Source of the DNA: Patescibacteria group bacterium
Lineage (GTDB): Bacteria > Patescibacteriota > Minisyncoccia > Phycocordibacterales > UBA1550
Length of the DNA: 64,000 bases
Assembly (NCBI GenBank): GCA_038063615.1
Contig: JBBTUT010000002.1
Span: forward strand, 48,746 to 112,745
Direction: 5' to 3'
In this document: one piece after another, positions 1-64,000 of the stretch
Layout of the letters: every line of letters begins with the position of its first letter
How positions within the stretch are numbered: position 1 is the first letter of the stretch
The notes under the pieces: model-generated
What the model saw: only the letters and a program-made list of their open reading frames with translations
Told to the model about the DNA's origin: nothing
Databases searched by the model: none
Made by a program: the position numbers and the translations under genes

Positions 1-833
1 CGAAGTTCTGCCATAGCATTTGCGCCCTGCTCTTTATTTGGCGGATTACCATGCCATTTGTAATCGTTTTCAAACATCTCCACACCTTTGCCAGGAATCG
101 TATGCGCGATGATAACCGACGGTTTTTCAAAGATCGCGCGTGCTTCATCTACCGCGTCGACAATCGCTTCCATATTATGTCCATCAATCTCAAGCACATG
201 CCAGCCGAATGCGGACCATTTATCCGCGAGCGGTTCAAGCGGCATTATGTTTTCCGTGAAGCCGTCGATCTGAATGTTGTTGCGGTCCACGATGGCGACG
301 AGGTTGTGAAGTTTTTCTCTCCCCGCGAGCATCGCTGCTTCCCACACTTGCCCTTCGTTCAGCTCGCCGTCACCAAGGAAACAATAGACCGTTCTATTTG
401 AATTTTGCCCGCGGTCAAGGCGGTCTACAATAGCCATCCCCACCGCTTGCGAAAGCCCCTGCCCAAGCGGACCCGAACTCGTCTCAAGCATCGGCAAATA
501 TTCGCGGTGCGGATGCCCCTGCAAACGCGTGCCAAATTTGCGCAGTGTTTTCATTTCTCCCACAGGGAAATACCCCGCATGCGCCATCGCGGAATACAGC
601 ACGGGGCAAATGTGCCCGTTGGAAAGCACGACGCGGTCGCGGTCTTCCCATGTCGGATTCTTTGGGTCTTGTTTGAGAATATGAAAATAAAAAGCGGTAA
701 AAATATCCGCCATACCAAGAGGTCCCGCCGTGTGCCCGCTCTTTGCCTCTACAAGTGCCTCGATAATAGACTTGCGAACCTCAATCGCCTTTTCTTCAAG
801 GAATTTTATTTTATCGTCGTGAAGGTGAGTCAT
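1..833 (-). CDS. Transketolase, N-terminal (TPP-binding) subunit of a split transketolase. 3' end of the gene runs off the window; not in the ORF track because it has no in-window stop.
   Basis: Manual reverse translation from the ATG at 833..831 gives MTHLHDDKIKFLEEKAIEVRKSIIEALVEAKSGHTAGPLGMADIF...GHPHREYLPMLETSSGPLGQGLSQAVGMAIVD...FLGDGELNEGQVWEAAML...IDGHN. These are classic transketolase N-terminal motifs (GH-G / GPLGQG / GDGELNEG). Confidence 0.8.
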   Translation of the reverse strand, partial: MTHLHDDKIKFLEEKAIEVRKSIIEALVEAKSGHTAGPLGMADIFTAFYFHILKQDPKNPTWEDRDRVVLSNGHICPVLYSAMAHAGYFPVGEMKTLRKFGTRLQGHPHREYLPMLETSSGPLGQGLSQAVGMAIVDRLDRGQNSNRTVYCFLGDGELNEGQVWEAAMLAGREKLHNLVAIVDRNNIQIDGFTENIMPLEPLADKWSAFGWHVLEIDGHNMEAIVDAVDEARAIFEKPSVIIAHTIPGKGVEMFENDYKWHGNPPNKEQGANAMAEL

Positions 834-837
834 GTGA

Positions 838-1593
838 CTATGATACCAGATTTTTTAATTCATCAATAGCTGAAACAATGTCCTCACTCTCAAGGATTGC
901 CGACCCTGACACAAGGCGTGTCGCGCCGGCATCGACGAGTCGTTCTGCGGTTTCAAAATTTACCGAGCCGTCGATGCTGATTGGCATTTCGGGACGCAAT
1001 ACGCGAATCGCGCGGATATGTTCAAGCACGCGCTCGTCAAACACTTCACCCTGAAAACCGATCTTTGCGATTCCCATACATTGCACGAAATCGATGCGGT
1101 CGAGATAGAGTTCAAGTGCGGACACAGGCGTTGTAGTATTGATGGCAAGCCCGAGTTCAATCAAGCCCGTCGGCACCGACGCGCGAATGGCCTCAAAACT
1201 TGCCCCGTTAGAGGTAGGTCGTATACGACCGTCAGCTCTAACGGGGTCAATACTCTCCACATGCACAATAATGCGTCGCACTCCCGCACTCACCCACTTT
1301 GGCACAGCGAGCTCGGGGCTCTCGATCATCAAGTCCACCTCAAAATCAATGTCTTCCCACGCAGGCATCCCCTCTTCCTCGGCAACGATCGCATCAAAGT
1401 GTGGCTCGCGCCCAAGCGGATACGGCCAAGTGCGCTCCGGTACAAACTTGCCATCCATAATATCAAGCTGAACAAACGGAACGACCCCGACAAAAAGCCC
1501 CACCTTTTCAACAAGGTCTTCGTAACTCTTTGGCATTATCGCGGGGATGATTTCTGTCATAAAATTGCTTCGCAAACATTTAACAATTGACAT
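838..1593 (-). CDS. rpe: Ribulose-phosphate 3-epimerase, divergent CPR-type. The likely true start is the ATG at 1560 (MTEIIPAIMP).
   Basis: Motifs IIPAIMP, DIMDGKFVP, ISIDGSVN and LVDAGATRLVSGSAIL match the Rpe TIM barrel (IAPSIL, DVMDGHFVP, EVDGGV, AGAD..VAGSAIF). Confidence 0.7.
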   Translation of the reverse strand: MSIVKCLRSNFMTEIIPAIMPKSYEDLVEKVGLFVGVVPFVQLDIMDGKFVPERTWPYPLGREPHFDAIVAEEEGMPAWEDIDFEVDLMIESPELAVPKWVSAGVRRIIVHVESIDPVRADGRIRPTSNGASFEAIRASVPTGLIELGLAINTTTPVSALELYLDRIDFVQCMGIAKIGFQGEVFDERVLEHIRAIRVLRPEMPISIDGSVNFETAERLVDAGATRLVSGSAILESEDIVSAIDELKNLVS

Positions 1594-1663
1594 GTAACAT
1601 TTAACGAATTCCGAATCTTGTACCCGTCAATTGTCCGCGAAGCGGTGTCAACTGTCAATTGTC
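1584..1663. repeat. Cluster of GTCAATTGTC / GACAATTGAC motifs in the rpiB-rpe intergenic region. Same motif family as 14139..14231.
   Basis: Sequence contains caattgacatgtaacat ... gtcaattgtcc ... gtcaactgtcaattgtct. Confidence 0.35.
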
Positions 1664-2095
1664 TAACTTTTGGATTCTCCGCGCATGCCTCTCGTCTCCA
1701 CTAAACGCCGTCTCGAGCCACACGCGCACGACCTCTTTCGCTTCGTCCTCGTCGATGAATCGCGCGCCGAGTGAGAGAATATTCGCATCGTTGTGCTCGC
1801 GGGAAAGTACGGCGATATCAAATGGTCCGCCATAGTACACTGCCGCGCGTGCGCCTTTGACGCGATTCGCGCACATCGCCTCACCTTGCCCCGACCCGCC
1901 GAGAATGATCCCGCGCGCAGTGCTGTCTTTTGCCACCGCCTCCGCAACAGGACGGATAAAATCCGGATAATCATCGAGCGCTTCAAACGAATGCGCGCCC
2001 ATATCCTCCACCTCGTGCCCAAGCACGCGAAGAAAAGGAAGGAGCATCTCCTTTATTTCAAACCCCGCATGGTCACAACCGATGTAAATTTTCAT
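1655..2095 (-). CDS. rpiB: Ribose-5-phosphate isomerase B (RpiB/LacAB family)
   Basis: MKIYIGCDHAGFEIKE...ILGGSGQGEAMCANRVKGARAA is a full-length RpiB signature at 146 aa. Confidence 0.85.
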   Translation of the reverse strand: MKIYIGCDHAGFEIKEMLLPFLRVLGHEVEDMGAHSFEALDDYPDFIRPVAEAVAKDSTARGIILGGSGQGEAMCANRVKGARAAVYYGGPFDIAVLSREHNDANILSLGARFIDEDEAKEVVRVWLETAFSGDERHARRIQKLDN

Positions 2096-2102
2096 GAAAT
2101 TA

Positions 2103-3137
2103 TTATAGAAAGCTTGCTACTCTAACCACATGTTGTACGAGCGTATTCGTATACCCCATCTCATTGTCGTACCATGCCATCACTTTCACGAGATTGCCGT
2201 CCACGACGCGCGTCATCTCAAGGTCGGCGATGGAGCCGTAGAGCTCGCCGATGACATCCGATGAAACGATCGGTTCATCCGTCGCCGTGAAGATGCCCTC
2301 CCAGCGAGGGTCTTTCGCCGCATCGCGGAGGATTTGATTCACTTCTTCGACCGAAGTATTGCGCTTTGCGATGAATGTCACATCGGCGATGGAGCCCGAG
2401 ATTACCGGCACACGCACCGCGATACCGTCAAACTTTCCTTTCAAATCTTTCACGACTTCCGTCACCGATATCGCCGCACCCGTCGAAGCAGGCACCATAT
2501 TTTGCGCGCCCGCACGACCCCCGCGCAAGTCCTTGCCCCCAGGACCATCAACGATCTTTTGCGTACCCGTATACGCGTGCGTCGTATTCAAGATCGCTTT
2601 TTCGATACCAATCGTCTCGTTCAAAATACACACGACGGGACTTGCGGCGTTCGTGGTGCAAGAAGCATTGGAAGAAATTTTTGCATTTGCAAGTTCGCTA
2701 TCATTGATACCCATAAGCGCGGTCACGCACGGCACTTCGGGGAGGTCCTCTCCTTTTATCGGCGCGGTCACCACAACACGCTTCGCACCCTGCGCAAGGT
2801 GAATGTTCGCCTTTTCCGGGCTCGTGAAAAATCCGGTCGACTCCACCACAATATCAATATCATATTTTGCCCACGGAAGATTGGTCGGTTCTTTTTCCTG
2901 CACAAGGATTACTTTCTGCCCGTCCACGATGAACCCTGGCTCATCACCGCCCACAACCTCAACGACAAAATCCGCCTTGCCATATGCCGTATCGTATTTC
3001 AAAAGGTACGCCATATTCGACGGATCCCCGAGGTCATTCACCGCCACGATCTCAAGCTCCGGCCGTGTCCGCGCCAACTTATAAAACGCCCGCCCAATCC
3101 GCCCAAACCCATTGATCGCCACTCGTACTTTTTTCAT
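2103..3137 (-). CDS. gap: Glyceraldehyde-3-phosphate dehydrogenase
   Basis: VAINGFGRIGR Rossmann N-terminus, the ASCTTNA catalytic Cys motif and the WYDNEMGY C-terminal motif. Confidence 0.9.
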   Translation of the reverse strand: MKKVRVAINGFGRIGRAFYKLARTRPELEIVAVNDLGDPSNMAYLLKYDTAYGKADFVVEVVGGDEPGFIVDGQKVILVQEKEPTNLPWAKYDIDIVVESTGFFTSPEKANIHLAQGAKRVVVTAPIKGEDLPEVPCVTALMGINDSELANAKISSNASCTTNAASPVVCILNETIGIEKAILNTTHAYTGTQKIVDGPGGKDLRGGRAGAQNMVPASTGAAISVTEVVKDLKGKFDGIAVRVPVISGSIADVTFIAKRNTSVEEVNQILRDAAKDPRWEGIFTATDEPIVSSDVIGELYGSIADLEMTRVVDGNLVKVMAWYDNEMGYTNTLVQHVVRVASFL

Positions 3138-3249
3138 GTAAATTCGTGATTATTTCAACTATTAAATTATCTGTCTATTTTAGCATACCCAACAAAAAAG
3201 ACACGCGTTTCGTTCCTTTTTTAAAATACCTTCAGAAAAGATCCTGCAC

Positions 3250-3468
3250 CTACCTTCTCTTGGATTGGTCGGCACGCGCGGCGCGAATAACTCGCTCCGA
3301 AAACGGGGTCGGACCTAAAAGTGAAAACGAAATTGATTTATTCCGTACTAAATCTTTAAGCAACGCATTTATGATCGCCGAAAGAGAGAGGCCGAGCTCG
3401 TCAGCAACTTTCTGCGCTTCATTTTTTACCTTTGGGTCTATTTTGATATTTAATACTGCTGTTTTCAT
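3250..3468 (-). CDS. DinJ/RelB-like ribbon-helix-helix antitoxin, apparently an orphan with no adjacent toxin ORF
   Basis: IKIDPKVKNEAQKVADELGLSLSAIINALLKDLV resembles the DinJ N-terminal RHH. The 3138..3249 and 3469..3517 flanks are too short for a RelE/YafQ partner. Confidence 0.5.
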   Translation of the reverse strand: MKTAVLNIKIDPKVKNEAQKVADELGLSLSAIINALLKDLVRNKSISFSLLGPTPFSERVIRAARADQSKRR

Positions 3469-3477
3469 ATACGCTAA

Positions 3478-3506
3478 AGTATATACTTTGTCATTATTGC
3501 TGTCAA
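3478..3506 (-). promoter_or_regulatory. Sigma70-like promoter for the DinJ-like gene: TTGACA, 17 nt spacer, TATACT on the minus strand
   Basis: The minus strand reads TTGACAgcaataatgacaaagtaTATACT about 10 nt upstream of the ATG at 3468. Confidence 0.35.
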
Positions 3507-3517
3507 CGGCAACACTA

Positions 3518-4927
3518 CTATTTCAACCCCTCCTCAAACAGCACCTTGAGCGTTCCCGGGTTTGCGGAGCCTTTGCTTGCTTTCATCCCCTGCCCGATGA
3601 AAAATTGGAAGAGGGCGGTTTTTCCGGATTTGTAATCGGCGACGATGGTTGGGTTTGCGGCGACGATTTCGGCGACGATCTTTTTGAGCGCTTCGATGTC
3701 GTTTTTCTGGATGAAATTGTGTTTTTGCGCAATCTCGTGCGGGTGCCCGCCTTCGGCGTACAAGATGGCGAGCGTGTCTTTCGCACCGCGCGAAGAGAGG
3801 TCGCCTGCTTTGATCATCGTCACGAGGTCGGCAAGCCCCGCCCCTGTCACACCACCAAGAGTCCCATTCTCCTTCATTAAGCCAGCGAGGTCAGAGGTGA
3901 TGTAGTTTTCAATAAGCGCGATCGAGGGACGGTCGCTACCCGTAGCGACCACCGCATCTTCAAAAAGCCCGCCGAGTGTTGCGTCTATGGTAAATATCTC
4001 CGCATTCTCCGGCTTCACGCCGTATTCGCGCACGAGACGCGCGCGTTTCTCCCACGGGAGCTCCGGCAGTGTCGCCGAGAGTGCTTCTTTTGAAAATTCG
4101 GGAATCTCGCTCAACTTCAATTTTGGCAAGTCAGGGTCAGGGAAATAGCGATAGTCGTGCGCGCTTTCTTTCTTGCGTTGCGAAAATGTCGCCTGTTTGT
4201 TCTCGTCCCATCCGCGCGTCTCCTGTACTATCGTTTCGCCCTTGTCCAACATCTTCGTCATTCGTTCCACCTCATATGCGATAGCGCGCTCCACCGAGCG
4301 AAATGAATTCAAGTTTTTCACCTCCACTTTCGTACCGAGCGCATCGGTTTTTGATATTGAAATATTAGCCTCGACACGCATTTCGCCTTTTTCCATATTC
4401 GCATCGGACACACCGAGTGTGCGAAGGAGAAGCTGAAGCTCGCGCGCAAAGTTTCCCGCCTCTTCCGCACTCTTGATTGTGGGTGTCGTCACGAGCTCCA
4501 TGAGCGGCACACCTGCGCGATTGAAGTCCACAAGACTTCCCTCCGAGCCCTCATGCGACGAGCTCGCCGTATCTTCTTCGAGATGCACGCGCTCAATAAC
4601 GACACCGTTCAAAGCGCCCCCCGACACGAGCGGATATTTGTACTGGCTAATCTGGTACCCCTTTGGAATGTCAGGATAAAAATAGTTCTTGCGGTCAAAC
4701 TCGGTAAAGTCCGCAAGTGTACTCCCGAGTGCCACGCCCACGCGCAAAACATGCTTCACCGCCTCGCGGTTGATTACCGGCAATGTCCCCGGATGCGCCA
4801 TACACACGGGGCAAATATTCACATTCGGCTCTGCATTGAAAGGATCATTCGCCGAATTGCAGAACATCTTCGTCTTTGTTTTCAGCTCGGCGTGGACCTC
4901 GAGACCCACGGTTAGTTTATAACTCAT
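3518..4927 (-). CDS. gatB: Asp-tRNA(Asn)/Glu-tRNA(Gln) amidotransferase subunit B
   Basis: MSYKLTVGLEVHAELKTKTKMFC...YFYPDIPKGYQISQ, with a GatB/YqeY C-terminal domain. Confidence 0.9.
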   Translation of the reverse strand: MSYKLTVGLEVHAELKTKTKMFCNSANDPFNAEPNVNICPVCMAHPGTLPVINREAVKHVLRVGVALGSTLADFTEFDRKNYFYPDIPKGYQISQYKYPLVSGGALNGVVIERVHLEEDTASSSHEGSEGSLVDFNRAGVPLMELVTTPTIKSAEEAGNFARELQLLLRTLGVSDANMEKGEMRVEANISISKTDALGTKVEVKNLNSFRSVERAIAYEVERMTKMLDKGETIVQETRGWDENKQATFSQRKKESAHDYRYFPDPDLPKLKLSEIPEFSKEALSATLPELPWEKRARLVREYGVKPENAEIFTIDATLGGLFEDAVVATGSDRPSIALIENYITSDLAGLMKENGTLGGVTGAGLADLVTMIKAGDLSSRGAKDTLAILYAEGGHPHEIAQKHNFIQKNDIEALKKIVAEIVAANPTIVADYKSGKTALFQFFIGQGMKASKGSANPGTLKVLFEEGLK

Positions 4928-4947
4928 AAAATTTTATTTAATCGAGA

Positions 4948-5892
4948 CTAAGCACTGTATCTCGTTGGCTGAACCATAGTTAACAAGTATCCCCTATCTT
5001 CTGCTGTAGTAAGCAATTCAGTCCTAAACCCAATATCCGAAAGCAACTTTGTAACAACAGATTCACTAAACTTTTTTGAGCGAGCAAGTAAAAGGTTTTC
5101 TCCTTGTTTCAAAGTGAATTTTTCTCCTGCTATTTCCAGCGAGATATCTTTTTGAAGTGTAACCCTAATCTCAACTTGATTCTCAATAGCATTCCACGAA
5201 ACCTCCATTTTATAATCTTGACGAAACACCTTTAAATAATCGAGTGTAGCAAAAACAAAATTTTCTATATTTTCACCTTCGTAGTGATGAATAATATTCT
5301 GTGCTTTAACTAAATTTGTTAATTCGACTCCAACAATCATATAGTCCTTCGAGGTCATTGAATCCCTAAAGTTTGTAAGTACCCTGTGTAGGTCTGAATG
5401 ATTTCCTAATGTACTTCCAAAGAAAAGCATGAGATTGACTGAGCCGTTTTTCTTTAGGTCATACATTACATCTGAAAATTGACCCAACTCAAAATCTATT
5501 TGGAATGGATTACACTCTGTTCCACTAAATTCTTTTGTTACCGTTGTGACAGCTAGGTCGAGCAATTCTTGTGATATATCGATGGGTACATAAGTAAATT
5601 TTATATTCCTCTTTGTGAGATACGACAAAATAGGAAAAACAGGGTAACCGTTACCGCAACCAATATCAACAATATTTATTCCCTGACTGGTTGCCAATGT
5701 TTGAACAAAATCCTCAACTCTTTTTTGTAACAATATAGCCTCTGCGGAGTTAATTCCCCCTTCTTTGGCGCGTTGGGTCGCAATCTTGTCCCAATGTTTT
5801 GCTCCTTCACCCAAATAAGCAAACTTTAGAGGAACCTCTCCTCGCCCTTGGATTGCAGTCACTAATTCAGCTTCTTGTCTTTTTGATAACAT
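4948..5892 (-). CDS. EgtD-like (Methyltransf_33 family) SAM-dependent methyltransferase in a locally AT-rich segment
   Basis: VDIGCGNGYPV...YVPIDISQELL...LFFGSTLGNHS resemble the histidine N-alpha-methyltransferase (EgtD) family motifs. GC is clearly lower than in the flanking genes. Confidence 0.45.
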   Translation of the reverse strand: MLSKRQEAELVTAIQGRGEVPLKFAYLGEGAKHWDKIATQRAKEGGINSAEAILLQKRVEDFVQTLATSQGINIVDIGCGNGYPVFPILSYLTKRNIKFTYVPIDISQELLDLAVTTVTKEFSGTECNPFQIDFELGQFSDVMYDLKKNGSVNLMLFFGSTLGNHSDLHRVLTNFRDSMTSKDYMIVGVELTNLVKAQNIIHHYEGENIENFVFATLDYLKVFRQDYKMEVSWNAIENQVEIRVTLQKDISLEIAGEKFTLKQGENLLLARSKKFSESVVTKLLSDIGFRTELLTTAEDRGYLLTMVQPTRYSA

Positions 5893-5957
5893 ATGCGAAG
5901 TATATCATAAAATATCCCCACTCGCCCCAACCTCTCCTGTATCAAAAATTAATGCTT

Positions 5958-6001
5958 CAAAATCACCAAGTTTGACCTATAGGTCAAACTTGGTGATTTT
6001 G
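5958..6001. terminator. Perfect 20 bp stem with a 4 nt loop (caaaatcaccaagtttgacc tata ggtcaaacttggtgattttg) between hicA and the methyltransferase. Terminator-like or an operator palindrome.
   Basis: Perfect inverted repeat read directly in the sequence. There is no clean T-run after it on either strand. Confidence 0.4.
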
Positions 6002-6034
6002 AGGAAATTAATACGCCACACAAAAGTACTGTTA

Positions 6035-6265
6035 TTATTTTAACCAAAGATTTTGCGGGATTCCCGACTGCACAATGACCGACTTGAGAGTGCGCGGGTG
6101 GATCGACTTTTGTCCGTGATACTGAATGTGTGTTTGTCTCACTTTCCCACCATAATGACCAACATAATAAAAATGACTTCCGCCGGAGTGAGAGAGCTGG
6201 AACCTGTGCTCCTTCAAAAAATCAACAACATTTTTAAAGGTCCAATTGTTGAGTCCGCGAGGCAT
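6035..6265 (-). CDS. hicA: HicA-family toxin (YcfA-like mRNA interferase)
   Basis: FLKEHRFQLSHSGGSHFYYVGHYGGKVRQTHIQYHGQKSIHPRTLKSVIVQSGIP matches the HicA dsRBD-like consensus (GSH..Y ... V.V..H ... GTL..I..Q.G). Confidence 0.6.
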   Translation of the reverse strand: MPRGLNNWTFKNVVDFLKEHRFQLSHSGGSHFYYVGHYGGKVRQTHIQYHGQKSIHPRTLKSVIVQSGIPQNLWLK

Positions 6266-6271
6266 AATTCT

Positions 6272-6604
6272 TTACGCGAAGGCGAGGTTAAATTGACCCG
6301 AGCTCAACACATAAGGAGACTTGGTCGCTCGTGCGACGCGTTTGCCAACCCCCTGAACACTTTGCCACATTTGCTCATATTCAGGTTCAATAGCTTGGTT
6401 GAGCACATGCGGACGCAATTTGAATTTACGCGCAGACTCAAGGTAGCCCTGCACCGCCTCATTTAAAAGAACAATGGCTTCAATCTGAGACGCCGCCTCA
6501 ACAATAACATTGAATTCCAGGGCAACACCAAAAAAAACATCTCTTTCCTTAAATACCACATACCGCACTGACCCTTTTTGCAAAGTATTTTTAAAAGCTT
6601 TCAT
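6272..6604 (-). CDS. hicB: HicB-like antitoxin (UPF0150 / RNase-H-like N-terminal domain)
   Basis: VRYVVFKERDVFFGVALEFNVIVEAASQIEAIVLLNEAVQGYLE resembles the HicB N-terminal domain. It lies directly upstream of hicA on the same strand. Confidence 0.45.
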   Translation of the reverse strand: MKAFKNTLQKGSVRYVVFKERDVFFGVALEFNVIVEAASQIEAIVLLNEAVQGYLESARKFKLRPHVLNQAIEPEYEQMWQSVQGVGKRVARATKSPYVLSSGQFNLAFA

Positions 6605-6636
6605 ATCGCAATACTATCACGACCGTTCTCTGGAGT

Positions 6637-7611
6637 CTATACCACCACTTTCAAAAGTTTTAGCAACTCGTCTTGGAATGATTTCATCACCGCATCATCG
6701 AGAATTGAGATTGCGAAGACCTCCGGGCGAATTTTTTTTATCTGCTTTGTCACTTCGGCAACGCGTTCGGGCGTGACCATATCGGTTTTTGTGAGGACAA
6801 TAATCTCGCGCTTGTCGGCGAGCACTTTGTCAAAAGCGGAGAGTTCTTTGCGGACGGTTTCGTAGACAGCCATCGGGTCTTCGTTTTCGAGCGACACCAA
6901 GTGCGCGAGCATTTTTGTGCGCTTCACATGGCGGAGGAATTTATGCCCGAGCCCCTTCCCCTCGCTTGCGCCCTCGATAAGTCCCGGGATGTCCGCGATG
7001 ATGAAGCCGAAACATTCGCCGAGATTCGGCTCGAGTGTCGTAAAGGCATAGTCTGCAGTTTTTGCGCTCGCACGAGTGAGAGCGTTCAGCAAGCTCGACT
7101 TCCCCGCGTTCGGAAGACCAATGAGCCCGATGTCCGCGACTATTTGAAGCTCTATATGGAAATCCGCCTCGTGCCCTTTTGTGCCGGGGATGTGCTCCTT
7201 TGGCGAACGGTTGGTCGAGCTTTTGAAATGCTCGTTACCATACCCGCCACGACCACCCGTAAGCAAGACAATCTCCTCGCCTTCTTTCAAAAGCGACACC
7301 TCCTCGCCCGTATTCAAGTTGCACACGATAGAGCCGATAGGCAGATCAAGTACAAGGTCCTCCCCATTTTTCCCATGGAGACTGTCGCTTCCCCCATCTC
7401 CGCCTCGTTCGGCGAGAAACTCTTTCTGGTGACGATATTTTGAAAGTATGTGCACATCGCGCACGGCGCGCACATGCACCTCGCCTCCGTGTCCGCCGTC
7501 GCCGCCGGAAGGACCGGCAAATTCTTTGCTTTTGATATGCTTCCAGCGCTCGACGCCATTTCCGCCGTCGCCCGCTTTCATATGAATTGTCATTTCGTCG
7601 ATAAAGGCCAT
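6637..7611 (-). CDS. obg: GTPase Obg/CgtA
   Basis: Obg fold with GDGGNG repeats and IADIGLIGLPNAGKSSLLNALT...DIPGLIEGASEGKGLG. Confidence 0.9.
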   Translation of the reverse strand: MAFIDEMTIHMKAGDGGNGVERWKHIKSKEFAGPSGGDGGHGGEVHVRAVRDVHILSKYRHQKEFLAERGGDGGSDSLHGKNGEDLVLDLPIGSIVCNLNTGEEVSLLKEGEEIVLLTGGRGGYGNEHFKSSTNRSPKEHIPGTKGHEADFHIELQIVADIGLIGLPNAGKSSLLNALTRASAKTADYAFTTLEPNLGECFGFIIADIPGLIEGASEGKGLGHKFLRHVKRTKMLAHLVSLENEDPMAVYETVRKELSAFDKVLADKREIIVLTKTDMVTPERVAEVTKQIKKIRPEVFAISILDDAVMKSFQDELLKLLKVVV

Positions 7612-7648
7612 AGGGGTAGTTAATAGTTAAATAGTTAATAGCCAATAG

Positions 7649-8530
7649 TTAATTCGCGTCCACAGCAATCCTTGCGAGCATCATCGCTCCCTCCTTCGAC
7701 CCTGCGACGGCGATGAATCGTTTATTGTGACAGAAGAGTGCATCAGGGACGCCGGAGATCTCGGCGAGCTCTCCGTCAAATTTGCCCGCCCATGCGATCG
7801 GCAGATCCTTTCTGTTTTTGAACGAATGCGCGTCGCTCCGCACCGCTTCGACTTTCCACATGTTGTCGTCGCCACGCGCGGGCTTCACTACGAACAACGG
7901 TTCCGGGCGCGCGCCGAGCGACTCGTACCACGGATAATGATGGTCGAGAACGATGATGCGCTTGTCGACGGCGCGCGCGTACGCTTCTTCAGCGCGGAGC
8001 TTCCCCTCTTCCTCACTGCGTGCGTGAATGATCTCGCGCGCAAGAATTTTCTTTGCGACCTCAAACGCTTCAAAAAAACCTTCTTCCTCGGTGCGCGCCT
8101 CATTCCACGCAGGGCGGAAAGCGCTCACGACATCGTGAAGAAAATACGGCACCACTTCGCCGTGTGCGGCGAATGTTTCAACGCCGTTGTCTCCCGCATC
8201 GACCGGCTGTGCTATCAGTCCATCGATCATTTTTGCCGCATATACAGAGCCCGTGATTTTCTCGCCGTAATGTTTCCATACGAGACCGAACGATGAGTAC
8301 GGAATATTGTTTTCCCTCACCCCCGCGCCACCTATTTGATGATGGTCAAATCGCCCGGCATCTGCATCATAGACTCCGCCCACATCGACGACAAAATCCC
8401 CCGTCGCCCAAACTTCGGGGTCGCGACTGCGCACGACCTCGACTGCTCCATCGTGCAAGAGCGCAAGTGTGGCGCAGGAAAAAACCTCGTCTGTGTGGAA
8501 GTTACCGCTGTGGGTTACGATCTTTTTCAT
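7649..8530 (-). CDS. MYG1/UPF0160-family metal-dependent hydrolase. The start is set at MKKIVTHSG (ATG at 8530); the ORF track start at 8563 runs into the repeat element.
   Basis: IVTHSGNFHTDEVFSCATL is the MYG1 hallmark. Confidence 0.8.
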   Translation of the reverse strand: MKKIVTHSGNFHTDEVFSCATLALLHDGAVEVVRSRDPEVWATGDFVVDVGGVYDADAGRFDHHQIGGAGVRENNIPYSSFGLVWKHYGEKITGSVYAAKMIDGLIAQPVDAGDNGVETFAAHGEVVPYFLHDVVSAFRPAWNEARTEEEGFFEAFEVAKKILAREIIHARSEEEGKLRAEEAYARAVDKRIIVLDHHYPWYESLGARPEPLFVVKPARGDDNMWKVEAVRSDAHSFKNRKDLPIAWAGKFDGELAEISGVPDALFCHNKRFIAVAGSKEGAMMLARIAVDAN

Positions 8531-8632
8531 CCCGTTAGAAGTTTTGTTGTTAAAATTAGTCATAGTGATTTATCCAGCCCTTTGATTATTTCCTTGTCTT
8601 CTGATTAAAGTACATGGAAACTTCTAACGGGA
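8531..8632. repeat. MITE-like cassette, copy 1. About 102 bp, bounded by inverted repeats cccgttagaagtt / aacttctaacggg, abutting the MYG1 start codon and overlapping the DedA stop.
   Basis: The left arm at 8531-8543 is immediately 3' of cat (the ATG on the minus strand). The right arm is at 8619-8632. The interior is AT-rich and carries a conserved aaggaaa-aataat core shared with copy 2. Confidence 0.5.
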
Positions 8633-9235
8633 TTCAAGTTTTTGATGTTCGAGCCGTTCATAATAAGAGGTAATGAGTTTCTGAAGCAAAATGAATCCTA
8701 CCACGAAAACCACGATGAGCAAAACGAAGTGCGACGCTTTTCTCGTAAAGACGACCGCGGCATGCCCAAACATATAGCCCGCAACCGCATAGATAGCCAC
8801 CCATGCGAACGAAGCAATCGCTTCCGCTTTCATAAAAAGCGGGAACGATATGCGGAGAACCCCCGATAGCACCAGCACCGCATGGTTTACGCCGTAGATA
8901 AACTTGGAAAGGAATATCGAGAGGAACGGCTTTTCACGAAATCGCGGTAAGAAATAGAAGACGCTTTTTTCTGCAAAACGAGCGATGTACGCGAGCTTTT
9001 CCATCCGCGCGATGAACATGCCGAAAACATACCAAAACGCATCACCCAAAAGCACACCGACGAATGCGACCCAGAGTACATCGCCGAAATCAAGAGCGCG
9101 CAAGCTCGCGAGCATTCCCGCGATGATCAAAAACGCCTCCCCCTCTATGAGCATCGCTACAAAAAGAGCGCCATACGCCAAAAAGCGATGGTCTTGGACA
9201 AGCGGGATAAAAAAGTCAATGGATTGCTCGAGCAT
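8624..9235 (-). CDS. DedA-family (VTT/SNARE-associated) membrane protein
   Basis: AMLIEGEAFLIIAGMLAS is the DedA motif, with multiple transmembrane segments. Confidence 0.6.
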   Translation of the reverse strand: MLEQSIDFFIPLVQDHRFLAYGALFVAMLIEGEAFLIIAGMLASLRALDFGDVLWVAFVGVLLGDAFWYVFGMFIARMEKLAYIARFAEKSVFYFLPRFREKPFLSIFLSKFIYGVNHAVLVLSGVLRISFPLFMKAEAIASFAWVAIYAVAGYMFGHAAVVFTRKASHFVLLIVVFVVGFILLQKLITSYYERLEHQKLESR

Positions 9236-9238
9236 AAT

Positions 9239-9580
9239 TTAATCTTGAGAGAGAAGTTTGTCCGCGATAAAGCCAGCTACTGAAACAACGAGCGACCCCA
9301 AAAGTGCCGGCACGAATCCAGAAACATGGACACCTGTTATGAATGAGCCGATCCCCCAAAAGAGGAGCGCGTTGATGACGAACGAAAAAAGTCCGAGCGT
9401 GAGGATATTGACCGGTAAAAGGATGATGTTGAGAATCGGACGCACTGTGAGCATCACGAGCCCCCAGAAAAACGCGATAATGAGCGCAGTTGTGAACGAA
9501 GCGATACTGATACCGTCGATAACGCTCGGCAGAGCGAGGAATGCGAGTGCGACGAGGATCCATTTTGCAAGAAGCCGCAT
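9239..9580 (-). CDS. Small 3-4 TM membrane protein, YvlD/DUF360 (phage-holin-4_2-like) family
   Basis: LIIAFFWGLVMLTVRPILNIILLPVNILTLGLFSFVINALLFWGI closely resembles B. subtilis YvlD-type proteins. Confidence 0.5.
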   Translation of the reverse strand: MRLLAKWILVALAFLALPSVIDGISIASFTTALIIAFFWGLVMLTVRPILNIILLPVNILTLGLFSFVINALLFWGIGSFITGVHVSGFVPALLGSLVVSVAGFIADKLLSQD

Positions 9581-9590
9581 AAAAAATAAA

Positions 9591-10601
9591 CTATGCTTGG
9601 GGAATAAGATTTTTTATCTCACCATTGCTGAACGCAGTGACATTTTCGACCGTCGTGTCGAGGATGCGCTTGATCGCCTCTTCGGTATTGAATGCATTGT
9701 GCGGTGCGATGATCGCGCGCGGATGCTCGATCAAATAGTGATTGGCGAGTGTGGTTTTCAAGCTTGCTTCGTTCGGATGCGCGCTGAAAAGCAATCTCGT
9801 CTCGTCTTCGACAAAGCCCTCTTCTTCGAGCACATCGAGGCCGACGCCGAGGAGGATCCCCTCGCGGAGGCCTTTCACGAGCGCTTCCGTTTCTACGAGC
9901 GCGCCGCGTGCGGTATTGATGAGCACGCTCCCCCTTTTCATTTTTGCGATATTGTCGACATTCAAAATATGATGAGTTTCCTTCATATAAGGAAGATGCA
10001 CACTCACGATGTCGGACTGAGCGAGGAGGTCGTCGAACGATACATACGAAAAGCCGAGCTCTTGCGCGAGGTTGTCTTTCGGGTGCGCATCGAATGCGAT
10101 GACCTTCATATCAAATCCTTTCACCATTTTGATCATATGCACACCGATGCGCCCCGTGCCGAGAATGCCGATTGTCTTCCCCTTGAGGTCGAAACCGCGA
10201 AGCCCCGCCTGCGAAAAGAGCCCCTCTTCTTGAACTTTTTTCACGCACTCATACAGTTTGCGTGAGACCATGAGGAGGAGCCCGACCGCAAACTCGGCGA
10301 CAGTGTTTTCTCCGTAACCGGGAACGAACGAAACTGTGATCCCGCGCGCCTGCGTTTCAGTACGGTCGATGTGGTCGTACCCCGTCGAGCGCGCCGCGAT
10401 GTGTTTCAGGTTCGGGAACCGGTCGAGCTCCGTTTTTCCAACGGGAGAATTCACGAACACCGAGAGCACTTCCGCTTGCTCATCGCGCATATCCGGATAG
10501 TCGGTGGTGATGCCTTTCAAAAAAGTTATCTCGTGCCCAACAAGGCGCTCCTTCACATACCCCGCCTCCCAATCTTCATTGTAAAAATATATGATTTTCA
10601 T
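9591..10601 (-). CDS. D-isomer-specific 2-hydroxyacid dehydrogenase (glycerate/hydroxypyruvate reductase or D-lactate dehydrogenase-like)
   Basis: GILGTGRIGVHMIKMVKGFDMKVIAFD NAD-binding motif, and the catalytic region VSVHLPYMKETHHILN ... NTARGALVE. Confidence 0.8.
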   Translation of the reverse strand: MKIIYFYNEDWEAGYVKERLVGHEITFLKGITTDYPDMRDEQAEVLSVFVNSPVGKTELDRFPNLKHIAARSTGYDHIDRTETQARGITVSFVPGYGENTVAEFAVGLLLMVSRKLYECVKKVQEEGLFSQAGLRGFDLKGKTIGILGTGRIGVHMIKMVKGFDMKVIAFDAHPKDNLAQELGFSYVSFDDLLAQSDIVSVHLPYMKETHHILNVDNIAKMKRGSVLINTARGALVETEALVKGLREGILLGVGLDVLEEEGFVEDETRLLFSAHPNEASLKTTLANHYLIEHPRAIIAPHNAFNTEEAIKRILDTTVENVTAFSNGEIKNLIPQA

Positions 10602-10702
10602 CCCGTTAGAAGTTTAATTGATAAAATTTACTACAAAAATGATTTAACCTATTATTTGTTTCCTTACCATCTTTAAAAACTCTCGGGAAACTTCTAATGG
10701 GA
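10602..10702. repeat. MITE-like cassette, copy 2. About 101 bp, arms cccgttagaagttt / aaacttctaatggg, abutting the start codon of the 2-hydroxyacid dehydrogenase.
   Basis: Same arm sequence as copy 1 with one mismatch, and a similar interior (tgattta-cc...atttgtttcctt...ggaaacttcta). Confidence 0.5.
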
Positions 10703-10742
10703 TTCATAAAATTAACTTACTATGTAGTACATTGTACCACAA

Positions 10743-12014
10743 TCACGCCGTCAGCGTAAAATACCAATCCGACACATTCGCGCCTGTGCGCCCCGTGTCG
10801 ATATGCGAGCCGACTTTTTCGAAAAATGCATACGACTGACTCTCGGCGATTGCCGTCTTTGGGTCCACACTTATTTCCTGCGCGCGGAGCAAAACCTCCG
10901 TATCGCCAAGAGCTCCCGCGAAAGGCGTATTGTCCCATCCGTCCGATGTTGCCGCGACGACAACGACCCCTTCGCGCATCGCTCCAAGCGCGCCGAGTAC
11001 GACCTCGAGGCACCGCCCGCCCTTGCCCTCTCCTTTCACCGTCACCGTAGTTTCCCCGCCAAACAAACGACATGTTTTCGGGGCGACCGCATCACGCGCG
11101 AGCATTTCACCCACTTCGCGCGCCTCACCCTGAAGTTCCGCATTCTCTATTTTCGTACCATACCCAAGCTTCTCTGCCGCGCTTTTCATCGCGTCAAGCG
11201 CCTTCATATTGGTCACAAATAATATGTTGCGGACTCGTTCAAAGTAGCGATCTTCCTTTGGGGTCTCCAGAAGATTGGGAATGTTCGTGATTCCATACTT
11301 TTCCAAGACAGCGCGCGCATCGTCGACGGTAGTCTGATCAAGGACCGTCGGTCCGGACGCCACCGTCCCCATATCGTTTCCCGGCACATCGGAAAAGATA
11401 AGCGCCGCCACAATCGCCGGATACGCGAGTTTTGCAAATTGTCCGCCCTGTATTTGAGATGTGTGCTTCCGCACCGTGTTCAATTCGACGATGGTCGCTC
11501 CTTTGTCCATGAGCGTTTTTGTCACCGTCGCGAGATTGTCACAAGAAATATCGTACGGCAAACACAAGAGCGACGACGCACCGCCCGATATCACCGTAAT
11601 CAACAGGTCGCGCTCGGTGAGCCCTTCGAGAAGTTTTGCGATCGATTTCGTCGCTTCAACATTCGCCTCTGAGGGGAACGGGTGCGTGCCGATGTGCGAG
11701 CGCAGTTTTTGCAGTGGCGCCCCGCGCACATCGAGGATGATGCCGTCCGTGAGCCACCCGTGAAGCTTCTCTTCAAACACTTCTCCCGCATCAAACGCGC
11801 ATTTCCCGATCCCGACAAAAAAGATGCGCTCGTACGCATTGAGCGCGAAAAATTGCTCGCCGATCCTCAAAAATTTCCCATCGACCTCTACTTGCGACCG
11901 CACCACCTCTTTGGTCAAGACCGCTTGATACCCCGCCTCAAGGATCTCAAGCGCATCGCGCCGAAGCCCCGTCGTCGCAAGCTCATCGGCATTTTTGATG
12001 ACAGAGAAAGACAT
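10743..12014 (-). CDS. Glycerate 2-kinase (MOFRL family)
   Basis: GGETTVTVKGEGKGGRCLEVVLGA and VISGGASSLL, with typical MOFRL length and architecture. Confidence 0.75.
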   Translation of the reverse strand: MSFSVIKNADELATTGLRRDALEILEAGYQAVLTKEVVRSQVEVDGKFLRIGEQFFALNAYERIFFVGIGKCAFDAGEVFEEKLHGWLTDGIILDVRGAPLQKLRSHIGTHPFPSEANVEATKSIAKLLEGLTERDLLITVISGGASSLLCLPYDISCDNLATVTKTLMDKGATIVELNTVRKHTSQIQGGQFAKLAYPAIVAALIFSDVPGNDMGTVASGPTVLDQTTVDDARAVLEKYGITNIPNLLETPKEDRYFERVRNILFVTNMKALDAMKSAAEKLGYGTKIENAELQGEAREVGEMLARDAVAPKTCRLFGGETTVTVKGEGKGGRCLEVVLGALGAMREGVVVVAATSDGWDNTPFAGALGDTEVLLRAQEISVDPKTAIAESQSYAFFEKVGSHIDTGRTGANVSDWYFTLTA

Positions 12015-12148
12015 AATCGTAATTTATGCTATTATACTTTGAATTACAAAGCTCGTCGAGGCGTGCTGTTTTGAGGGGGTTTCGAGCGTGACGACGCGAG
12101 AACTTCAGACTTTTTTAAGCTTCAAAAAAGTCGTACCCTCAAAATAGC

Positions 12149-13429
12149 ATGCCGAGTAAGAGTTTTGAAATTCAAAGTTCCACTCTCATGATCGAGACAT
12201 TTTTCGACAGCATCCTCTATACATTCCTCTTTGTCACCCTCTACCTCGAGGTGTTTTTCCTCATCACCTTTTTCGAAGAACGATTGAAGCTTGCCGTAAA
12301 ATCCTCAAGCGCAAAACTTTCCTACTACCCATCGACCACCATTATCGTCCCCTGCTGGAACGAGGAAAAAACTGTTTCAAAAACAGTAGACTCGCTCCTC
12401 GGCTTGCACTATCCAAAAGACAGACTGCAAATTTTCATCATTGACGACGGCTCGACCGATAGCACTTGGGAAGTCATCCAAAAATTTGCAGATAATCCTC
12501 AGATCAAACTTTTCAAAAAAGAAAACGGTGGGAAACATACCGCGGTCAATCTCGGTATCGAAAATTCCACGAGCGAGCTCATCGGATGTCTCGACGCAGA
12601 CTCTTTCGTAGATAAAAACGCGCTCCATGAAATAGCGCGCGCCTTCAATGAAGACCCGCACATGATGGCTGGAATTCCTACAATTATAATCCATGAGCCA
12701 AAAACGATTCTCCAAAAAATGCAGAGAACAGAATACCACAACATCGCATTTTTTAAGCGTATGCTTTCACCACTTGATGCAATCCACATCACTCCTGGAC
12801 CATTTTCATTTTTCCGCCGTGAAGTGTTCAAAAAGATCGGCCTTTTCAAAAAGGCGCACAATACTGAGGATATGGAGTTGGCGCTTCGTATGCAAAAACA
12901 TCACTTGCGCATCAGGAGTGTGCACACCGCCCTCGTTCACACCACCTCCCCGGAAACACTCTACAAGCTCTACCGCCAACGACTTCGCTGGGCATATGGC
13001 GGAATGAAAAACACCCTCGACTATCGCTTTATGATGTTCCGCCGAGAATACGGCATCCTTGGGATGATTACGCTCCCCCTTTCATTTTTCGGCGTCTTCA
13101 TTTTTCTCTATAATTTCGGCTTTGTCGCATTCCATGCCACGCGCACCATTGCCGACAAAGCACTCCAAATAAGCACGGTGGGGATCTCGTTCGCACTCCC
13201 GCGCTTTGACTCATTCTTTTTCAACACAAACTTTATGGCAATTCTTTCCTATGTCTTTCTCGGACTCGGGCTCGTCATCATTTGGAATGGCACCAAGCTC
13301 GCCGAGGGTCGTTTCCGCCCCAGCATGGGCATCTTTTATTACATCTTCCTTTATGGTATTGTGGCACCAATCTGGTTCACCCGCGCGGTCATCAATCTAG
13401 TCTTTTCCCGTGGAACCAAGTGGCGATAA
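12149..13429 (+). CDS. Processive family-2 glycosyltransferase (PgaC/NodC/cellulose-synthase-like) with N- and C-terminal TM helices
   Basis: IIVPCWNEE, IFIIDDGSTD, CLDADS (DXD) and the QRLRWAYGG (QxxRW) motif. Confidence 0.75.
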   Translation: MPSKSFEIQSSTLMIETFFDSILYTFLFVTLYLEVFFLITFFEERLKLAVKSSSAKLSYYPSTTIIVPCWNEEKTVSKTVDSLLGLHYPKDRLQIFIIDDGSTDSTWEVIQKFADNPQIKLFKKENGGKHTAVNLGIENSTSELIGCLDADSFVDKNALHEIARAFNEDPHMMAGIPTIIIHEPKTILQKMQRTEYHNIAFFKRMLSPLDAIHITPGPFSFFRREVFKKIGLFKKAHNTEDMELALRMQKHHLRIRSVHTALVHTTSPETLYKLYRQRLRWAYGGMKNTLDYRFMMFRREYGILGMITLPLSFFGVFIFLYNFGFVAFHATRTIADKALQISTVGISFALPRFDSFFFNTNFMAILSYVFLGLGLVIIWNGTKLAEGRFRPSMGIFYYIFLYGIVAPIWFTRAVINLVFSRGTKWR

Positions 13430-14135
13430 TATGAGAGCAAAAATAGAAACAAAAAAATATGTAATTGCCTTTGCCACCACCGCCACGGTGTTTTTTGGCG
13501 CGCTCCTCGTAAGCAACCGTTTTGAGGCACAAAGACTTGCTGAAATAAAAAATGTCGAGAGCAAAATTTCACTTGACATACTCTCCTCTGAAACACAGTT
13601 CGCACTTCTCAAGGAGTCCTCTTGCAAGGCAATCGATCACTCGACCACATTCTCAGAAGAGCTCAGTTCTCTTGCCGCGAAACTTTCATATATGGAAGAT
13701 AATCTGGGCGACAGCAATGCCGAGGTGATCAACCTCAAAAAATACTACTCGCTCCTCCAGATTAAAGACTATCTCTTGGTCGCGCAGGTCAAAGAAAAAT
13801 GCGGGGTCAAGCCCATCACCATCATTTACTTTTATTCGAATAAAGGCGACTGTACTGACTGCAAAAAAGAGGGCTATGTTTTAACAAAGCTGCGTGAAGA
13901 GTTCCCCGAGCTCCGTATCTATGCATTCGATTACAATCTCGACCTCTCGGCGGTCAAAACGATGAAGTCTATCCAAGGCGTCAGAAACACCCTCCCCGCC
14001 CTCGTCATCTGGGAAGAAAATTATTACGGTTTCAAGAGCACCGAGGATATCGAAAAGATCATTCCCCAGCTCAAAAAGCTCCGCGCCACCCGCGAAAAAG
14101 CCGCGACCGCGACGAGCACGAAGGGAAACAATTGA
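13410..14135 (+). CDS. Membrane-anchored thioredoxin-like (CxxC) protein. Alternative start MRAKIETKK at 13431.
   Basis: N-terminal TM helix, then ITIIYFYSNKGDCTDCKK ... LPALVIWEE, which resembles a thioredoxin-fold CxxC motif and cis-Pro region. Confidence 0.3.
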   Translation: MEPSGDNMRAKIETKKYVIAFATTATVFFGALLVSNRFEAQRLAEIKNVESKISLDILSSETQFALLKESSCKAIDHSTTFSEELSSLAAKLSYMEDNLGDSNAEVINLKKYYSLLQIKDYLLVAQVKEKCGVKPITIIYFYSNKGDCTDCKKEGYVLTKLREEFPELRIYAFDYNLDLSAVKTMKSIQGVRNTLPALVIWEENYYGFKSTEDIEKIIPQLKKLRATREKAATATSTKGNN

Positions 14136-14138
14136 CAT

Positions 14139-14231
14139 GTGACAATTGACCGTAGACACAAAAGCGCGCCCTATGGGCGCGCTTTTTAAGTTTGCATTGG
14201 TCAAATGTCAATTGTCACATGTCAATTGTCA
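14139..14231. repeat. 22 nt inverted repeats (caattgacatgtgacaattgacc / ggtcaattgtcacatgtcaattg) bracketing the bidirectional terminator. The right side also carries a tandem ATGTCAATTGTCA pair.
   Basis: Read directly from the sequence. The motif is shared with 1584-1663. Confidence 0.45.
14163..14188. terminator. Bidirectional rho-independent terminator (agcgcgccc tat gggcgcgct + TTTTT, with an A-run upstream) between convergent genes
   Basis: GC stem of 9 bp, 3 nt loop, and T/A runs on both sides. Confidence 0.75.
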
Positions 14232-14238
14232 GTTGTCC

Positions 14239-14763
14239 CTACTCCCCCCTCTCAATCAAATCCATAAACTTTAAAATCTCTTTTGTATAAGTCGGAATGA
14301 CCGATGTATTGTAGTGCCAGAGTTTCTCTTGCGTCGTCTTGTCTTTGTAGTAGCGCGCGGTGTTTGGATTGTTCCCGCCCAAATTGCGCGCCACGGTTTC
14401 GATGGCATCATCAAAACTCTTAAACTCGATGTTGCACGAGCCCCAGCCGAAAGGATTGTTGTCACAGGCAAATTTCCCGCCTGTGGACTCCTTGATCGCG
14501 ATTGCGGGCAAAAGGCGCCAATCGAGATTATTCTTCTCGGCTTCTTTTACCATCTTTGCGCCAAAGCCCTCGAGTGGCATGTCGCGCTTTGCGAAGTATG
14601 CATCGATTTTTTTTGCATGCTCGTCAGAAAGCGAGATATAGGTCCCCTGCCCCTCATTGTTCACGAGAGAGAGAAAACTGCTATGAAGCATTGCGAGCGG
14701 TGATCCGGTTGTTAAAAACGGAATGAGCACCAGCCCTCGCATGAATTGTTTTGTTTGTTCCAT
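14239..14763 (-). CDS. Secreted lysozyme-like protein, possibly glucosaminidase (FlgJ C-terminal) family
   Basis: N-terminal signal-like segment. LLPAIAIKESTGGKFACDNNPFGWG resembles the glucosaminidase core. Confidence 0.3.
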   Translation of the reverse strand: MEQTKQFMRGLVLIPFLTTGSPLAMLHSSFLSLVNNEGQGTYISLSDEHAKKIDAYFAKRDMPLEGFGAKMVKEAEKNNLDWRLLPAIAIKESTGGKFACDNNPFGWGSCNIEFKSFDDAIETVARNLGGNNPNTARYYKDKTTQEKLWHYNTSVIPTYTKEILKFMDLIERGE

Positions 14764-15168
14764 AGATAGCGGTTTAGCTCCGCAAAACTCCGTGTTGGTG
14801 TGATCCTAAAGTCTCTCTAAAGAAAAAGGCACCATATAAAGGTGCACTTAGTCTCTATTGAAGATGAGTCAATCCTAGCATAGTCGAGCTAAAAAGTCAA
14901 TGATTTTAGGGTGTTTTAAAACACTAGTTTTAGAAAATTTGTCATTATATCCTTATCCTACAATGGTATTATAGGACAGCCATTTACAAACCCAACTTGG
15001 TGTTTTGCGGTCAAAAACTGTCCTTGCGCCTGTTTTTTAACAATTTCAAAGATCCCCCCACTCACATAATTTCCAAGATACAAACCCGCACCAAAACTTG
15101 ACAAAAATTCACCAAAAAGGTAAGGTTGCCGTAGATTTTGTTTTAAATTTCCGTTTAAAGGAGGAGCC

Positions 15169-15732
15169 ATGAGGAAAATAATCACGATTTCCGGAGTTTC
15201 TTGCTCAGGAAAAACAACATTGTGTAAGTACCTGTTTTTAAGTGGAGACTGTCGTATCGTGGAAAGCGTCACCGCGAGAGCTCCTCGCGCGCGCGACCAA
15301 AACGGCGAATTCTTCTACCTTTCGAAAGAAGAATTCGCTCAAAAGGAAAGTTCGCAAGAGTTTCTCTGGGTGACTCCATGGATTCATGGTGCCCAATATG
15401 GGACGCTCAAAAAATCCATTGATGATGCCGTCGCGTCGAACAAAACCTCACTGATGGACATCACAATAGGGAGTGTCCCCGACCTCGTTGATTATGTTGG
15501 AGACAGCGCTGAAGTTATTGCTCTCCACATCCTCTCGCCGGGACCAAAGATTCTGCGAGAGCGGATGAGAAAAAGAGGAGAGACTCTCAATGATATCGAA
15601 CAAAGGATTTCTGAAGGTCAGGATTGGGATTTTCAGGCTCAGATGTTCGTGGCGGATTGTCCAATTCAATGTATCTCGAACGCGGGGACATTGATTGATT
15701 TTCTCGCCGAGGCAAAATCAAAAATTCCCTAG
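15169..15732 (+). CDS. Guanylate-kinase-like P-loop kinase, preceded by a strong Shine-Dalgarno sequence (aaaggaggagcc ATG)
   Basis: ISGVSCSGKTTL Walker A, and TARAPRARDQNGEFFYLSKEEF resembles Gmk TTRPPR..E.DG.DY.FVS.EEF. Confidence 0.55.
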   Translation: MRKIITISGVSCSGKTTLCKYLFLSGDCRIVESVTARAPRARDQNGEFFYLSKEEFAQKESSQEFLWVTPWIHGAQYGTLKKSIDDAVASNKTSLMDITIGSVPDLVDYVGDSAEVIALHILSPGPKILRERMRKRGETLNDIEQRISEGQDWDFQAQMFVADCPIQCISNAGTLIDFLAEAKSKIP

Positions 15733-15771
15733 TTCCCTAGCAAAATGCCCACTGATTTTAGTGGGTATTTT

Positions 15772-16248
15772 TTATATTAGAATATCCACCTCCTCAATAT
15801 TCTTTTCCAAAATACAATCCCCTTCCCCAAAAAGAAACCTTCCTTTGAATTTTTTGCCGGCAAAAAAGAGCGGCATCCAGTGCGGGTCATCCGGCCACAT
15901 CTCGGCAAAAGGGATCTCGTCGCGGGAGAACCACTGCGGGAGCATTTCCTCACTTTCTGTCGGCTCCCCATGATATTCGCGTGCGCGAAAGATGTGTACC
16001 TCAAGAATCTCCGGATTCCCTTCAAATTCAAAATCCATAAGCCCCGCTTTTTCAAGAATAGGTATCTCTATCCCCGCCTCCTCGCGAAATTCCCTCCGCG
16101 CCGCCTCCTCTATCGTCTCTCCATCTTCCACTTTCCCGCCAAACCCATTCCACCTCCCCGCCCCAAACCCGCGCTTCTTTTTCCCCAAAAGCACATGAGT
16201 ATCAGTATGAAGGAGGCACAAAGTTAAAACTTTTTTCTTTTGCTCCAT
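15772..16248 (-). CDS. NUDIX hydrolase (MutT/MTH1-like). Start set at MEQKKKVL.
   Basis: Nudix box GGKVEDGETIEEAARREFREEAGI. Confidence 0.8.
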   Translation of the reverse strand: MEQKKKVLTLCLLHTDTHVLLGKKKRGFGAGRWNGFGGKVEDGETIEEAARREFREEAGIEIPILEKAGLMDFEFEGNPEILEVHIFRAREYHGEPTESEEMLPQWFSRDEIPFAEMWPDDPHWMPLFFAGKKFKGRFLFGEGDCILEKNIEEVDILI

Positions 16249-16325
16249 AGTTGGTAAATATACCACGCACCCCAACACAAAACAATCCTCCCCCAAATAA
16301 TACCTCTCTCTTCCTCCACATCCGC

Positions 16326-16369
16326 CACCATTATCTATTCCAAGTCATGACTTGGAATAGATAATGGTG
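16326..16369. repeat. Perfect 44 nt palindrome, family P1, 22 nt upstream of the PaaX-like gene 1 start
   Basis: caccattatctattccaagtca|tgacttggaatagataatggtg is its own reverse complement. Confidence 0.8.
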
Positions 16370-16391
16370 TATAATACAAAGTAAATACACC

Positions 16392-16946
16392 ATGGACAAA
16401 TACGAAAAAGGCGAACTTGCAAAAGAGATACTGCTTGGCATTGCGGCTTGTGGTTTCATCGTCGCAATGGCGGCGATGCCTGGGCTCGGTAAAGTAGTGC
16501 CACTTTTTAAAAATTTCAAAAGGGCAAAAGACCGCCACCGGATAAATCAAGCATTCCAAAAACTTCAAAAAAGAAAGCTGGTAAACATTTATACAAAAAA
16601 TAGTACCGAAGTCGTAGAGATTACCGAAGCGGGAAAGAAAAAAGTTCTTGAATACAATCTTGGCGAGATGAGATTAAAAGTCCCAAAGAAATGGGATGGC
16701 TGGTGGAGAATCGTGATGTTCGACATTCCACAGCCAAAGAAGAAAGCACGCGACGCGGTGAGCTGGAAGATAAAAGAGCTTGGTTTGTACCCGATCCAAA
16801 AGTCAGTTTTTGTATCACCATACTTATGTAAAAATGAAATTGATTTTATTGGAGAATTTTTTGGAGTACGCGACCACATCATCTACATCAAAGCAAAAGA
16901 GATCGAGGGTGTACGCAAACTCAAAGAATATTTTAACCTTGAATGA
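16392..16946 (+). CDS. PaaX-family-like transcriptional regulator, paralog 1 (wHTH N-terminal domain plus PaaX_C-like WDGxW domain; short form)
   Basis: C-terminal KKWDGWWRIVMFDIPQPKKKARDAVSWKIKELGLYPIQKSVFVSP parallels E. coli PaaX WDGKWLLLL...QL.W.GFG.L. The N-terminal half parallels PaaX_N. It is 45% or so identical to the ORF at 47433..48017. Confidence 0.5.
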   Translation: MDKYEKGELAKEILLGIAACGFIVAMAAMPGLGKVVPLFKNFKRAKDRHRINQAFQKLQKRKLVNIYTKNSTEVVEITEAGKKKVLEYNLGEMRLKVPKKWDGWWRIVMFDIPQPKKKARDAVSWKIKELGLYPIQKSVFVSPYLCKNEIDFIGEFFGVRDHIIYIKAKEIEGVRKLKEYFNLE

Positions 16947-17009
16947 CGCATCGGCACCAATTGACCCCATCGCAAACAAAAACCGCAACGAGTTAACTCA
17001 GTTGTCTCT

Positions 17010-17047
17010 TGTTATCTATTTCAAGCCATGACTTGAAATAGATAACA
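17010..17047. repeat. 38 nt palindrome, family P1, one central mismatch, 63 nt downstream of the PaaX-like gene 1 stop
   Basis: tgttatctatttcaagcca|tgacttgaaatagataaca. Confidence 0.75.
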
Positions 17048-17077
17048 GGGGGAACCGACAAAAAACTAATTCCATTT

Positions 17078-17380
17078 CTAAGACTCGTCTAAAATAATGC
17101 GCTTGGCAAACCCACCGCGCTCGCACGCTTTCTTTTCCTGTTCAGCGCGAAGCGCTTCTTTTGAAAACCCTTTATATGCCATCACGGCATCCAAGACCTC
17201 GGCGATATCGGCAAGCTCTTCGATGTTTTCAGCCATTAAAAACTCCTCCACCTCCTCGCGTAGCTTTTCCTTGAGTTTCATCCCATATTCCGCCTCATCG
17301 GCAATATGAAAGACCGCCTTCTCTCCTTTCGCCTCGATTCGCTCAACGATCTTGTCCCGCACGAGTTTATTGTAGTGCAT
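17078..17380 (-). CDS. MazG-like all-alpha NTP pyrophosphohydrolase (HisE/YpjD-like, about 100 aa)
   Basis: MHYNKLVRDKIVERIEAKGE...ENIEELADIAEVLDAV is the typical MazG/NTP-PPase small-protein pattern. Confidence 0.6.
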   Translation of the reverse strand: MHYNKLVRDKIVERIEAKGEKAVFHIADEAEYGMKLKEKLREEVEEFLMAENIEELADIAEVLDAVMAYKGFSKEALRAEQEKKACERGGFAKRIILDES

Positions 17381-17381
17381 A

Positions 17382-18002
17382 TTATAAATTGCTTAATTTC
17401 CTCCCCACGATCTGTATCCACTTTATTCTACCAGATGGAGTGACGGTACTGGAAACGACTTCAAATCCGGCATCAGAAAAATATTGCTCCAACTCGCCCT
17501 GTGTAAAGTAGCTGAAAAATAATTCATACGGATAACCATAGTCATCCATATCTTTTATTTCCTCTTCTGACTTGTCGGCGCGCTGTTCTTTCACCGCCAC
17601 ATAGAGATATCCGCCTTCTTTTATTTTCTCTTTAAATTTCTTGATGAGTGGCACGATCTCTTTCTTCGGAATATGGAGAAGTACTGCCTGCGCAAATATG
17701 CCGTCAAATGTTTCGGGAAGCGTGTCTATATCGCGCGCATCAAGGGTAGCGAACCGCGCTTGCGGGACTTCCCTCTTCGCGATGCTTATCATATTCTCCG
17801 AAAGATCCGCGCCGACAACGGTCATTCCTTTTTCGATAAAATATTTTGACTTCACTCCCCCTCCGCACCCAACATCCAAAACAAGCGAACCTTTCGGAAG
17901 AAGCGAGCAAAAATGCTCGGTCCCCGATACCCACCAATCATCATCCTTGTGGGTCCGGTGCCAATCCTCGGCGATTTTATTGTAGGTGTCTTTGATATTC
18001 AA
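17382..18002 (-). CDS. Class I SAM-dependent methyltransferase
   Basis: VLDVGCGGGVKSKYF motif I and VVGADLSENMI motif II. Confidence 0.75.
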   Translation of the reverse strand: MNIKDTYNKIAEDWHRTHKDDDWWVSGTEHFCSLLPKGSLVLDVGCGGGVKSKYFIEKGMTVVGADLSENMISIAKREVPQARFATLDARDIDTLPETFDGIFAQAVLLHIPKKEIVPLIKKFKEKIKEGGYLYVAVKEQRADKSEEEIKDMDDYGYPYELFFSYFTQGELEQYFSDAGFEVVSSTVTPSGRIKWIQIVGRKLSNL

Positions 18003-18008
18003 AGTATT

Positions 18009-20468
18009 TTACGCCCCGTGGCACTTCTTGTATTTCTTGCCAGATCCGCATGGGCACAAATCGTTCCTGCCTGTCTTGTCGGAGTGAATGGGTTCTGTGG
18101 CGGATGCGGTGTCCTCTCCCTCGCCGACTTCCTTTGCCTGCGCCACGCGCACGCGTGCTTCGGCTTCTTCTTTTGCAAAGCTACCCTCGCCGATGGCGGG
18201 AAGCAAGCGCAAAATTTCATTCTGCACCGATTCTTTCATCTCGCGAAACATGCGCAGTCCGTCTTTTTTATATTCCACGAGCGGATCGCGCTGACCGTAG
18301 GCGCGCAAGTTTACGGATGATTTCAAGTACTCCATCGCATCCAAGTGCTCCATCCACATCATATCGATGACCTGAAGGATGAGGCGTTTCACCGCATGGT
18401 AGAACTCCGCTTCACCGAGCACGGCGATTTTTTCATCAATTTGTTTCGTGAGCTCCGGGTCGCCCGCAACGATCTCGGTGATATATACCTTTGCCCCACC
18501 GTCCCCCATCAAAACATCCCGACGAACTCCATACACGAACGCGCGCTGTTTGGTCATCACATCATCATAGGAGAGCACATGCTTGCGCGCGTCAAAATGG
18601 AACCCTTCGATTTTTTCCTGAGCGGTCTCGAGGGAGCGCGAGATGAGCTTGTTTTGGATTGCTTCATCCTCGGGGATGCCGAGCCGTCCCATCATCTTTT
18701 TTACAATATCCGAAGCAAAGACGCGCATCAAGCTGTCTTCCATTGAAACGAAAAACTGCGTCTCGCCCGGGTCCCCTTGGCGTCCCGCGCGACCGCGGAG
18801 CTGGTTGTCGATGCGGCGCGCCTCGTGGCGCTCGGTACCAAGCACAAAAAGTCCGCCCAGAGATTTGATCTCCTCATACGCTTCGGGAGTCGCGGGGATA
18901 CCGCCGAGCTTGATGTCCACGCCACGCCCCGCCATATTGGTCGCGATGACGACGCTCCCTTTGCGCCCCGCTTGCGCGATGATCTCGCCTTCTCGTTCGT
19001 GATTTTTCGCATTGAGCAATTCATGCGGTACTCCTTCTTGCCTGAGATACCCCGAGAGGAGCTCGTTCTTTTCGATAGAAACCGTGCCGATGAGCACCGG
19101 CTGTCCTTTTTCATTGAGCTCTTTCACTTTGCGCGCGATCGCTTGAAACTTCCCGCTCTCCGTCTGAAAGATGAGGTCCGAGCGATCGATGCGCGCGACG
19201 GTGCGATTGGTCGGGATGGGAGAAACTTCGAGACCGTAGACCTTGAAAAATTCTTCGCTCGATGTCTCGGCGGTGCCCGTCATCCCCGCGAGCTTGCCGT
19301 AGAGGCGGAAATAATTTTGAAATGTAATCGACGCAAAAGTGCGCGACTCTTGCTGTATCTTCACGCCCTCTTTCGCCTCGACGGCTTGGTGAAGACCCTC
19401 CGACCAACGACGGCCCGGCTGGAGACGCCCTGTGAATTCATCCACAATCATCACCTCGTCGTTTTGCACGACATACTCCTTGTCGCGACGAAAGAGCGCC
19501 TGAGCACGGACAGCCGTTTCCAAATGATGCACATACTTCACCCCGCGCTCGGTATAGATATTTTCAATACCCAAAAGCTCCTCGGCGCGCGTGATGCCTA
19601 GATCCGTGAGCTGAATCGCTTTCAGCTTTTCGTCAACCGTATAGTGCTCGCCCTCGCTGAGCTTGGATGCGATGCCCGCAAATACCGTATACAGATTTTC
19701 CGCATCGCCCGACGGCGCGGAAATGATGAGCGGGGTGCGCGCCTCGTCGATGAGAATGGAATCGATCTCGTCCACGATCGCATAGTGGTAGTCTCTTTGT
19801 GAAAGATCCTCCGGCGTGTACGCGATATTGTCGCGCAGATAATCAAAACCAAATTCGTTGTTCGTGCCGTAGGTAATGTCAGCACGGTATGCATCACGCT
19901 TCGAGCACGGACGCATAAACTCGTGGATGACTTTAAATGAGCCGAGCTCGTCTCGCGCGGTGTCGAGGTCTTGATGGTTCGGATCATAGAGGTACGAAGT
20001 AGCGTGGTTGAGGACGCCGACCGAGAGACCGAGGAATGAATAGATCTGCCCCATCCATGTCGCATCACGGCGAGAGAGGTAGTCATTCACGGTGACGATG
20101 TGCACGCCCTTGCCGACGAGCGCATTCAAATATGCGGGAAGCGTTGCGACGAGTGTCTTTCCTTCGCCCGTCATCATCTCGGCAATCTTGCCCTCATGGA
20201 GCGCGATGCCGCCCAAAAGCTGGACATCGTAGTGGCGCTGACCAAGCGTACGGCGCGATGCCTCGCGAACGGCCGCAAACGCCTCGGGGAGAATGTCTTC
20301 CAGAGTTGCTCCCGAAGCGAGTCGTGCGCGAAACTCCACCGTTTTCTCACGGAGCGCATCGTCCGAAAGCGCCTGAAATGCAGGCTCAAAACTATTGATT
20401 TTCTTTACCAATGGAGCATATGTTGAAGCCGCCCCACCCCCACTGAATAAGGTTTTCAGAAATGACAT
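18009..20468 (-). CDS. secA: Preprotein translocase ATPase SecA
   Basis: Full-length SecA with DEAD motor motifs and a C-terminal zinc finger CPCGSGKKYKKCHG. Confidence 0.95.
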   Translation of the reverse strand: MSFLKTLFSGGGAASTYAPLVKKINSFEPAFQALSDDALREKTVEFRARLASGATLEDILPEAFAAVREASRRTLGQRHYDVQLLGGIALHEGKIAEMMTGEGKTLVATLPAYLNALVGKGVHIVTVNDYLSRRDATWMGQIYSFLGLSVGVLNHATSYLYDPNHQDLDTARDELGSFKVIHEFMRPCSKRDAYRADITYGTNNEFGFDYLRDNIAYTPEDLSQRDYHYAIVDEIDSILIDEARTPLIISAPSGDAENLYTVFAGIASKLSEGEHYTVDEKLKAIQLTDLGITRAEELLGIENIYTERGVKYVHHLETAVRAQALFRRDKEYVVQNDEVMIVDEFTGRLQPGRRWSEGLHQAVEAKEGVKIQQESRTFASITFQNYFRLYGKLAGMTGTAETSSEEFFKVYGLEVSPIPTNRTVARIDRSDLIFQTESGKFQAIARKVKELNEKGQPVLIGTVSIEKNELLSGYLRQEGVPHELLNAKNHEREGEIIAQAGRKGSVVIATNMAGRGVDIKLGGIPATPEAYEEIKSLGGLFVLGTERHEARRIDNQLRGRAGRQGDPGETQFFVSMEDSLMRVFASDIVKKMMGRLGIPEDEAIQNKLISRSLETAQEKIEGFHFDARKHVLSYDDVMTKQRAFVYGVRRDVLMGDGGAKVYITEIVAGDPELTKQIDEKIAVLGEAEFYHAVKRLILQVIDMMWMEHLDAMEYLKSSVNLRAYGQRDPLVEYKKDGLRMFREMKESVQNEILRLLPAIGEGSFAKEEAEARVRVAQAKEVGEGEDTASATEPIHSDKTGRNDLCPCGSGKKYKKCHGA

Positions 20469-20541
20469 TGGGCCAGTTTAGCACAAAAAACGACCTCCGC
20501 CGAATTTTACGAAGGACCGCCCTTCGTAAAATTACAAAAAC

Positions 20542-20569
20542 AAAAACCCCGCCGAAGCGGGGTTTTTGT
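20542..20569. terminator. Rho-independent terminator-like hairpin (ccccgc cgaa gcgggg + T-run, A-run upstream; bidirectional) inside a 1 kb non-coding region
   Basis: Read from the sequence. Preceded by a second hairpin at 20505-20531 (ttttacgaagg...ccttcgtaaaa). Confidence 0.5.
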
Positions 20570-20595
20570 TTGAGCGAAATATTATTTACGCTTTG

Positions 20596-20662
20596 TAGTC
20601 TTCTTTGCTTTCTTTGCTACTTTCTTTGCCTTCTTTGCTACTTTCTTTGCTTTCTTTTTTGC
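20596..20662. repeat. Short tandem repeat of 9-12 nt units (ttctttgct / actttctttgct), about 6 units
   Basis: tcttctttgct ttctttgct actttctttgcc ttctttgct actttctttgct ttctttttt. Confidence 0.7.
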
Positions 20663-21114
20663 TGCCATTTTTTTATGTGCTATTCGCTGATGCAGTGATG
20701 CATCCTCGAACATGTATGCAAATTATTTTATCTACAACAATTACTCGACCCGATCGTGTATGAGTAAATCTCATCATCAATCGCGTACAATTATTGGATC
20801 ATGTCTTGTGTGAAAATTCTCTCACACGGTGTACTGTGATCTACTACTATTATCGCGCATACAAAAATCAAACACAATACTTTTTAAAAATAAAACTGTG
20901 GATAACTTTTTTTCTTTGTCGTGAAGAAAATTTTTTTGAAACAAAAAAAATTTTACATCTGCTCCACGAAATTTTAATTTCATAAATTTAATTTCGCATT
21001 CCATTTTCCAATTTCAAATTTAAACTTCCCTTTCACTGCACACGCATCCGGACCTATGGGCCCGAATGCGTGTGCAGTGAAAAAATTTCAAAACATACCA
21101 GACAAAAATTAAAT

Positions 21115-21154
21115 CTTCCGCCTTCTATGTCCTATAGGACATAGAAGGCGGAAG
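21115..21154. repeat. Perfect 18 bp stem with a 4 nt loop (cttccgccttctatgtcc tata ggacatagaaggcggaag). An imperfect 14 bp hairpin lies just upstream at 21034-21079.
   Basis: Read from the sequence. Confidence 0.7.
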
Positions 21155-21172
21155 AACTTGGAAATTAAAAAA

Positions 21173-21196
21173 ATCCGCCAAATTGGCGGATTTTTT
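21173..21196. terminator. Bidirectional rho-independent terminator (atccgcc aaatt ggcggat with flanking A and T runs)
   Basis: Read from the sequence. Confidence 0.6.
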
Positions 21197-21380
21197 ACTC
21201 CTGTACTCTTAAGGCCAGCGGGGGCGAGCTCCAAAACAAATGTCTATGAGTGCAGCCGCTAGCCATAGGAACACACGATACTATTTAATACGATGAGCGT
21301 AGAGTACCGGGCAGTGTCTAGCCGACGCGAAACTCACCATTCACCATATGTTCTGTATTATAAACAATTTATACAAAAAC
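21197..21380. ncRNA. Candidate small structured RNA, about 185 nt, GC-rich relative to its surroundings and bracketed by terminators. Identity unknown.
   Basis: No ORF. The segment lies between the terminators at 21173-21196 and 21381-21408 and has GC-rich stems (ggccagcgggggcgagctcc ... ccgggcagtg). Confidence 0.2.
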
Positions 21381-21408
21381 AAAAAGCCCCGCTTTCGCGG
21401 GGCTTTTT
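21381..21408. terminator. Bidirectional rho-independent terminator (gccccgc tttc gcggggc + TTTTT, A-run upstream)
   Basis: Read from the sequence. Confidence 0.65.
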
Positions 21409-21491
21409 GTAGACATTCGTTTGTTTTGGAAGTACCTAGAGGTTTCCCTCACTGCACTCATGTAACCAATATAGCAAATTCACAGGAAAAG

Positions 21492-22133
21492 TCAAGCTCC
21501 AATCAATTTTACCTGTTTCGTAACCTCGCGCACAACACCTTTAATGATGCCTGAAACATCCTTATTTCTAAAATCTTCGGCTATTTCCAAAGGTACTTTT
21601 TGTATCGAGTCTACTGCGGACAAAGCAACGACCCAGCTCATGATATCTTGTTCCGGATAAACATCTTGCCACCACGATATCCACGAACGCACATCCGTTT
21701 CTTTCGCAATGCACGCAAGATCGAAATAATCTTTATACTCTTCCCTCCCGCATATCGCGACAAGCTTCATTACCGTTATGTCTTTGATGCTTGCAAGCCG
21801 AAAAAAATCCGTAGAATTTACCGGCTCCAAAAGCGTATTGAACCGAGAGATGAATGATATTTTCACGCCGTCGATAACACACCACAAGGTATCCTTAGTT
21901 TCAAAAAGAATCTCTACTGTGGTTTTTTGGAAAATATCAACAAGACTCTTTTTTAAAGCAAGCGTGTCTATCGGCTTCGCGATAAAATAATCGAGGTCCA
22001 CGCTTTTTCGATGCCCGACATAAAGCGCGAGCGCTGTTCCTCCGGCAAGATAATACTCTGGATCAATATTTTCAAAAACAAGGCGCGCAACAGTACACAT
22101 GGTGTCGGTAATTGTTTCTTGGTGAAGTGTCAT
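21492..22133 (-). CDS. AbiEii/AbiGii-family nucleotidyltransferase toxin (type IV TA / abortive infection)
   Basis: YLAGGTALALYVGHRKSVDLDYF matches the AbiEii nucleotidyltransferase motif (GG.A...R.S.D.D). Confidence 0.6.
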   Translation of the reverse strand: MTLHQETITDTMCTVARLVFENIDPEYYLAGGTALALYVGHRKSVDLDYFIAKPIDTLALKKSLVDIFQKTTVEILFETKDTLWCVIDGVKISFISRFNTLLEPVNSTDFFRLASIKDITVMKLVAICGREEYKDYFDLACIAKETDVRSWISWWQDVYPEQDIMSWVVALSAVDSIQKVPLEIAEDFRNKDVSGIIKGVVREVTKQVKLIGA

Positions 22134-22363
22134 GACAAAAGAAAATTTTTGAGATAGTGATATTTCCGTGCTGGGATACTCGTCGGCTTCATTGTTTCAA
22201 ACACTTGCGTCACTTTGGCATTCCCATATTCTCGTATCGCTTTCACAAGCAAAATGAGTCCACCGTACGAGAGAATCCTCTGTATTACAAAATCCGTGGA
22301 GAGCGTGTCAATGCTTTCCACACTGATGTCCCACAAGACTTTTTGGAGATCTTGCTTGTTCAT
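22130..22363 (-). CDS. Small 77 aa partner protein, translationally coupled to the AbiEii toxin. Putative cognate antitoxin (AbiEi-like fragment).
   Basis: Its stop overlaps the toxin start by 4 nt. There is no confident domain call. Confidence 0.3.
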   Translation of the reverse strand: MNKQDLQKVLWDISVESIDTLSTDFVIQRILSYGGLILLVKAIREYGNAKVTQVFETMKPTSIPARKYHYLKNFLLS

Positions 22364-22399
22364 AGATGTTTTTATTGTACCATATTTTCTGGATTTATC

Positions 22400-24424
22400 C
22401 TAGAGTTTTATTCCCGATATCGGATAAGCTTTCAATACCTTTTCCGCTTCGGCGCGCTTGCCGTTTGCCATCAAGATTTGTAAATAATATTTTTCAGCAA
22501 CCTCAAACTCCGGTGCAAGCTCGAATGCGCGTTTGAACAACTCCTCTGTTTTCGCCGTGTCTTTCTTGCGGTAATAAGCGCTTCCCAATTCAAAAAGCAT
22601 GGTTTGTTTTGCCGGAGAGAGTTCAACAGCCCTCGTGAGATACGGCAATGCTTTGTCCATCTCCCCCATCTTCGCGAAGTATGATCCCGCAAAAAGCTGG
22701 TAGCGCGCATCGCTGGGAAGCTCTTTCACCTGTTTCTCAAGCTCCTCTCCAGCGAGAACAATATACTGTTTCTGCAAATCCGATATTCCTTTTGTTTGGT
22801 CAAAGGCGGTCGTTGAGAACGATGCAAGCTGTTCGCGTGCTTCAGCCGTTCCAAATGAATCGTATGCAATGGTGTCCTTGAAGAGCTTGAGGTTATTCAA
22901 TGGGTCCGCAGATCGCTCCGTCAGCGCGCGAATGAGCGTCGTGTTTTGCTTGAAACCATTGTAATTCACGGTGTAGATGAGTACGAGCGCGAGGATGAAA
23001 GCCCCGCCTGAAACAAAGATAGTCAGGTCTTCCTCTTCCGTCACTTTCTTCTTACTTTCCACTTTCGACTTCGAATCAGCTGATTTCGTGGCTCGGCCAT
23101 AAACACTTTCCATTTGTGGGTGGCTCATACTTTCAACGAATGCAAGAATCGTTCCAAAATAAATGAGCGACGAAATACTGTCGAACACAAAAAGATTTTG
23201 AAAAAAGTATCCGCCGAGGAGACCCGTGAGCACACTTTTTTCAACGACCGAAAGCTCGTCCGCGCGACGCCAGATGCAATACACCGCGCATCCAAAAAGT
23301 GAAATATACCCGAGAGCACCGAGAATACCGCCCGCGATAAGCCAGTCAAAAAACACATTGTGTGCGCGATCGAACCACTGCTCCTGCCCCCACATATTCG
23401 GGTCATAGTATTTATTGAAAACGAAATTGAAATTCTCCATCCCCCAGCCGAGGATTGGGCGCTCCTTGAACCCTTCGTATGCCATACCCCAGACCATGAG
23501 GCGCGCTTTGCCTGTCCCCTCGCTTGGCGAAATAGCCGCAAGACGCGAGAGGATAGGACTCTGCTGTATGAACGATGCGTCGCGAAGCGCAATGAAACCG
23601 CCGACAAAAATAAACATCGCGAGTAAAATACCGATAGCCCCTCTTCGCACCGCTTTATTGTTTCTCTCAAAGATCGCGACGAGAAGCGTGATGAGTCCGA
23701 GTCCCGCAAAAAGCCCGAGCACCGCCCCGCGAGTCCCCGAATGGTAGAGCACGAACATTTGCAAAAGAATGATCGCGCCGTATATCGCCACACGCACTCT
23801 TTCTCCTGCTGTCGTAAAACTTTGGCGAACGAGAAAAAATCCCGCGAGAAAAATATTGAAGAGCGCGTAGGTGCTCATGTACTCGGCATTGCCGAGTGTG
23901 CCATTGATACGGATGCCGTCCTGCACAACTTTAAACACTCCCGCCCACTGCATGACGCCATAGAGCGCCATGATTACGCCGACGCCAAGGTGGAAGTTTA
24001 AATACGGGCGCCACATGTCGCGCGCCGTAAGTACGGTAGACGCGACGACAAAATATGCGAAAAGATGAAAGTAGGTCACCACGCCCTCCATGCGCTCAAA
24101 GTTGGACCAAAAACTTTTTGTAGGATTTTCGCCAAAAATAGCAGAAAGTGTGATGATACCGAGAAATGCTACAAACGCACCGAGGAGCCAGCCGAACCAG
24201 CTGGTTCGTGTCTTGGATATAAACTTTAATCGATATGCGGGGTCGATGAAAGCGAGAACGAGCCATGCAGAAAACATTATCTCAACGACAATCCGAAACG
24301 CGAAATTCTTCCCCACAATAAACGGGAAAAAAGTAGTTTGCGAAAGAATGACGAACGGGATAAACGGCACCGCCACAAACCCCGCCAAAACCACCGCATT
24401 CGCCAAAATTTTGTGTATGTTCAT
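22400..24424 (-). CDS. O-antigen ligase / Wzy_C-family polymerase-like membrane protein with C-terminal TPR repeats. Start set at MNIHKIL.
   Basis: About 12 TM segments with the YHSGTRGAVLGL Wzy_C/WaaL motif. The C-terminal 230 aa have TPR-like periodicity (AYYRKKDTAKTEELFKRAFELAP). Confidence 0.7.
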   Translation of the reverse strand: MNIHKILANAVVLAGFVAVPFIPFVILSQTTFFPFIVGKNFAFRIVVEIMFSAWLVLAFIDPAYRLKFISKTRTSWFGWLLGAFVAFLGIITLSAIFGENPTKSFWSNFERMEGVVTYFHLFAYFVVASTVLTARDMWRPYLNFHLGVGVIMALYGVMQWAGVFKVVQDGIRINGTLGNAEYMSTYALFNIFLAGFFLVRQSFTTAGERVRVAIYGAIILLQMFVLYHSGTRGAVLGLFAGLGLITLLVAIFERNNKAVRRGAIGILLAMFIFVGGFIALRDASFIQQSPILSRLAAISPSEGTGKARLMVWGMAYEGFKERPILGWGMENFNFVFNKYYDPNMWGQEQWFDRAHNVFFDWLIAGGILGALGYISLFGCAVYCIWRRADELSVVEKSVLTGLLGGYFFQNLFVFDSISSLIYFGTILAFVESMSHPQMESVYGRATKSADSKSKVESKKKVTEEEDLTIFVSGGAFILALVLIYTVNYNGFKQNTTLIRALTERSADPLNNLKLFKDTIAYDSFGTAEAREQLASFSTTAFDQTKGISDLQKQYIVLAGEELEKQVKELPSDARYQLFAGSYFAKMGEMDKALPYLTRAVELSPAKQTMLFELGSAYYRKKDTAKTEELFKRAFELAPEFEVAEKYYLQILMANGKRAEAEKVLKAYPISGIKL

Positions 24425-24531
24425 AGTTTCCCTATCGTACCATAAATTTACGAAAATCGAGAGCGAATTTTGTCCGTATGTTCGCAAAAAAACTCAGTCG
24501 TAATTACTTCTATTTTTGCTTCTTTATACTG

Positions 24532-24807
24532 TTAAACCCCGCCAATCTCTTTCAATAATTCCAATGTTGTTTTAACAGACGGATTTTCTGTGTTTAAAAA
24601 TACCACTCGATCCTTAAATTTTTTAGCTATAGGACCCAGGAACTCCGCTCCCCACGATGGAGAAAAAGCGACAACTCCGTCAAAATCGATCATGACAGGT
24701 TCGTCTTTTTTTATTTCGTTCAACAATGGGGAAAAAGCGAGAGAGGCCTCTCTTCCTGCTGGGCGGGACATTAGTATTGTTCCAAATTTTTTTAAATAAA
24801 TTTTCAT
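24532..24807 (-). CDS. STAS-like DUF4325-family protein (putative anti-anti-sigma-type partner)
   Basis: 91 aa with GTILMSRPAGRE...IDFDGVVAFSPSWGAEFLG, the DUF4325/STAS-like pattern. Sits immediately downstream of a GHKL-ATPase protein. Confidence 0.45.
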   Translation of the reverse strand: MKIYLKKFGTILMSRPAGREASLAFSPLLNEIKKDEPVMIDFDGVVAFSPSWGAEFLGPIAKKFKDRVVFLNTENPSVKTTLELLKEIGGV

Positions 24808-24811
24808 ATAT

Positions 24812-25531
24812 TTAGAATGTTATATATGCAAGACACCCGCGAATAATATTTTTAGTTGCCTTCATGTTCAGAATACCATCATCCTTATGAAGGAGCACTT
24901 CCGTATTGCCAGACTGAAACACAAGTCCTATAGGATTTTCAGTAATAACCTTCTTCACAAACTTTAGACCGTTCCCCCTCTCTTCTGGAGCACGACCTGA
25001 CAAAATTTCCATAAAAGCCACAGAGAGTGCCGCCTCATCAGTATTCAAACTTGGTCTCACTCGCTTTAAACTTGCGAGCACCCCGATACCGCGATCCGCC
25101 AACACTATCTGTCGTCTTGAAATATCGTATCCGAAAAATATACCTGGGACATCCGGCCAATTTCCAATATTGTGGTCAAAAGAATTATTTCCTATTTCTC
25201 CAGTAACTGCAAGTACAAGGGAAGAGATATGAGCAAGGGCAGGCACCGTTGCAATTTCGTCGTACATTCTTTTGATCCGCGCCTGAAAAACACCGCTGTT
25301 TTGACAATAAAACATTTCTGGTATTTCTGTCTCGTTCACACACCAATCCTTTGCCAAAACGAAGATATCCTTCAAGTAAATCCCCACTTTTGCTTTTGAA
25401 TACAATCGATGTCCACCTTCCGATTTTTCAGCATGAAAACGACCGGATTTATCCCAGCGACGGAGAGTATCAATGGAAACACCTAGTATTTCTGCCGCTT
25501 CCCCAATAGAGATAAGGTCTTTCTCGTTCAT
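24812..25531 (-). CDS. Fusion of a MerR-type HTH (N-terminal) and a GHKL/HATPase_c (RsbW-like serine-kinase-type) ATPase domain. Start set at MNEKDLISIG.
   Basis: ISIGEAAEILGVSIDTLRRWDKSGRF...HRLYS is a canonical MerR HTH. The C-terminal part has an N-box EIGNNSFDHN, G1 LADRGIG and G2 GNGL. Confidence 0.55.
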   Translation of the reverse strand: MNEKDLISIGEAAEILGVSIDTLRRWDKSGRFHAEKSEGGHRLYSKAKVGIYLKDIFVLAKDWCVNETEIPEMFYCQNSGVFQARIKRMYDEIATVPALAHISSLVLAVTGEIGNNSFDHNIGNWPDVPGIFFGYDISRRQIVLADRGIGVLASLKRVRPSLNTDEAALSVAFMEILSGRAPEERGNGLKFVKKVITENPIGLVFQSGNTEVLLHKDDGILNMKATKNIIRGCLAYITF

Positions 25532-25557
25532 CCCTAACATGATAACATAACAAAAAA

Positions 25558-25629
25558 ATCTATGCAAGAATTCAAAAATCTATGCACTCATCGAGCAGTC
25601 ATGCATAGATATTTGGCAAAATCTATGCA
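25558..25629. promoter_or_regulatory. Cluster of ATCTATGCA repeats (three direct, one inverted forming ATCTATGCA-N15-TGCATAGAT) immediately upstream of the MerR-GHKL gene. Candidate operator.
   Basis: Sites at 25558, 25578 and 25621, and an inverted copy at 25602. Confidence 0.4.
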
Positions 25630-25743
25630 TGACTATTTTAATAACTGTTCCAGCATACCCCATTGTTGCCAAAATATAACATTTTGACCTCAACGGGATT
25701 CATGGTGCCACTATCGTAACATAATTGCAGAAAACGAGAAATC

Positions 25744-26418
25744 CTATTTGTTGTATTTTTTTAGTAACCATGAGCTTGACTGCACTTTCCCACCACCAAC
25801 ATTAAAAACCATCTCCACGCCAAGTTCTTTACAGATCTTTGCCTCAGGAATATCCGCCTCCGCCTTGCGGTCGCCACCATTCGCAAATACCTGTGGTCTG
25901 ATTTTCTCAATTGCTTCTCCAACATCTTCGCGCTCAGTCTCAAGAATAAACACATCATCAACACAACTAAATCCTCGAATAATCCCCGCGCGTTCTTCTT
26001 GATTCATAAAGTTTTTCCCTTTCTTGCGGATGAGCCAGTTATCGCAATTTAACACTACGACCAATCTGTCACCAAGCTTCTTTGCCTCTTCAAACATTTG
26101 CAAATGGCCGATATGAACAGGATCAAACCCTCCACTTACAATTACTACGCGCTTTGCAGTTTCACGCCCATAATCATCTTCGTAGCGAATAATATCATCT
26201 TCTTGCGGATTACCATAAACAAACTCGAAATATGCGCCGGGCAATAATCTATGTTTCTGCATCGGTTCTACTTTATAAAAACCAAAATGCCACTCGGTGC
26301 GTTGGCTATGCGACTGCAAGCTTGTGCGACCCCGCACAAGGATAAATTTAAGCCAAGTATGCTTGGTGTTAAAAAGTTTCCACATCGTCCCCCAAGGTCG
26401 TACGATTTTCATGCCCAA
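25744..26418 (-). CDS. Cytidylyl/adenylyltransferase (RfaE domain II / TagD-like) with an N-terminal cupin-like extension
   Basis: VVIVSGGFDPVHIGHLQMFEEAKKLGDRLVVVLNCD is the (H/T)xGH nucleotidyltransferase motif. Confidence 0.5.
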   Translation of the reverse strand: MGMKIVRPWGTMWKLFNTKHTWLKFILVRGRTSLQSHSQRTEWHFGFYKVEPMQKHRLLPGAYFEFVYGNPQEDDIIRYEDDYGRETAKRVVIVSGGFDPVHIGHLQMFEEAKKLGDRLVVVLNCDNWLIRKKGKNFMNQEERAGIIRGFSCVDDVFILETEREDVGEAIEKIRPQVFANGGDRKAEADIPEAKICKELGVEMVFNVGGGKVQSSSWLLKKYNK

Positions 26419-26484
26419 TACTATAACATAAAAAAATGCGCAAAACTATCAAAATAAGCAAAAATATTGTAGTATATTCAATAT

Positions 26485-27519
26485 ATGAAAAAAGCACTCA
26501 TCACCGGCATCACGGGGCAAGACGGTTCATATCTCGCGGAACTTCTCCTTGAAAAAGGATATGAAGTTCACGGTATAATCAGACGCGCAAGTACATTCAA
26601 TACCTCACGCATCGATCATCTTTATCAAGATCCCCACATCAAGGGCGTAAAATTATTCCTACACTATGGAGATCTCTCCGACGGAAGCAACATCAACAGA
26701 CTTCTCACGCAAATAAAACCGGACGAAATTTATCATCTCGGCGCTCAAAGTCATGTGCGCGTAAGTTTTGATATACCGGAATATACCGGCGATGTAACGG
26801 GGCTCGGAACACTCCGCATCCTTGACGCAATTCAAGAAACGGGAATCAAAACAAAATTTTACCAGGCATCATCAAGCGAAATGTTTGGAAAAGCGCTTGA
26901 GATCCCCCTCAAAGAAACCACACCATTTTATCCTCGCTCGCCATACGGCTGCGCAAAAGTATATGCGTACTGGATAGCAAAAAATTACCGTGAATCCTAC
27001 GGTGTTTTTGCCTCGAACGGCATACTTTTTAACCATGAGTCCCCTCGTCGCGGAGAAACATTTGTGACTCGTAAGATCACGCGAGGACTCGCGCGTATCA
27101 AACTCGGCAAGGAGGAAAAACTTTATCTTGGGAACCTCGATGCAAAAAGAGACTGGGGGTATGCAAAAGACTATGTGTATGGGATGTGGCTGATGCTCCA
27201 ACACACAGAGCCGGATGATTTCATTCTCGCCACAAACGAAACGCACAGTGTTCGTGAATTCATCGAAGAAGCATGCAAGCATCTTGGTTTTGAACTTAAA
27301 TGGAAAGGAGAGGGTGTAAATGAAAAAGGTATCGATAAAAAATCAGGAAAAACTATCGTAGAAATTGACGCAAAATACTTTAGGCCTGCCGAAGTTGATA
27401 TTCTCCTTGGGGACTACTCAAAAGCAAAAAATAAGCTCGGGTGGGAACCAGAAACAAAATTCAAGGAGCTGGTGAAACTTATGGCTGAAGAAGATCTTAA
27501 AAATGAACAAAAATTCTAA
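26485..27519 (+). CDS. gmd: GDP-mannose 4,6-dehydratase
   Basis: [34 protein letters not shown]...[10 protein letters not shown] match Gmd over the full length. Confidence 0.95.
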
Positions 27520-28435
27520 AATTTTTGTTGCAGGGCATCGCGGGCTTGTTGGCTCCGCTATTGTACGCGTGCTCCAAAAAAATGGCTTCACGAACCTCGT
27601 TCTCAAAACACACAAGGACATGGACCTCACCGACCAACACGCGGTCACTGAATTTTTTGCAGAAGAGAAACCTGAGTATGTTTTTCTTTCCGCGGCAAAA
27701 GTGGGCGGTATTATGGCAAACAAAACTATGCCTGCCGACTTTGCCTATAACAATCTCGCAATCCAGACAAACATCATCCATAGCGCCTACATACACAAAG
27801 TAAAAAAGTTGTTATTTCTCGGAAGCTCCTGCATCTATCCAAAACTCTGCCCACAGCCGATAAAAGAGGAATATCTTTTATCCGGAGAACTTGAGTCATC
27901 GAACAAAGCGTATGCAATAGCAAAAATAGCGGGCATCATTATGTGCCAATCCTACAACGAACAATACGGCACAAATTTCATTTCATTGATGCCGACCAAC
28001 CTCTATGGACCCCACGATAACTTCGATCTCGAAAACTCGCATGTCCTCCCTGCGATGATTCGAAAATTCCACGAGGCAAAAGTTAACGATGCACCAAGTG
28101 TTACTTTATGGGGCACAGGAAGCGCGAAGCGCGAGTTTCTCCATGTGGACGACCTCGCGGAAGCAAGTTTATTCTTGATGCAGAATTACAACGACTCCTC
28201 CATTATCAATGTCGGCACTGGCGAAGATGTGACTATTAAAGAACTCGCGGAAAAAATAAAAGAAGTTGTTGGATACAGGGGTGAAATCATTTGGGATATC
28301 ACCAAGCCCGACGGCACCCCAAGAAAACTCCTTGATGTCAGCAAGCTTCATACACTTGGATGGGGACACTCTATATCGCTCAATGATGGTATCTCCTCGA
28401 CATATAAATGGTTTAAGGAAAACCATAAATACTAA
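27503..28435 (+). CDS. fcl: GDP-L-fucose synthase (GDP-4-keto-6-deoxymannose 3,5-epimerase/4-reductase)
   Basis: [16 protein letters not shown]...[10 protein letters not shown]...YAIAKIAGI are Fcl/WcaG motifs. Confidence 0.9.
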
Positions 28436-29298
28436 ATCCTAACCCACCCTTCTGGAATTATATTTGGCTGCGGGTCTGGCTCCTTATTCACCCATTTCTT
28501 TGGCGCAATAACTATTTTGTTTGGATTTTGATTGAGGTATGCACCCCACCATGAAAAAGAGGAGTTTGCGATAATATTGTGGGCGCACGAGGACATGAGA
28601 ACTAACTCTTCGTAATCCTGAAGGGTTGGATTTGAAACATACCTAAAATCAGAATGTTCGCCAAATTCTTTTTTGACCCAGTCGATATCGTCAGAAAAAA
28701 AGTAAAAGACCGGTGATTCTACTTTTGCCTTAATCAGATTGATGGTCTTTTCATAATACTCCTTGGAACAAAGTCCATGAGCGATATTGGTTTTGGGGTC
28801 GCTCACATAATCTCCCCGTCGAATATGCACCGAGACGCTCCTTGTTTTATCAATCTTATTTTTCTCCGTGAGAAAGACCTCAGATTCAAGTTCTTTTTTG
28901 AGAGCAAACTCTTTGAAAACTTTATCTTTAACATCTATGAAGTTTTTCTCTGACTGAAAGTACCCTTCAATATAGTTATGGCTTTTCTTAAAAAAGTTTG
29001 GGTCATAATCCACATAATACCTCTTTAAAATCCTAAAGTTAAAAAACCTCATAGCTTTTGAAAAAATCCCGAAGGGATACTTATAGGACTTGACCTCATC
29101 CGGAGTCGCAATAACTGCCGAAAGATTAAATGGGAACATTCTGTACTGCCGTGGCGTATCGGCTGTTACATAACGAGGATCATCATACCCAGTAATATCA
29201 AGTTTTAGCGTTTGACTACACACCGAAACAACCTCAAGCCCAGTGGCGTACTGAAACATCTGGTTCCCTAACCCGCCTTTTAATTTAACGACAATCAT
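28432..29298 (-). CDS. Alpha-1,2-fucosyltransferase (GT11). Start set at MIVVKLKGG.
   Basis: [11 protein letters not shown] and HIRRGDY, the GT11 motifs I and II. Confidence 0.8.
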
Positions 29299-29300
29299 AG

Positions 29301-30026
29301 TTATTTTTTGAACAAAAAACACCCACATGCGTAATTTTGAGATTGAACAAGTTTTGGGTCAGCGTGTTCAATAAAATCTCCCTGCTCGACTGTATCAGTA
29401 ATTAAAGAAAACTCAGCAAGTTTCAAATCTTGGAACATGCCCAAAACTTGGTCATAACTATAAATTCTATGCGCATTGAATTCTATTTTTGGCTTACCAA
29501 CAGGGACAACAAATAACAAGTAGCCACCAGAGGAAAGGACGCGGCTAAGCTCTTTAGTTGCTTTTATATCACCATCTGGATCGATTGCATCACCATACCT
29601 ACCAAGACCAACATGCTCAACAGTGTGCATACATGAAAGTGATTTCATTGAACTATCTGCAAATGGGAGATTCGTGAGGTCAGCCACACCACTTTCAATG
29701 CCGGAGAGTTTCAATTGTGCCGGCCGATAATCGTAAAATTTTATATGGACAAACGCGGACACGATGCTAGAAAAATAGAGTGATGAAGAAATATCAGTAT
29801 GAAACCCCGAGTTTATCTCCTTCACTTTTCGCGCCGCCCACGCTGTATGATAAACATAATGCCGATCAAACCCCGTTTTAACCGTTTTATCTTTTACTTG
29901 CGGGTAAAAATCCTCAAACGCCAAGCTGAAGCGACAGCTTTTATCCATACTCATAAACTGAAAGTAATCCCTTAAGACAAATGGTGTGAGAAATAAACGA
30001 ATTACTTTTTTAATTATTTTTTTCAT
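29301..30026 (-). CDS. DUF268-like putative SAM-dependent methyltransferase
   Basis: HTVEHVGLGRYGD..DPDGD resembles DUF268 methyltransferase-fold proteins. Confidence 0.35.
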   Translation of the reverse strand: MKKIIKKVIRLFLTPFVLRDYFQFMSMDKSCRFSLAFEDFYPQVKDKTVKTGFDRHYVYHTAWAARKVKEINSGFHTDISSSLYFSSIVSAFVHIKFYDYRPAQLKLSGIESGVADLTNLPFADSSMKSLSCMHTVEHVGLGRYGDAIDPDGDIKATKELSRVLSSGGYLLFVVPVGKPKIEFNAHRIYSYDQVLGMFQDLKLAEFSLITDTVEQGDFIEHADPKLVQSQNYACGCFLFKK

Positions 30027-30036
30027 ACAATAATAC

Positions 30037-31134
30037 TTATTCTACAATAGAAAGTAGAGCATCAATCTCTTTTTTAACATCTGCGACGCTTATATTTTTT
30101 ATACACGGAGCTGGCTCTCCTTTTGAGAGACCTTCTGCGCATTTCCATCCATCCCCTCTACACTTCATGTTGGGATTAAATACGATCCTATTTATATCTA
30201 GATTACCATAAGGAAAGAAGCGCCCAAAATGACCACCACCCATTATCGCAATTGATGGGGTCCCGACGGCAACGGCTAAGTGAAGCGTTCCTGTATCGTT
30301 TCCAAAATACAGCTTTGCACCAGCAAGCAAATGCGCGAGGGAAGGTAGACTTGTTCTACCTATAAGGTTGATAACCTTATCTCTGTGTTTCGATTGTTTC
30401 ATTATTTCTTCTCCGAGCAATTGTTCTTCCGTTGTCCCCGAAAGAACTACGGACAACCCTTTTTCTACTAAATAATCCACAATTTCAAACATTTTGTTCA
30501 ATTGCCACATCTTGTACGTCGCCCCAGCTCCAGGAACGACAGCAACATATTTTCCAGATTCTAAGGCATATTCTTTGTAAATTTGTTCATAGTGTTTCTT
30601 GTCCAGAAGAGAAACATCGATTGTTGGGAACAATGCCTCACATGGCTTGCCTACGACATTTGAAACAAAGGCCATATTTTTGTCTAGCTCATTTAGACTG
30701 TCCGGGATTGCAATTGTTTTAAAATCCAAGACTTTCGGTGCTCTTGTATCCTTCATTATGATGTCTCCAATTTTTTCACTGGTGTAAACAGGATAAATAG
30801 CGACATCAAATCCTTTCTGTGCAAGATTTTTTATAAATGCCCTTCGGTGCCAAAAATTTGTTCGAAATTTTTTCTGATCAAAAATAATTACATCATCTAT
30901 AAAGGGAAATAACGGAGTGAGCTCTGCGCATACACTATTCACTACTAAGCTAATGTCGTAATCTTTATAGTACTCACGATAATACTTTAGTGTTGGTATA
31001 AAAATTACAAAATCACCCAGTACATCTTTTCTGAAAATTAATACGCGTCTTTTTTTATGTATTTCTTGTCGAACAAACCGACACTCAAGTGCGATAAGAT
31101 TATCCATAATATTTTTTACAATTTGCCTCAACAT
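30037..31134 (-). CDS. Glycosyltransferase family 9 (heptosyltransferase-like)
   Basis: VLIFRKDVLGDFVIFIPTLKYY...AVVPGAG...LIGRTSL...FGNDTGTLHLAVAVGTPSIAIMGG, the GT9 pattern. Confidence 0.7.
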   Translation of the reverse strand: MLRQIVKNIMDNLIALECRFVRQEIHKKRRVLIFRKDVLGDFVIFIPTLKYYREYYKDYDISLVVNSVCAELTPLFPFIDDVIIFDQKKFRTNFWHRRAFIKNLAQKGFDVAIYPVYTSEKIGDIIMKDTRAPKVLDFKTIAIPDSLNELDKNMAFVSNVVGKPCEALFPTIDVSLLDKKHYEQIYKEYALESGKYVAVVPGAGATYKMWQLNKMFEIVDYLVEKGLSVVLSGTTEEQLLGEEIMKQSKHRDKVINLIGRTSLPSLAHLLAGAKLYFGNDTGTLHLAVAVGTPSIAIMGGGHFGRFFPYGNLDINRIVFNPNMKCRGDGWKCAEGLSKGEPAPCIKNISVADVKKEIDALLSIVE

Positions 31135-31135
31135 A

Positions 31136-31912
31136 TTATGTGTTCTCTTGATTTACAAGCATCACATTGTCCGAAACTGTTTTACTCTTGAGTAATTTTC
31201 GCACTATCAAATCAACCTGAACAGTGGTCAATGAAAGCAACAATTTAAAAAGCCAATTAGTAATTATCTTCTTCGTAAATAAATGGAGGTTTGCACCATC
31301 ACTATATATATTCACATTATATTTATTAGCAATATATTCAAGAGTTTTTAATGAATAAAAGGAGACATGCTGTCCGTGGTTTAAACCATAATATTCCCAA
31401 TCATCTGATGGTGCCTCTTTCCCTGAAAACAAAACGGTTGAAAAGAATATATTCGGAGAAATGGAAAATATTTTACCAATTTCATTTTTCGGATCTGCGA
31501 GATGTTCGAAGCATTCAAAACATGTCACTGCTTCAATTTTTTGATTGTTATATTCAAGCCCTTTCATAAACAAATTCGGTGTGTATGCGTCATCAGTCAG
31601 GAAATCCAGACCGTAGTCGCGCATCAGGCGCGCGAGCATCCCGTATCCACCGGCAAAATCAAGGAAGGTCGCTTTCGTGTTAAAAAGGAATAAAAAAAGT
31701 ACCAGAGTTTTGCGAGATAAATACACATTGCGCAACACATATCCCGTATCGGTTGTGTTTATCGGTTCTTTGTAGGCCTCACTAAGCCATATTGGGCTAC
31801 CAACAAACATAAACCCACACTCATCGCATAAATAATACTCGGCATTGTAAACACCCCTTACCTTCAAGGTTTTTACAAGAATTGCTTCAGATTGGCAGAT
31901 CTTACATTTCAT
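31136..31912 (-). CDS. SAM-dependent methyltransferase with N-terminal CxxC...CxxC zinc ribbon
   Basis: MKCKICQS...CDECG, then FLDFAGGYGMLAR motif I. Confidence 0.45.
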   Translation of the reverse strand: MKCKICQSEAILVKTLKVRGVYNAEYYLCDECGFMFVGSPIWLSEAYKEPINTTDTGYVLRNVYLSRKTLVLFLFLFNTKATFLDFAGGYGMLARLMRDYGLDFLTDDAYTPNLFMKGLEYNNQKIEAVTCFECFEHLADPKNEIGKIFSISPNIFFSTVLFSGKEAPSDDWEYYGLNHGQHVSFYSLKTLEYIANKYNVNIYSDGANLHLFTKKIITNWLFKLLLSLTTVQVDLIVRKLLKSKTVSDNVMLVNQENT

Positions 31913-31923
31913 AAGTTATGAAT

Positions 31924-32874
31924 TCAATTTAACACAAACTGTAGCTTTCTCAATATTCTCACAAAAACGGTTTTAACAAGTAAAGAACTATAATTTGTAT
32001 CCGCCTCTTCATTTACCACAATCGAAGCTGGGTGAACAATTGTTCCAATCTTGCCAGTCGGTATTTCACTAAAGATACCATCTAACTTCTTCGTATGCGT
32101 GGCATTTTCATCAAAACCAATATTTGATACTAGATTTACATTTGGAAGAATAACTACACCATTGTTGTTATATACAGAATAGACCCATTGCCCATCCCAT
32201 GTATCAATTTTATTATCATAAAGTCTATCAAAAAGATTAAGCCAGTATTTTTGAACCCTCTTATCTTCAAATATTTGTGCAATACGATTCCTCTTTTTGA
32301 ATTCCGGGTAGGTTTTCATATCAATATCATATTCCCTCCATGCTCTCCGCCATGTCGCCCACCCCCAAATATGTGGAAAATTTGAAAAGTAATAGCTCGC
32401 ATCTCCGTATTTTTTACCAAATTGGAAATTATCACCCGAAATCATTTTTACTTTATCGATATTTCTGTATTTACCCAGCAACTCTTGACAGAAAGAGAAG
32501 AAGGACTGATCAGGCAAGCAATCATCCTCTAAAACAATCCCCTCTTCAACATTATCAAAAAACCATGTGATAGCGCTTGATACCCCTTTTTTGCAACCTA
32601 AATTTTGGTCAGAATATTTTCTATGCACTTCGCATGCCCAATCAATATTCTCTGTTACCATTCTTGTATCTTCGCAGAGCTTTGATTCATCTTCTCTGTT
32701 CATCCTTGGCCCATCGGTGGCAATATACAATTTTGAAGGTTTAATTTTTCGTATAACTTCAAAAACCCGCTTAGTCGTATCGGGCCGATTAAAAACTACA
32801 AAAAGAATTGGCACGGGAAATAAGCTTATATCTTTATTTGCAGACAAATCTTGTATTGTGTAAGTATCATCCAT
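31924..32874 (-). CDS. GT-A-fold putative glycosyltransferase, paralog A (same family as 38830..39795)
   Basis: ILFVVFNRPDTTKR...YIATDGP...HIWGWATWRRAW. The paralog shares GGGWGTWKNRW and VAIFVYNRLDNT. Confidence 0.4.
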   Translation of the reverse strand: MDDTYTIQDLSANKDISLFPVPILFVVFNRPDTTKRVFEVIRKIKPSKLYIATDGPRMNREDESKLCEDTRMVTENIDWACEVHRKYSDQNLGCKKGVSSAITWFFDNVEEGIVLEDDCLPDQSFFSFCQELLGKYRNIDKVKMISGDNFQFGKKYGDASYYFSNFPHIWGWATWRRAWREYDIDMKTYPEFKKRNRIAQIFEDKRVQKYWLNLFDRLYDNKIDTWDGQWVYSVYNNNGVVILPNVNLVSNIGFDENATHTKKLDGIFSEIPTGKIGTIVHPASIVVNEEADTNYSSLLVKTVFVRILRKLQFVLN

Positions 32875-32890
32875 AAAAATAAATCCTTAT

Positions 32891-33862
32891 CTATTTCCTT
32901 TTACAAAATAAATAATAATTATCTTTTACATACTCTGTCTCTTCGTCATAAATCTTGTCATATATTTCTGTAACATTTTTTATATCTTCTGCAAAAGCGA
33001 ATGTATCTGCTGATTTCTGATATGCAAGAAGTAGGTATTTTGCCTTGAAGTAATCAATACTCTTTACATAGCTTTGCATAGCTTCATTTGACTCTGAGAG
33101 TGCCCAAGTGCTTATAAATAGATCAACACCGCTTATTATCTTGCTTATTTCACCAAAAATCTTTTTGTTTAAAGGGATGACATTTATTGAGCCCTTTTTA
33201 ATATAAATTTTATTATTATGCACAATATGAACTGCTTCCCTCCCGAATATTGTCTTTAAATACACTGCTTGTATGTATGAAAAGATAGGGATATCAATTA
33301 TAATATATGTTGATTCCTTATTCATTTTTTTATATATCTTGGACATATTGCCATAACCACCACCAACTTCAACCACAGTATTGATGTTCGATGAATTAGT
33401 TTCAGTTTCTTTAAAAAACTTAATCAGGTGATACAGATGATGGATATTATTTCCTGATGTAACATACCCAATATCATTTAGAAGAGGTTTGCCAATATTA
33501 TATTCACGAAGGATTTCTTTTGCCTTGTTTCTTGTTAAATATGTAGAAATAAGTTCCTTCTGGATATTTTTCCACTCACTATGTGTATACATGAACATAG
33601 TTGCTTTAATAACTTGATGGTTTAAAAATGAAAATGAAAAGTTATTTGAAAAATATTTTTCAATTTCAAGCATATTTTTGTTCCACTGAGGTACAATAAA
33701 CTCCGAGAAATCATAATTATCTTTATTAACTAAATATAAATTTTTCATTTCAGAATAAATTACCTCAAAATCTTTTTTACTAATACGCCTCTCGAATGGT
33801 GCCGTGAGAACAGAATAAGAATATCGATATATTTTAGAAATGATTTGCTTTACTTTTTGCAT
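32891..33862 (-). CDS. Class I SAM-dependent methyltransferase (putative sugar O-methyltransferase), very AT-rich
   Basis: VVEVGGGYGNMSKIY motif I. Confidence 0.45.
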   Translation of the reverse strand: MQKVKQIISKIYRYSYSVLTAPFERRISKKDFEVIYSEMKNLYLVNKDNYDFSEFIVPQWNKNMLEIEKYFSNNFSFSFLNHQVIKATMFMYTHSEWKNIQKELISTYLTRNKAKEILREYNIGKPLLNDIGYVTSGNNIHHLYHLIKFFKETETNSSNINTVVEVGGGYGNMSKIYKKMNKESTYIIIDIPIFSYIQAVYLKTIFGREAVHIVHNNKIYIKKGSINVIPLNKKIFGEISKIISGVDLFISTWALSESNEAMQSYVKSIDYFKAKYLLLAYQKSADTFAFAEDIKNVTEIYDKIYDEETEYVKDNYYLFCKRK

Positions 33863-34812
33863 AATATTTTTTTAAGTTTATACTTGATTCTTAAATAGTA
33901 ACCCTTGGTGCTGTTTCTTTTAATATATGTCGGTTTCGAAAATTTTATTTGTAAGGGTGGATATATTTTCCCAAAAGTGCTTTCATAGTTTGATATTAAA
34001 ATATTATCTCTGTTTATTAATTCATCCATAATATTTTTAGTGAAGTCGCTGCAGTCAAATGTGCATATAAAAGAAAGAGTTTCATTATTAAAAATATAAT
34101 AGTGCTCTAGGAAAATATCTCTCCAATTATAATTCATTTTACCATTATTATATTCTCTCATAAAATATGATTCGTTGAAGTGTATGCGATGTAAGTATTC
34201 AGAATCTGGGCAGGTATAAGCACTTAGTCCAGCACATAAGAATCTCCAAGCAAACCCTTGTGTGTCATAACCATGCGAAGTTGGATAACCACCCGTTTTG
34301 TTGAATGCACTTTTGGTATACAAAAAATTTACATAAAGCGGAGAAAAATTTTTATTTTTTGAAAGTAAAGATGCAAGTTGTATTTTCCCCCCAGGATAAG
34401 GAGATTTTTCTATGTGATGTATATTGTGAATATTATTACCACTGAACTTAACCGATCTATCTATGGTTACCCCATCACATCTTTTTTCTTTCAAAAATTT
34501 TATCATTTTTGAAAGTGTTCCATCTGGCAACACATCATCGCTATCAAGACAAAAGATAACATCCCCTTCGGCACTAGATATGGCGGTGTTGCGAGCGGCC
34601 CCACCACCAAGATTTTTATCGTGCCAAAAATACTTTATGGAGGAATTTTTTTTTGCCAATTCAACAATCAATTTTCGTGTATTGTCGGTCGAACCATCAT
34701 CAACAAGCACTACCTCAAAAGGAATATCTAAATCCTGCCTGTAAGCTGAAGCAACTGCTTCCTCAAGCGTTCTTACGCAATTATAACAAGGGATGATGAT
34801 GGAGAGTTTCAT
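33850..34812 (-). CDS. Family-2 glycosyltransferase. Start set at MKLSIIIPCYN.
   Basis: SIIIPCYNCVRTLEEAVASAYRQ...VVLVDDGSTDNT...CLDSDD. Confidence 0.8.
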   Translation of the reverse strand: MKLSIIIPCYNCVRTLEEAVASAYRQDLDIPFEVVLVDDGSTDNTRKLIVELAKKNSSIKYFWHDKNLGGGAARNTAISSAEGDVIFCLDSDDVLPDGTLSKMIKFLKEKRCDGVTIDRSVKFSGNNIHNIHHIEKSPYPGGKIQLASLLSKNKNFSPLYVNFLYTKSAFNKTGGYPTSHGYDTQGFAWRFLCAGLSAYTCPDSEYLHRIHFNESYFMREYNNGKMNYNWRDIFLEHYYIFNNETLSFICTFDCSDFTKNIMDELINRDNILISNYESTFGKIYPPLQIKFSKPTYIKRNSTKGYYLRIKYKLKKILCKK

Positions 34813-34823
34813 TTTTAAAGTGG

Positions 34824-35720
34824 TTACAAAAACATCCAATTTGCAGGGATATAATCTGTCGATGGAAGATTGGGGCAAGAATGGTGTGATTTTGGAGAAA
34901 AAACAATTTGCCCTTCTTTTTTGCCGAGCCAAGCACCCCACCAACTGAAAGTACTATTACCGAGAATATGATGCTTGCAGTGAGTCATGAGCCTCATGTC
35001 CTCATGGTTTTTTTTATCACCATTGTGCGAAACATAAATAGTTGGATATTTTAACTTTAAATTATTGCGCGCCCATTCTGGATCATCGGAAAAAACATAA
35101 AAAATGGGATCTTTTATTTTTAAGGCAATTTCCATTACTGCGCGGTGATAATATTCCAGCGGAAGAACCCCATTGATCATCTTTGTATTATCTCCATGAC
35201 GAACATGGAGACTGACTGAATTGCTTCCATCTATATCTTTTATCATTCGGCTGTTTATTTCATCAGGGACCTCTTTGAAAGAAAGTTCTTTTCTTATGAT
35301 ATTTTCAATATTTTTGAAATATTTCTCTGACTGCCAGTATCCTTCAACATAGACATCATTTTGTTGCTTTGTCGCCAAGATACATGGATCAAATTTAAAA
35401 TAATTTTTTTCCGGTTCTAAAATATATTTTCTCTTATAATAAGAATCTGGCTTACTGTAGAAACGAATGAGGTGTCTAAAAATTTTATTTTTAAGCAGAA
35501 AATTAAACTTAACCATGTCTTCTTTTGATGCCTGCTTTGCTGTAATATTGAAATTATCAAGACCGCAGACCCTAACCCCACGAATTGGATCTGGCTCAAT
35601 TTCCTTGTATCCAGAAATATCGACCTTGTGTTCTGTTTTATTAAGTACCGCTAAGTGGCACCCAAATGCGTATTGGAATAATTGATTTCCTAGCCCAGCA
35701 CTTATGTTGCTTATGATCAT
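34824..35720 (-). CDS. Alpha-1,2-fucosyltransferase (GT11), second copy
   Basis: AGLGNQLFQYA and HVRHGDN, the GT11 motifs. Confidence 0.8.
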   Translation of the reverse strand: MIISNISAGLGNQLFQYAFGCHLAVLNKTEHKVDISGYKEIEPDPIRGVRVCGLDNFNITAKQASKEDMVKFNFLLKNKIFRHLIRFYSKPDSYYKRKYILEPEKNYFKFDPCILATKQQNDVYVEGYWQSEKYFKNIENIIRKELSFKEVPDEINSRMIKDIDGSNSVSLHVRHGDNTKMINGVLPLEYYHRAVMEIALKIKDPIFYVFSDDPEWARNNLKLKYPTIYVSHNGDKKNHEDMRLMTHCKHHILGNSTFSWWGAWLGKKEGQIVFSPKSHHSCPNLPSTDYIPANWMFL

Positions 35721-35725
35721 GAATA

Positions 35726-36364
35726 CTAGTTAGATTCAATCACCATAATATCTCTTTCTATTTTAAATGAAAGATAACTATAATTAGCCACCAAATCTTG
35801 GATTTGTTTTACGGTTGGATAATCATGTGTCCCATCAAAACATCTAGCATCGTCGATTAAAATAATATCTTTTGCATTTTTTCTCGAAAAAATCGTGAGT
35901 AATTCTTTTATAACCGGCGTTTCTACCTCCCCTTTCGCGGTACCTTCGCCGGAATAATGAGCATCGAGCCAGAACAAAGCTGGCTCACTAATTGTGGGCA
36001 ATATTTCTATAAGTTTTTCTCCGCTGTCACCATGTATTAAGGTGACATTTTTATAATTAGCAAAATTATTTTTTGCATTTTCAAACAAAAAGTTGTCGAG
36101 CTCTATTGATACAATCTTAGAAAAGATATTTTTTACAGCGTTTATCATCAACCCCCCAGCTGTGCCAGTTTCTATAAAAGTTTTTAATTTGTTTTTTTTA
36201 CCAAACCTTCTAACGATTTTTTGTTTAATTAAATCTGGAGGAGGAACCGGCTGGCCTTCAAGAGACCATCTTAGTACAGCTTTTTCGTCCCGGATTCTTT
36301 TGATTATAGATTGTGGGATTATTTTTTTAAAAAATGCTTTTATTTTTTTATTCATATTTTTCAA
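35726..36364 (-). CDS. Class I SAM-dependent methyltransferase (TylF/MycF-like O-methyltransferase fold)
   Basis: FIETGTAGGLMINA motif I and ILIDDAR. Confidence 0.45.
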   Translation of the reverse strand: MKNMNKKIKAFFKKIIPQSIIKRIRDEKAVLRWSLEGQPVPPPDLIKQKIVRRFGKKNKLKTFIETGTAGGLMINAVKNIFSKIVSIELDNFLFENAKNNFANYKNVTLIHGDSGEKLIEILPTISEPALFWLDAHYSGEGTAKGEVETPVIKELLTIFSRKNAKDIILIDDARCFDGTHDYPTVKQIQDLVANYSYLSFKIERDIMVIESN

Positions 36365-36412
36365 GTTAATTTAAAGCCCTTATTCAAGAATAACGCCTAT
36401 TTTCCATGATAC

Positions 36413-37270
36413 TTAAAAAGTGCCATTTCTGCAAATTATTTTCTTAGAAAGGTCAAAAACCGTGCATTCTCGAATATTAATCCTTGGAATGCCTAAACTA
36501 TTTTTTGTCTTCTTTGCGAGTTTTTGCGTGTTTGAATACGCAAAATCAAAACCGGCCTGCTCAACTATTTCTTTTGAAAAATTATTAAAATCATAGATTC
36601 CACCAAAAGGATAGGCAAAACTTCTTACTTTTTCTCCAATTATATATTCAAGTGTAAGCTTGCTTTTTAAAATTTCTTTTTTCTGTTCTTCTGGGGTTGC
36701 GCTCGCAAGCCTTTGGTGTGTTTCTGTATGAGCGCCTATTTCTATCAATGGGTGTTCATAGAGTGATTTTATTTCTGTTTCACTTAAAAAAACTGCTCGG
36801 TCAGATTCTTTATATTTCATATCCCATTCAAACGATGCTTTTCTCCCGAGTGCGCCAGTTGTTATGAATATTGTTGCTGGTATATTATATTTTTCAAGTA
36901 AAGGAAGGGCATTGATTATGTTGTCGCGGTATCCATCATCAAAAGTAACCGCGGCCTCATTCCCTTTAAGTGTTCCCGCTATGAGTAGCCCGCTTAATTC
37001 TGAAAGAGGTATAATATTGTAATGTTTTTTGAGGAACTGTAGGTGATTTTCAAAACACACAGGTGTCACACATAGCATAAGTGGATCAGCAGATGTTGTC
37101 GAGATACGATGGTAAAGTAAAATTGGCGCGGTCTTGTAAAAAGTTTTATAAAATATATTAGCGATTTTTGCCTGAGTATGTAGTAGCAGAAAAAATAAAC
37201 GATGCATCGATACATAAAGACCGGTTGCTTCAAAAAAGGGTTTTATATAAATCTTTAAAATTCTTTTCAC
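36413..37270 (-). CDS. Polysaccharide deacetylase (NodB / CE4)
   Basis: AAVTFDDGYRDN...ATIFITTG...EIGAHTETHQRL, the CE4 motifs. Confidence 0.75.
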   Translation of the reverse strand: MKRILKIYIKPFFEATGLYVSMHRLFFLLLHTQAKIANIFYKTFYKTAPILLYHRISTTSADPLMLCVTPVCFENHLQFLKKHYNIIPLSELSGLLIAGTLKGNEAAVTFDDGYRDNIINALPLLEKYNIPATIFITTGALGRKASFEWDMKYKESDRAVFLSETEIKSLYEHPLIEIGAHTETHQRLASATPEEQKKEILKSKLTLEYIIGEKVRSFAYPFGGIYDFNNFSKEIVEQAGFDFAYSNTQKLAKKTKNSLGIPRINIRECTVFDLSKKIICRNGTF

Positions 37271-37992
37271 GGTTTTACTGCTTTAACTGTTATAATTAAC
37301 GGAAAATTTGGATCATTTTTCCCAAGTATCCTGCTCGAAGTATCCTCTTGCGCAAGACCCGCATAAAAATATATTCCCGAACGAGCGTTTCCATAGGTGG
37401 AGATGTTCAATTGTTTGGAGCTAAATTTTTTTTCAAATAGATACTTCGCTGACGCCTCAGTAAATCTCCAATAATCACCCTCAACACCCGAAACACAATC
37501 AATTCTACTTATGGAAGGCAATGTCACGAGAAGGACGCCACCGCTCTTAAGTATTCGGTGGCACTCAGAAATCCCCGCATCAACATTATCAATAAACTGA
37601 AATACCTGAGTAAGTATTATGCAGTCGTAAGAATTATCAGCTATTTTTTTAAGATGTCGCAAGTCATCGAAAATGTTTGCCATCTTGTTTTTTTCATCAA
37701 GATCCAAAACATCGCTTTTAACAACCTTCTCTTTCCCGTAGGTTGTGGTGTAGTTATTGTTTAACAGTTCGAGACATGTCCCATGGATGTCTTTCTGGTT
37801 TTGTTTAAGGAAATTCTCAATATAAAAACGGTCAATTGGTACTCCTCGGTCAAACCCATAGTAGTTGCTGAGTGGACCAGTTGTACTTCTGCAAAAATAG
37901 AATGCCGCAGGTTTTATTATTCGTCGCAGAAGTTTTCTTGTACTTTCAGAAAATGGAAGTTTTTTAATGATTTTTTTTAAATATGAGTACAT
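37267..37992 (-). CDS. Putative SAM-dependent methyltransferase
   Basis: HGTCLELLNNNY...DCIILTQVFQFIDN...LKSGGVLLVTLP, the Methyltransf_11/23-like pattern. Confidence 0.4.
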   Translation of the reverse strand: MYSYLKKIIKKLPFSESTRKLLRRIIKPAAFYFCRSTTGPLSNYYGFDRGVPIDRFYIENFLKQNQKDIHGTCLELLNNNYTTTYGKEKVVKSDVLDLDEKNKMANIFDDLRHLKKIADNSYDCIILTQVFQFIDNVDAGISECHRILKSGGVLLVTLPSISRIDCVSGVEGDYWRFTEASAKYLFEKKFSSKQLNISTYGNARSGIYFYAGLAQEDTSSRILGKNDPNFPLIITVKAVKP

Positions 37993-38015
37993 AATATTGA
38001 AAAGTTTATCACTTT

Positions 38016-38789
38016 TTACATTTTTTTTACAAACAGGTAATCTTTTTCATCTATTTCATCAACAAAGGAATACCCTCGAGGTTCCAGAAAATCGGTAATC
38101 TTTTCCAATCTGTCAGAATTTTGAGACTCCAAAAGAATATGGGTGGGTAAATTTCTAGAAAAATCGAGTCCATGCAATATTTGAAGTTCATATCCCTCAA
38201 CATCCGCAACAAAAAGATCAATAGGCCTATTGCATGAAGTTATTGCTTGCCCGTCTATTATCGACTGAATTGTTTGCGCTGGTACAGTGATTTCTCTGCA
38301 ATCTATATTTTGTGCTTGCTCACTATCTTTAATCCACTCTGAACTATTCTCAATACTACTTTTTACGAAAGACATAAAATTACAATCAATAAAAGACACC
38401 GTGCTCTCACGGTAGTCAAATGAGACACAAGCACTTTGTATTACCACCGAATTTTTACGATTTCTTTGACACAATTTACTTATAGGTAAGGGTTCAACAA
38501 TAATCCCTTCCCACCCCATAAACTTTTCGAGATAATAGGTAGGATCAAAACCATAACCATCATTACCCCCGCATTGTACAAAAAACCCATTTTTCTTGGT
38601 AATATGTTTCAGTAGTGCCTCATGACCAGAGTACGGCTTTGAATATTTTTCTGAACCAAAAAACTCATACAAATCCCTCTTGTATGGCGCAATTTTACTT
38701 CTTATAAATGGGAAGATTTTACCGATATTCTTTCGCGGGTTTTGTATCAGTTTCTTTATTTTTTGAAGATTTGTCTCTTGATATGCCAT
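38016..38789 (-). CDS. FkbM-family methyltransferase
   Basis: FFVQCGGNDGYGFDPTYY and DLFVADVEGYELQIL. Confidence 0.55.
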   Translation of the reverse strand: MAYQETNLQKIKKLIQNPRKNIGKIFPFIRSKIAPYKRDLYEFFGSEKYSKPYSGHEALLKHITKKNGFFVQCGGNDGYGFDPTYYLEKFMGWEGIIVEPLPISKLCQRNRKNSVVIQSACVSFDYRESTVSFIDCNFMSFVKSSIENSSEWIKDSEQAQNIDCREITVPAQTIQSIIDGQAITSCNRPIDLFVADVEGYELQILHGLDFSRNLPTHILLESQNSDRLEKITDFLEPRGYSFVDEIDEKDYLFVKKM

Positions 38790-38829
38790 AGGTTTTTATA
38801 TTTTTTATTACAATACTTAAAATTAATCT

Positions 38830-39795
38830 TTACGCAAGGATGCGTTTTAATAGTTTTGTAATTCTTAGTGCCACCAGTATCTTTACAAAATAATGCAATA
38901 CTCTGTCTCTTTTCCTTTTACCTATTTTACTATAAAATTCTTTTAATAACCTTACTGCTTCTGTATTTTCAACAATATTATCTTCAAAAATTATTTCTTC
39001 TTCATCGCTCAATTCAACCTCAAATTGGTGCTTCCCAAGAATTTTATTAATTGCAGAAAAGTGAGTGCCATTAAATAACCCGTTATTCTTTATTAAAGGT
39101 TTCGGTGAATTTACCGCAAGTCCATTGTTGCGTGTAATCGCAACATACCAACATATATCCCAAGGGATTGGATTTAATTTCAAGCTAGATAAACAATTAA
39201 ATGCGCCATCTAATTCCATTTTTCCCCTCTGTTCAATCGATAAAGCGTCTAATCCCTCTGCTTCATTTTGAAACCACTTGAATTTATCCCAGCGATTTTT
39301 CCAAGTACCCCACCCACCTCCAGTATTTTCTGAGTATCTCCAGAAAAATACTTTGTTGTACCCAGCTGGCATTTTAATAAATGTGAAGGTTGCAATATGC
39401 ATGACCTTCTCTTTGTCTTCATAAAAATCGAGAGCATTATTCATAAATGTGAGAAAGTTTTTTGCAGACACACCATCGTCCTCTAAAACGATAATTTTGC
39501 CATATCTGTTTACTATTTCAGTCACACCTTCAATTATATTTCTTTCGATATAGAAATTTTCTTTCCGTTCAATTATATTTACAGACTTAAAACCGGTTAT
39601 TGTTTTTATATACTGACGCACAGCATCAACAGCTTTCTTATTTTTTGCAGTTTTCGGCGCATCAGAAAAAATAAAGATATCTGTTTTTTGGGCTAGATAA
39701 TTATTTTTTAGCGCTTCTATTGTCTGCCTTGTATTATCCAAGCGATTGTACACAAAAATGGCGACAGGAGCTTGCGTTTTATTTAGATTATCCAT
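38830..39795 (-). CDS. GT-A-fold putative glycosyltransferase, paralog B (same family as 31924..32874)
   Basis: VAIFVYNRLDNTRQ...IFSDAP...GGGWGTWKNRW. Confidence 0.4.
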   Translation of the reverse strand: MDNLNKTQAPVAIFVYNRLDNTRQTIEALKNNYLAQKTDIFIFSDAPKTAKNKKAVDAVRQYIKTITGFKSVNIIERKENFYIERNIIEGVTEIVNRYGKIIVLEDDGVSAKNFLTFMNNALDFYEDKEKVMHIATFTFIKMPAGYNKVFFWRYSENTGGGWGTWKNRWDKFKWFQNEAEGLDALSIEQRGKMELDGAFNCLSSLKLNPIPWDICWYVAITRNNGLAVNSPKPLIKNNGLFNGTHFSAINKILGKHQFEVELSDEEEIIFEDNIVENTEAVRLLKEFYSKIGKRKRDRVLHYFVKILVALRITKLLKRILA

Positions 39796-40582
39796 GTTTT
39801 TGTAACGCTCGAGGATGATTACCTGGCGTGCTAATAAGTATTGATTTTGCGCGAGTAATGCGTTTTTCTGGTGGCGGTGGGGTTATATAATCTTTGCCAT
39901 ACATCAAAGATAAATATTCATGTACTTTTTTAGGTGCAGGATATAATTTACTCTCAAACTCAATATAATTAAGCGGGTAAATATAAGATTTTGGTATTGC
40001 ATAATAATACCAATTATCCTCAACAGTTTGGGCTACCTTGTCACTTTTAAATGGAGAAAGTAACAGCCAAATAAATTTGCACAATAGGTAGATAGAATAA
40101 TTAAAAAAGACATTTTCTCTGGAAATAACAGCTTTAGCGCGTGATCGACCAGTAAAGTACAGTAATCCCTTTCTCAAAAAGTCAGGCATCTTAGGATAAA
40201 TTACTGATGGGAAAATATCGATGTAGATTCCCTGATGATACGACTCTTCACCTGTTTCATTTTCGTGTAAAAATGTAGAATAACAATCACAGAGTTTTGC
40301 GAAGTGCTGCTTATATGCTTTGTCTGTTTTGGCGGTCTGCAGGAAAATATCTTGCGGGAGTTCTTTCTCTGCTATTTTTAAGAATTTTTTATAATCCTCT
40401 ACTGGCATTGACACATCAATGTCATCATCCCAAGGAATAAATCCTTTTTGTCGTACCGCACCAAGCAGGGTCCCAAAATCTATCCAAAAGACCAACCCAT
40501 GTTTGTCACAAATTTCTTTCAACGCATCCAGAAGATATATCTCTTTTTTCCTATACTCAATGTAGTCTTTTTCGCTTATCAT
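39788..40582 (-). CDS. LicD-family phosphotransferase (cholinephosphotransferase / fukutin-like)
   Basis: YLLDALKEICDKHGLVFWIDFGTLLGAVRQKGFIPWDDDIDVSM, the LicD nucleotidyltransferase-fold motif. Confidence 0.75.
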   Translation of the reverse strand: MISEKDYIEYRKKEIYLLDALKEICDKHGLVFWIDFGTLLGAVRQKGFIPWDDDIDVSMPVEDYKKFLKIAEKELPQDIFLQTAKTDKAYKQHFAKLCDCYSTFLHENETGEESYHQGIYIDIFPSVIYPKMPDFLRKGLLYFTGRSRAKAVISRENVFFNYSIYLLCKFIWLLLSPFKSDKVAQTVEDNWYYYAIPKSYIYPLNYIEFESKLYPAPKKVHEYLSLMYGKDYITPPPPEKRITRAKSILISTPGNHPRALQKHG

Positions 40583-40592
40583 ATATTTTATG

Positions 40593-41219
40593 TTATTTTT
40601 TTACCGCAATCACCCTTATGAATGTATAGTCAGTATCCCCAAATGGGGCAAAACCAGACTTTTCCTCTTTAAATACGACTTCAAATCCTGCCTTTATTAG
40701 TTTTTTGTGCAATCTGTCTATATCTATGAATCTACGAAAATGGCCTTCATAAATGTAGGCGTCTGGCTCACCATGAACAGGATCTCCTAATTTGTATATT
40801 TCGTTCTTCTTCCCCCTTGTTTCGATTAGTAGTTTACCATTGTTTTCTATGTGTTCATATGTCCACTTAATAACATCATCTTCCTCTTTTTCTGTAATAG
40901 AATGTAGCGTAAAACGAGAATAAACATTGTCAAAAAAGCCTATTTCGCCTAATTTTGTAAAATCAGCACACATAAATTTTAAATTGGGGATGTTATTTTT
41001 TTCTGCTAACACAGATATTTCATTTTCACATTGATCTACTGCTAAAACGTCAACGCCATGATCACTAAAAAGAAAACTATCTCTGCCATTTCCGCAACCA
41101 AGTTCTAATAAAGAATTTTTTTCTTTTATATAATTTTCTAATACGAACTGCGCGAATAAAGACGCTTGTAAAGGCGCATTCTTTATTTTATAATAATTTT
41201 CCCAATATTTTTTGTCCAT
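40593..41219 (-). CDS. Class I SAM-dependent methyltransferase
   Basis: LLELGCGNGRDSFLF, VLAVDQCENEI and MCADF. Confidence 0.7.
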   Translation of the reverse strand: MDKKYWENYYKIKNAPLQASLFAQFVLENYIKEKNSLLELGCGNGRDSFLFSDHGVDVLAVDQCENEISVLAEKNNIPNLKFMCADFTKLGEIGFFDNVYSRFTLHSITEKEEDDVIKWTYEHIENNGKLLIETRGKKNEIYKLGDPVHGEPDAYIYEGHFRRFIDIDRLHKKLIKAGFEVVFKEEKSGFAPFGDTDYTFIRVIAVKK

Positions 41220-41264
41220 GTTTTATATTATTACCTAATTAACTGCGTAAATTCTTGTATATTT

Positions 41265-42566
41265 TTAATTTTTTTGGGTGAAAATTTTAATTATACCATC
41301 TCTTGATCTTTTAAAAAGGAGCAAGCTGGCTACAACCACAAGATATGATATCATAGTCCCCCATGCAGATCCTTTGGGGCCAAACTGCGGAATCAGAATA
41401 ACATTAAGCAGAATATTTGCTGTAGCGCCAATAATGCTTGTGTATAAAAATATTCTGCTAAGATTTTCGACGATGAGGTAATGTTGCGCAAGAACTACTA
41501 GCGTTATAGCGATACTTGTCCATAGGTATATTCGAAGAATCGGAGATGATTCAGCAAAGGCTCCTCCAAAAACAATTTGGATAATTAATGGCGCAAAAAT
41601 AAACAGCGGAAGAGCAATTACGGCTGTTGCCACCACGGTAACCCATGATAGAGCTCGAAATCTTTTTGCATACAATGAAAAATTTGTTTTTTTTGCATTT
41701 ACTATTGCTGGAAACATTGAACTAATAATTAACCCAGGCAAGAATGCCCAAATTTGAGTAAGCTTAACAGCGGCGCCGTAAATTCCGACAGTTGCAGAAT
41801 CGAGATAGTGTAAAAGTAACACCTGATCCATTTTTGCATATATATATCCAGAAAATCCAGCTAGAAGTAACGGCCATGAGTCTCGCATTAGTTGTTTAAA
41901 TATATCTAAACGAAAATTCCACAAAAAAGGACTGTTGTTAAAACGAACAATATAAATATAAAGATACCATGCGACAGATATGATTGCTTCAATAAAAATT
42001 ATTACAGCAAAGTATATAATACCTTTGTTTAGAAACACGACAAGAATCTTAAGCGCAGGTATGAAAAAAGCTAGGAAAATGGAAATTTGGGAGCTAAATT
42101 TTGCTTTTACTTGAGCGTTGAAAAGAATTCCGACTGTGCCTATTGGGCTAATGATGAAAGCTAACGCGCAAATACCAATTAATATAGTTAAGATTGAATC
42201 ATTGCCTAAGAGAAGTGAGATCACAATTGACAATAAGAACGCGAGTATCCCAAAAATTAATTTTGAAAATATAGCAGTTCCAAGTAGCTCATTTTCTTTT
42301 TCTGGATTAGTAATAAGATCACGATATAAGATTTGATCAATACCCAATGATGCAAATACTGAAATAATGGCTACAAAACTTTGGGCATAATCAAGTTTCC
42401 CAAGGTTCTCTGGCCCAAGGTAGCGTGCAACAATTGCAACAGTAAGAAATGATGTAAAGAAAGTAGTAATACGCGCAGCAAACATCCACCCCATGTTTCT
42501 GAAGTACTTCTGAAAGCCAGCATGTGCCCATGTTTCTTTTATGTATGAGGCGGTAATTGGGGGCAT
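41265..42566 (-). CDS. Wzx-type polysaccharide flippase (MOP/PST family)
   Basis: 433 aa with about 12-14 TM segments and the typical PST N-terminus. Confidence 0.7.
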   Translation of the reverse strand: MPPITASYIKETWAHAGFQKYFRNMGWMFAARITTFFTSFLTVAIVARYLGPENLGKLDYAQSFVAIISVFASLGIDQILYRDLITNPEKENELLGTAIFSKLIFGILAFLLSIVISLLLGNDSILTILIGICALAFIISPIGTVGILFNAQVKAKFSSQISIFLAFFIPALKILVVFLNKGIIYFAVIIFIEAIISVAWYLYIYIVRFNNSPFLWNFRLDIFKQLMRDSWPLLLAGFSGYIYAKMDQVLLLHYLDSATVGIYGAAVKLTQIWAFLPGLIISSMFPAIVNAKKTNFSLYAKRFRALSWVTVVATAVIALPLFIFAPLIIQIVFGGAFAESSPILRIYLWTSIAITLVVLAQHYLIVENLSRIFLYTSIIGATANILLNVILIPQFGPKGSAWGTMISYLVVVASLLLFKRSRDGIIKIFTQKN

Positions 42567-42650
42567 AATATTGGGACTTTATTGGAGGATAATACCATTT
42601 TCCCTACTTATTTTCTATAGGGGATGGTATATTAAACAGGAAAGAATATC

Positions 42651-43421
42651 ATGAAATTTAGCATAATTACCCCAACATACAAGAGGAGAAAATTGCTTGA
42701 GCGAGCTGTTCAGTCGGTTCTTCGCCAGACCTATACCGAATGGGAAATGATCATTGTGAACGATTCTCCGGATGATTCTTCATACCAAGTGCTTCCTTTC
42801 TCCGTCTCTGACCCGCGAATTCATTACCTTGCGAATGATACAAATCGTGGTGTAAACTATTCTCGTAATCGGGCTCTCGACAGTATTTCCGAAGATTCAG
42901 ACTGGGTTGTTTTTTTGGATGATGACGACTACCTAGCGCCTGACACACTTACGACTTTTCACAAACTAGTCACTTCTCACCCAAAGGGAATGTGGTTCGT
43001 CACCAATCGCGCATACGCAGGAGGAAAGCTAGTCACAAAATACCCAAAGCTGGAAACATGGTATTCATATATCAAAGATGTTCTCATCTTAAAACGATGC
43101 AAAGGCGATGTAACACATTGTATAAAAGCAAACCTACTTACCAACATTAGATATTCAAAACACATCAAGCAAGCCGAGGAATGGTTATTCTACTACCAAA
43201 TTGCGCTTCGAGAAAAAATATTCTACCACGACCACAATAGTACTTTGACTGATGGGTATGATAAAGTTTCTGGGCTCAACTTCCGTAAACGCACTCGCGC
43301 CGAGCAATTCAAAACGCTCCGTGTCTTTATCCGCGAAGGGTCTGAACTTCACCTTCTCCATCACCCAACATTTCTCATTTATCTTTTCATGCGGTTCGTG
43401 CGACTGTGCCTCAAACCGTAG
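42651..43421 (+). CDS. Family-2 glycosyltransferase
   Basis: FSIITPTYKRRKLLERAVQSVLRQTY...IIVNDSPDD...VFLDDDD. Confidence 0.8.
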   Translation: MKFSIITPTYKRRKLLERAVQSVLRQTYTEWEMIIVNDSPDDSSYQVLPFSVSDPRIHYLANDTNRGVNYSRNRALDSISEDSDWVVFLDDDDYLAPDTLTTFHKLVTSHPKGMWFVTNRAYAGGKLVTKYPKLETWYSYIKDVLILKRCKGDVTHCIKANLLTNIRYSKHIKQAEEWLFYYQIALREKIFYHDHNSTLTDGYDKVSGLNFRKRTRAEQFKTLRVFIREGSELHLLHHPTFLIYLFMRFVRLCLKP

Positions 43422-43426
43422 GAGAA

Positions 43427-43502
43427 AGCGCCTTCACCATATAAGTCCCCTCAAGCACATATCCCCACTTGCGGTAGTATTCGCGGACGCCGATGCCGGA
43501 GA
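43427..43502. repeat. Displaced duplicate of the elp3 3' coding end, about 76 bp and about 88% identical to 44767..44842
   Basis: Minus-strand translation keeps the Elp3 C-terminal frame ISGIGVREYYRKWGYVLEGTYMVKAL, versus ...WGYRLEGTYMVKAL* in the intact gene. Confidence 0.7.
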
Positions 43503-43546
43503 TAGCTTTGAATACCTGATTTTAGTCTAATTCCCCCAAATAGGTA

Positions 43547-43595
43547 TATTACGGGGAGTTTGACTCCCCGTAATTGACATATTACGGGGAGTTTG
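43547..43595. promoter_or_regulatory. Direct repeat tattacggggagtttga (twice) with an internal inverted repeat (attacggggag / ctccccgtaat), upstream of the AAA+ ATPase gene
   Basis: Read from the sequence. Contains TTGACA at 43575-43580. Confidence 0.3.
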
Positions 43596-43611
43596 ATACC
43601 CTTAAAGGTAT

Positions 43612-44745
43612 ATGAGGATTCCAAGACTATATGCTGACATAGGAAGCCGTCTCCAACCAAACAAGGTCTTGGTTATCTTTGGTCCGCGTCGTGTCGGCAA
43701 AACGACCCTTATCACCGACTTTCTCTCAACATACAAAGGAAAATATCGCTTAGAATCCGGTGACGATATTCGTGCGCGTGAAGTCCTTGGATCAGAAGAT
43801 CTTTCCTTGTTGAAAGAGTATGCGGCAGGATACGACCTCATCGTAATTGATGAAGCACAGCGCATACCTAAGATTGGCTGGGGACTGAAACTGCTTGTTG
43901 ATCATATCCCGGGAATTCGCATCATTGCTACCGGCTCATCATCGTTTGAGCTTGCCGGGCAGATTGGCGAGCCACTCACCGGGCGCAAAAACACAATAAC
44001 ACTCTTCCCTATTTCTCAGCTCGAGTTGCTCGCCTATCACGGTGGGAACCGCCACGACCTCTCCGTAGAAATTACTGAGCGGCTTGTATTTGGCAGCTAT
44101 CCAGAAGTTGTCTCTACTAAAAACACAGGCGAAAAAAAAGATATTCTTGGAGAAATTGTCGGATCATACTTGCTCAAAGATATCTTGGAGCTTGACCGTA
44201 TTCGCAATACAAAAATATTAAGCGACCTCGTACGGCTTGTCGCGCTTCAAGTGGGAAATGAAGTATCTTTGAGCGAGCTCGCGACAATACTTGGAATAGA
44301 CAGGAAGACGGTCGCTCGATATCTCGACCTTCTCGAGAAATCATTCATCCTTTACAATCTACGCGGATATAGCCGTAACCTTCGCAAAGAGGTGACCAAG
44401 AAAAGCAAATACTATTTCTACGACACGGGTGTACGAAATGCGGTCATTTCAAACTTCAACGATCTTTCTCACCGCGATGACGCTGGAGCGCTGTGGGAAA
44501 ACTTTATGGTAATCGAGCGACTTAAAACGCGTTCATACAAAAACATACCTGCAAATGATCACTTTTGGCGCACATGGGATCAAAACGAAATTGACTTCGT
44601 TGAAGAGCGCGACGGAAAACTTTTTGGTTATGAATTTAAGTGGAAAAATCTAAAAGCGAAAGAACCGAAGGGTTGGCGCGAAACATATCCTGAGGCAAGC
44701 TACGAGGTAATCACTCCCGAGAATTATCTAAAAATACTCGAATAG
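43612..44745 (+). CDS. AAA+ ATPase with C-terminal DUF4143 (AAA_14 / DUF4143 family)
   Basis: VLVIFGPRRVGKTTL Walker A, LIVIDEAQRIP Walker B, and a C-terminal DUF4143-like region (FFYDTGVRNAV...). Confidence 0.75.
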   Translation: MRIPRLYADIGSRLQPNKVLVIFGPRRVGKTTLITDFLSTYKGKYRLESGDDIRAREVLGSEDLSLLKEYAAGYDLIVIDEAQRIPKIGWGLKLLVDHIPGIRIIATGSSSFELAGQIGEPLTGRKNTITLFPISQLELLAYHGGNRHDLSVEITERLVFGSYPEVVSTKNTGEKKDILGEIVGSYLLKDILELDRIRNTKILSDLVRLVALQVGNEVSLSELATILGIDRKTVARYLDLLEKSFILYNLRGYSRNLRKEVTKKSKYYFYDTGVRNAVISNFNDLSHRDDAGALWENFMVIERLKTRSYKNIPANDHFWRTWDQNEIDFVEERDGKLFGYEFKWKNLKAKEPKGWRETYPEASYEVITPENYLKILE

Positions 44746-44762
44746 TTAGAGAAAAGAGTGCG

Positions 44763-46448
44763 CTACAGTGCCTTCACCATATATGTCCCCTCGAGCCGGT
44801 ATCCCCATTTGCGGTAATATTCGCGGACGCCGATGCCGGAGATGATGGCGAGTTTGGCGTAGCCGGCTTCGCGCGCGATGCGTTCTGCTTCGACGAGGAG
44901 GCGGCGGCCGAAGCCGATGTGCTGGCTTTGCGTGCCTGCGGTGCCGATTGGGGTGAGCTGCCCGTAGGTGTGGAGCTCGCGCACGAGTGCGGCGTCGCGG
45001 AGGACCTCGAGTGGTCCGCCGACGAATTCTTCGCCGTGATTGTCGGGGAGGCGCAGGCGAAGAAAAGCGGCGAGTTTGCCCTCGTTCGGCTCTTCAAAAC
45101 TAAGAAAGATCTCGCGCCCTGTTTTAGTGCGATACTCGGTCGTCGTGAGCGGAAACTTTTCCAAGTCAATGACGGCGCCACGCACTTCGCGACAGCGGAT
45201 GCATACGCAGTGCCAGTTGTGCTTTTTCATATCATTAAAAAGCCATTGGCGGAGATTTGAAATTTTGCTTCCCGCTTGAATGTAGGTCGCGGGGATGTCG
45301 CGGATGACCCGAATGATGCGCACATATTTCGGCACCTGTTTTTTTGCGCCGACGAGCACGCGAAAAAGCTCCTCGTCCGTGTACGGCTTGAACCCGCCTT
45401 CCTTCCATATTTGAAAAAGCTCACTCCCCTCGAGCACCATACACGGATACACCTTGAGCATATCGGGTTGAAAATCCTCGCCGGAAAAAAGCTCGCCAAA
45501 CATTTCGATGTCGCGCTCCACGGTCGAGCCGGGAAGATTGGGCATCATATGGTATACGACTTTGAGTCCCGCATTGCGGAGGCGCTCAGTTGCCTGTGCC
45601 ACCTGCGCAATCTTCATATCGCGTTTTGTTTGTTTGAGGACAGCATCATCAAGATGCTGAACACCAATCTCGACTTTGGTCACACCGAGCAGACGCAGTC
45701 GTTCAATTTCGTAAGTCGTAATGTAATCGGGACGCGTCTCTATTGAAAGTCCGATGATGCGCGTTCCCGCCGTTTCGTTTTCATTTTGTAATTCCGCAAG
45801 AGACTTTACACCCTTTGGTGTCTGCATGTCTTTCTGTTTTCCAAAATTGTTGCATGCGCGATAGCATTCAGCGAGAAATTCTTCCTGATATTTCGGATGA
45901 TAAAAACTCCAAGTCCCGCCGATGACGATCATCTCTATCTTGTCGGTCGCGTGTCCGTTCATCACGAGCGCAGAGAGACGGCTCGTCACTTGGTCGTACG
46001 GATCGAAGTCGTTGGCAAGGGCGCGCGCGGCGGCCGGCTCTTTTGAAAGATAGCTCTTCGGCATTTTCTCTTCGGTCGGACAATAGGTACACCGCCCCGG
46101 ACAGGGATACGGTTTGGTAAGGAGCGACACGACCGCAACGCCGGAATTGCTTCGTGTCTTTATTTTTTTCAAAACAAGCTCCGCGTCAAGATTTGGCATC
46201 TCATCCCCTGTTGCGATGACCTCTTTGTACAAGGCAAGCATTTCCGCATTGGTAGGCATTTTTGGACCCAATCCATCCTCAGAAACCGCCGTATTCGGCT
46301 CATTTTGCCCCATAGAAGCGGGTTTGTTCTGTCGAGAGGGGATGTTTTGGCGAAGCTCCAAAATACGCGCATAGAGCACCGGATTGGTGGCGATGCGCCG
46401 TTTGAGCTTGTCCAAGTCCTTTTCGGTTTTTATGTCGGTGAAAAGCAT
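44763..46448 (-). CDS. elp3: Elp3-type radical-SAM / GNAT tRNA uridine(34) acetyltransferase. Start set at MLFTDIKTEK.
   Basis: CPGRCTYCP radical SAM cluster motif, a C-terminal GNAT domain (GFGRRLLVEAERIAREAGYAKLAIISGIGVREYYRKWGY), and typical Elp3 length. Confidence 0.85.
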   Translation of the reverse strand: MLFTDIKTEKDLDKLKRRIATNPVLYARILELRQNIPSRQNKPASMGQNEPNTAVSEDGLGPKMPTNAEMLALYKEVIATGDEMPNLDAELVLKKIKTRSNSGVAVVSLLTKPYPCPGRCTYCPTEEKMPKSYLSKEPAAARALANDFDPYDQVTSRLSALVMNGHATDKIEMIVIGGTWSFYHPKYQEEFLAECYRACNNFGKQKDMQTPKGVKSLAELQNENETAGTRIIGLSIETRPDYITTYEIERLRLLGVTKVEIGVQHLDDAVLKQTKRDMKIAQVAQATERLRNAGLKVVYHMMPNLPGSTVERDIEMFGELFSGEDFQPDMLKVYPCMVLEGSELFQIWKEGGFKPYTDEELFRVLVGAKKQVPKYVRIIRVIRDIPATYIQAGSKISNLRQWLFNDMKKHNWHCVCIRCREVRGAVIDLEKFPLTTTEYRTKTGREIFLSFEEPNEGKLAAFLRLRLPDNHGEEFVGGPLEVLRDAALVRELHTYGQLTPIGTAGTQSQHIGFGRRLLVEAERIAREAGYAKLAIISGIGVREYYRKWGYRLEGTYMVKAL

Positions 46449-46456
46449 GATAAATG

Positions 46457-46550
46457 GTAGAATGTTGAATATCGAATATGGAATGTCGAATTGGATGCAA
46501 TTCAATACGGGCTTGATTCAATATTCAATATTCTACATTCGATATTCTAC
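46457..46550. repeat. Low-complexity imperfect inverted repeat of GAATAT/CGAAT-rich arms in the divergent elp3 / methyltransferase promoter region
   Basis: ggtagaatgttgaatatcgaatatggaatgtcgaattg ... caatattcaatattctacattcgatattctacc. Confidence 0.5.
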
Positions 46551-46562
46551 CCCATACTACCA

Positions 46563-47297
46563 ATGCGCAAAGAATATGCAAATGAAGTACTCTCGGCGTC
46601 AAAAGCGGGATACGAAATAATAGCGGAGGATTTTTCGCGGACGCGAGGAAAATTTTGGAAAGAGCTTCTTTTTGTGCGGGACATGATTCCAAAAGGGGCG
46701 CGACTTCTCGATGTTGGCTGCGGGAACGGAAGATTCCTTGGTTCTCCACTCGACGAGTCGATTGACTACACAGGAATTGATTTCTCGGAAGGATTGATCA
46801 GTGTCGCACGGGAACGCTACGATTCACGAGCACACACCACATTCGTCGCTGGCGATGCTCTTACCCTCCCCTTCCCCGACCACTCATTTGATATCGTGGT
46901 TTCTTTTGCCGTGCTTCACCATATCCCCTCGCGCGCATACCGCGTGGAATTTTTGCGTGAGGTGGCGCGCGCAGTGAAACCCGGCGGACTCATTATTATC
47001 ACCGCATGGAATGTGTGGCGCGCGAAACCGCGGATAATTTTAAAATACGCATTCAAAAAGATCTGCGGGCTTGCCAGCCTAGATTTTGTACTTAAAAATT
47101 TTTGCGGGCTTTCGCGTCTCGATTTCGGCGATGCATTCCTCGGTTTTGGAAAAGAAAAAAACGCGCGCTTCGTGCACGCGCTTTCGAAACGCGAACTCTT
47201 CTCCCTCGCGCGCGAAGCAGGGCTTACGGTAGAAAAATTCGACATCATCCGCCGCCCCTTCGGAGAAGAAAACTTTTTTATGATCATGCGCAGCTAA
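46563..47297 (+). CDS. Trm9-like (Methyltransf_11) SAM-dependent methyltransferase, divergent from elp3. Start set at MRKEYANEV.
   Basis: LLDVGCGNGRFL ... GIDFSEGLISVAR ... FVAGDALTLPFPDHSFDIVVSFAVLHHIPSRAYRVEFLREVARAVKPGGLIIITAWNVW parallels the Trm9/ALKBH8 methyltransferase motifs (AV.HH.ST...R...L.E..RVLKPGG...WA.EQ). Confidence 0.5.
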   Translation: MRKEYANEVLSASKAGYEIIAEDFSRTRGKFWKELLFVRDMIPKGARLLDVGCGNGRFLGSPLDESIDYTGIDFSEGLISVARERYDSRAHTTFVAGDALTLPFPDHSFDIVVSFAVLHHIPSRAYRVEFLREVARAVKPGGLIIITAWNVWRAKPRIILKYAFKKICGLASLDFVLKNFCGLSRLDFGDAFLGFGKEKNARFVHALSKRELFSLAREAGLTVEKFDIIRRPFGEENFFMIMRS

Positions 47298-47343
47298 CCC
47301 CGTAACCCCTATCTCCACAACTATCTCCCCAATCTTATCTTTT

Positions 47344-47389
47344 TCTCTTCAGCCTGTTTGATACTATAGTATCAAACAGGCTGAAGAGA
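47344..47389. repeat. Perfect 46 nt palindrome, family P2, 44 nt downstream of the PaaX-like gene 2 stop
   Basis: tctcttcagcctgtttgatacta|tagtatcaaacaggctgaagaga. Confidence 0.8.
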
Positions 47390-47432
47390 AATTCAACGAG
47401 ACCTCCTCGAAACGAGTGCTCCTGCGGATAAT

Positions 47433-48017
47433 TTAAAGCTTGAATGTCTTCTTAATCTGCTCCACGCCTTCAACATCATGGGCGACAACAATACGAATAT
47501 ATTTTCGAACATCAAAACATTCTCCAACAAAATCAATCTCCTTGGTGCAAGGAAACGGCGTAATAAACACTGACTTTTGATACTGCGCACAACCAAGCTT
47601 CTTGAGGGCGAGATTGACTGCTCGACGCGCCATCTTTTTTTCTTCAGGAACATCGAACATAATTAAACGCCATGTTCCATCCCATTTTTTTTGAGGAGAT
47701 ATTTTCATCAAATCAAGCTGATTTCGCTTTGCGCGATTATACCCTAAGTCGGTAAGCGAATAATAATCATCTCCATTTTTCGTACTCTTTTTTACAAACC
47801 CTCTTTTCTCAAGCCGTGAAAATGAGCGGTGAACCTCCCATCTATCTTGAGAGTTTCGCGGAAGAAAATATTTAAAAAGTTGCACGGCGTTGGGAGCAAC
47901 GATTGCTGTTGTTAAAAGCCCAACACCAAGCAAAATATTCAGAATCATCTCCTGTCGTTCTTGTTTTTTCAAAATCATCTCCTGCTTCTTTTGTTTTTCT
48001 TTTTCTTGTTTTTTCAT
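47433..48017 (-). CDS. PaaX-family-like transcriptional regulator, paralog 2, with a K/E/Q-rich N-terminal extension
   Basis: SFSRLEKRGFVKKSTKNGDDYYSLTDLG (PaaX_N-like wHTH) and KKWDGTWRLIMFDVPEEKKMARRAVNLALKKLGCAQYQKSVFITP (PaaX_C-like). Homologous to the ORF at 16392..16946. Confidence 0.5.
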   Translation of the reverse strand: MKKQEKEKQKKQEMILKKQERQEMILNILLGVGLLTTAIVAPNAVQLFKYFLPRNSQDRWEVHRSFSRLEKRGFVKKSTKNGDDYYSLTDLGYNRAKRNQLDLMKISPQKKWDGTWRLIMFDVPEEKKMARRAVNLALKKLGCAQYQKSVFITPFPCTKEIDFVGECFDVRKYIRIVVAHDVEGVEQIKKTFKL

Positions 48018-48026
48018 ATTAAATCA

Positions 48027-48068
48027 TTTACAGCCTGTTTGATACTATAGTATCAAACAGGCTGTAAA
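48027..48068. repeat. Perfect 42 nt palindrome, family P2, 10 nt upstream of the PaaX-like gene 2 start
   Basis: tttacagcctgtttgatacta|tagtatcaaacaggctgtaaa. The 34 nt core is identical to the 47344..47389 copy. Confidence 0.8.
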
Positions 48069-48178
48069 TGTAAACAGGGATGAACAGGGAATTAAGGAAC
48101 TTACAAAAATCTACTGATTCGTCTATTTCGCTGACAAACTCACAAAAGTGACCCGTACAATTAAGGTCGAGCAACTTC

Positions 48179-49564
48179 TTAAAAAATATCGGCCTTTTTG
48201 TCTTCGTCGCTTTCTTCGACGATTTCAAAATCGTCTGTATTCGCTTCTGAGGAAGAATCAATTCCGCGTTCTTCCTTTTCTCGCGTGAGGCGAATGCCGC
48301 CGAGCGCAAAAACTCCGAGGAATGCGGCGCCGATATACCATGGCCACAAGCTCCCCTCTTTTTGTGTCAGCGGTGTTTGAGTATCGGGAAGCGCGACGAT
48401 GGCAGAAGCTTCTTGTTGTTGCGGTATTGATGCGGTGCGCGGTTGAGTGACAGCTTTCACTTTTGGTTTTTCTTCTGCTTTTGGAGCTGGCGCTTCTGCG
48501 GTTGCCGTTTCATTTTTGGTCTCAACGCGCGAGCCGTTCGGAAAACGGAGCTCGATGACGCTCCCCTCCGGCGTCGCAAGCCCCGTCACTTCGCTTGCAA
48601 AAGTCGCGTTCTTTTTTACACCGAGAATCGTATTTTTAGGAAATGTAAAAATTTTTTCAGCACTTGCAACTTGCCATCCCGACAAATCGATTTCGTCCCC
48701 TCCGCGATTTTGGATTGTAAAAAATGAGCGCGCCGTATCGCCACCCGCGTTCAAGGAGAGGACTGGCAAGACAACGCGCACGAGCATTCGGTCTGTCGCC
48801 GTCATGCTCCCCGACACGACATCGAGGACTGCGGTGTATTCGCCGGGATAATAATAGGTGTGCGAAACACTGCTGCCTTCCGCCGATGCGCCATCGCCAA
48901 ACGACCATGTCGTGCGCGCGGGCGCTGAATAACCATTTTCGAGGCCGGCAATTTTACCTTCAAAAATTATTGGCGCGCCCGCAAGCACCACCCGCGTTTG
49001 CGGTCCTGCTTGGGCGGTCATTTGAGAGCTTGTCGGCGCGGATGATGTGTTTGTATTTGCCACAGGCATCGTAGCGGTGTTTTGTGGAGCGACGCTTGTA
49101 CCCGGTGAAATTGCGTTTGCAACACCTGGTGTCGGTATTGCTTCGCTCCACACTCCGCCAATTTTCTGAGTAGAATTTTTGCTTCCTTTAATTCCGGTGT
49201 ACGAAACGGTGTCAATAGTATTTGTGTCTGACGACTTGATGCTGATTGTCTCGCCTACATCAAGCAATGAAAATGAGCTATCAAAAAGTATTCCAGAAAA
49301 TCCACTGTGTTCAGTTAAAAATGCTGTCGCATCGTCTGCTATAATCGCGTAACCGCCAGAAGCGAGTGTTACATCTCCCTGCACTGATTTTAATTTGTGA
49401 TTTGTTCCCCCTTCAAAAAATTTCCACAGAGACAAATCGGCTGACGCTCCGCTGTTTGAAATCTCAATCCATTCATTTCCCGTGTATTTTATTTCTGAAA
49501 TCAAAACCTGCGCGGACACCATCCGCGCAAAAAATAATATTGAAATAACTGCTATCGTTTTCAT
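48179..49564 (-). CDS. Secreted, membrane-anchored surface protein with two lamin-tail (LTD) domains and a PKD domain. Start set at MKTIAVISILFF (signal peptide).
   Basis: VLISEIKYTGNEWIEISN is an LTD motif, SFGDGASAEGSSVSHTYYYPGEYTAVLDV is a PKD motif, and there is a C-terminal TM helix plus acidic tail. Confidence 0.55.
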   Translation of the reverse strand: MKTIAVISILFFARMVSAQVLISEIKYTGNEWIEISNSGASADLSLWKFFEGGTNHKLKSVQGDVTLASGGYAIIADDATAFLTEHSGFSGILFDSSFSLLDVGETISIKSSDTNTIDTVSYTGIKGSKNSTQKIGGVWSEAIPTPGVANAISPGTSVAPQNTATMPVANTNTSSAPTSSQMTAQAGPQTRVVLAGAPIIFEGKIAGLENGYSAPARTTWSFGDGASAEGSSVSHTYYYPGEYTAVLDVVSGSMTATDRMLVRVVLPVLSLNAGGDTARSFFTIQNRGGDEIDLSGWQVASAEKIFTFPKNTILGVKKNATFASEVTGLATPEGSVIELRFPNGSRVETKNETATAEAPAPKAEEKPKVKAVTQPRTASIPQQQEASAIVALPDTQTPLTQKEGSLWPWYIGAAFLGVFALGGIRLTREKEERGIDSSSEANTDDFEIVEESDEDKKADIF

Positions 49565-49723
49565 AAAGACCCGCTGTGTAAAAATTTTTGTAACGAAACT
49601 TTCAATTTTCTCGGCGAGGCGAAGAGAAAATTCTAAAGAATATCGGGATATTTTGAAGAATTTTATCGAAGCCATAGCCGAAAATTTAAAGTTGTAGTAA
49701 AAATTTTTACACAGCGGGTCTTT
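49565..49723. repeat. 25 bp perfect inverted repeats (aaagacccgctgtgtaaaaattttt / aaaaatttttacacagcgggtcttt) separated by 109 nt. The left arm abuts the LTD-gene start codon and the right arm overlaps the stop of the upstream ATPase gene.
   Basis: Read from the sequence. Confidence 0.7.
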
Positions 49724-51696
49724 TAATCATCCCCGCGCAAGATTGCGGTGAGCACATCTTCGGGAACTTCTCTGACTTTCGGTTCTTCGCGTTTTTGTTC
49801 CGGTGCGCGCGGCGACTCCGCACGGTTTCCTTCGCTTGCTTGCGGTACTGCTTTTGGCGCATGCGCTGATTGTGTGCGCGCATGCGGTGGCGGTGGAACA
49901 ACCGAGGCAACGGGTTTCTTTTCTGTCCCAATGACTCCCGCGAGCGCATCTTTCAAGCTCCCCAAATTCCCCACGCTCGGACCTTTGCTTTTCACGGGCA
50001 CAAAACCGCCATTCTCCGGTCTTGATTGAGCGAGGGTTGAAAGGGGGACGGCTTTTCCTGCGTCCTTTTGTGCGGAATAATTTTCGCGAGCCTCAATTTT
50101 CGGGATGTCCTTGAATGCCTGCGCAAACGGCTTTTCGAGCTTCTCCGGTCTGGATATTTCCTCTCGTTTTGGTTGTGGCTTTTCAATTCGCTCGGCTTGT
50201 CCGCCTAGGTTTTTCTCAGCAAAATTTTGACGAGGTCGCTCGAACATCGCATTGCTGTTTCGCTTTACAAGTGGCGCGCGTTCCGCCGGCGTTTCTTTTT
50301 TTGGTACATAGTCCGTGCGCGGAGCAGTGCGTTCAGGTACTTGCGCATGTCGCGCTTCAATGGACACTGCACGACGCGATTCTGCAGAATCGTCATTTCC
50401 TCCGCCAAACCATTCGGCAATATCCTTTTCCACTTTCTCGCGCGGATGCCCATAGAGCTCGCGCGACGACTTGATGACTTCATCGCGAAGCGATTTTGCA
50501 GGTGCCGCGATAGGTCCGAGCGTGACCGCCGAGAATGGGTGCGAAGCAACGCCATCGATCATGAGTTTCAGATAAATCTGCGTGAAGCCCAGGCTCACCA
50601 TATCCTCTGCTGTAAAAACGGGAGCATATTCTTTTTCAAGTTCCTCTGCATCCGGCGCGCCGACGCGAAACATAATCTGTGTGCCGACATTGCCAAAAAC
50701 CGCATCGGCAACCTTCTCATCCATTTGTTTGATGTACTGGTGCGCAATAGTCAAAGCGAGCTTGTATTTGCGCGCCTCGGACAAAATATCCGCAAATGAC
50801 TCGTTGGCAAAGTTCTGAAACTCATCCACATACATATAAAAGTTGGGGAGCTTTTTGAGCTCACCCTCGGTGAGGTCCGCGCGCGACATCGCCGCAAGAT
50901 AGATCTTGGTAATAATCATGCCTCCCAAAAGGGCAGCGTTCCCCTCGCCAAGCTGACCTTTTGAAAGATTCACAATGAGGATCTTTCGCTCGTCCATCAT
51001 TGTGCGCAGGTCAAAGCTCGAGTGTGGCTGTCCGATGATATTTCTGATGAGCGGATTTGAGGTGAACTGCCCGAGCTTGTTTTGCACAGCGGGAGTCGCC
51101 TCTGCTGCAAACTTTTCGGTATACTTTGCAAACTCCTCAACCCAATAGGCCTTTACCGACGGGTCCTTCACATTGTCCACGACTTTCTTTCGGTACACTT
51201 TGTCGGTGAGCATTCTGTTCACGCCAAGAAGTGTCGAGTCTGGGTATTCAAGAAGAGCGAGGAGGCAGTTCATAAGAATGTATTGCATTCTGTCTGAGAA
51301 AGATTCTGCTCCAAAAATCTTTTTGAACGCACTGAGAAGGCCATTGGCAACGAGATGTCGCTTGTCTTTACCTACATCCTCCATCACATTGAAAGAAATA
51401 GGGTAATCAGAATCAAACGGTGCAAAGTAAACAACATCTTTTATTCGGTCTTCTGGAATATAATCAAGAAGGAGCGCTGCGGATTTGCCGTGCGGGTCGA
51501 TGAACGCAAACCCTTCGCCGTTCTTGATATCCTGTACCACCATGTTTTCAATACAGGTCGACTTCCCCATACCGGTCTTCCCGATGATGTACATATGCCG
51601 CGTGCGGTCCTCCGCCTTGATCCCAAACGGAATTCGTTTGTTGCGCCGATCCGTCTCGGCGAAATAGGTGATGCGATTTTTGTCGTAGAGGTACAT
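49723..51696 (-). CDS. TraD/VirD4/TrwB-family (type IV coupling-protein-like) P-loop ATPase, soluble, with a long low-complexity C-terminal tail
   Basis: YIIGKTGMGKST Walker A, FAFIDPHGK, and YMYVDEFQNF Walker B. The last 250 aa are P/E/K/A-rich and likely disordered. Confidence 0.5.
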   Translation of the reverse strand: MYLYDKNRITYFAETDRRNKRIPFGIKAEDRTRHMYIIGKTGMGKSTCIENMVVQDIKNGEGFAFIDPHGKSAALLLDYIPEDRIKDVVYFAPFDSDYPISFNVMEDVGKDKRHLVANGLLSAFKKIFGAESFSDRMQYILMNCLLALLEYPDSTLLGVNRMLTDKVYRKKVVDNVKDPSVKAYWVEEFAKYTEKFAAEATPAVQNKLGQFTSNPLIRNIIGQPHSSFDLRTMMDERKILIVNLSKGQLGEGNAALLGGMIITKIYLAAMSRADLTEGELKKLPNFYMYVDEFQNFANESFADILSEARKYKLALTIAHQYIKQMDEKVADAVFGNVGTQIMFRVGAPDAEELEKEYAPVFTAEDMVSLGFTQIYLKLMIDGVASHPFSAVTLGPIAAPAKSLRDEVIKSSRELYGHPREKVEKDIAEWFGGGNDDSAESRRAVSIEARHAQVPERTAPRTDYVPKKETPAERAPLVKRNSNAMFERPRQNFAEKNLGGQAERIEKPQPKREEISRPEKLEKPFAQAFKDIPKIEARENYSAQKDAGKAVPLSTLAQSRPENGGFVPVKSKGPSVGNLGSLKDALAGVIGTEKKPVASVVPPPPHARTQSAHAPKAVPQASEGNRAESPRAPEQKREEPKVREVPEDVLTAILRGDD

Positions 51697-51756
51697 TGGT
51701 ATCAGTATACGAAAAAAATAGCGACCTGTACATTACGCAGGTCGCTATTTTCGTTT

Positions 51757-53016
51757 TTACTCCCCTCTCAGCGCCTCCTTCGTATACACATTCCTCGGGT
51801 CCCAGAGGAACCAGGAGTTGAGGCCGGAGTCGTAGGTGGCTTGGATCTGCGCGCGGACTTCCGTGGCGCCGTAGTTGCCACCGTAGTCAAAATCTTGGAG
51901 CCACGGACGGAGCTTGTTTCGGCTGTATGGTTCTTTTGTATAAAGTGCGGGCGTCGAGGTGCCGATGCGCTGTGCTCCAAGGTGAAGCGCGGGGGTCGTC
52001 GTTGCTTCGGCTCTCTCTGCGGCGCGACTCATCGAAAACTGCACAACATCGTACACATGCTGATTTGGATTTTTCCAGCCATTGAAATTTGGCGGATAGT
52101 GCGACGGGTACACCATCGGCGAAACGAAATCAAAGTATGGGAGCGCGCGCTCGAGCACTTGCCCGATATTCAGGTCGTCGGTATTGGTCGCGGTCATTCC
52201 AAAAAGATCGGCGGAAAGCTTTGCTCCCGTATCTTTGAGCGCGTCGTGCAAGTATGCGAAAAAATGCTCGAGCGCCTCCTCCTTGCTCACCCCTTTTTCT
52301 CCCCACGAAAAATAAATGTTCTTCATATCGCCGTCCGAAGGAAAACGAATGTAATCAAAATTGAGTTCGTCGAAACCCAGCGCATACGACTCTTTGCCGA
52401 GTGCTGCGATGTAGTCCCAAAACGGCTTCGCGCTCACATCCACGAAACTCAAACCTTTTTTGTCTTTCCATACCCCGCCATCGCTCGCGCGCTTGACCGC
52501 GAACTCAGGGTGAATCTTTGTATAATAGGGATCCTGAAACACCGTGATGCGCGCGATGGCATAGATTCCCTTTTCGTGAAGATGCGCGATGAATTCACGG
52601 AGGTCTTTCGTACGGCACCCCAGACCAACATTGTCTTTGAGGAGCGGGTCTGTCGCTGGAAACACGATTGTACCGCTGAAATCCTTCACATCGATGATGA
52701 TGCTGTTCACCTCTGTCATGTCGGCGATATGCACCAGCTTTTCACGAAAGCTCGGCATCGTCGCAACGCATGCGGTCATATAGATTGCCTTCACCGCATC
52801 GGGAGTTTCGATATGGGTCACCTTGACCTCGAGCTTGTCCAATAACACATTCAAAGCGACATCCTCAGAAGTCGTCGCTGTGGTGACGGGGATATCGCCG
52901 GCTTCATCCGAACGATACGCCACCGAGAAAATCGTGGGGATAAAAAAATAAAAGACGGAGAATGCTCCGGCTGCAAAGACACCCCCTATCGCGATGTGCT
53001 TGTGCGCGCGCTTCAT
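51757..53016 (-). CDS. Putative glycoside-hydrolase-like TIM-barrel protein (DUF4015/YngK-like) with an N-terminal TM anchor
   Basis: IIIDVKDFSGTIVFP ... GIYAIARITVFQDP ... FDELNFDYIRFP pattern. The family assignment is tentative. Confidence 0.35.
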   Translation of the reverse strand: MKRAHKHIAIGGVFAAGAFSVFYFFIPTIFSVAYRSDEAGDIPVTTATTSEDVALNVLLDKLEVKVTHIETPDAVKAIYMTACVATMPSFREKLVHIADMTEVNSIIIDVKDFSGTIVFPATDPLLKDNVGLGCRTKDLREFIAHLHEKGIYAIARITVFQDPYYTKIHPEFAVKRASDGGVWKDKKGLSFVDVSAKPFWDYIAALGKESYALGFDELNFDYIRFPSDGDMKNIYFSWGEKGVSKEEALEHFFAYLHDALKDTGAKLSADLFGMTATNTDDLNIGQVLERALPYFDFVSPMVYPSHYPPNFNGWKNPNQHVYDVVQFSMSRAAERAEATTTPALHLGAQRIGTSTPALYTKEPYSRNKLRPWLQDFDYGGNYGATEVRAQIQATYDSGLNSWFLWDPRNVYTKEALRGE

Positions 53017-53249
53017 TATTGTGTATGAGGAGGGACTATTTCACTCTCGGCAGACGGGAGGGCCTGCTCGGCATCGTCGATGAGTTTTTTGCAGTTACTG
53101 CAATAAGTGACCGATGAGAGATACGCGAGAACCACGATACCAAGCCCGCTTGCGACGAGAAGAGTCGTTTGCACCCACGATGGAAGCCCGAGGATAGGGA
53201 GCGCCACCACCAAAGCGCCGAGGAATATCATTGCAGTGTGTTTTGTCAT
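53016..53249 (-). CDS. Small 77 aa two-TM membrane protein with a CxxC near the C-terminus
   Basis: MTKHTAMIFLGALVVALPILGLPSWVQTTLLVASGLGIVVLAYLSSVTYCSNCKK. A family P1 palindrome sits at its start. Confidence 0.3.
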   Translation of the reverse strand: MTKHTAMIFLGALVVALPILGLPSWVQTTLLVASGLGIVVLAYLSSVTYCSNCKKLIDDAEQALPSAESEIVPPHTQ

Positions 53250-53303
53250 AGGGATAGAATACAGGGAATAATGAAAATATTCAATAGCGATGATCGGACC
53301 ACC

Positions 53304-53347
53304 GCCCATTATCTATTTCAAGTCATGACTTGAAATAGATAATGGGC
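53304..53347. repeat. Perfect 44 nt palindrome, family P1, third copy, far from the PaaX-like genes
   Basis: gcccattatctatttcaagtca|tgacttgaaatagataatgggc. Confidence 0.8.
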
Positions 53348-53361
53348 ACATTTACTTTTAA

Positions 53362-54072
53362 CTAGCGCGCAGGCGCCACTATTACCACAAACTCTCCGCG
53401 GACGCGGTCGGGTTTTTGGGCAAAATGAGCGCGCGCCTCGGCGACCGTGCCTCGCACAAATTCCTCATATATTTTGGTCAGCTCACGCGCGACAATGACG
53501 CCACGGTCTGCGCCACAAAATTTCTCGAGCGACTCAAGCGCTTTTTCGATGCGATGCGGTGATTCGTAAAATGCCATTACGCGCTTTGACTCGGCAATCT
53601 CTTTGAACAAAGTTTCCCTGCCTTTCTTGTGCGGAAGAAACCCGAGAAAGGTGAACTCCGCAACCGAGATGCCCGCCGCCGAGAGCGCGGTCACGAGCGC
53701 GGATGGTCCGGGAATTGGGACAATCAAAACCGCGTCGCCAAATTTTTCACGCACCTGCGCGACGAGGAGCATCCCCGGGTCCGAGATGCACGGTGTTCCA
53801 GCATCCGATACGAGCGCGAGATTTTTCCCCTCTTCGAGAAGCGCGAGAATTTTGTCCACCTTCGCGAGCTTCGACTGCGCATGGTAGCTCATCTTGGGCG
53901 TCGCGATGTCATATTTGGAAAGCAACCGCCCCGTCACGCGCGTATCCTCGCACAAAATGAGATCAACCTCTTTGAGCACGCGCAAAGCCCGCAGGGTGAC
54001 ATCCTCGAGGTTTCCTATCGGCGTGCCGATGATGAAAAGTTTGCCTTGAATTTTATTGGAAGGTGTTGCCAT
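53362..54072 (-). CDS. rsmI: 16S rRNA (cytidine1402-2'-O)-methyltransferase
   Basis: LFIIGTPIGNLEDVTLRALRVLKEVDLILCEDTR, a tetrapyrrole-methylase fold of the RsmI type. Confidence 0.85.
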   Translation of the reverse strand: MATPSNKIQGKLFIIGTPIGNLEDVTLRALRVLKEVDLILCEDTRVTGRLLSKYDIATPKMSYHAQSKLAKVDKILALLEEGKNLALVSDAGTPCISDPGMLLVAQVREKFGDAVLIVPIPGPSALVTALSAAGISVAEFTFLGFLPHKKGRETLFKEIAESKRVMAFYESPHRIEKALESLEKFCGADRGVIVARELTKIYEEFVRGTVAEARAHFAQKPDRVRGEFVVIVAPAR

Positions 54073-54078
54073 AGTTTT

Positions 54079-54759
54079 TTATTGAGAAAGTATTTCCTCC
54101 GCACGCTTAATGTCATACGGATACGCGATCGGGATCCAGAGTTCGCTCTCCACCACCTGCATCGGATGGTCGTGTATGTATCGTTCGATCATCTCCGTCA
54201 AATAGTACTCGCCATTTTTTGTATGTTTGGCTTCATAGTCAAAAATTTTAGGAGTGAGCACATATACGCCCGTTGCCACAAGATTTGATTTTGGATGCTC
54301 GGGCTTCTCTTCGATGTTTTGAATTGTGCCATCCTCGCGCATGACCACCACACCAAAAGCGCGCGGATCATCAACAAAAGAGACAAGGAGTGCCGAATCA
54401 TTCTTCATGCATTGAGCAATACTTTCTTTCCCATGAATGTCATCAGCGTACATAAGCAAAAACTTTTCTTCATTCTCGAGATGCAGGCGACAAAGCTTGA
54501 GTGCGTGCGCGGTGCCAAGCGGTTCATCCTGTTCGACATAGGTCACCCGCTTCCCCAAAAATGTATCACCCAAAAAATCGTGCATCATTTCGCTCTTGTA
54601 CCCCACGACGATCACCACTTCGTTGATGACCTCGGGCAACGCTTCCCAGATATGCTGGATGAGCGGTTTGCCGAGGACCTCGACGAGCGGTTTCGGCCGC
54701 TCAAGCGTAAGCGGATGGAGCCGTCTCCCCTCTCCTGCCGCGATGATAACTGCTTTCAT
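54079..54759 (-). CDS. Sugar-phosphate nucleotidyltransferase (NTP_transferase, e.g. glucose-1-phosphate thymidylyl/uridylyltransferase-like)
   Basis: MKAVIIAAGEGRRLHPLT..PKPLV is the G-x-G-T-R nucleotidyltransferase N-terminus. Confidence 0.8.
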   Translation of the reverse strand: MKAVIIAAGEGRRLHPLTLERPKPLVEVLGKPLIQHIWEALPEVINEVVIVVGYKSEMMHDFLGDTFLGKRVTYVEQDEPLGTAHALKLCRLHLENEEKFLLMYADDIHGKESIAQCMKNDSALLVSFVDDPRAFGVVVMREDGTIQNIEEKPEHPKSNLVATGVYVLTPKIFDYEAKHTKNGEYYLTEMIERYIHDHPMQVVESELWIPIAYPYDIKRAEEILSQ

Positions 54760-54925
54760 CCCGTTAGAGACAGGAGATTTGTCCCGTTAGAAGTCGCGAG
54801 GGTTCGCAGCGTGTAGTCACTTCTAACGGGATAAAATCTCCGTGCCTAATTACATTATACTGCCAATAATATTTATTCAACATATGTCTATATTACCAAA
54901 AAATAACATAAGGGTCTCTAACGGG
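54760..54925. repeat. Composite MITE-like cassette. An outer copy (arms cccgttagagac / gtctctaacggg) carries a nested 48 bp mini-copy (cccgttagaagt-gac...gtc-acttctaacggg at 54783..54830). It abuts the start codon of the NTP-transferase gene.
   Basis: All four arms were read from the sequence. The nested copy has extended flanking inverted repeats ggagattt / aaatctcc. Confidence 0.5.
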
Positions 54926-55001
54926 ATTCATACTGATTGCAATCATAGCAAACCCGCACGAACAAAAAAAGGGGCCGGTAGCAACCGACCCCTCGAATAA
55001 C

Positions 55002-55460
55002 TCAAACAGAAGCTTTCTTTAATGCATCTACAGCGATCTTCCCGAGAGTGAAACTTCCACCACAATCTTCTCCTGACCCGATGAAGTCGAGCCCCTCCGC
55101 TTTTGCGAAGCTCTCTTTCTTTTGAAGATCACCTGAGCACCCGACAAGGTGGACATTCTCGCTTCTAACACGGTCCAGCGCTATCTTTATGAATGTTAGC
55201 GTCGTTACGATCTTGTTCTCTTTTTTTAGGGTATCCGTAGATGACGAGAACCCCGCCAAATACACAAAAGCCATCTCGACTTCTTTATCCCATAAAAGAT
55301 CGAGAATCTTTGGAATCTGCACCAGGGTTACATCTTCTTTCCCGGACACAACAACCAAAGAACCTTCCCCGTAAACCCCTGTTTCGAACGGTATGTTGTC
55401 TTCCGGGTTTATAATGGAGTGACAACTCATCAGCAAAGTACACTTCCTCTTTTGATTCAT
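55002..55460 (-). CDS. Hypothetical protein, 152 aa
   Basis: ORF only. Weak resemblance to a DsrE/YchN-like fold (VHLVGCSGDL); not callable. Confidence 0.25.
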   Translation of the reverse strand: MNQKRKCTLLMSCHSIINPEDNIPFETGVYGEGSLVVVSGKEDVTLVQIPKILDLLWDKEVEMAFVYLAGFSSSTDTLKKENKIVTTLTFIKIALDRVRSENVHLVGCSGDLQKKESFAKAEGLDFIGSGEDCGGSFTLGKIAVDALKKASV

Positions 55461-55547
55461 AGCTCCTCCTCCTTCATTTTTTTGATTTACTGTTTCTACC
55501 CAAATACTAGCATTTTAATGGACAAAGTCAAGACTAAAATCTGTGCG

Positions 55548-55617
55548 CGATGGAGGCACTCGAACATGGGACCTCGTCGTTATCAGGGCGACGGGAGTGC
55601 CCGCATCCGTCGCCCGC
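55548..55617 (-). pseudogene. tRNA-Ile-like pseudo-copy D: D-arm 3' part, a 28 nt GC hairpin insert (GGCGACGGATGCGGGCACTCCCGTCGCC), anticodon loop CTGATAA, a degenerate T-arm and a 3' acceptor strand
   Basis: Aligned by eye to the intact tRNA-Ile. The T-stem strands are not complementary and there is no 5' acceptor strand. Confidence 0.4.
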
Positions 55618-55644
55618 TCTATCTAAATTAAGTTCATTGTGCGC

Positions 55645-55670
55645 GATCCAGGACTCGAACATGGGAAACT
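55645..55670 (-). pseudogene. Partial tRNA-Ile copy: T-arm plus 3' acceptor strand (CCCATGTTCGAGTCCTGGATCGCGCA), 17 nt after the intact gene
   Basis: Near-identical to the 3' 26 nt of the tRNA-Ile, with one T-stem mismatch. Confidence 0.5.
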
Positions 55671-55686
55671 TATCTGCTTTTCAAAG

Positions 55687-55760
55687 TGCGCGATCCAGGA
55701 CTCGAACCTGGGACCTCGTCATTATCAGTGACGCGCTCTAACCACCTGAGCTAATCGCGC
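55687..55760 (-). tRNA. tRNA-Ile (anticodon GAU), 74 nt, no encoded CCA
   Basis: GCGCGATTAGCTCAGGTGGTTAGAGCGCGTCACTGATAATGACGAGGTCCCAGGTTCGAGTCCTGGATCGCGCA. A 7 bp acceptor stem, GTGG D-loop, anticodon loop CTGATAA and TTCGAGT T-loop. Confidence 0.85.
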
Positions 55761-55785
55761 ACTTTGAAAACCAATTTTAAAAACC

Positions 55786-55855
55786 TCGTCGTGATTAGGG
55801 CGACGGGAGTGCCCGGCATCCGTCGCCCGCTCTAACCACCTGAGCTAATCGCGCT
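55786..55855 (-). pseudogene. tRNA-Ile-like pseudo-copy A: an intact 5' acceptor strand and D-arm, then a 29 nt GC hairpin insert and an altered anticodon region (CTAATCA), with no T-arm
   Basis: GCGCGATTAGCTCAGGTGGTTAGAGCG is identical to the intact gene's first 27 nt, followed by GGCGACGGATGCCGGGCACTCCCGTCGCC CTAATCA CGACGAGGT. Confidence 0.4.
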
Positions 55856-55917
55856 TTTCAGCACTTGGAGAACATACCATAAAACACCCCTTTACGCAAC
55901 GATTTCGTTAAAAAAGC

Positions 55918-55946
55918 CGGGTACGCAATGCGTACCCGACCATACT
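55918..55946 (-). terminator. Rho-independent terminator on the minus strand (cgggtacgc att gcgtacccg + TTTTTT) after the two mini-ORFs
   Basis: Read from the sequence. Confidence 0.6.
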
Positions 55947-55964
55947 TCATCCTTTTTAAGGGTC

Positions 55965-56108
55965 TCACAGACCTAATCGTTTTGCAACCGATGTTGTAAT
56001 GAGATAGCTTAAAATAAGCACTGCAATAAATAACAACAAGAAGAGCACCTCCCCTATGCCATTGCCACTCCTCAAATCACTTTCCTTCCCCTCATTTCTT
56101 TCTTCCAC
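55965..56108 (-). CDS. Mini-ORF 2: a 47 aa peptide (GTG start) with a charged N-terminus and one C-terminal TM helix, preceded by GGAGGTG
   Basis: Manual translation gives VEERNEGKESDLRSGNGIGEVLFLLLFIAVLILSYLITTSVAKRLGL. It is below the ORF track's 60 aa cutoff. Confidence 0.3.
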   Translation of the reverse strand: MEERNEGKESDLRSGNGIGEVLFLLLFIAVLILSYLITTSVAKRLGL

Positions 56109-56142
56109 AACACACCTCCGTTTTTAATTTATCACCTATTAT

Positions 56143-56310
56143 TTATTTCAGCGTGCTAACGAACCATAAAAGGAAATCTGCCGTTAGGTCTAAAGAAAGA
56201 TAGATCAGAGCGGAAGCCAGCAATGCGGCAATCAGTAGAGTCACCTCCATCTTCACGCCAATACTGCCATCGCTCCATTCTCTTTTCTTCTCGTTAAATT
56301 TCTTCATCAT
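56143..56310 (-). CDS. Mini-ORF 1: a 55 aa peptide with a charged N-terminus and one C-terminal TM helix, preceded by a strong Shine-Dalgarno sequence GGAGGTGG
   Basis: Manual translation gives MMKKFNEKKREWSDGSIGVKMEVTLLIAALLASALIYLSLDLTADFLLWFVSTLK. Confidence 0.35.
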   Translation of the reverse strand: MMKKFNEKKREWSDGSIGVKMEVTLLIAALLASALIYLSLDLTADFLLWFVSTLK

Positions 56311-56382
56311 CCACCTCCGTTAATAGGATAGTAAAAAAACAATCTCCGTCGATTAAAGCACGGCACCGTGCAAAAGTCAAAC

Positions 56383-56410
56383 AAAAAACCCGCCATATGG
56401 CGGGTTTTTT
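56383..56410. terminator. Strong bidirectional rho-independent terminator (cccgcc atat ggcggg with A and T runs) about 255 nt past the 16S 3' end
   Basis: Read from the sequence. Confidence 0.75.
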
Positions 56411-57026
56411 GTTTGAAAAATTGCATGTATGTAATATCTAAAAATTATTTGTTGAGTATTCTTTCTTTTGTTCCGTTCTTCGCCTTGCTTTGCCGTCCGT
56501 TTTAAAAAAACAGGCGATTAAGCAAGGTCTTGCGTACCGGTAACCCTTCCGGTAAGGGAGCCCCTTTTTGAGATGGGAGGGCCTTCATCTTAATTCCTTG
56601 CGGAAAAAACCGACCAATTCAGCGTATCGCAACCACGAGGGCGTACGATACAACATTATATTTTGAATTGATTCACGACCAGCTTCCGCTAGCCGTGCCT
56701 TGTTACGACTTAGTCCTTGTTACCAAGCTTACCTTAGGTCCACGCGAGGTGGAACTTCGGGTACTCTCGGCTCCCCTGACTTGACGGGCGGTGAGTACAA
56801 GACTTGAGAACGTATTCACCGCAGTATAGCTGACCTGCGATTACTAGCGATTCCAACTTCATGAGGTCGAGTTTCAGCCCTCAATCCGAACTGGGGCCAC
56901 CTTTATTAGGATTAGCTCAGGGTTACCCCGTCGCGACCCGTTGTAGTGGCCATTGTATCAAGTGTGCAGCCCAGGGTATCAAAGGGACATGCTGACCTGG
57001 CGTCATCCTCTCCTTCCTCCCCCGCC

Positions 57027-57153
57027 TTTATTCGCGAAGCGAACAAAGGCAAGTCAAAAGTTAAAAGTCACAAGTCGAAAGTAGATGCATTTTGCATTCA
57101 CTTTTTACTTTACACTTTCTACTTTCCACTTGCCTTTGCGCTTCGTGCGCAAA
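57027..57153 (-). other. 16S insertion 1: an AT-rich extended hairpin of about 116 extra nt replacing the small loop before the GGAGGAAGG region (E. coli position about 1165)
   Basis: Sense strand reads TTTGCGCACGAAGCGCAAAGGCAAGTGGAAAGTAGAAAGTGTAAAGT...ACTTTCGACTTGTGACTTTTAACTTTTGACTTGCCTTTGTTCGCTTCGCGAATAAA, full of (G/C)AAAGT repeats. No ORF. Confidence 0.6.
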
Positions 57154-57388
57154 GGCGGGGGCAGTCTCGTCTGACACATATAACAGACAACGAGGGTTGC
57201 GTTCGTTGACCCACTTAAGGGGACAGTTCAAACCACGAACTGACGACGGCCATGCATCACCTGTCCATAAGTCCTTGCGGAGTTACCGAGTTTCCTCGGT
57301 CTTTCTTATGGATTTCTAACCCTGGTGAGGTTCTTCGTTTACCATCGAATTAAGCCACCTGATCCACCGCTTGTGCAAGTCCCCGTCT

Positions 57389-57420
<32 letters not shown>

Positions 57421-57918
57421 TCCCAGGCGGATCTCTTAACGCGTTAGCTTCGCCTCTCAGAGGGTCGATACTCCGAAAAGCTAGAGATCATCGTTTAGGG
57501 CGTAGACTACTGGGGTATCTAATCCCATTCGCTACCTACGCTTTCGTGTTTCAGTGTCAGAAATGTGCCAGTTTGCTGCCTTCGCATTTGGTGTTCCCCA
57601 TGATATCAACGGATTTCACCCCTACACCATGAGTTCCGCAAACCTCTCACACCCTCTAGTCGTGCCGTTTCAGCCGCAATTCTCCGGTTAAGCCGGAGGC
57701 TTTGACGAATGACTAACACGACCACCTACACACCCTTTACGCCCAATAATTCCGGATAACGCTTGGGGTACTCGTATTACCGCTGCTGCTGGCACGAGTT
57801 TAGCAACCCCTTATTCATGAGGTACTATCAAAAATTTCTCCCTCATAAAAGATCTTTACATCCCGAAAGACTTCATCGATCACGCGGCGTCGCTCCATCA
57901 GACTTTCGTCCATTGTGG

Positions 57919-57949
<31 letters not shown>

Positions 57950-58189
57950 ATGGTCCGTGTCTCAGTACCATCGGTGGGGGTCAGGCTCTCACCTCCCCTA
58001 AGCGTCATAGCCTTGGTAAGCCATTACCTTACCAACTAGCTGATACTCAATAAGCCAAGCCCCAAGCGATAAATCTTTACTCCGAAGAGACTATCAAGTA
58101 TTAGCCCGCCTTTCGGCGGGTTATTCCTGACTTGGGGGTTTGTACCTATTTATTACTACCTCGTTCGCAACTCCGAGCATCACGCTACG

Positions 58190-58292
58190 CGCGATACACG
58201 AGTCAAAAGTCGAAAGTCCTTAAAGTCCAAAGTAAATACGAATTGTATTCACTTTTGACTTTCGACTTTATAAACTTTTTGACTTGTGCATC
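58190..58292 (-). other. 16S insertion 2: an AT-rich hairpin expansion of helix 6 (V1 region), about 95 extra nt, with the same AAAGT/GACTTT repeat flavour
   Basis: Stem base CCGAGCATCAC ... GTGATGCTCGG. The interior reads CAAGTCAAAAAGTTTATAAAGTCGAAAGTCAAAAGTGAATACAATTCGTATTTACTTTGGACTTTAAGGACTTTCGACTTTTGACTCG. Confidence 0.6.
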
Positions 58293-58674
58293 ACACCCAA
58301 TGTGATGCTCGGCGTTCTACTTGCATGCCTTATCCACGCCGCCAGCGTTCATCCTGAGCTAGGATCAAACTCTCTTAAAAAGAGCATTTGAATTAACTCT
58401 CAAGAACGGAACAAAAGAAAAAATACTCTTTTGTATTCTTGTTATTTTACTCACAAGATCTGCCCAACTGCTAAAATCGAACAGATCCTTTTTTGGACTT
58501 GCAATCCAAACTTTAGATGTTTACATATATGCAATTGTCAAAGGTCGTTTTGCTTTCGGGCAAATACCCTGAAAGCAAAAGCGCTCATTCCTAAGCGCTT
58601 GAGCAGTATATACTTGTGTCGAAAAGAAGTCAAGCGCGAATTTTAGGCATATTTTATAGGCAAAATAAAGGTTT

Positions 58675-59871
58675 TTAGCTCTTTACCTCCCACAAATCCC
58701 ATACATGCTTTGCGACATCGATCGGCGTCCCCTCGAGGGAAAAATAGTGCAGGTCGATGAACGGGAGCGAGTTGCATTCGATGATCCCCCACCTCTGCGT
58801 ATCGGGGTCTTGCGTAGGGTCCGGAATAATGAGATCGAAACCGAGGACAGGAGCCGAGACCAGCTCGCCGGCCTTTTTGAAAATAGCATACATTTTCGGA
58901 TGCACCTCCGGAAGCATTTCTTTCGTATGCCCGCCACGGAATCTCCCCGTTTTCGCCGACAGGTCGATGACGGTGCCGAGTGGAAGCACGCTGTCCAGAG
59001 TATATCCTTGTCGCTCAATGAAACTGACAAGGTCCTCATCGATGAGAATTTCATTCAGTCGCTCATTTCTCTTGCTATTTTTCTCCACGATCAATTCGCG
59101 AATATTTTTTATTCCATCTCCCGTTGCTTGCGGAGGGTCGCCGCGGAAAAATCCAACCAGCACATTGTCAACGACCGTCGCGCGATAGATGCTGCCGAAG
59201 AGGTGCTCCTGCAATACCATCGCGGGAGTGATCTGACGAGCGATGGAAACAGCTCTTTCCAATTCTTCCACATTTTTTATGTTGGTCGTAGTATGCCGTC
59301 CTCGGGAACCAGACTTCGGCTTGATGATGAGCGGTTTACTCAGTTTTTCAAATGCAAGGATGGCTTCGGACATACTTGATATCTTTCTTGTCGTCGGAGT
59401 TGGAATGCCGGCGGTGTTGAGTCTTTCTGCCAAAATAAATTTATCGTCGATCCAGTCGTATCCTCCTTGAGGAAGCCATGGCGGAATAGGCAAGCTCTGA
59501 AAATAAAAAGTTCCACCATTTATTTTCACCCGATAGTGCTCCAGAGGCCTCCCCAAAAAGACAGATTGCTCCATCTCTATCCCCCTCCTTTGCGCTTCCT
59601 CCCAAACAAGCTTCGAGCGACCGCTCCGCGCTTTCTCTACATCGGTGCTATGACGGAGTATACCCATCAGCCGAAACAGATCGAACGACCGTTTTTCCAA
59701 AAAATCCGCCGCACCCTGAAATTTTTTTGTCGGCAATTTAGGTAAAAAGGACGAAAAAGCATCGCCAAATCTGCCTATGATCTCATCAATAAAGTTTGAT
59801 GTAAAAACAAAGCGATGATTGACAACACTGTTCCCGCACGCACTGCATGTTTTTTCTGCCTTTTTTGTCAT
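58675..59871 (-). CDS. Stand-alone ATP-grasp enzyme related to the cyanophycin-synthetase N-terminal ATP-grasp domain. Start set at MTKKAEKT.
   Basis: KPKSGSRGRHTTTNIKN ... FFRGDPPQATGDGIKNIRELI parallels CphA KP.DGNHGRG.T.NI and VVGDGKSTI.ELI. There is no Mur-ligase domain. Confidence 0.55.
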   Translation of the reverse strand: MTKKAEKTCSACGNSVVNHRFVFTSNFIDEIIGRFGDAFSSFLPKLPTKKFQGAADFLEKRSFDLFRLMGILRHSTDVEKARSGRSKLVWEEAQRRGIEMEQSVFLGRPLEHYRVKINGGTFYFQSLPIPPWLPQGGYDWIDDKFILAERLNTAGIPTPTTRKISSMSEAILAFEKLSKPLIIKPKSGSRGRHTTTNIKNVEELERAVSIARQITPAMVLQEHLFGSIYRATVVDNVLVGFFRGDPPQATGDGIKNIRELIVEKNSKRNERLNEILIDEDLVSFIERQGYTLDSVLPLGTVIDLSAKTGRFRGGHTKEMLPEVHPKMYAIFKKAGELVSAPVLGFDLIIPDPTQDPDTQRWGIIECNSLPFIDLHYFSLEGTPIDVAKHVWDLWEVKS

Positions 59872-59896
59872 AAAATCAAAGGTACCTGATCCCAAT

Positions 59897-60238
59897 TTAT
59901 CCCTGTATAAGCGTGAGCAATTTCCCCTCAACATCATCAGCCACGGCAGGTGGTGCTTTCTCTACAAATACCAAGTCTCGCTTGCTCCAATCCATTGTCC
60001 GTACCTGGTCGGCAAGAATTACTCCCTTAACTTTTTCTCCCTCATATAAAACATCGAAAACATGACCTTTAATTTTTGATGTTATTGGACAAAAAAGAGC
60101 GCGACCACTTATTGCGTTATATGCATCCAAAGAAACAACCATCGCGGGGCGACGACCACTTTGCTCATGCCCCTTTGTCGGATCAAAATCAATCCAAACA
60201 ATATCTCCACGACACGGTATATATTTTACTCTTGCCAT
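59897..60238 (-). CDS. mazF: MazF/PemK-family endoribonuclease toxin
   Basis: RGDIVWIDFDPTKGHEQSGRRPAMVVS is the canonical MazF/PemK motif. Confidence 0.85.
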   Translation of the reverse strand: MARVKYIPCRGDIVWIDFDPTKGHEQSGRRPAMVVSLDAYNAISGRALFCPITSKIKGHVFDVLYEGEKVKGVILADQVRTMDWSKRDLVFVEKAPPAVADDVEGKLLTLIQG

Positions 60239-60483
60239 GGTGGGAGTATCTCGTTGCCAACATCTGGACCCCAGTCAATCAACTCATGCTGATTTTTCTT
60301 ATCAAAATTTTTAAGCAAACCTTCAAGTGTATATTTAGGCTTTTTAGGACTACTCAACACAATCGAGCCATTTTCGACAGAAAAAGAAACGGTGCCCCCC
60401 TCGCGAATTTCCACCTCACGAACAATTTCTTTGGGAATACGCACCGCTAAGCTATTCCCCCATTTTTGATACTTTGTGGTCAT
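60226..60483 (-). CDS. mazE: MazE/AbrB-family (SpoVT-AbrB) antitoxin
   Basis: KWGNSLAVRIPKEIVREV swapped-hairpin motif. Its stop overlaps the mazF start. Confidence 0.8.
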   Translation of the reverse strand: MTTKYQKWGNSLAVRIPKEIVREVEIREGGTVSFSVENGSIVLSSPKKPKYTLEGLLKNFDKKNQHELIDWGPDVGNEILPPWQE

Positions 60484-60490
60484 ATGGGAA

Positions 60491-60634
60491 GTATATACTA
60501 TGTATATACGGTGTCAACTAATTACACCACACAATTCCTAAAACAATGGTGGCTGTCCTCAATTATCCAAGATATCACAAGACCAAATTACACCACACTT
60601 TTGACAAAACAATGGTGGCTGTCCCCATTATCTC
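60491..60634. promoter_or_regulatory. mazEF upstream region: a double 8 bp palindrome GTATATAC-tat-GTATATAC, plus two 49 nt direct repeats (aattacaccacac...aaaacaatggtggctgtcc...attatc)
   Basis: Repeats at 60520-60568 and 60586-60634. Candidate operator sites for MazE/MazF autoregulation. Confidence 0.4.
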
Positions 60635-60637
60635 TGA

Positions 60638-61645
60638 CTATAAACTTGCTTTGAAGAGCGCCATATGGCGAATCATGGCATTATAACCAATATCTCCGAG
60701 ATGAACCATTTGGGGCACACTAGTGAGGGTGAACTGATCGGCAAATTTTGCTATCGTGCAGTTTATTGTTTCTCCATATGTCTGTTTTGGGCCACAACCC
60801 AACTCATCATTTGAAGCCATGCTGGCTATCGTGCCATTAAGGATGGTCATCTTCATCTCTGCCTGCGTAGCAGTAGCAAGCCGAACATTGTCATTATATT
60901 GAACTATATCAGTACCAAGGAAATCAAGTCCTAAAATATTTGATATGCCGCTGTTTGCCAAATTAATATTTCGAGGCAAAAGTCCGCCATTTTTCTCAGC
61001 TAAAACAACAGCTGCTTCAGAATATGCAGTTATATTAACTTCAACACTCTTCGCTACTGCGTCTACAATATCAACAGCAGCGCGGAACCTAAAATCAAGG
61101 GGTAATGGGACATCAACTTTGAGTACCTCATCTTTTTCAATAGAACCGTTGCGCGTAACAACCTGGAGGAGGATGACCCCTTTTGGTTTTGGCATTGAGA
61201 CTGAAAAATCGCCGGACGAACCAATCTCAACTTCTTTTGCGGTCCCACTCATTTTCCCATCAACCATTTCAGTAGCACGAATTTTCGCATTTAAAATTAT
61301 GCCTTTAGCCGCCTTGCCGTGTACTACAACCTCATTTGCTGTCTTTGTGGGGATGACCGAAGGCTGAGTTGGGGTAGCCGATACCACTTTTGTTTTCGTT
61401 GCAGGAACGCTAGTTTGTGCGTTTGTTTTTTGTACAGAAGAAACAACAGTTGAGTTAATTTCTTCTGCAGAAGCAGGGGTTTGAGTTGGATTATTAATCT
61501 TAGTCTGAATGGTTTCAGGCGTTGTTGATACTTGAATACCGACTACTTTTAGTTCTTCACTCTTCACCTGCTGATACGCCCAAAATGCTCTACCCGCAAT
61601 AGCAAGAATTATCACTGCAAAAATTATCAGTATATATTTTTTCAT
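60638..61645 (-). CDS. Secreted, membrane-anchored hypothetical protein (N-terminal signal/TM, T/S/P-rich linker)
   Basis: MKKYILIIFAVIILAIAG signal anchor. No recognisable domain. Confidence 0.4.
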   Translation of the reverse strand: MKKYILIIFAVIILAIAGRAFWAYQQVKSEELKVVGIQVSTTPETIQTKINNPTQTPASAEEINSTVVSSVQKTNAQTSVPATKTKVVSATPTQPSVIPTKTANEVVVHGKAAKGIILNAKIRATEMVDGKMSGTAKEVEIGSSGDFSVSMPKPKGVILLQVVTRNGSIEKDEVLKVDVPLPLDFRFRAAVDIVDAVAKSVEVNITAYSEAAVVLAEKNGGLLPRNINLANSGISNILGLDFLGTDIVQYNDNVRLATATQAEMKMTILNGTIASMASNDELGCGPKQTYGETINCTIAKFADQFTLTSVPQMVHLGDIGYNAMIRHMALFKASL

Positions 61646-61736
61646 TTCCTAAAGTATACCACGTAAACAAAAAAACCTACCCCTTATTCTGTCATCCCAT
61701 TAGAGCTGGGACACGCTGCGTAAAACTCGTGACATC

Positions 61737-62612
61737 TTAACGGGACTGTCGCTTCTCAAGCACCACAAGGAGCGGGCTGGCGATGAATACTGATGAATAT
61801 GTACCGATGGCGATACCGATCCAGAGGATGAGAGAGAAGTCTTTTGTTGACGCGGGACCAAAGAAGAAGAGTGTTGCGAGAACGAGCATCACGGTGAGAG
61901 AGGTATTGATTGAGCGGGTGAATGTTTGGCGAAGTGACATGCCGACAGTTGTTGCAAAATCATTGGAAACGCGATTCTTCAGGTTCTCTCGGATACGGTC
62001 GAACACAACAATCGTGTCATGCACCGAAACGCCCATGATTGAGAGGAGGGCGACCACGAAAAGCGTGTCCACTTCTTTGCCCATCCAAACGAACACGCCT
62101 GCTGGAACAATGATGTCGTGGAGGAGAGTGACCGTTGTAATGGCGCCGTACTTCCATGAGGAGATCGGTTCGGAAACCTTGCGAAATGCGTATGCGACGA
62201 AGAGAACAATACCGAGAATCACCAGAACGATTGCCTTCCACGCATTATTGCGGAGCTCTTTGCCGACTGTTGGTCCGATAGAGTTCAAGCGTTTCTCTTC
62301 CATTTTGAGAGTCCCGTCGAGGCTAAGCGCGGCTACGAGCGCCTGACGGTCCGTCTCGGAAAGAGCTTTGGTCTTGAGCATCACCTCACTCTCCCCTGCC
62401 ATCTGAATGTGCGCGCCTTCAAACCCTGCTTTATCAAGAGAAGCTTTGAGTGTGTCACCGTCGGGGCGTTTCTCGTATGAAACTTCCATGATAGAACCCC
62501 CGGCGAAATCAATACTTGCATTGAAACCCTTGACCACCATCGCATAAAAAGAGAGGGCGATGGTGATTGCCGAGAGAGTAAAGAAAATTTTGCGATATTT
62601 TACGATGAACAT
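61737..62612 (-). CDS. secF: Protein translocase subunit SecF
   Basis: Six-TM SecF pattern, with FAGGSIMEV and a conserved C-terminal TM bundle. Confidence 0.9.
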   Translation of the reverse strand: MFIVKYRKIFFTLSAITIALSFYAMVVKGFNASIDFAGGSIMEVSYEKRPDGDTLKASLDKAGFEGAHIQMAGESEVMLKTKALSETDRQALVAALSLDGTLKMEEKRLNSIGPTVGKELRNNAWKAIVLVILGIVLFVAYAFRKVSEPISSWKYGAITTVTLLHDIIVPAGVFVWMGKEVDTLFVVALLSIMGVSVHDTIVVFDRIRENLKNRVSNDFATTVGMSLRQTFTRSINTSLTVMLVLATLFFFGPASTKDFSLILWIGIAIGTYSSVFIASPLLVVLEKRQSR

Positions 62613-62645
62613 GATAATTAGTTATTAGGTTTTAGCTTTTAGGTG

Positions 62646-64000
62646 TTAGCGAATTCTCAAAAAACCGCTGCCGAACAGGAACCTCACAAAAGTGCCGTGC
62701 CCTTTGACCGGAAGAGCAAAGAGGAATGCGCGGGAGAGGGTGATCGCTGAGAACATCGAGATGACGACACCGAGACCGAAAGTGAGCGCAAATCCCTTGA
62801 TCAAGCTCGTGCCGAACCAGAAGAGGATGACCGCGGTAATAATACTTGAAATATTCGAATCGCGAATCGAAGTCCATGCGCGCGCGAAGCCCTCGATGAT
62901 TGCGTCGTGGACTCCATGCCCTTTGCGGAGCTCCTCTTTCGTGCGCTCGAAGATGAGGATGTTTGCATCCACCGCCATACCCATAGAAAGAATGAAGCCA
63001 GCAATGCCCGCCGCCGTGAGCGTGATGTGGAAGAACTTGAAAAGCGTGAGCATCAAGACTACATAAATGAGGAGAGCGATAGTCGCCACAAATCCTGGGA
63101 GGCGATACCAGACGATGAGGAAGCCGGCGACAATAAGAAGTCCCCATACGCCCGCCCAGATACCCGCATTGAGTGCCTTTGCACCGAGCGGCGCGCTGAT
63201 GGTTTGCGTCGAAACGAGCTCGAGCTTGTCCACGGGGAGCGCGCCTGAGTTGAGGCGACCCACAAGTGTACGCGCTTCGATGGTGGTAAACTTGCCGGTA
63301 ATCTGCGCCTTGCCACCCGTGATGGCCTCGCGCACGACGGGTGCGGAGATGGGCTCGCTATTGCCGAGCTCGCGGTCGAGAAAGATAGCAATCGGCTTGC
63401 CGATATTTTCTTTAGTCAGCTTAGCAAAAAGCTCCGAGCCATGCTCATTGAAGACGAGGGAAATGATAGGCGCGCGCGTCGTCTGGTCAAACTCAAGCAC
63501 GGCGCGCTCAAGGAAACGACCATTGAGCTCGGTCGGCTGGTATGGACCGGCGAGAAGCTCGGCGGGGATATTCAATGGTTTACCGGCTGCTTGGTCGGCT
63601 TTAAACTTCTCGATCGCTTTATTGTACTTTTCGAGCTCTGCAGTAGACCGTTCCTTCATAAACTCTAGCTTTGGCGTCTGACCGATCATCTCGACTGCCT
63701 TTTTCACATCGGTAATACCCGGAAGCTCCACAATAAGGCGCTCTTCGACAGGACCCGTGATCCCGCCTTTTTCCTCGATCTGCACGACCGGCTCCGAGAC
63801 CCCAAAGAGATTGATACGGCGTTCCACCACATCGCGAAGGGATGCCATCGCGTCTTTCACTTCTTCCGGTTTTATCGACGAGACATCTGCCTGATACACG
63901 AGCTGGACCCCGCCAGAAAGGTCGAGACCGAGCTTGAATGGGAACTTTTCCGCAAAGCCCTGACCGTATACCGTTTTGCCCGAGTGGAGCGCCGGCTCCG
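62646..64000 (-). CDS. secD: Protein translocase subunit SecD. The N-terminus lies beyond the window; the reading frame stays open to position 64000.
   Basis: GLDLSGGVQLVYQAD ... a C-terminal 6-TM SecD/RND-type bundle. The ORF track start at 63899 is a GTG inside the continuing frame. Confidence 0.9.
   Translation of the reverse strand, partial: EPALHSGKTVYGQGFAEKFPFKLGLDLSGGVQLVYQADVSSIKPEEVKDAMASLRDVVERRINLFGVSEPVVQIEEKGGITGPVEERLIVELPGITDVKKAVEMIGQTPKLEFMKERSTAELEKYNKAIEKFKADQAAGKPLNIPAELLAGPYQPTELNGRFLERAVLEFDQTTRAPIISLVFNEHGSELFAKLTKENIGKPIAIFLDRELGNSEPISAPVVREAITGGKAQITGKFTTIEARTLVGRLNSGALPVDKLELVSTQTISAPLGAKALNAGIWAGVWGLLIVAGFLIVWYRLPGFVATIALLIYVVLMLTLFKFFHITLTAAGIAGFILSMGMAVDANILIFERTKEELRKGHGVHDAIIEGFARAWTSIRDSNISSIITAVILFWFGTSLIKGFALTFGLGVVISMFSAITLSRAFLFALPVKGHGTFVRFLFGSGFLRIR

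What the first reader, a model, noticed from the sequence alone, without database searches (positions are those of the whole stretch)
54760..54925. Nested insertion: a 48 bp mini-copy of the CCCGTTAGAAG element sits inside a larger copy, at the start codon of an NTP-transferase gene
The outer arms cccgttagagac (54760) and gtctctaacggg (54914) enclose an inner hairpin copy cccgttagaagtCgcgagggttcgcagcgtgtaGTCacttctaacggg (54783..54830) that has its own extended flanking inverted repeats (ggagattt / aaatctcc).

Element-into-element insertion is a hallmark of active or recently active transposition rather than a static regulatory site. A degenerate relative lies at 61697..61747 (cccattagag ... 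tcttaacggg) upstream of the 60638 gene.
Basis: seen in the sequence. Interest (0 to 1): 0.65.

Follow-up and report, generated by a model that had tools for sequence, protein, structure and literature searches.

The report
Start-codon-rebuilding miniature transposon, nested copy
The repeat is a real, nested pair of tiny non-coding transposable elements that inserted into the first codons of a sugar-nucleotide transferase gene and rebuilt its ATG. It belongs to an apparently undescribed element family that also occurs in several other bacterial phyla.

Summary
CCCGTTAGAR / YTCTAACGGG are the terminal inverted repeats of a MITE-like family: non-coding, 40-170 bp, with complementary end bases (C/G or T/A) and a 4-bp target-site duplication, usually TNNA.

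All three large copies in the window (8530-8632, 10601-10702, 54759-54926) lie in the TGAA of a gene's (A/T)TGAA start. Empty sites in relatives confirm each one. The terminal A plus the duplicated TGAA rebuilds ATGAA.

The nested reading holds. A related Hainich aquifer lineage (L141) has the same outer element at the same gene without the 48-bp hairpin. Outer-only and composite forms both occur at start codons of other genes. However, the composite spreads as a unit, and the inner junction has no direct duplication, so nesting alone does not date activity. Other filled/empty differences between close relatives do indicate fairly recent mobility.

A 42-bp copy sits in frame inside the ribulose-phosphate 3-epimerase gene.

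Hairpin copies occur in Patescibacteria, Omnitrophota, Planctomycetota, Desulfobacterota and Nitrospirota. No transposase, Rfam family or publication was found.

The parts
54759..54926 (-). Outer element (168 bp including the terminal T and A; the CCCG...CGGG core is 54760-54925). Written in the sense of the downstream gene.
   Evidence: Homologous along its length to elements in L050, L138, L140-L146. Absent from orthologous loci L133, L135 and L137.
54755..54758 (.). Gene-proximal copy of the 4-bp target-site duplication (TTCA on +, TGAA on -). With the element's terminal base at 54759 it forms the ATGAA start of the gene.
   Evidence: Empty sites read ...caatATGAAAGC.
54927..54930 (.). Distal copy of the target-site duplication (TTCA on +, TGAA on -).
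54760..54771 (.). Outer terminal inverted repeat, gene-proximal arm (CCCGTTAGAGAC on +).
54914..54925 (.). Outer terminal inverted repeat, distal arm (GTCTCTAACGGG on +).
54782..54831 (.). Inner mini-element: T + 48-nt hairpin (12-nt arms, 24-nt loop) + A. Together with 4 adjacent bases it makes the 54-nt block missing from L141.
   Evidence: The same hairpin type occurs alone in L032, L069, L118 and L121.
54773..54841 (.). Small palindrome of the outer element (GGAGATTT at 54773-54780, AAATCTCC at 54834-54841). The inner hairpin sits in its loop. Uninterrupted form in L141: GGAGATTTTATCTCC.
   Evidence: In the RNA fold it extends the inner stem.
54854..54859 (-). TATAAT -10-like hexamer inside the outer element, pointing at the gene. 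A TTGAAT lies 15 nt upstream (54880-54875). Its function is inferred, not shown.
   Evidence: A/T-rich -10-like boxes sit at the same place in L050 (TGATATAAT), L144 (TATAAT) and L140-L146. The promoter scan did not flag it, because there is no -35 at 16-18 nt.
54893..54931 (-). The displaced original start codon (ATG at 54931-54929) now opens a 12-codon reading frame, MNPVRDPYVIFW*, that runs into the element.
   Evidence: Read. Upstream region 54932-54952 (tttgctatgattgcaatcagt, with TATGAT at 54947-54942) is homologous to the region directly upstream of ATG in the empty ortholog L137.
54079..54759 (-). NTP-transferase gene whose first codons were the insertion target.
   Evidence: Pfam PF00483, E=1.8e-40. 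Orthologs.
8530..8632 (-). Family copy B (101-nt core plus terminal T and A) at the start of the MYG1-family gene. TTCA duplication at 8526-8529 and 8633-8636. The upstream VTT-domain gene now stops at the TAG inside the arm.
   Evidence: Empty sites L148 and L149 read ...AAAAACTTGAAAAAGAT (a TTG start overlapping the VTT gene); L147 is filled.
10601..10702 (-). Family copy C (100-nt core plus terminal T and A) at the start of the 2-hydroxyacid dehydrogenase gene. TTCA duplication at 10597-10600 and 10703-10706.
   Evidence: Empty sites in L147 (97% identical protein), L148 and L149.
1204..1245 (-). Family copy A: 42-nt hairpin in frame inside the ribulose-phosphate 3-epimerase gene, encoding PVRADGRIRPTSNG.
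   Evidence: Orthologs without it read SMKDFE. The same 42 nt plus 11 nt are identical in L138 and L123.
61696..61744 (.). Family copy E: degenerate 49-nt hairpin of the 48-nt type, between secF and the next gene. The secF stop codon (TAA, 61737-61739) lies in its arm.

Best explanation
The feature is a composite miniature inverted-repeat transposable element (MITE).

What defines the family:
- Terminal inverted repeats 5'-Y-CCCGTTAGAR..-3'.
- A stem of about 12-13 bp formed by the two ends.
- No coding capacity.
- A 4-bp target-site duplication, usually TNNA.

What happened here:
- A roughly 114-bp outer element inserted into the TGAA of the ATGAAA start of the NTP-transferase gene.
- The element ends in A and the target TGAA is duplicated, so an intact ATGAA start is rebuilt at the gene-proximal end.
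- The old start codon and its promoter are stranded 170 bp upstream, where they open a 12-codon frame.
- A 48-bp hairpin mini-element of the same superfamily lies in the loop of a small palindrome near the gene-proximal end of the outer element. This gives the '>> <<' arm pattern.

Shown: the terminal repeats, the duplications, the empty sites, the outer-only allele, and propagation of both forms.

Inferred:
- Mobilisation in trans by a transposase that makes 4-bp staggered cuts. An IS1380/piggyBac-like DDE enzyme is the best guess.
- The outer element's internal -10-like box now transcribes the gene, giving an mRNA that begins with the inner hairpin.
- The hairpin arrived by transposition rather than by gene conversion.
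For: 1. Motif enrichment and pairing in the window.

They share features the search pattern did not require:
- Position 10 pairs in 118 of 122; at least 2 further pairs in 93 of 118; the terminal flank pair is C/G in 85 and T/A in 29.
- Flanking 4-mers are identical in 68 of 124, against 9.5 expected; the maximum in 2000 shuffles is 19.
- The flank consensus is TNNA-Y|...|R-TNNA.

3. Empty sites for four insertions:
- NTP-transferase: L133/L135/L137 empty; window, L132, L139 filled.
- GAPDH: window empty, L138 filled.
- Copy B: L148/L149 empty. This matched a prediction made beforehand (note; result).
- Copy C: L147 empty.
Every filled site reads (A/T)-TGAA-T[element]A-TGAA.

4. Nesting:
- L141 has the outer element only, at the same locus.
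- L138, L142, L144/L145 and L146 have outer-only elements at other genes; L050 and L140 have composites at other genes.
- Near-identical 168-nt composites sit at two loci of one genome, L103/L105.

5. In-frame insertion polymorphism in rpe.

6. All 7 independent loci of the outer subfamily have the same orientation relative to the gene and a -10-like box at the same place.

7. The region folds strongly: -49.6 kcal/mol, z = -6.2.
Against: - No autonomous element or transposase was found within about 4 kb of 120 loci, and no Pfam transposase or recombinase domain in 50 ORFs of the window. The mobilising enzyme is therefore unknown.
- Elements of 38-50 bp are very short for a double-stranded transposase complex.
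- Arm positions 10-12 covary with no broken pair in 12 subfamilies. A purely sequence-specific DDE mechanism does not explain that.
- The inner hairpin has no direct 4-bp duplication in any of the 4 composite lineages. Its right flank (CAAA or TAAA) looks like an inverted copy of the left TTTA.
- The rpe copy also lacks a clean duplication.
- Promoter activity is untested, and the promoter scan did not call the TATAAT.
- The invariant 9-nt core is partly a consequence of searching with it.
Confidence: 0.8

Rival explanations
1. The composite at this locus did not arise by transposition of the hairpin into the resident outer element. Either a composite copy elsewhere in the genome converted the resident outer-only copy by homologous recombination across about 100 bp of shared outer sequence, or the composite inserted as a unit and L141 later lost the hairpin by deletion.
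For: - The inner junction (left TTTA, right CAAA) is the same in the window, L139 and the unrelated locus L140.
- There is no direct duplication at any inner junction.
- Composites demonstrably move as units (L103/L105, L140).
- The outer element at this locus predates the split of three lineages that are 86-92% identical.
Against: - The 48-nt type is mobile on its own, with target duplications, elsewhere (L118 TCAA, L121 TTTA).
- The loop TTTA is the family's commonest target: 18 of 68.
- The inner unit is inverted in L050 relative to D, and L045 carries a different hairpin type at the equivalent place. Both suggest repeated independent events.
Confidence: 0.35
2. The elements move as single-stranded hairpins through a Y1/HUH-type enzyme (like IS200/IS605 derivatives, PATEs or REP/RAYT systems), not through a DDE transposase. 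The flanking TNNA would then be a cleavage or target tetranucleotide carried by the element rather than a duplication.
For: - The whole element folds into one hairpin whose base joins the two ends.
- Stem positions 10-12 and the interior hairpins keep pairing through compensatory changes.
- The elements are tiny (38-68 nt).
- The target tetranucleotides resemble IS200/IS605 targets such as TTAC and TTGAT (from memory).
Against: - Empty sites contain one copy of the 4-mer and filled sites two.
- The 4-mer varies within a single subfamily (TGAA, TGGA, TGAG). An IS608-like mechanism would need co-varying internal guides for that.
- IS200/IS605 elements have no terminal inverted repeats and no duplication.
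- No Y1 transposase was seen near any copy.
Confidence: 0.1
3. The arms flank an invertible promoter: a phase-variation switch flipped by a site-specific recombinase or by recombination between the repeats.
For: - Inverted repeats bracket an A/T-rich segment with a TATAAT facing a glycan-related gene.
- The inner hairpin's loop is inverted between D and L050.
- Inversion of Correia elements has been reported (PMC10969869).
Against: - The orientation is the same in the window, L132/L139 and L141, and in all 7 independent loci of the subfamily.
- No recombinase gene among 50 window ORFs.
- The target duplications, empty sites and in-frame copies inside genes are not expected of an inverton.
- The 70-140 bp between the arms is short for inversion.
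Confidence: 0.05
4. A vertically inherited cis-regulatory 5'-UTR RNA (attenuator or riboswitch-like) in which the repeated arms provide alternative pairings around the start codon.
For: - The 3' arm abuts AUG, and the four arms allow alternative helices.
- Strong predicted folding.
- The architecture recurs upstream of many genes.
Against: - Presence/absence with target duplications at orthologous sites.
- The downstream genes are unrelated.
- Copies occur inside coding sequences: 71 of 123 lengths are divisible by 3 and about 30 lie inside long ORFs.
- No Rfam match.
- There is no conserved unpaired nucleotide core.
Confidence: 0.05

Closest known systems
Correia / NEMIS elements of Neisseria (MITEs)
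   Same: Short non-coding elements with terminal inverted repeats, many copies just upstream of genes, sigma-70-like promoters, long stems in transcripts, and reported inversion and strain-to-strain insertion polymorphism (review PMC10969869).
   Different: Per the review, Correia elements were first described as about 204 bp. From memory, they have about 26-bp repeats and duplicate TA. They are described from Neisseria and are not reported to sit inside start codons. The family here has a roughly 12-bp stem, a 4-bp TNNA duplication and forms as small as 38 bp. It occurs in at least six phyla, and one subfamily is always found at codons 1-2.
Rickettsia palindromic elements (RPEs)
   Same: Palindromic selfish elements tolerated as in-frame insertions in housekeeping protein genes (PMC10969869). 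Compare the 42-nt copy in rpe and about 30 in-ORF copies elsewhere.
   Different: RPEs are about 150 bp (per the review), were described from Rickettsia, and encode a conserved peptide. Here the insertions add 14-22 codons, the arms fix only PVR...SNG or PLE...LTG, and the same family also supplies intergenic and start-codon copies. Sequence similarity to RPEs was not tested.
piggyBac superfamily / IS1380 family DDE transposons
   Same: 4-bp target duplication of T..A type (TTAA in piggyBac) and terminal repeats that begin CCC. IS1380 transposases are the prokaryotic relatives used as outgroup (PMC10813416). IS1380 members carry strong outward promoters (PMC9330008). From memory, the piggyBac end CCCTAGAAAGATA resembles CCCGTTAGAAAGA.
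   Different: No TTAA among the 68 perfect duplications. 29 of 122 copies end TCCC...GGGA rather than CCCC...GGGG. No IS1380- or piggyBac-like transposase was found near any copy. Membership is a lead only.
Pneumococcal BOX/RUP/SPRITE repeats
   Same: Small repeats found clustered and inserted into one another (PMC10969869), as with the '>> <<' composites here.
   Different: Different sequences and lineage. Here one particular nested arrangement became a propagating unit.
IS200/IS605-derived PATEs and REP/REPIN elements
   Same: Very small hairpin-forming repeats dispersed in intergenic DNA.
   Different: Those have no terminal inverted repeats in the transposon sense and no target duplication, and they depend on a Y1 transposase or RAYT. 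Here duplications are demonstrated and no such gene was seen.

Membership tests
Prokaryotic MITE (non-autonomous element with terminal inverted repeats) | Short, with no coding capacity of its own | tested here: met
   Cores are 38-168 bp. The only ORFs are read-through of host frames.
Prokaryotic MITE (non-autonomous element with terminal inverted repeats) | Terminal inverted repeats | tested here: met
   12-16-nt perfect arms in the window. Position 10 paired in 118 of 122 and the terminal base pair present in 114 of 122.
Prokaryotic MITE (non-autonomous element with terminal inverted repeats) | Target-site duplication of fixed length | tested here: met
   Identical 4-mers in 68 of 124 against 9.5 expected. 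Confirmed against empty sites at four loci. Not met for the inner hairpin junction or for the rpe copy.
Prokaryotic MITE (non-autonomous element with terminal inverted repeats) | Multiple dispersed copies and insertion polymorphism between related genomes | tested here: met
   Six copies in 64 kb. Near-identical copies at two loci of one genome (L103/L105). Filled/empty pairs.
Prokaryotic MITE (non-autonomous element with terminal inverted repeats) | A cognate autonomous IS with matching terminal repeats that supplies the transposase | tested here: inconclusive
   None found in the window or within about 4 kb of 120 loci. Whole genomes could not be searched.
IS1380 / piggyBac-derived element | 4-bp duplication and ends beginning CC(C) | tested here: met
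   4-bp TNNA. Ends CCCC in 85 and TCCC in 29 of 122. Family features taken from PMC10813416.
IS1380 / piggyBac-derived element | TTAA target (piggyBac) | tested here: not met
   Duplications are TTTA, TAAA, TTGA, TTCA, TGAA, TCAA and others; no TTAA among 68.
IS1380 / piggyBac-derived element | Mobilised by a DDE/DDD transposase of that family | not testable with these tools
   No candidate gene was linked to any copy. This needs whole-genome searches for long elements with these ends.
IS200/IS605 derivative (PATE) or REP/RAYT | No target duplication; insertion 3' of a fixed tetra- or pentanucleotide; Y1 transposase | tested here: not met
   The duplication is shown against empty sites. The 4-mer varies within a subfamily. 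No Y1 gene seen.
IS630/Tc1-mariner-derived MITE | TA target duplication | tested here: not met
   The duplication is 4 bp, TNNA.
Invertible promoter (inverton) | Both orientations present in a population; a dedicated recombinase | tested here: not met
   Only one orientation in three lineages and seven loci. No recombinase domain in 50 window ORFs. Read-level data were not available.
Integron attC site | 5'-RYYYAAC ... GTTRRRY-3' polarity, with AAC/GTT on the inner side of the stem | tested here: not met
   Here GTT lies near the 5' outer end and AAC near the 3' outer end (CCCGTTAGA...TCTAACGGG), the opposite polarity.
Any Rfam RNA family | Covariance-model match | tested here: not met
   No hit on the elements at gathering threshold in the window or in 18 loci, nor at E<=10 in 54700-55000.

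The most novel reading that the evidence does not exclude
These are members of a cross-phylum superfamily of hairpin-forming mini-transposons (bacteria, with one hit in an archaeal bin). One branch specifically targets positions +2 to +5 of open reading frames in genomes that use short-leader or leaderless mRNAs and lack Shine-Dalgarno pairing. It rebuilds the start codon with its own terminal base and delivers a portable promoter plus a 5'-hairpin leader. The strict maintenance of stem pairing means the elements move through a folded single-strand intermediate made by an enzyme class not yet linked to MITEs.
Probability: 0.15. Interest if true: 0.8.

Novelty: new variant of a known kind. Interest (0 to 1): 0.58.

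Why it matters
Candidate Phyla Radiation (CPR) genomes are small and dense and are usually described as poor in mobile DNA. Here a 64-kb stretch carries six copies of one element family, and those copies have rewritten gene boundaries:
- They replaced a TTG start with ATG.
- They separated overlapping genes.
- They supplied new stop codons to two upstream genes.
- They added 14 residues to a pentose-phosphate enzyme.
- They displaced native promoters.

The same terminal repeats occur in Omnitrophota, Planctomycetota, Desulfobacterota and Nitrospirota from groundwater and sediment. That makes the family a possible marker of DNA exchange among these communities.

An element whose end base plus target duplication rebuilds the start codon can persist where almost all DNA is coding. 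This kind of tolerated insertion appears not to have been described for MITEs.

Practically, gene callers will mis-set start sites at such loci. For example, the ORF listing extends the 7649-8530 gene to 8563.

Tried and rejected
- Integron attC reading: rejected, because the polarity of the GTT/AAC motifs is reversed.
- Self-cleaving ribozyme or other structured RNA: no Rfam match. The three-way-junction subfamilies have 0-2 unpaired junction nucleotides and no conserved core.
- Inverton: orientation is constant and no recombinase is present.
- Operator sites of a transcription factor: rejected because of the in-frame copies and the empty sites.
- Autonomous partner searches:
  - Arm pairs 250-4000 bp apart in all loci turned out to be independent small elements flanking housekeeping genes such as ClpB, PGI, FBPase and a CCA/poly(A) polymerase-like gene.
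  - All-against-all clustering of 692 ORFs from 117 loci gave only housekeeping families.
  - ORFs next to solo arms are FtsZ, PrmC, dehydrogenases and the like.
- Literature search by the arm sequence returned only unrelated primers.
- 'MITE' plus 'candidate phyla radiation' returned nothing relevant.
- Viral contigs: only 7 hits, so phage carriage is not a major route.
- uORF-to-gene coupling: only copy C has the upstream frame ending 4 nt before the rebuilt ATG. In B, D and the L138 copy it ends far upstream, so coupling is not general.
Full report
OBSERVATION.
- Outer arms: CCCGTTAGAGAC (54760-54771) and GTCTCTAACGGG (54914-54925).
- Inner hairpin: 54783-54830, with 12-nt arms and a 24-nt loop.
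- A further inverted repeat around the inner hairpin: GGAGATTT / AAATCTCC (54773-54780 / 54834-54841).
- The ATG of a minus-strand NTP-transferase gene (54079-54759; PF00483) abuts the outer arm.
- A degenerate copy lies at 61696-61744.

The motif with at most one mismatch occurs 10 times against 1.9 expected; 0 of 100 shuffles reach that. All hits fall in pairs:
- A: 1204-1245.
- B: 8531-8631.
- C: 10602-10701.
- D: outer 54760-54925, with the inner hairpin.
- E: 61696-61744.

The window comes from a Parcubacteria-like (Yonathbacteria/Nomurabacteria-related) groundwater genome from the Hainich aquifer.

ANATOMY IN THE WINDOW. B, C and D share one layout on the minus (gene) strand...(A/T)-TGAA-T-CCCGTTAGA...[A/T-rich]...TCTAACGGG-A-TGAA-A.... 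The arms are therefore flanked by a complementary T/A pair and then by a direct TGAA repeat. The downstream gene's ATG is made of the element's last base plus the first two bases of the repeat.

From this I predicted (note) that the empty sites would read (A/T)TGAAA. For B, I predicted a TTG start overlapping the upstream gene.

THE FAMILY ELSEWHERE. By my own estimate, chance alone would give roughly 130 hits in 596 Gb. The hits are clearly not chance, because they share properties the pattern did not ask for:
- Position 10 pairs in 118 of 122.
- At least two more pairs follow in 93 of 118.
- The bases just outside the arms are complementary in 114 of 122 (C/G 85, T/A 29).
- The next four bases on each side are identical in 68 of 124, against 9.5 expected from shuffled pairing and a maximum of 19 in 2000 shuffles. 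They are TTTA 18, TAAA 10, TTGA 8, TTCA 7, TGAA 6, TCAA 4.
- The flank consensus is TNNA-Y|element|R-TNNA.

The hosts are many classes of Patescibacteria, plus Omnitrophota, Planctomycetota (Pirellulales, Phycisphaerae, Sedimentisphaerales), Desulfobacterota, Nitrospirota and WOR-3. There are single hits in Clostridia, Bdellovibrionales and a Methanosarcinales bin. Interiors are lineage-specific subfamilies; only the ends are shared. The invariance of the 9-nt core is partly imposed by the search.

EMPTY SITES. Four insertions were checked against orthologous loci.
1. NTP-transferase. Orthologs at about 80% identity (L133, L135, L137) read ...tattatagttttcaatATGAAAGC with no element. The window and L132/L139 read ...tatgattgcaatcagtA-TGAA-T[166]A-TGAA-AGC. 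The old upstream region is still recognisable to the left of the element.
2. GAPDH. The window is empty (...cgaatttacATGAAAAAAG). L138 is a related Hainich genome whose rpe gene is mostly 80-93% identical in DNA to the window's. It carries ...cgaatttacA-TGAA-T[114]A-TGAA-AAAG.
3. Copy B. L148 and L149 are empty and read ...CATCAAAAACT-TGAA-AAAGAT. That is a TTG start overlapping the end of the VTT-domain gene, as predicted. L147 is filled.
4. Copy C. L147, whose dehydrogenase is 97% identical, is empty...gttataatcA-TGAA-AATAATA.

These results establish a 4-bp duplication, element ends T...A (or C...G), and regeneration of the start codon. They also show gain or loss between close relatives.

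IS IT NESTED? Yes.
- A metagenome scan with the left subterminal sequence of D found L141. It comes from the same aquifer well and is 86-92% identical to the window in flanking DNA.
- L141 has the outer element at the same start codon but reads ...ACACGGAGATTTTATCTCCTGTCTCTAACGGGatg. The small palindrome GGAGAT-TTT-ATCTCC is uninterrupted.
- Window and L139 carry 54 extra bases there: T + 48-nt hairpin + A + CAAA.
- Outer-only relatives sit at the start codons of other genes: L138/L143, L142, L144/L145 and L146, with duplications TGAA, TGGA, TGAA and TGAG.
- Composites sit at others: L050, L140 and L045.
- One Saccharibacteria genome has near-identical 168-nt composites at two loci (L103/L105).
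- The 48-nt hairpin type also occurs alone with its own duplications (L118 TCAA, L121 TTTA).

Three points limit the inference of recent nested transposition.
- The outer insertion at this locus predates three lineages that are only 86-92% identical.
- Composites propagate as units.
- No inner junction has a direct 4-bp repeat. The right flank is CAAA or TAAA, an inverted rather than direct image of the left TTTA, and it is the same in the window and at the unrelated locus L140.

Gene conversion from another composite copy, or deletion in L141, therefore remains a live alternative for this particular locus. In favour of repeated events, the hairpin is inverted in L050 relative to D, and L045 carries a different hairpin type at the equivalent place.

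COPIES INSIDE GENES.
- 71 of 123 hairpin lengths are divisible by three, and about 30 lie inside long ORFs, nearly all with lengths divisible by three.
- In the window, copy A adds PVRADGRIRPTSNG to ribulose-phosphate 3-epimerase. Aligned orthologs without it read SMKDFE where the window reads SIDPVRADGRIRPTSNGASFE.
- At DNA level the empty site is AGT ATG AAA GAT TTT and the filled site is AGT ATT GAC [42 nt] GCA AGT TTT. There is no clean duplication.
- The 42 nt plus the following 11 nt are identical in the window, in L138 and in L123. The L138 rpe gene is mostly 80-93% identical in DNA to the window's, and the L123 gene mostly 60-80%; its protein P0010 is 70% identical.
- This implies recent transfer between orthologs, or homogenisation. 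It remains unexplained.

STRUCTURE.
- In 12 subfamilies of the 60-64-nt type, arm positions 10-12 switch between A-U and G-C with no broken pair, and an interior hairpin keeps pairing through compensatory changes.
- As RNA, the D leader folds into a long hairpin followed by a single-stranded UGUCUCUAACGGG-AUG. Its free energy is -49.6 kcal/mol, z = -6.2. The full element closes with the outer stem.
- Strict pairing is not required by a sequence-specific double-strand transposase. It suggests either a single-strand intermediate or selection at RNA level.

CONSEQUENCES FOR EXPRESSION (inferred).
- Most genes in this window have A/T-rich, Shine-Dalgarno-free upstream regions, often with a -10-like box a few bases before the ATG.
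- The 3' tail of the 16S rRNA reads GAAUCAAUUCAAAA instead of GGAUCACCUCCUUU.
- The insertions move the native promoter and start about 100-170 bp away, where the old ATG opens a short frame (12 codons in D).
- All seven independent loci of the outer subfamily have the same orientation and a -10-like box at the same place: TATAAT in D and L144, TGATATAAT in L050, and TTTAAT or GATAAT in others.
- The orientation bias is about 0.016 by my own calculation. It argues that the element supplies the promoter and leader.
- This is not shown, and the promoter scan did not flag the site.

WHO MOVES IT? Unknown.
- No transposase or recombinase domain was found in 50 window ORFs.
- None was found near 120 loci.
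- The 4-bp T..A duplication and the CCC ends match the signature of the piggyBac/IS1380 superfamily (PMC10813416). IS1380 members carry outward promoters (PMC9330008). TTAA is never the target here, so this link is only a lead.
- IS200/IS605 (no duplication) and IS630/Tc1 (TA duplication) do not fit.

COMPARISON AND NOVELTY. Each individual behaviour has a precedent among MITEs (review PMC10969869): promoters and stems in Correia elements, in-frame insertion of Rickettsia palindromic elements, and pneumococcal repeats inserted into one another. Four things appear not to be described, as far as sequence and keyword searches reach:
- This family itself.
- Its very small hairpin forms.
- Its spread across phyla, including the CPR.
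- A subfamily found only at codons 1-2, which rebuilds the start codon with its own end.

I file it as a new variant of a known kind.

LIMITS.
- Only one 64-kb window of the source genome was available.
- Promoter use, the enzyme and current activity are inferred.
- MAG taxonomy is taken from record titles.

Noticed in passing
window 56661-58380 (-), 3' end at 56661-56700: The 16S rRNA gene is 1720 nt against a 1533-nt model, so it carries insertions. Its 3' tail reads GAAUCAAUUCAAAA where the consensus is GGAUCACCUCCUUU: the CCUCC anti-Shine-Dalgarno sequence is absent. No ATCACCTCC lies nearby.
   Followed up: partly
window, upstream of about 60 genes (e.g. 49697-49723, 61646-61672, 5893-5920): Most genes lack a Shine-Dalgarno sequence. 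Many have a -10-like box (TATACT or TATAAT) only 6-12 nt before the ATG, which suggests leaderless or very short-leader mRNAs and fits the aberrant 16S tail. Two genes (15169, 55460) and two small ORFs near 56310 and 56120 nevertheless have strong GGAGG-type sites.
   Followed up: partly
window 1204-1256; L138 2363-2415; L123: The 42-nt in-frame element plus the next 11 nt of rpe are 100% identical in three orthologs whose surrounding coding DNA is mostly 80-93% (L138) and 60-80% (L123) identical to the window's. This points to recent transfer between orthologs, or to strong homogenisation of the element.
   Followed up: partly
window 55600-55870 (-): tRNA-Ile (GAT) at 55686-55760 is flanked by partial tRNA-like duplicates: gcgcgattagctcaggtggttagagcg... 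at about 55855-55800, and ttcgagtcctggatcgcgca at about 55660-55635.
   Followed up: no
window 16326-16369, 17010-17047, 53304-53347; 47342-47391, 48025-48070: Two families of perfect 38-50-bp palindromes: TGACTTGRAATAGATAA... and TAGTATCAAACAGGCTG.... Several lie directly upstream of PaaX_M (Cas2-like domain) genes at 16392-16946 and 47433-48017, so they may be operators.
   Followed up: no
window 49565-49589 and 49699-49723: A perfect 25-nt inverted repeat (AAAGACCCGCTGTGTAAAAATTTTT) brackets 109 nt at the boundary between a TrwB/TraG-like coupling-protein gene and an LTD/PKD-domain gene.
   Followed up: no
window 26485-43421: A long glycan-biosynthesis cluster on both strands: GDP-mannose dehydratase, epimerase, GT2/GT9/GT11 glycosyltransferases, LicD, a flippase and many methyltransferases. 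It contains no copy of the element. An AbiEii toxin-like gene lies at 21492-22133.
   Followed up: no
L094 2054-2098 and 2878-2924 (Methanosarcinales MAG); L053 3154-3454: Two hairpin copies lie within 1 kb of each other in a contig binned as an archaeon; this could be real or a binning error. Separately, a group I intron (Rfam RF00028) lies 1.3 kb from a hairpin copy in a Parcubacteria contig.
   Followed up: no
window 10601-10702: In copy C, the frame opened by the displaced ATG runs through the whole element (33 codons). It stops at the TAA inside the gene-proximal arm, 4 nt before the rebuilt ATG, which would allow termination-reinitiation coupling. This is not the case in B, D or the L138 copy.
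   Followed up: partly

What the first reader, a model, noticed from the sequence alone, without database searches (positions are those of the whole stretch)
55548..55855. tRNA-Ile(GAU) surrounded by three partial copies, two carrying a 28-29 nt GC hairpin insert in place of the anticodon stem 5' strand
On the minus strand the order is: copy A (5' acceptor plus D-arm, then GGCGACGGATGCCGGGCACTCCCGTCGCC), the intact tRNA-Ile, a 26 nt 3' fragment, then copy D (D-arm 3' part, the same hairpin, CTGATAA, a degenerate T-arm). Copies A and D are complementary halves.

Three explanations fit: a second tRNA-Ile gene destroyed by insertion of a hairpin element and later rearrangement; attachment-site scars from repeated integration/excision at the tRNA 3' end; or, less likely, a non-canonical intron-containing or split tRNA. 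The tRNA sits in an unlinked rrn context, with 16S upstream and no 23S following.
Basis: seen in the sequence. Interest (0 to 1): 0.55.

Follow-up and report, generated by a model that had tools for sequence, protein, structure and literature searches.

The report
Russian-doll tRNA-Ile locus in Patescibacteria
A working isoleucine tRNA gene of an ultra-small groundwater bacterium sits inside broken pieces of older copies of itself, and this layout recurs in nearly half of the related genomes sampled and appears not to have been described.

Summary
On the minus strand lie copy A (55854-55783), an intact tRNA-Ile(GAU) (55760-55687), fragment C (55666-55639) and copy D (55621-55543). A and D each carry a 29/28-nt hairpin where the anticodon-stem 5' strand should be. 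Four independent assemblies reproduce the layout.

It is not a one-off scar. Of 95 Patescibacteria tRNA-Ile loci sampled, 44 have ordered partial copies: 5' pieces upstream, 3' pieces downstream (Fisher 3e-16). About 20 carry the same module (TAGAGCG + hairpin + CTRATAAYGACGAGG), always beside tRNA-Ile on the same strand. The hairpin stems covary across 16S divergence of 82-88%.

The inner tRNA sits on a leader/trailer stalk inserted into a loop of an older tRNA-Ile copy. That older shell is often a different allele from the inner copy. Only the inner copy is a tRNA by ARAGORN or Rfam.

No integrase, island, intron or viral match was found. A close relative has cleanly lost the 3' shell, so that part is dispensable.

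Best reading: serial disruption-with-replacement of the tRNA gene, with all pieces co-transcribed as one precursor. What the shell and hairpin do is unresolved. I found no description of this architecture in Rfam or in the literature searched.

The parts
55915..55941 (-). Intrinsic terminator closing the upstream unit. It separates the 16S and small-ORF region from the tRNA unit.
   Evidence: 12-bp stem followed by a T run.
55871..55899 (-). Putative promoter of the whole nested unit: TTGCGT (55899-55894), a 17-nt spacer, and an extended -10 TGgTATGTT (55879-55871). It lies about 17 nt upstream of copy A.
   Evidence: Read from the sequence. The same TTGCG-N17-TGGTATAnT is conserved upstream of the first tRNA piece in L065, L054, L092 and L063. 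The consensus scan did not list it (its -35 matches only 3 of 6).
55783..55854 (-). Copy A, an outer shell piece. It comprises the acceptor 5' strand plus D arm (55854-55828), a 29-nt hairpin (55827-55799), a pseudo-anticodon loop CTAATCA (55798-55792) and CGACGAGGT (55791-55783).
   Evidence: CM R1 scores it 46.9 bits. Homologous modules occur in L065 and L054.
55761..55782 (-). Linker TTTTAAAATTGG plus the stalk 5' arm TTTTCAAAGT (55770-55761). The arm pairs with the trailer and extends the acceptor stem of the inner tRNA.
   Evidence: Inverted repeat I2, 20 nt at 95%. 10 contiguous extra base pairs. Present in the MFE fold. The arm is identical in L065 and L054.
55687..55760 (-). Functional tRNA-Ile(GAU). 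No CCA is encoded (…GCGCA|CTTT).
   Evidence: ARAGORN. Rfam RF00005 at 71 bits, E=1.7e-13. Identical over its whole 75 nt (BLAST) to the tRNA-Ile of many Patescibacteria.
55667..55686 (-). Trailer. The stalk 3' arm CTTTGAAAA (55686-55678, with discriminator A55687 pairing to T55761) is followed by the linker GCAGATAAGTT.
   Evidence: TTTGAAAAGCA is conserved in L065, L092 and L063.
55639..55666 (-). Fragment C: a T arm (one mismatch in the stem) plus the acceptor 3' strand and discriminator. It is the 3' end of the shell whose 5' part is copy A.
   Evidence: 27/28 identity to positions 48-75. Its L065 homologue has a T stem CCAAG/CTTGG and an acceptor strand CATGCGC that pair with L065's own copy A rather than with the inner tRNA.
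55543..55621 (-). Copy D, the outermost 3' shell. It comprises TAGAGCG (55621-55615), a 28-nt hairpin (55614-55587), CTGATAA, CGACGAGGTCC, a degenerate T arm and ATCGCGCAC.
   Evidence: CM R1 scores it 54.5 bits. Its hairpin is 25/28 identical to that of L111, with one compensatory pair. A degenerate counterpart exists in L065.
55504..55531 (-). Promoter-like site of the next gene (a 152-aa ORF, 55460-55002). It marks the downstream limit of the tRNA unit.
   Evidence: TTGACT-16-TAGTAT with TG.

Best explanation
The region is one transcription unit holding a nested ('Russian-doll') tRNA-Ile locus, an architecture that recurs across Patescibacteria.

Only the innermost copy (55760-55687) is a tRNA. 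It sits at the tip of a leader/trailer helix (the stalk) that extends its acceptor stem. That stalk-plus-tRNA cassette lies inside a loop of an older tRNA-Ile copy of a different allele. Here the split falls in the variable region, between copy A and fragment C. A further 3' shell (copy D) lies outside.

In the shells, the anticodon-stem 5' strand is replaced by a roughly 28-nt hairpin, so they cannot decode.

Inferred origin: repeated disruption-with-replacement. A tRNA cassette lands in the resident same-isotype tRNA gene, and only events that bring a working copy survive. Local duplication, deletion and decay follow.

Inferred working: the promoter upstream of A drives a precursor of about 330 nt. 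The stalk isolates the inner cloverleaf and is probably cut by a double-strand-specific RNase such as RNase III. RNase P and RNase Z (or exonucleases) plus the CCA-adding enzyme finish the tRNA. The shell pieces pair with each other and are by-products or a folding scaffold.

Shown here: anatomy, recurrence, ordered fragments, covariation, allele differences, absence of a second tRNA. Inferred: transcription as one unit, the processing enzymes, the insertion mechanism, and any role of the shell.
For: - **Anatomy and reproducibility:**
- **Recurrence:** 44 of 95 Patescibacteria tRNA-Ile loci have same-strand partial copies, against 3 of 20 controls. Upstream pieces map to the 5' half (32 vs 8); downstream pieces map to the 3' half (45 vs 0); Fisher 3e-16.
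- **Complementary breakpoints in loops:** 1-20|21-75, 1-38|36-75, 1-44|48-77, 1-28|46-75.
- **Stalk:** 20 of 94 Patescibacteria loci (0 of 20 controls) have leader/trailer helices of at least 6 and up to about 35 bp. G.U pairs are biased to the sense strand (73 vs 32), and the sense duplex is more stable in 15 of 20. This fits selection on the transcript.
- **Hairpin module:** about 20 loci, including a closed 0.75-Mb genome (CP011215). It occurs only next to tRNA-Ile, on the same strand, in 870 kb searched.
- **Covariation:** all 11 pairs change on both sides; 49 double-change cells against 17.9±3.2 in shuffles, 0 of 500 reaching the observed value. Carriers differ by 82-88% in 16S.
- **Shell and inner copy are different alleles:** window, L065, L072, L092, L094/L066 and L041, each with a self-consistent paired acceptor stem.
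- **Same layout for other tRNAs:** Leu, Gln and Phe. In L118 a foreign-type tRNA-Leu sits inside a resident one.
- **Promoter:** it sits upstream of the first shell piece in the window's clade.
- **Fold:** the MFE of the 327-nt precursor keeps the inner cloverleaf on its stalk and pairs A with D (z=-4.25).
- **Dispensability:** L066 has cleanly lost the 3' shell that L094 keeps.
Against: - No expression or processing data exist. The single transcript, the RNase III step and the by-product status are all inferred.
- No mobile cassette, transposase, integrase or phage carrying this tRNA was found, so the insertion mechanism is unknown.
- The D-loop nests share one junction (GGT|TAGAGCG) and arms beginning TTTTAAAA. 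That fits one ancient event inherited vertically rather than recurrent invasion.
- Survival of shell sequence across order-level divergence in streamlined genomes suggests constraint. So does conservation of non-tRNA residues in A (CTAATCACGACGAGGT is identical in the window and L065). A pure fossil does not explain this.
- The hairpin helix has almost no sense-strand G.U pairs (1 in 188) and folds better on the antisense strand in 18 of 21 cases. That does not fit a simple role in the sense transcript.
Confidence: 0.55

Rival explanations
1. The shell is itself a functional RNA. After the inner tRNA is released, A plus C (or A plus D) remain as a two-piece tRNA-like molecule with an acceptor stem, D arm, T arm, a 12-bp hairpin and an exposed anticodon-like strand. 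It might act as a decoy, regulator or processing scaffold, recognised by tRNA-binding factors.
For: - The module is conserved across 16S divergence of 82-88%, with covarying hairpin stems.
- Shell acceptor and T stems stay fully paired even where they differ from the inner tRNA: L065, L072, L092, L094.
- CTAATCACGACGAGGT differs from the real tRNA at 3 positions yet is identical in the window and L065 and near-identical in L054.
- The module associates exclusively with tRNA-Ile, on the same strand.
- It is retained in a 0.75-Mb closed genome.
- A hairpin persists in the leader of L060 even though the tRNA-like parts are gone.
Against: - About 80% of the sampled Patescibacteria lack the module.
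- L066 lost the whole 3' module relative to its close relative L094.
- Many shell parts are degenerate: D's T arm here, L107's acceptor, L065's D.
- The layouts are heterogeneous: nested, tandem, upstream only or downstream only.
- The hairpin shows no sense-strand G.U pairs.
- The paired shell stems match functional alleles seen elsewhere (L020, L060), so they may simply be inherited.
Confidence: 0.2
2. The pieces are classical attachment-site scars: repeated integrase-mediated integration and excision, or decay, of mobile elements at the tRNA-Ile gene left attL/attR-type duplications.
For: - Lone 3' fragments (positions 57-75, 50-75 or 33-75) lie 20-250 nt downstream of the intact tRNA in many loci. 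Their breakpoints fall in the anticodon loop and T loop, which by general knowledge (Williams 2002) are the usual integrase crossover sites.
- L051 shows a near-identical repeat of the 3' flank after both the tRNA and the fragment.
- A disrupting integration rescued by an element-borne tRNA is documented in mycobacteriophages (PMC10865867).
Against: - All pieces lie within 312 nt, with no island between them.
- No integrase was found among the neighbouring ORFs.
- 5' fragments lie upstream (32 in all), which reconstituting integration does not produce.
- The leader and trailer arms are complementary.
- No viral contig carries this tRNA or the module.
Confidence: 0.12
3. The locus is a DNA-level rearrangement hot spot with no RNA role. 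Replication stalling at a heavily transcribed, stem-rich tRNA gene triggers template switching. That creates nested partial duplications and palindromes, and quasipalindrome correction keeps the hairpin arms matched without selection.
For: - The hairpins are near-perfect Watson-Crick palindromes, with 1 G.U in 188 pairs.
- Inverted tRNA fragments also occur, for example GGGACCTCGTCAT in L093 and L096.
- Tandem repeats of whole modules occur in L096, L030 and L083.
- The deletion or insertion of the module between L066 and L094 is flanked by the TTCAAA microhomology.
Against: - The fragment order and same-strand bias are far from random.
- The hairpin keeps the same position, a length of about 27-29 nt and a closing G-C pair across lineages.
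- The stalk shows a sense-strand G.U bias typical of RNA-level selection.
- Insertions fall in tRNA loops.
Confidence: 0.1
4. Copies A, C and D encode a second functional tRNA that is split, permuted or intron-containing and is assembled by splicing.
For: The pieces together cover a whole tRNA body. The insertion sites (D loop, anticodon loop, variable loop, T loop) resemble non-canonical archaeal intron positions (general knowledge). Patescibacteria do carry tRNA introns (PMC13011429).
Against: - ARAGORN in intron mode finds only the intact gene. The in-silico joined A+C gives only a contrived low-threshold call, and A+D gives nothing.
- Rfam tRNA does not hit A or D even at E<=10, and there is no group I intron hit.
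- Removing the hairpin leaves either no 5' anticodon strand (most relatives) or a 9-nt loop (window).
- An intact tRNA-Ile is present in every case.
Confidence: 0.02

Closest known systems
tRNA-dependent lysogeny (Guerrero-Bustamante & Hatfull 2024, PMC10865867)
   Same: A tRNA gene is split into a 5' and a 3' fragment by an insertion that does not rebuild it. The inserted DNA carries a same-isotype tRNA that replaces the lost function. This explains why Ile sits in Ile and Leu in Leu.
   Different: Here there is no phage, integrase or island. The insert is only a stalk plus a tRNA (about 110 nt). The arrangement is inherited across orders, occurs in several nested layers, and carries a covarying hairpin. 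No viral contig has this tRNA.
Classical tRNA-gene attL/attR duplications left by tyrosine-integrase elements (general knowledge, Williams 2002)
   Same: Direct repeats of the tRNA 3' part lie downstream of an intact tRNA gene, with breakpoints in the anticodon loop or T loop.
   Different: Here 5' fragments lie upstream, the flanks around the intact tRNA are complementary, and the repeats bound no island.
Archaeal split, permuted and multi-intron tRNA genes (Nanoarchaeum, Thermoproteales; general knowledge)
   Same: The tRNA genes are in pieces, the interruptions fall in loops including non-canonical positions, complementary flanking sequences bring the pieces together, and the hosts are ultra-small episymbionts.
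   Different: This is a bacterium. The pieces do not rebuild a functional tRNA, because the anticodon stem 5' strand is missing. An intact copy is always present. No bulge-helix-bulge motif or splicing endonuclease was shown.
Group I introns in Patescibacteria tRNA genes (Nakagawa et al. 2026, PMC13011429)
   Same: Same phylum, with tRNA genes interrupted in the anticodon loop and missed by standard tools.
   Different: There is no group I intron signature. The insert is itself a tRNA. The paper does not mention nested or partial tRNA copies.
rRNA processing stalks and RNase III-excised intervening sequences (general knowledge)
   Same: A long leader/trailer helix encloses the mature RNA. Its sequence is free to vary while pairing is kept, with G.U pairs on the sense strand.
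   Different: Here the helix encloses a single tRNA and emerges from a loop of a tRNA-like shell. RNase III cleavage was not tested.

Membership tests
Canonical bacterial tRNA gene (Rfam RF00005 / ARAGORN) | A full cloverleaf scoring above the family threshold | tested here: met
   For the inner copy 55760-55687 only: 71 bits against a gathering score of 29, and ARAGORN tRNA-Ile(gat).
Canonical bacterial tRNA gene (Rfam RF00005 / ARAGORN) | Copies A, C and D, alone or joined, score as a tRNA | tested here: not met
   There is no tRNA hit for A or D at E<=10. ARAGORN with introns and relaxed thresholds finds nothing credible.
Integrase attachment-site duplication bounding a mobile element | Direct repeats of the tRNA 3' part flank an inserted element that encodes an integrase | tested here: not met
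   The repeats lie within 312 nt and enclose only a tRNA. No integrase or recombinase domain was found in the 9 neighbouring ORFs tested or in the gene list of L003.
Integrase attachment-site duplication bounding a mobile element | Only 3'-side (or only 5'-side) fragments are duplicated | tested here: not met
   5' pieces lie upstream and 3' pieces downstream of the intact gene, here and in relatives.
tRNA-dependent lysogeny type disruption-with-replacement | The host tRNA is split without reconstruction and a same-isotype tRNA is carried by the insert | tested here: met
   The shell halves flank an intact same-isotype tRNA for Ile, Leu, Gln and Phe. Shell and inner alleles differ in at least 7 loci.
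tRNA-dependent lysogeny type disruption-with-replacement | The insert is a prophage or an integrase-bearing element | tested here: not met
   The insert is only about 110 nt. No viral contig carries the tRNA or the module.
Group I intron-containing tRNA | A group I ribozyme fold within the interruption | tested here: not met
   No Intron_gpI hit at gathering threshold or at E<=10 in the window region, nor in 7 related loci.
Archaeal-type split or BHB-intron tRNA | Removing the intervening sequences restores a functional cloverleaf | tested here: not met
   The anticodon-stem 5' strand is absent in most relatives. In the window a 9-nt loop would result.
Archaeal-type split or BHB-intron tRNA | A bulge-helix-bulge motif at the junctions and a splicing endonuclease in the genome | not tested
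   No BHB motif is evident in the MFE fold, but no dedicated search was run. The genome beyond the 64-kb window is not available.
Dispersed palindromic repeat (REP/MITE-like) | Many copies are scattered through the genome | tested here: not met
   The hairpin occurs only at A and D in 64 kb. The module is found only beside tRNA-Ile in 870 kb of related loci.
Structured RNA helix under selection (hairpin) | Compensatory changes keep the pairing | tested here: met
   11 of 11 pairs change on both sides. The covariation score is 0.434 against 0.149 in shuffles, 0 of 500 reaching it. The CM alignment leans towards the structure, and the register is imperfect (70.5% of cells paired).
Structured RNA helix under selection (hairpin) | G.U intermediates on the transcribed (sense) strand | tested here: not met
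   1 G.U in 188 sense pairs against 10 in 201 on the antisense strand. The antisense fold is more stable in 18 of 21 cases.
RNase III-type processing stalk | A long leader/trailer helix with sense-strand G.U pairs | tested here: met
   In the window the contiguous extension is only 10 bp.
RNase III-type processing stalk | Cleavage by RNase III | not testable with these tools
   This needs an in vitro assay or end-mapping of transcripts.

The most novel reading that the evidence does not exclude
Patescibacteria have a so far undescribed class of nested tRNA precursors (tRNA-in-tRNA). In one version, the outer tRNA-like shell with its covarying hairpin is a functional two-piece RNA acting as decoy, regulator or processing scaffold. 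In the other, the stalk-flanked tRNA cassette is a protein-free selfish element. It would spread by DNA uptake and recombination into the universally conserved same-isotype tRNA gene, leaving dated layers of older alleles.
Probability: 0.3. Interest if true: 0.8.

Novelty: new variant of a known kind. Interest (0 to 1): 0.62.

Why it matters
If the nested layout is what it appears to be, three things follow.

- tRNA genes in a major bacterial radiation are repeatedly overwritten from within. The layers preserve older alleles, giving a readable record of tRNA replacement and horizontal transfer in organisms that cannot be cultured.
- Gene finders report only the inner tRNA, so the precursors of a large share of Patescibacteria tRNA-Ile genes (and some Leu, Gln and Phe genes) are far more structured than assumed. 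This bears on how bacteria with reduced RNase sets mature their tRNAs.
- The hairpin module and the 85-nt element are conserved, unannotated motifs that could be modelled and surveyed directly.

The locus also offers a bacterial counterpart to the tRNA genes in pieces of DPANN archaea, which share the episymbiotic lifestyle.

Tried and rejected
- **Hairpin and junction patterns in viral contigs:** no hits. The tRNA-Ile core pattern in viral contigs also gave no hits.
- **Metagenome scan for TAGAGCG+hairpin:** only the same Hainich organism (L008). The four other hits were chance matches, either in GC-rich tRNA 3' ends on the other strand or in coding sequence.
- **Rfam:** nothing at gathering or E-value threshold for the shell, the hairpin or the 85-nt element.
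- **Intron-mode and relaxed ARAGORN, and in-silico joined shells:** no credible second tRNA.
- **Terminator/antiterminator switch in copy A** (hairpin versus CCcCGTCG/CGACGaGG followed by a T run): this works only for the window sequence. Relatives lack the complementarity, so I dropped it as a general mechanism.
- **Specifier-like AUC in the hairpin loop:** present in some relatives (L027, L107, L064) but not conserved. Rejected.
- **dif/Xer-like 11-6-11 site:** the arm sequences differ completely between genomes. Unlikely.
- **Decayed tandem array:** rejected because of the strict order of fragments and the complementary breakpoints.
- **MAFFT alignment of the modules (A2):** it put the two arms out of register. 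The CM realignment (A5) is better but still mixed, so I also folded each hairpin separately.
- **Literature searches:** six searches found no description of nested or partial tRNA copies in Patescibacteria.
Full report
**1. What is there**

Reading the minus strand, the region runs as follows.
- A terminator at 55941-55915.
- A promoter-like TTGCGT-N17-TGgTATGTT at 55899-55871.
- Copy A at 55854-55783.
- A linker and a 10-nt arm, TTTTCAAAGT.
- The intact tRNA-Ile(GAU) at 55760-55687.
- The complementary arm (A)CTTTGAAAA.
- Fragment C at 55666-55639.
- A 17-nt spacer.
- Copy D at 55621-55543.
- The promoter of the next gene.

ARAGORN and Rfam recognise only the intact copy. Copy A matches the tRNA exactly over positions 1-27. 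It then carries a 29-nt hairpin in place of the anticodon-stem 5' strand, followed by CTAATCA-CGACGAGGT. Copy D starts at the D-stem 3' strand (TAGAGCG), carries the same hairpin minus one C, then CTGATAA-CGACGAGGTCC, a broken T arm and the acceptor 3' strand. Fragment C is a T arm plus the acceptor 3' strand.

The one correction is that A and D overlap by about 55 nt rather than being complementary halves. A plus C form one complete tRNA-like body, and A(1-20) plus D form another.

**2. It is real DNA**

The window comes from a Patescibacteria population in Hainich groundwater well H41. Independent assemblies reproduce it base for base. L008 carries A and the first 54 nt of the intact gene. 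L003, L001 and L002 carry the intact gene from position 21, then C, D and the downstream genes. The two sets overlap in the anticodon arm, which is unique to the intact copy. Contigs break here because of the repeats.

**3. It is not unique**

Most were Patescibacteria, with Planctomycetota as a natural control.

- 44 of 95 Patescibacteria loci have at least one same-strand partial copy of 12 nt or more within 450 nt, against 3 of 20 controls. Three of the four control MAGs outside Planctomycetota (L014, L062, L089) also show such fragments; I suspect, but did not test, that these contigs are mis-binned.
- The order is strict. Upstream pieces map to the 5' half of the tRNA (32 vs 8) and downstream pieces to the 3' half (45 vs 0), Fisher p = 3e-16.
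- Breakpoints are often complementary and fall in loops: the D loop (GGT|TAGAGCG in L027, L038, L107, L096, L094), the anticodon loop (L054, L082, L072) and the variable region (window, L065, L114).
- This is the signature of an intact tRNA inserted into another tRNA gene, not of a decayed tandem array.
- Some loci have two or three layers (L054, L064, window).
- The same layout occurs for tRNA-Leu, tRNA-Gln and tRNA-Phe.

**4. The stalk**

In 20 of 94 Patescibacteria loci (0 of 20 controls) the leader and trailer of the intact tRNA pair for at least 6 contiguous bp beyond the acceptor stem. With bulges the helix often reaches 25-35 bp. These are mostly the loci with shell pieces on both sides.

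The arm sequences differ between genomes but stay complementary. G.U pairs are twice as frequent on the sense strand as on the antisense strand (73 vs 32), and the sense duplex is more stable in 15 of 20 loci. This points to selection on the transcript, as for rRNA processing stalks.

In the window the stalk is 10 bp (I2). It is identical in L065 and L054.

**5. The hairpin module**

A regular expression and a covariance model (R1) find TAGAGCG + 22-32-nt hairpin + CT[GA]AT[AC]A[TC]GACGAGG in about 20 loci. One is the closed genome of a Campbellbacteria (CP011215, 752,630 bp). Every copy lies within about 300 nt of tRNA-Ile on its strand, and none was found elsewhere in 870 kb.

Each hairpin forms 8-12 bp with a closing G-C pair. 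The stem sequences are unrelated between lineages:
- GGCGACGG/CCGTCGCC in the window
- GGCAACGG/CCGTTGCC in L111
- GTGAAAACC/GGTTTTCAC in L054
- GAGAATGC/GCATTCTC in L027
- GCGGAATTGTCC/GGACAATTCCGC in L083

On the model-based alignment all 11 pairs show changes on both sides. There are 49 double-change cells against 17.9±3.2 in shuffles, with 0 of 500 shuffles reaching the observed value. That alignment leans towards the structure and its register is imperfect. Carriers with a 16S gene in the locus differ by 82-88%, which is family- to order-level divergence.

Two points do not fit simple vertical inheritance. The window's hairpin is 25/28 identical to that of L111 (16S 85.9%). It is unlike that of L027 (16S 88.5%).

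**6. An unexplained asymmetry**

The hairpin helices contain 1 G.U in 188 sense-strand pairs. The reverse complement folds with 10 G.U in 201 pairs. It is more stable in 18 of 21 cases and never less stable. This is the opposite of the stalk. Counting independent lineages, the excess is about 6 to 1, which is suggestive rather than conclusive.

It may mean that the hairpin is kept at the DNA level, for example by quasipalindrome correction. It may instead be kept on the other strand, or the pattern may reflect a mutational bias. I could not resolve this.

**7. Shell and inner copy are different alleles**

In the window the shells have the anticodon stem CGTCG/CGACG, as in the working tRNA-Ile of L020. 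The inner gene has CGTCA/TGACG.

| Locus | Shell | Inner tRNA |
|---|---|---|
| L065 | acceptor (A)CGCGTG/CATGCGC (6/7 paired), T stem CCAAG/CTTGG | acceptor GCGCGAT/ATCGCGC, T stem CCAGG/CCTGG |
| L072 | GCGGCTG/CAGCCGC | differs from the shell |
| L092 | GTGCGAT/ATCGCAC | differs from the shell |
| L094 | GCAGCTG/CAGCTGC | differs from the shell |
| L041 | GGGCGAT/ATCGCCC | differs from the shell |

In L065 the shell acceptor is paired at 6 of 7 positions and its T stem fully; the stems of L072, L092, L094 and L041 are fully paired. Two of these shell stems are seen as working alleles in other genomes: the GTG type in L060, L013 and L051 and GCAGCTG in L020. In L118 a Patescibacteria-type tRNA-Leu with an intact anticodon arm carries a quite different tRNA-Leu(CAG) in its D loop.

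The two halves of a shell therefore come from one former gene, and the inner copy is not simply its duplicate.

**8. Turnover**

L066 and L094 are close relatives whose flanks are about 90% identical. L094 has the full 3' shell with hairpin. L066 lacks exactly that 89-nt block between two TTCAAA repeats, but keeps the 5' shell piece and the stalk arm. At least this part of the shell is therefore dispensable on short time scales.

Several findings argue the other way, for constraint:
- L038 and L064 have unalignable flanks yet share the shell's tRNA-derived parts and an 85-nt insert at 85-89% identity.
- The window and L065 share CTAATCACGACGAGGT exactly, although it differs from the real tRNA at three positions.
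- L060 keeps a leader hairpin without any tRNA-like remains.

**9. Hypotheses tested and not supported**

- Integrase scar: no integrase or recombinase domain in the neighbouring ORFs, and no island.
- Viral origin: no viral contig carries the tRNA, the junctions or the hairpin.
- Intron: no group I intron or other Rfam family.
- Second tRNA: none found in intron mode.
- Dispersed repeat: the hairpin is not scattered through the window.

**10. How it most likely works**

Shown here: the anatomy, its recurrence, the fragment order, the stalk, the hairpin covariation, the allele differences, and the fact that only one copy is a tRNA.

Inferred:
- The promoter conserved upstream of the first shell piece (window, L065, L054, L092) drives one precursor of about 330 nt.
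- Its predicted fold keeps the inner cloverleaf on the stalk. It pairs A with D through both the acceptor strands and the two hairpins, which are mutually complementary because each is a palindrome (z = -4.25).
- The stalk is opened by a double-strand-specific RNase. RNase P and RNase Z or exonucleases trim the tRNA, and CCA is added, since it is not encoded.
- The shell pieces are left over.

On origin, the best-fitting known logic is disruption-with-replacement, as in tRNA-dependent lysogeny (PMC10865867). An insertion into a tRNA gene is survivable only if it brings a same-isotype tRNA, which explains the isotype match without any targeting. Repetition on the new inner copy gives the layers.

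What delivers a cassette of about 110 nt is unknown. DNA uptake is plausible for Patescibacteria (PMC12455944) but was not tested.

**11. Comparison and novelty**

The locus shares features with several known systems:
- integrase att duplications
- tRNA-dependent lysogeny
- archaeal tRNA genes in pieces
- Patescibacteria tRNA introns (PMC13011429)
- rRNA processing stalks

It fails a defining feature of each (see the membership table). I found no description of nested tRNA copies, of the hairpin module or of the 85-nt element, either in Rfam 15 or in six literature searches. The library does not cover all journals.

I rate it a new variant of a known kind (tRNA-gene disruption and replacement, tRNA-derived repeats). 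There is a real chance that it is more than that.

**12. Verdict**

The finding is one instance of a widespread, apparently undescribed locus architecture. Its origin is reasonably constrained, but the present function of the shell and hairpin is open.

Noticed in passing
window 56661-58380 (-); insertions at about 58173-58312 and 57022-57158: The 16S rRNA gene is 1720 nt against a 1533-position model. Compared with the 16S of L111 it has two extra blocks, of about 140 nt after position 68 and about 137 nt (against 36) near positions 1223-1359. The gene is followed by terminators, not by 23S.
   Followed up: partly
window 56377-56416: A perfect 20+20-nt palindrome (AAAAAACCCGCCAT/ATGGCGGGTTTTTT) looks like a bidirectional terminator between the 16S gene and the tRNA unit. 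It drew many weak leader and sRNA hits in Rfam.
   Followed up: no
window 56143-56310 (-): A small ORF with a good ribosome-binding site encodes a 55-aa hydrophobic peptide (MMKKFNEKKREWSDGSIGVKMEVTLLIAALLASALIYLSLDL...). It lies between the 16S gene and the tRNA unit.
   Followed up: no
window 59897-60238 (-) and 49723-51696 (-): A PemK/MazF-type toxin lies 4 kb upstream of the tRNA unit and a VirD4/TraG-like coupling ATPase 4 kb downstream. No integrase was seen nearby.
   Followed up: partly
L038 5171-5253 (-), L064 6940-7021 (+), L080 2074-2157 (+), L118 3492-3572 (-): A conserved element of about 85 nt (GAGGAGCGAATAC..GCAAGACCTTGAG..GAAAGGTnTACAGCTCCTGTAAGGAG), at 80-89% identity, is inserted in the outer dead copies of tRNA-Ile and tRNA-Leu: just before the T arm in L038, L064 and L118, and before the variable arm in L080. 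The surrounding flanks are unalignable. It has no Rfam match.
   Followed up: partly
L054 2481-2569 (-), L104 615-718 (+), L072 about 6620-6660 (+): Inserts sit at the same T-loop position (GGTT|CGAGTC) of outer tRNA-Ile and tRNA-Leu copies. L054 and L104 share ..GGGGTCGCGG..GTGAC before CGAGTC. The L054 insert begins with the first 31 nt of the 85-nt element. Many loci have a lone 57-75 fragment 110-180 nt downstream of the tRNA.
   Followed up: partly
L043 5316-5387, L080 1962-2044, L118 3623-3707, L123 2702-2784, L108 2573-2646: Other tRNAs (Gln-CTG, Leu-CAG, Phe-GAA) in Patescibacteria are nested in the same way, with 5' pieces upstream, complementary leader and trailer arms and 3' pieces downstream. 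In L118 the inner tRNA-Leu is a different type from the shell.
   Followed up: partly
L066 versus L094 (tRNA-Ile loci): In two closely related genomes, one has the full 3' shell module and the other lacks exactly that 89-nt block between two TTCAAA repeats. This is a recent gain or loss.
   Followed up: yes
L096 about 4240-4640 (-), L030 7653-7810 (+), L083 2440-2700 (+): Whole hairpin modules are repeated in tandem upstream of the intact tRNA-Ile: a 161-nt unit twice in L096, a 92-nt unit twice in L030, and three diverged modules in L083. L093 and L096 also carry an inverted copy of tRNA positions 38-50.
   Followed up: partly
window 55587-55614 and 55799-55827: Because both hairpins are the same near-palindrome, the MFE fold of the precursor pairs A's hairpin with D's as a long-range duplex of about 25 bp rather than as two local hairpins. 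Such a duplex could itself be an RNase III substrate.
   Followed up: partly
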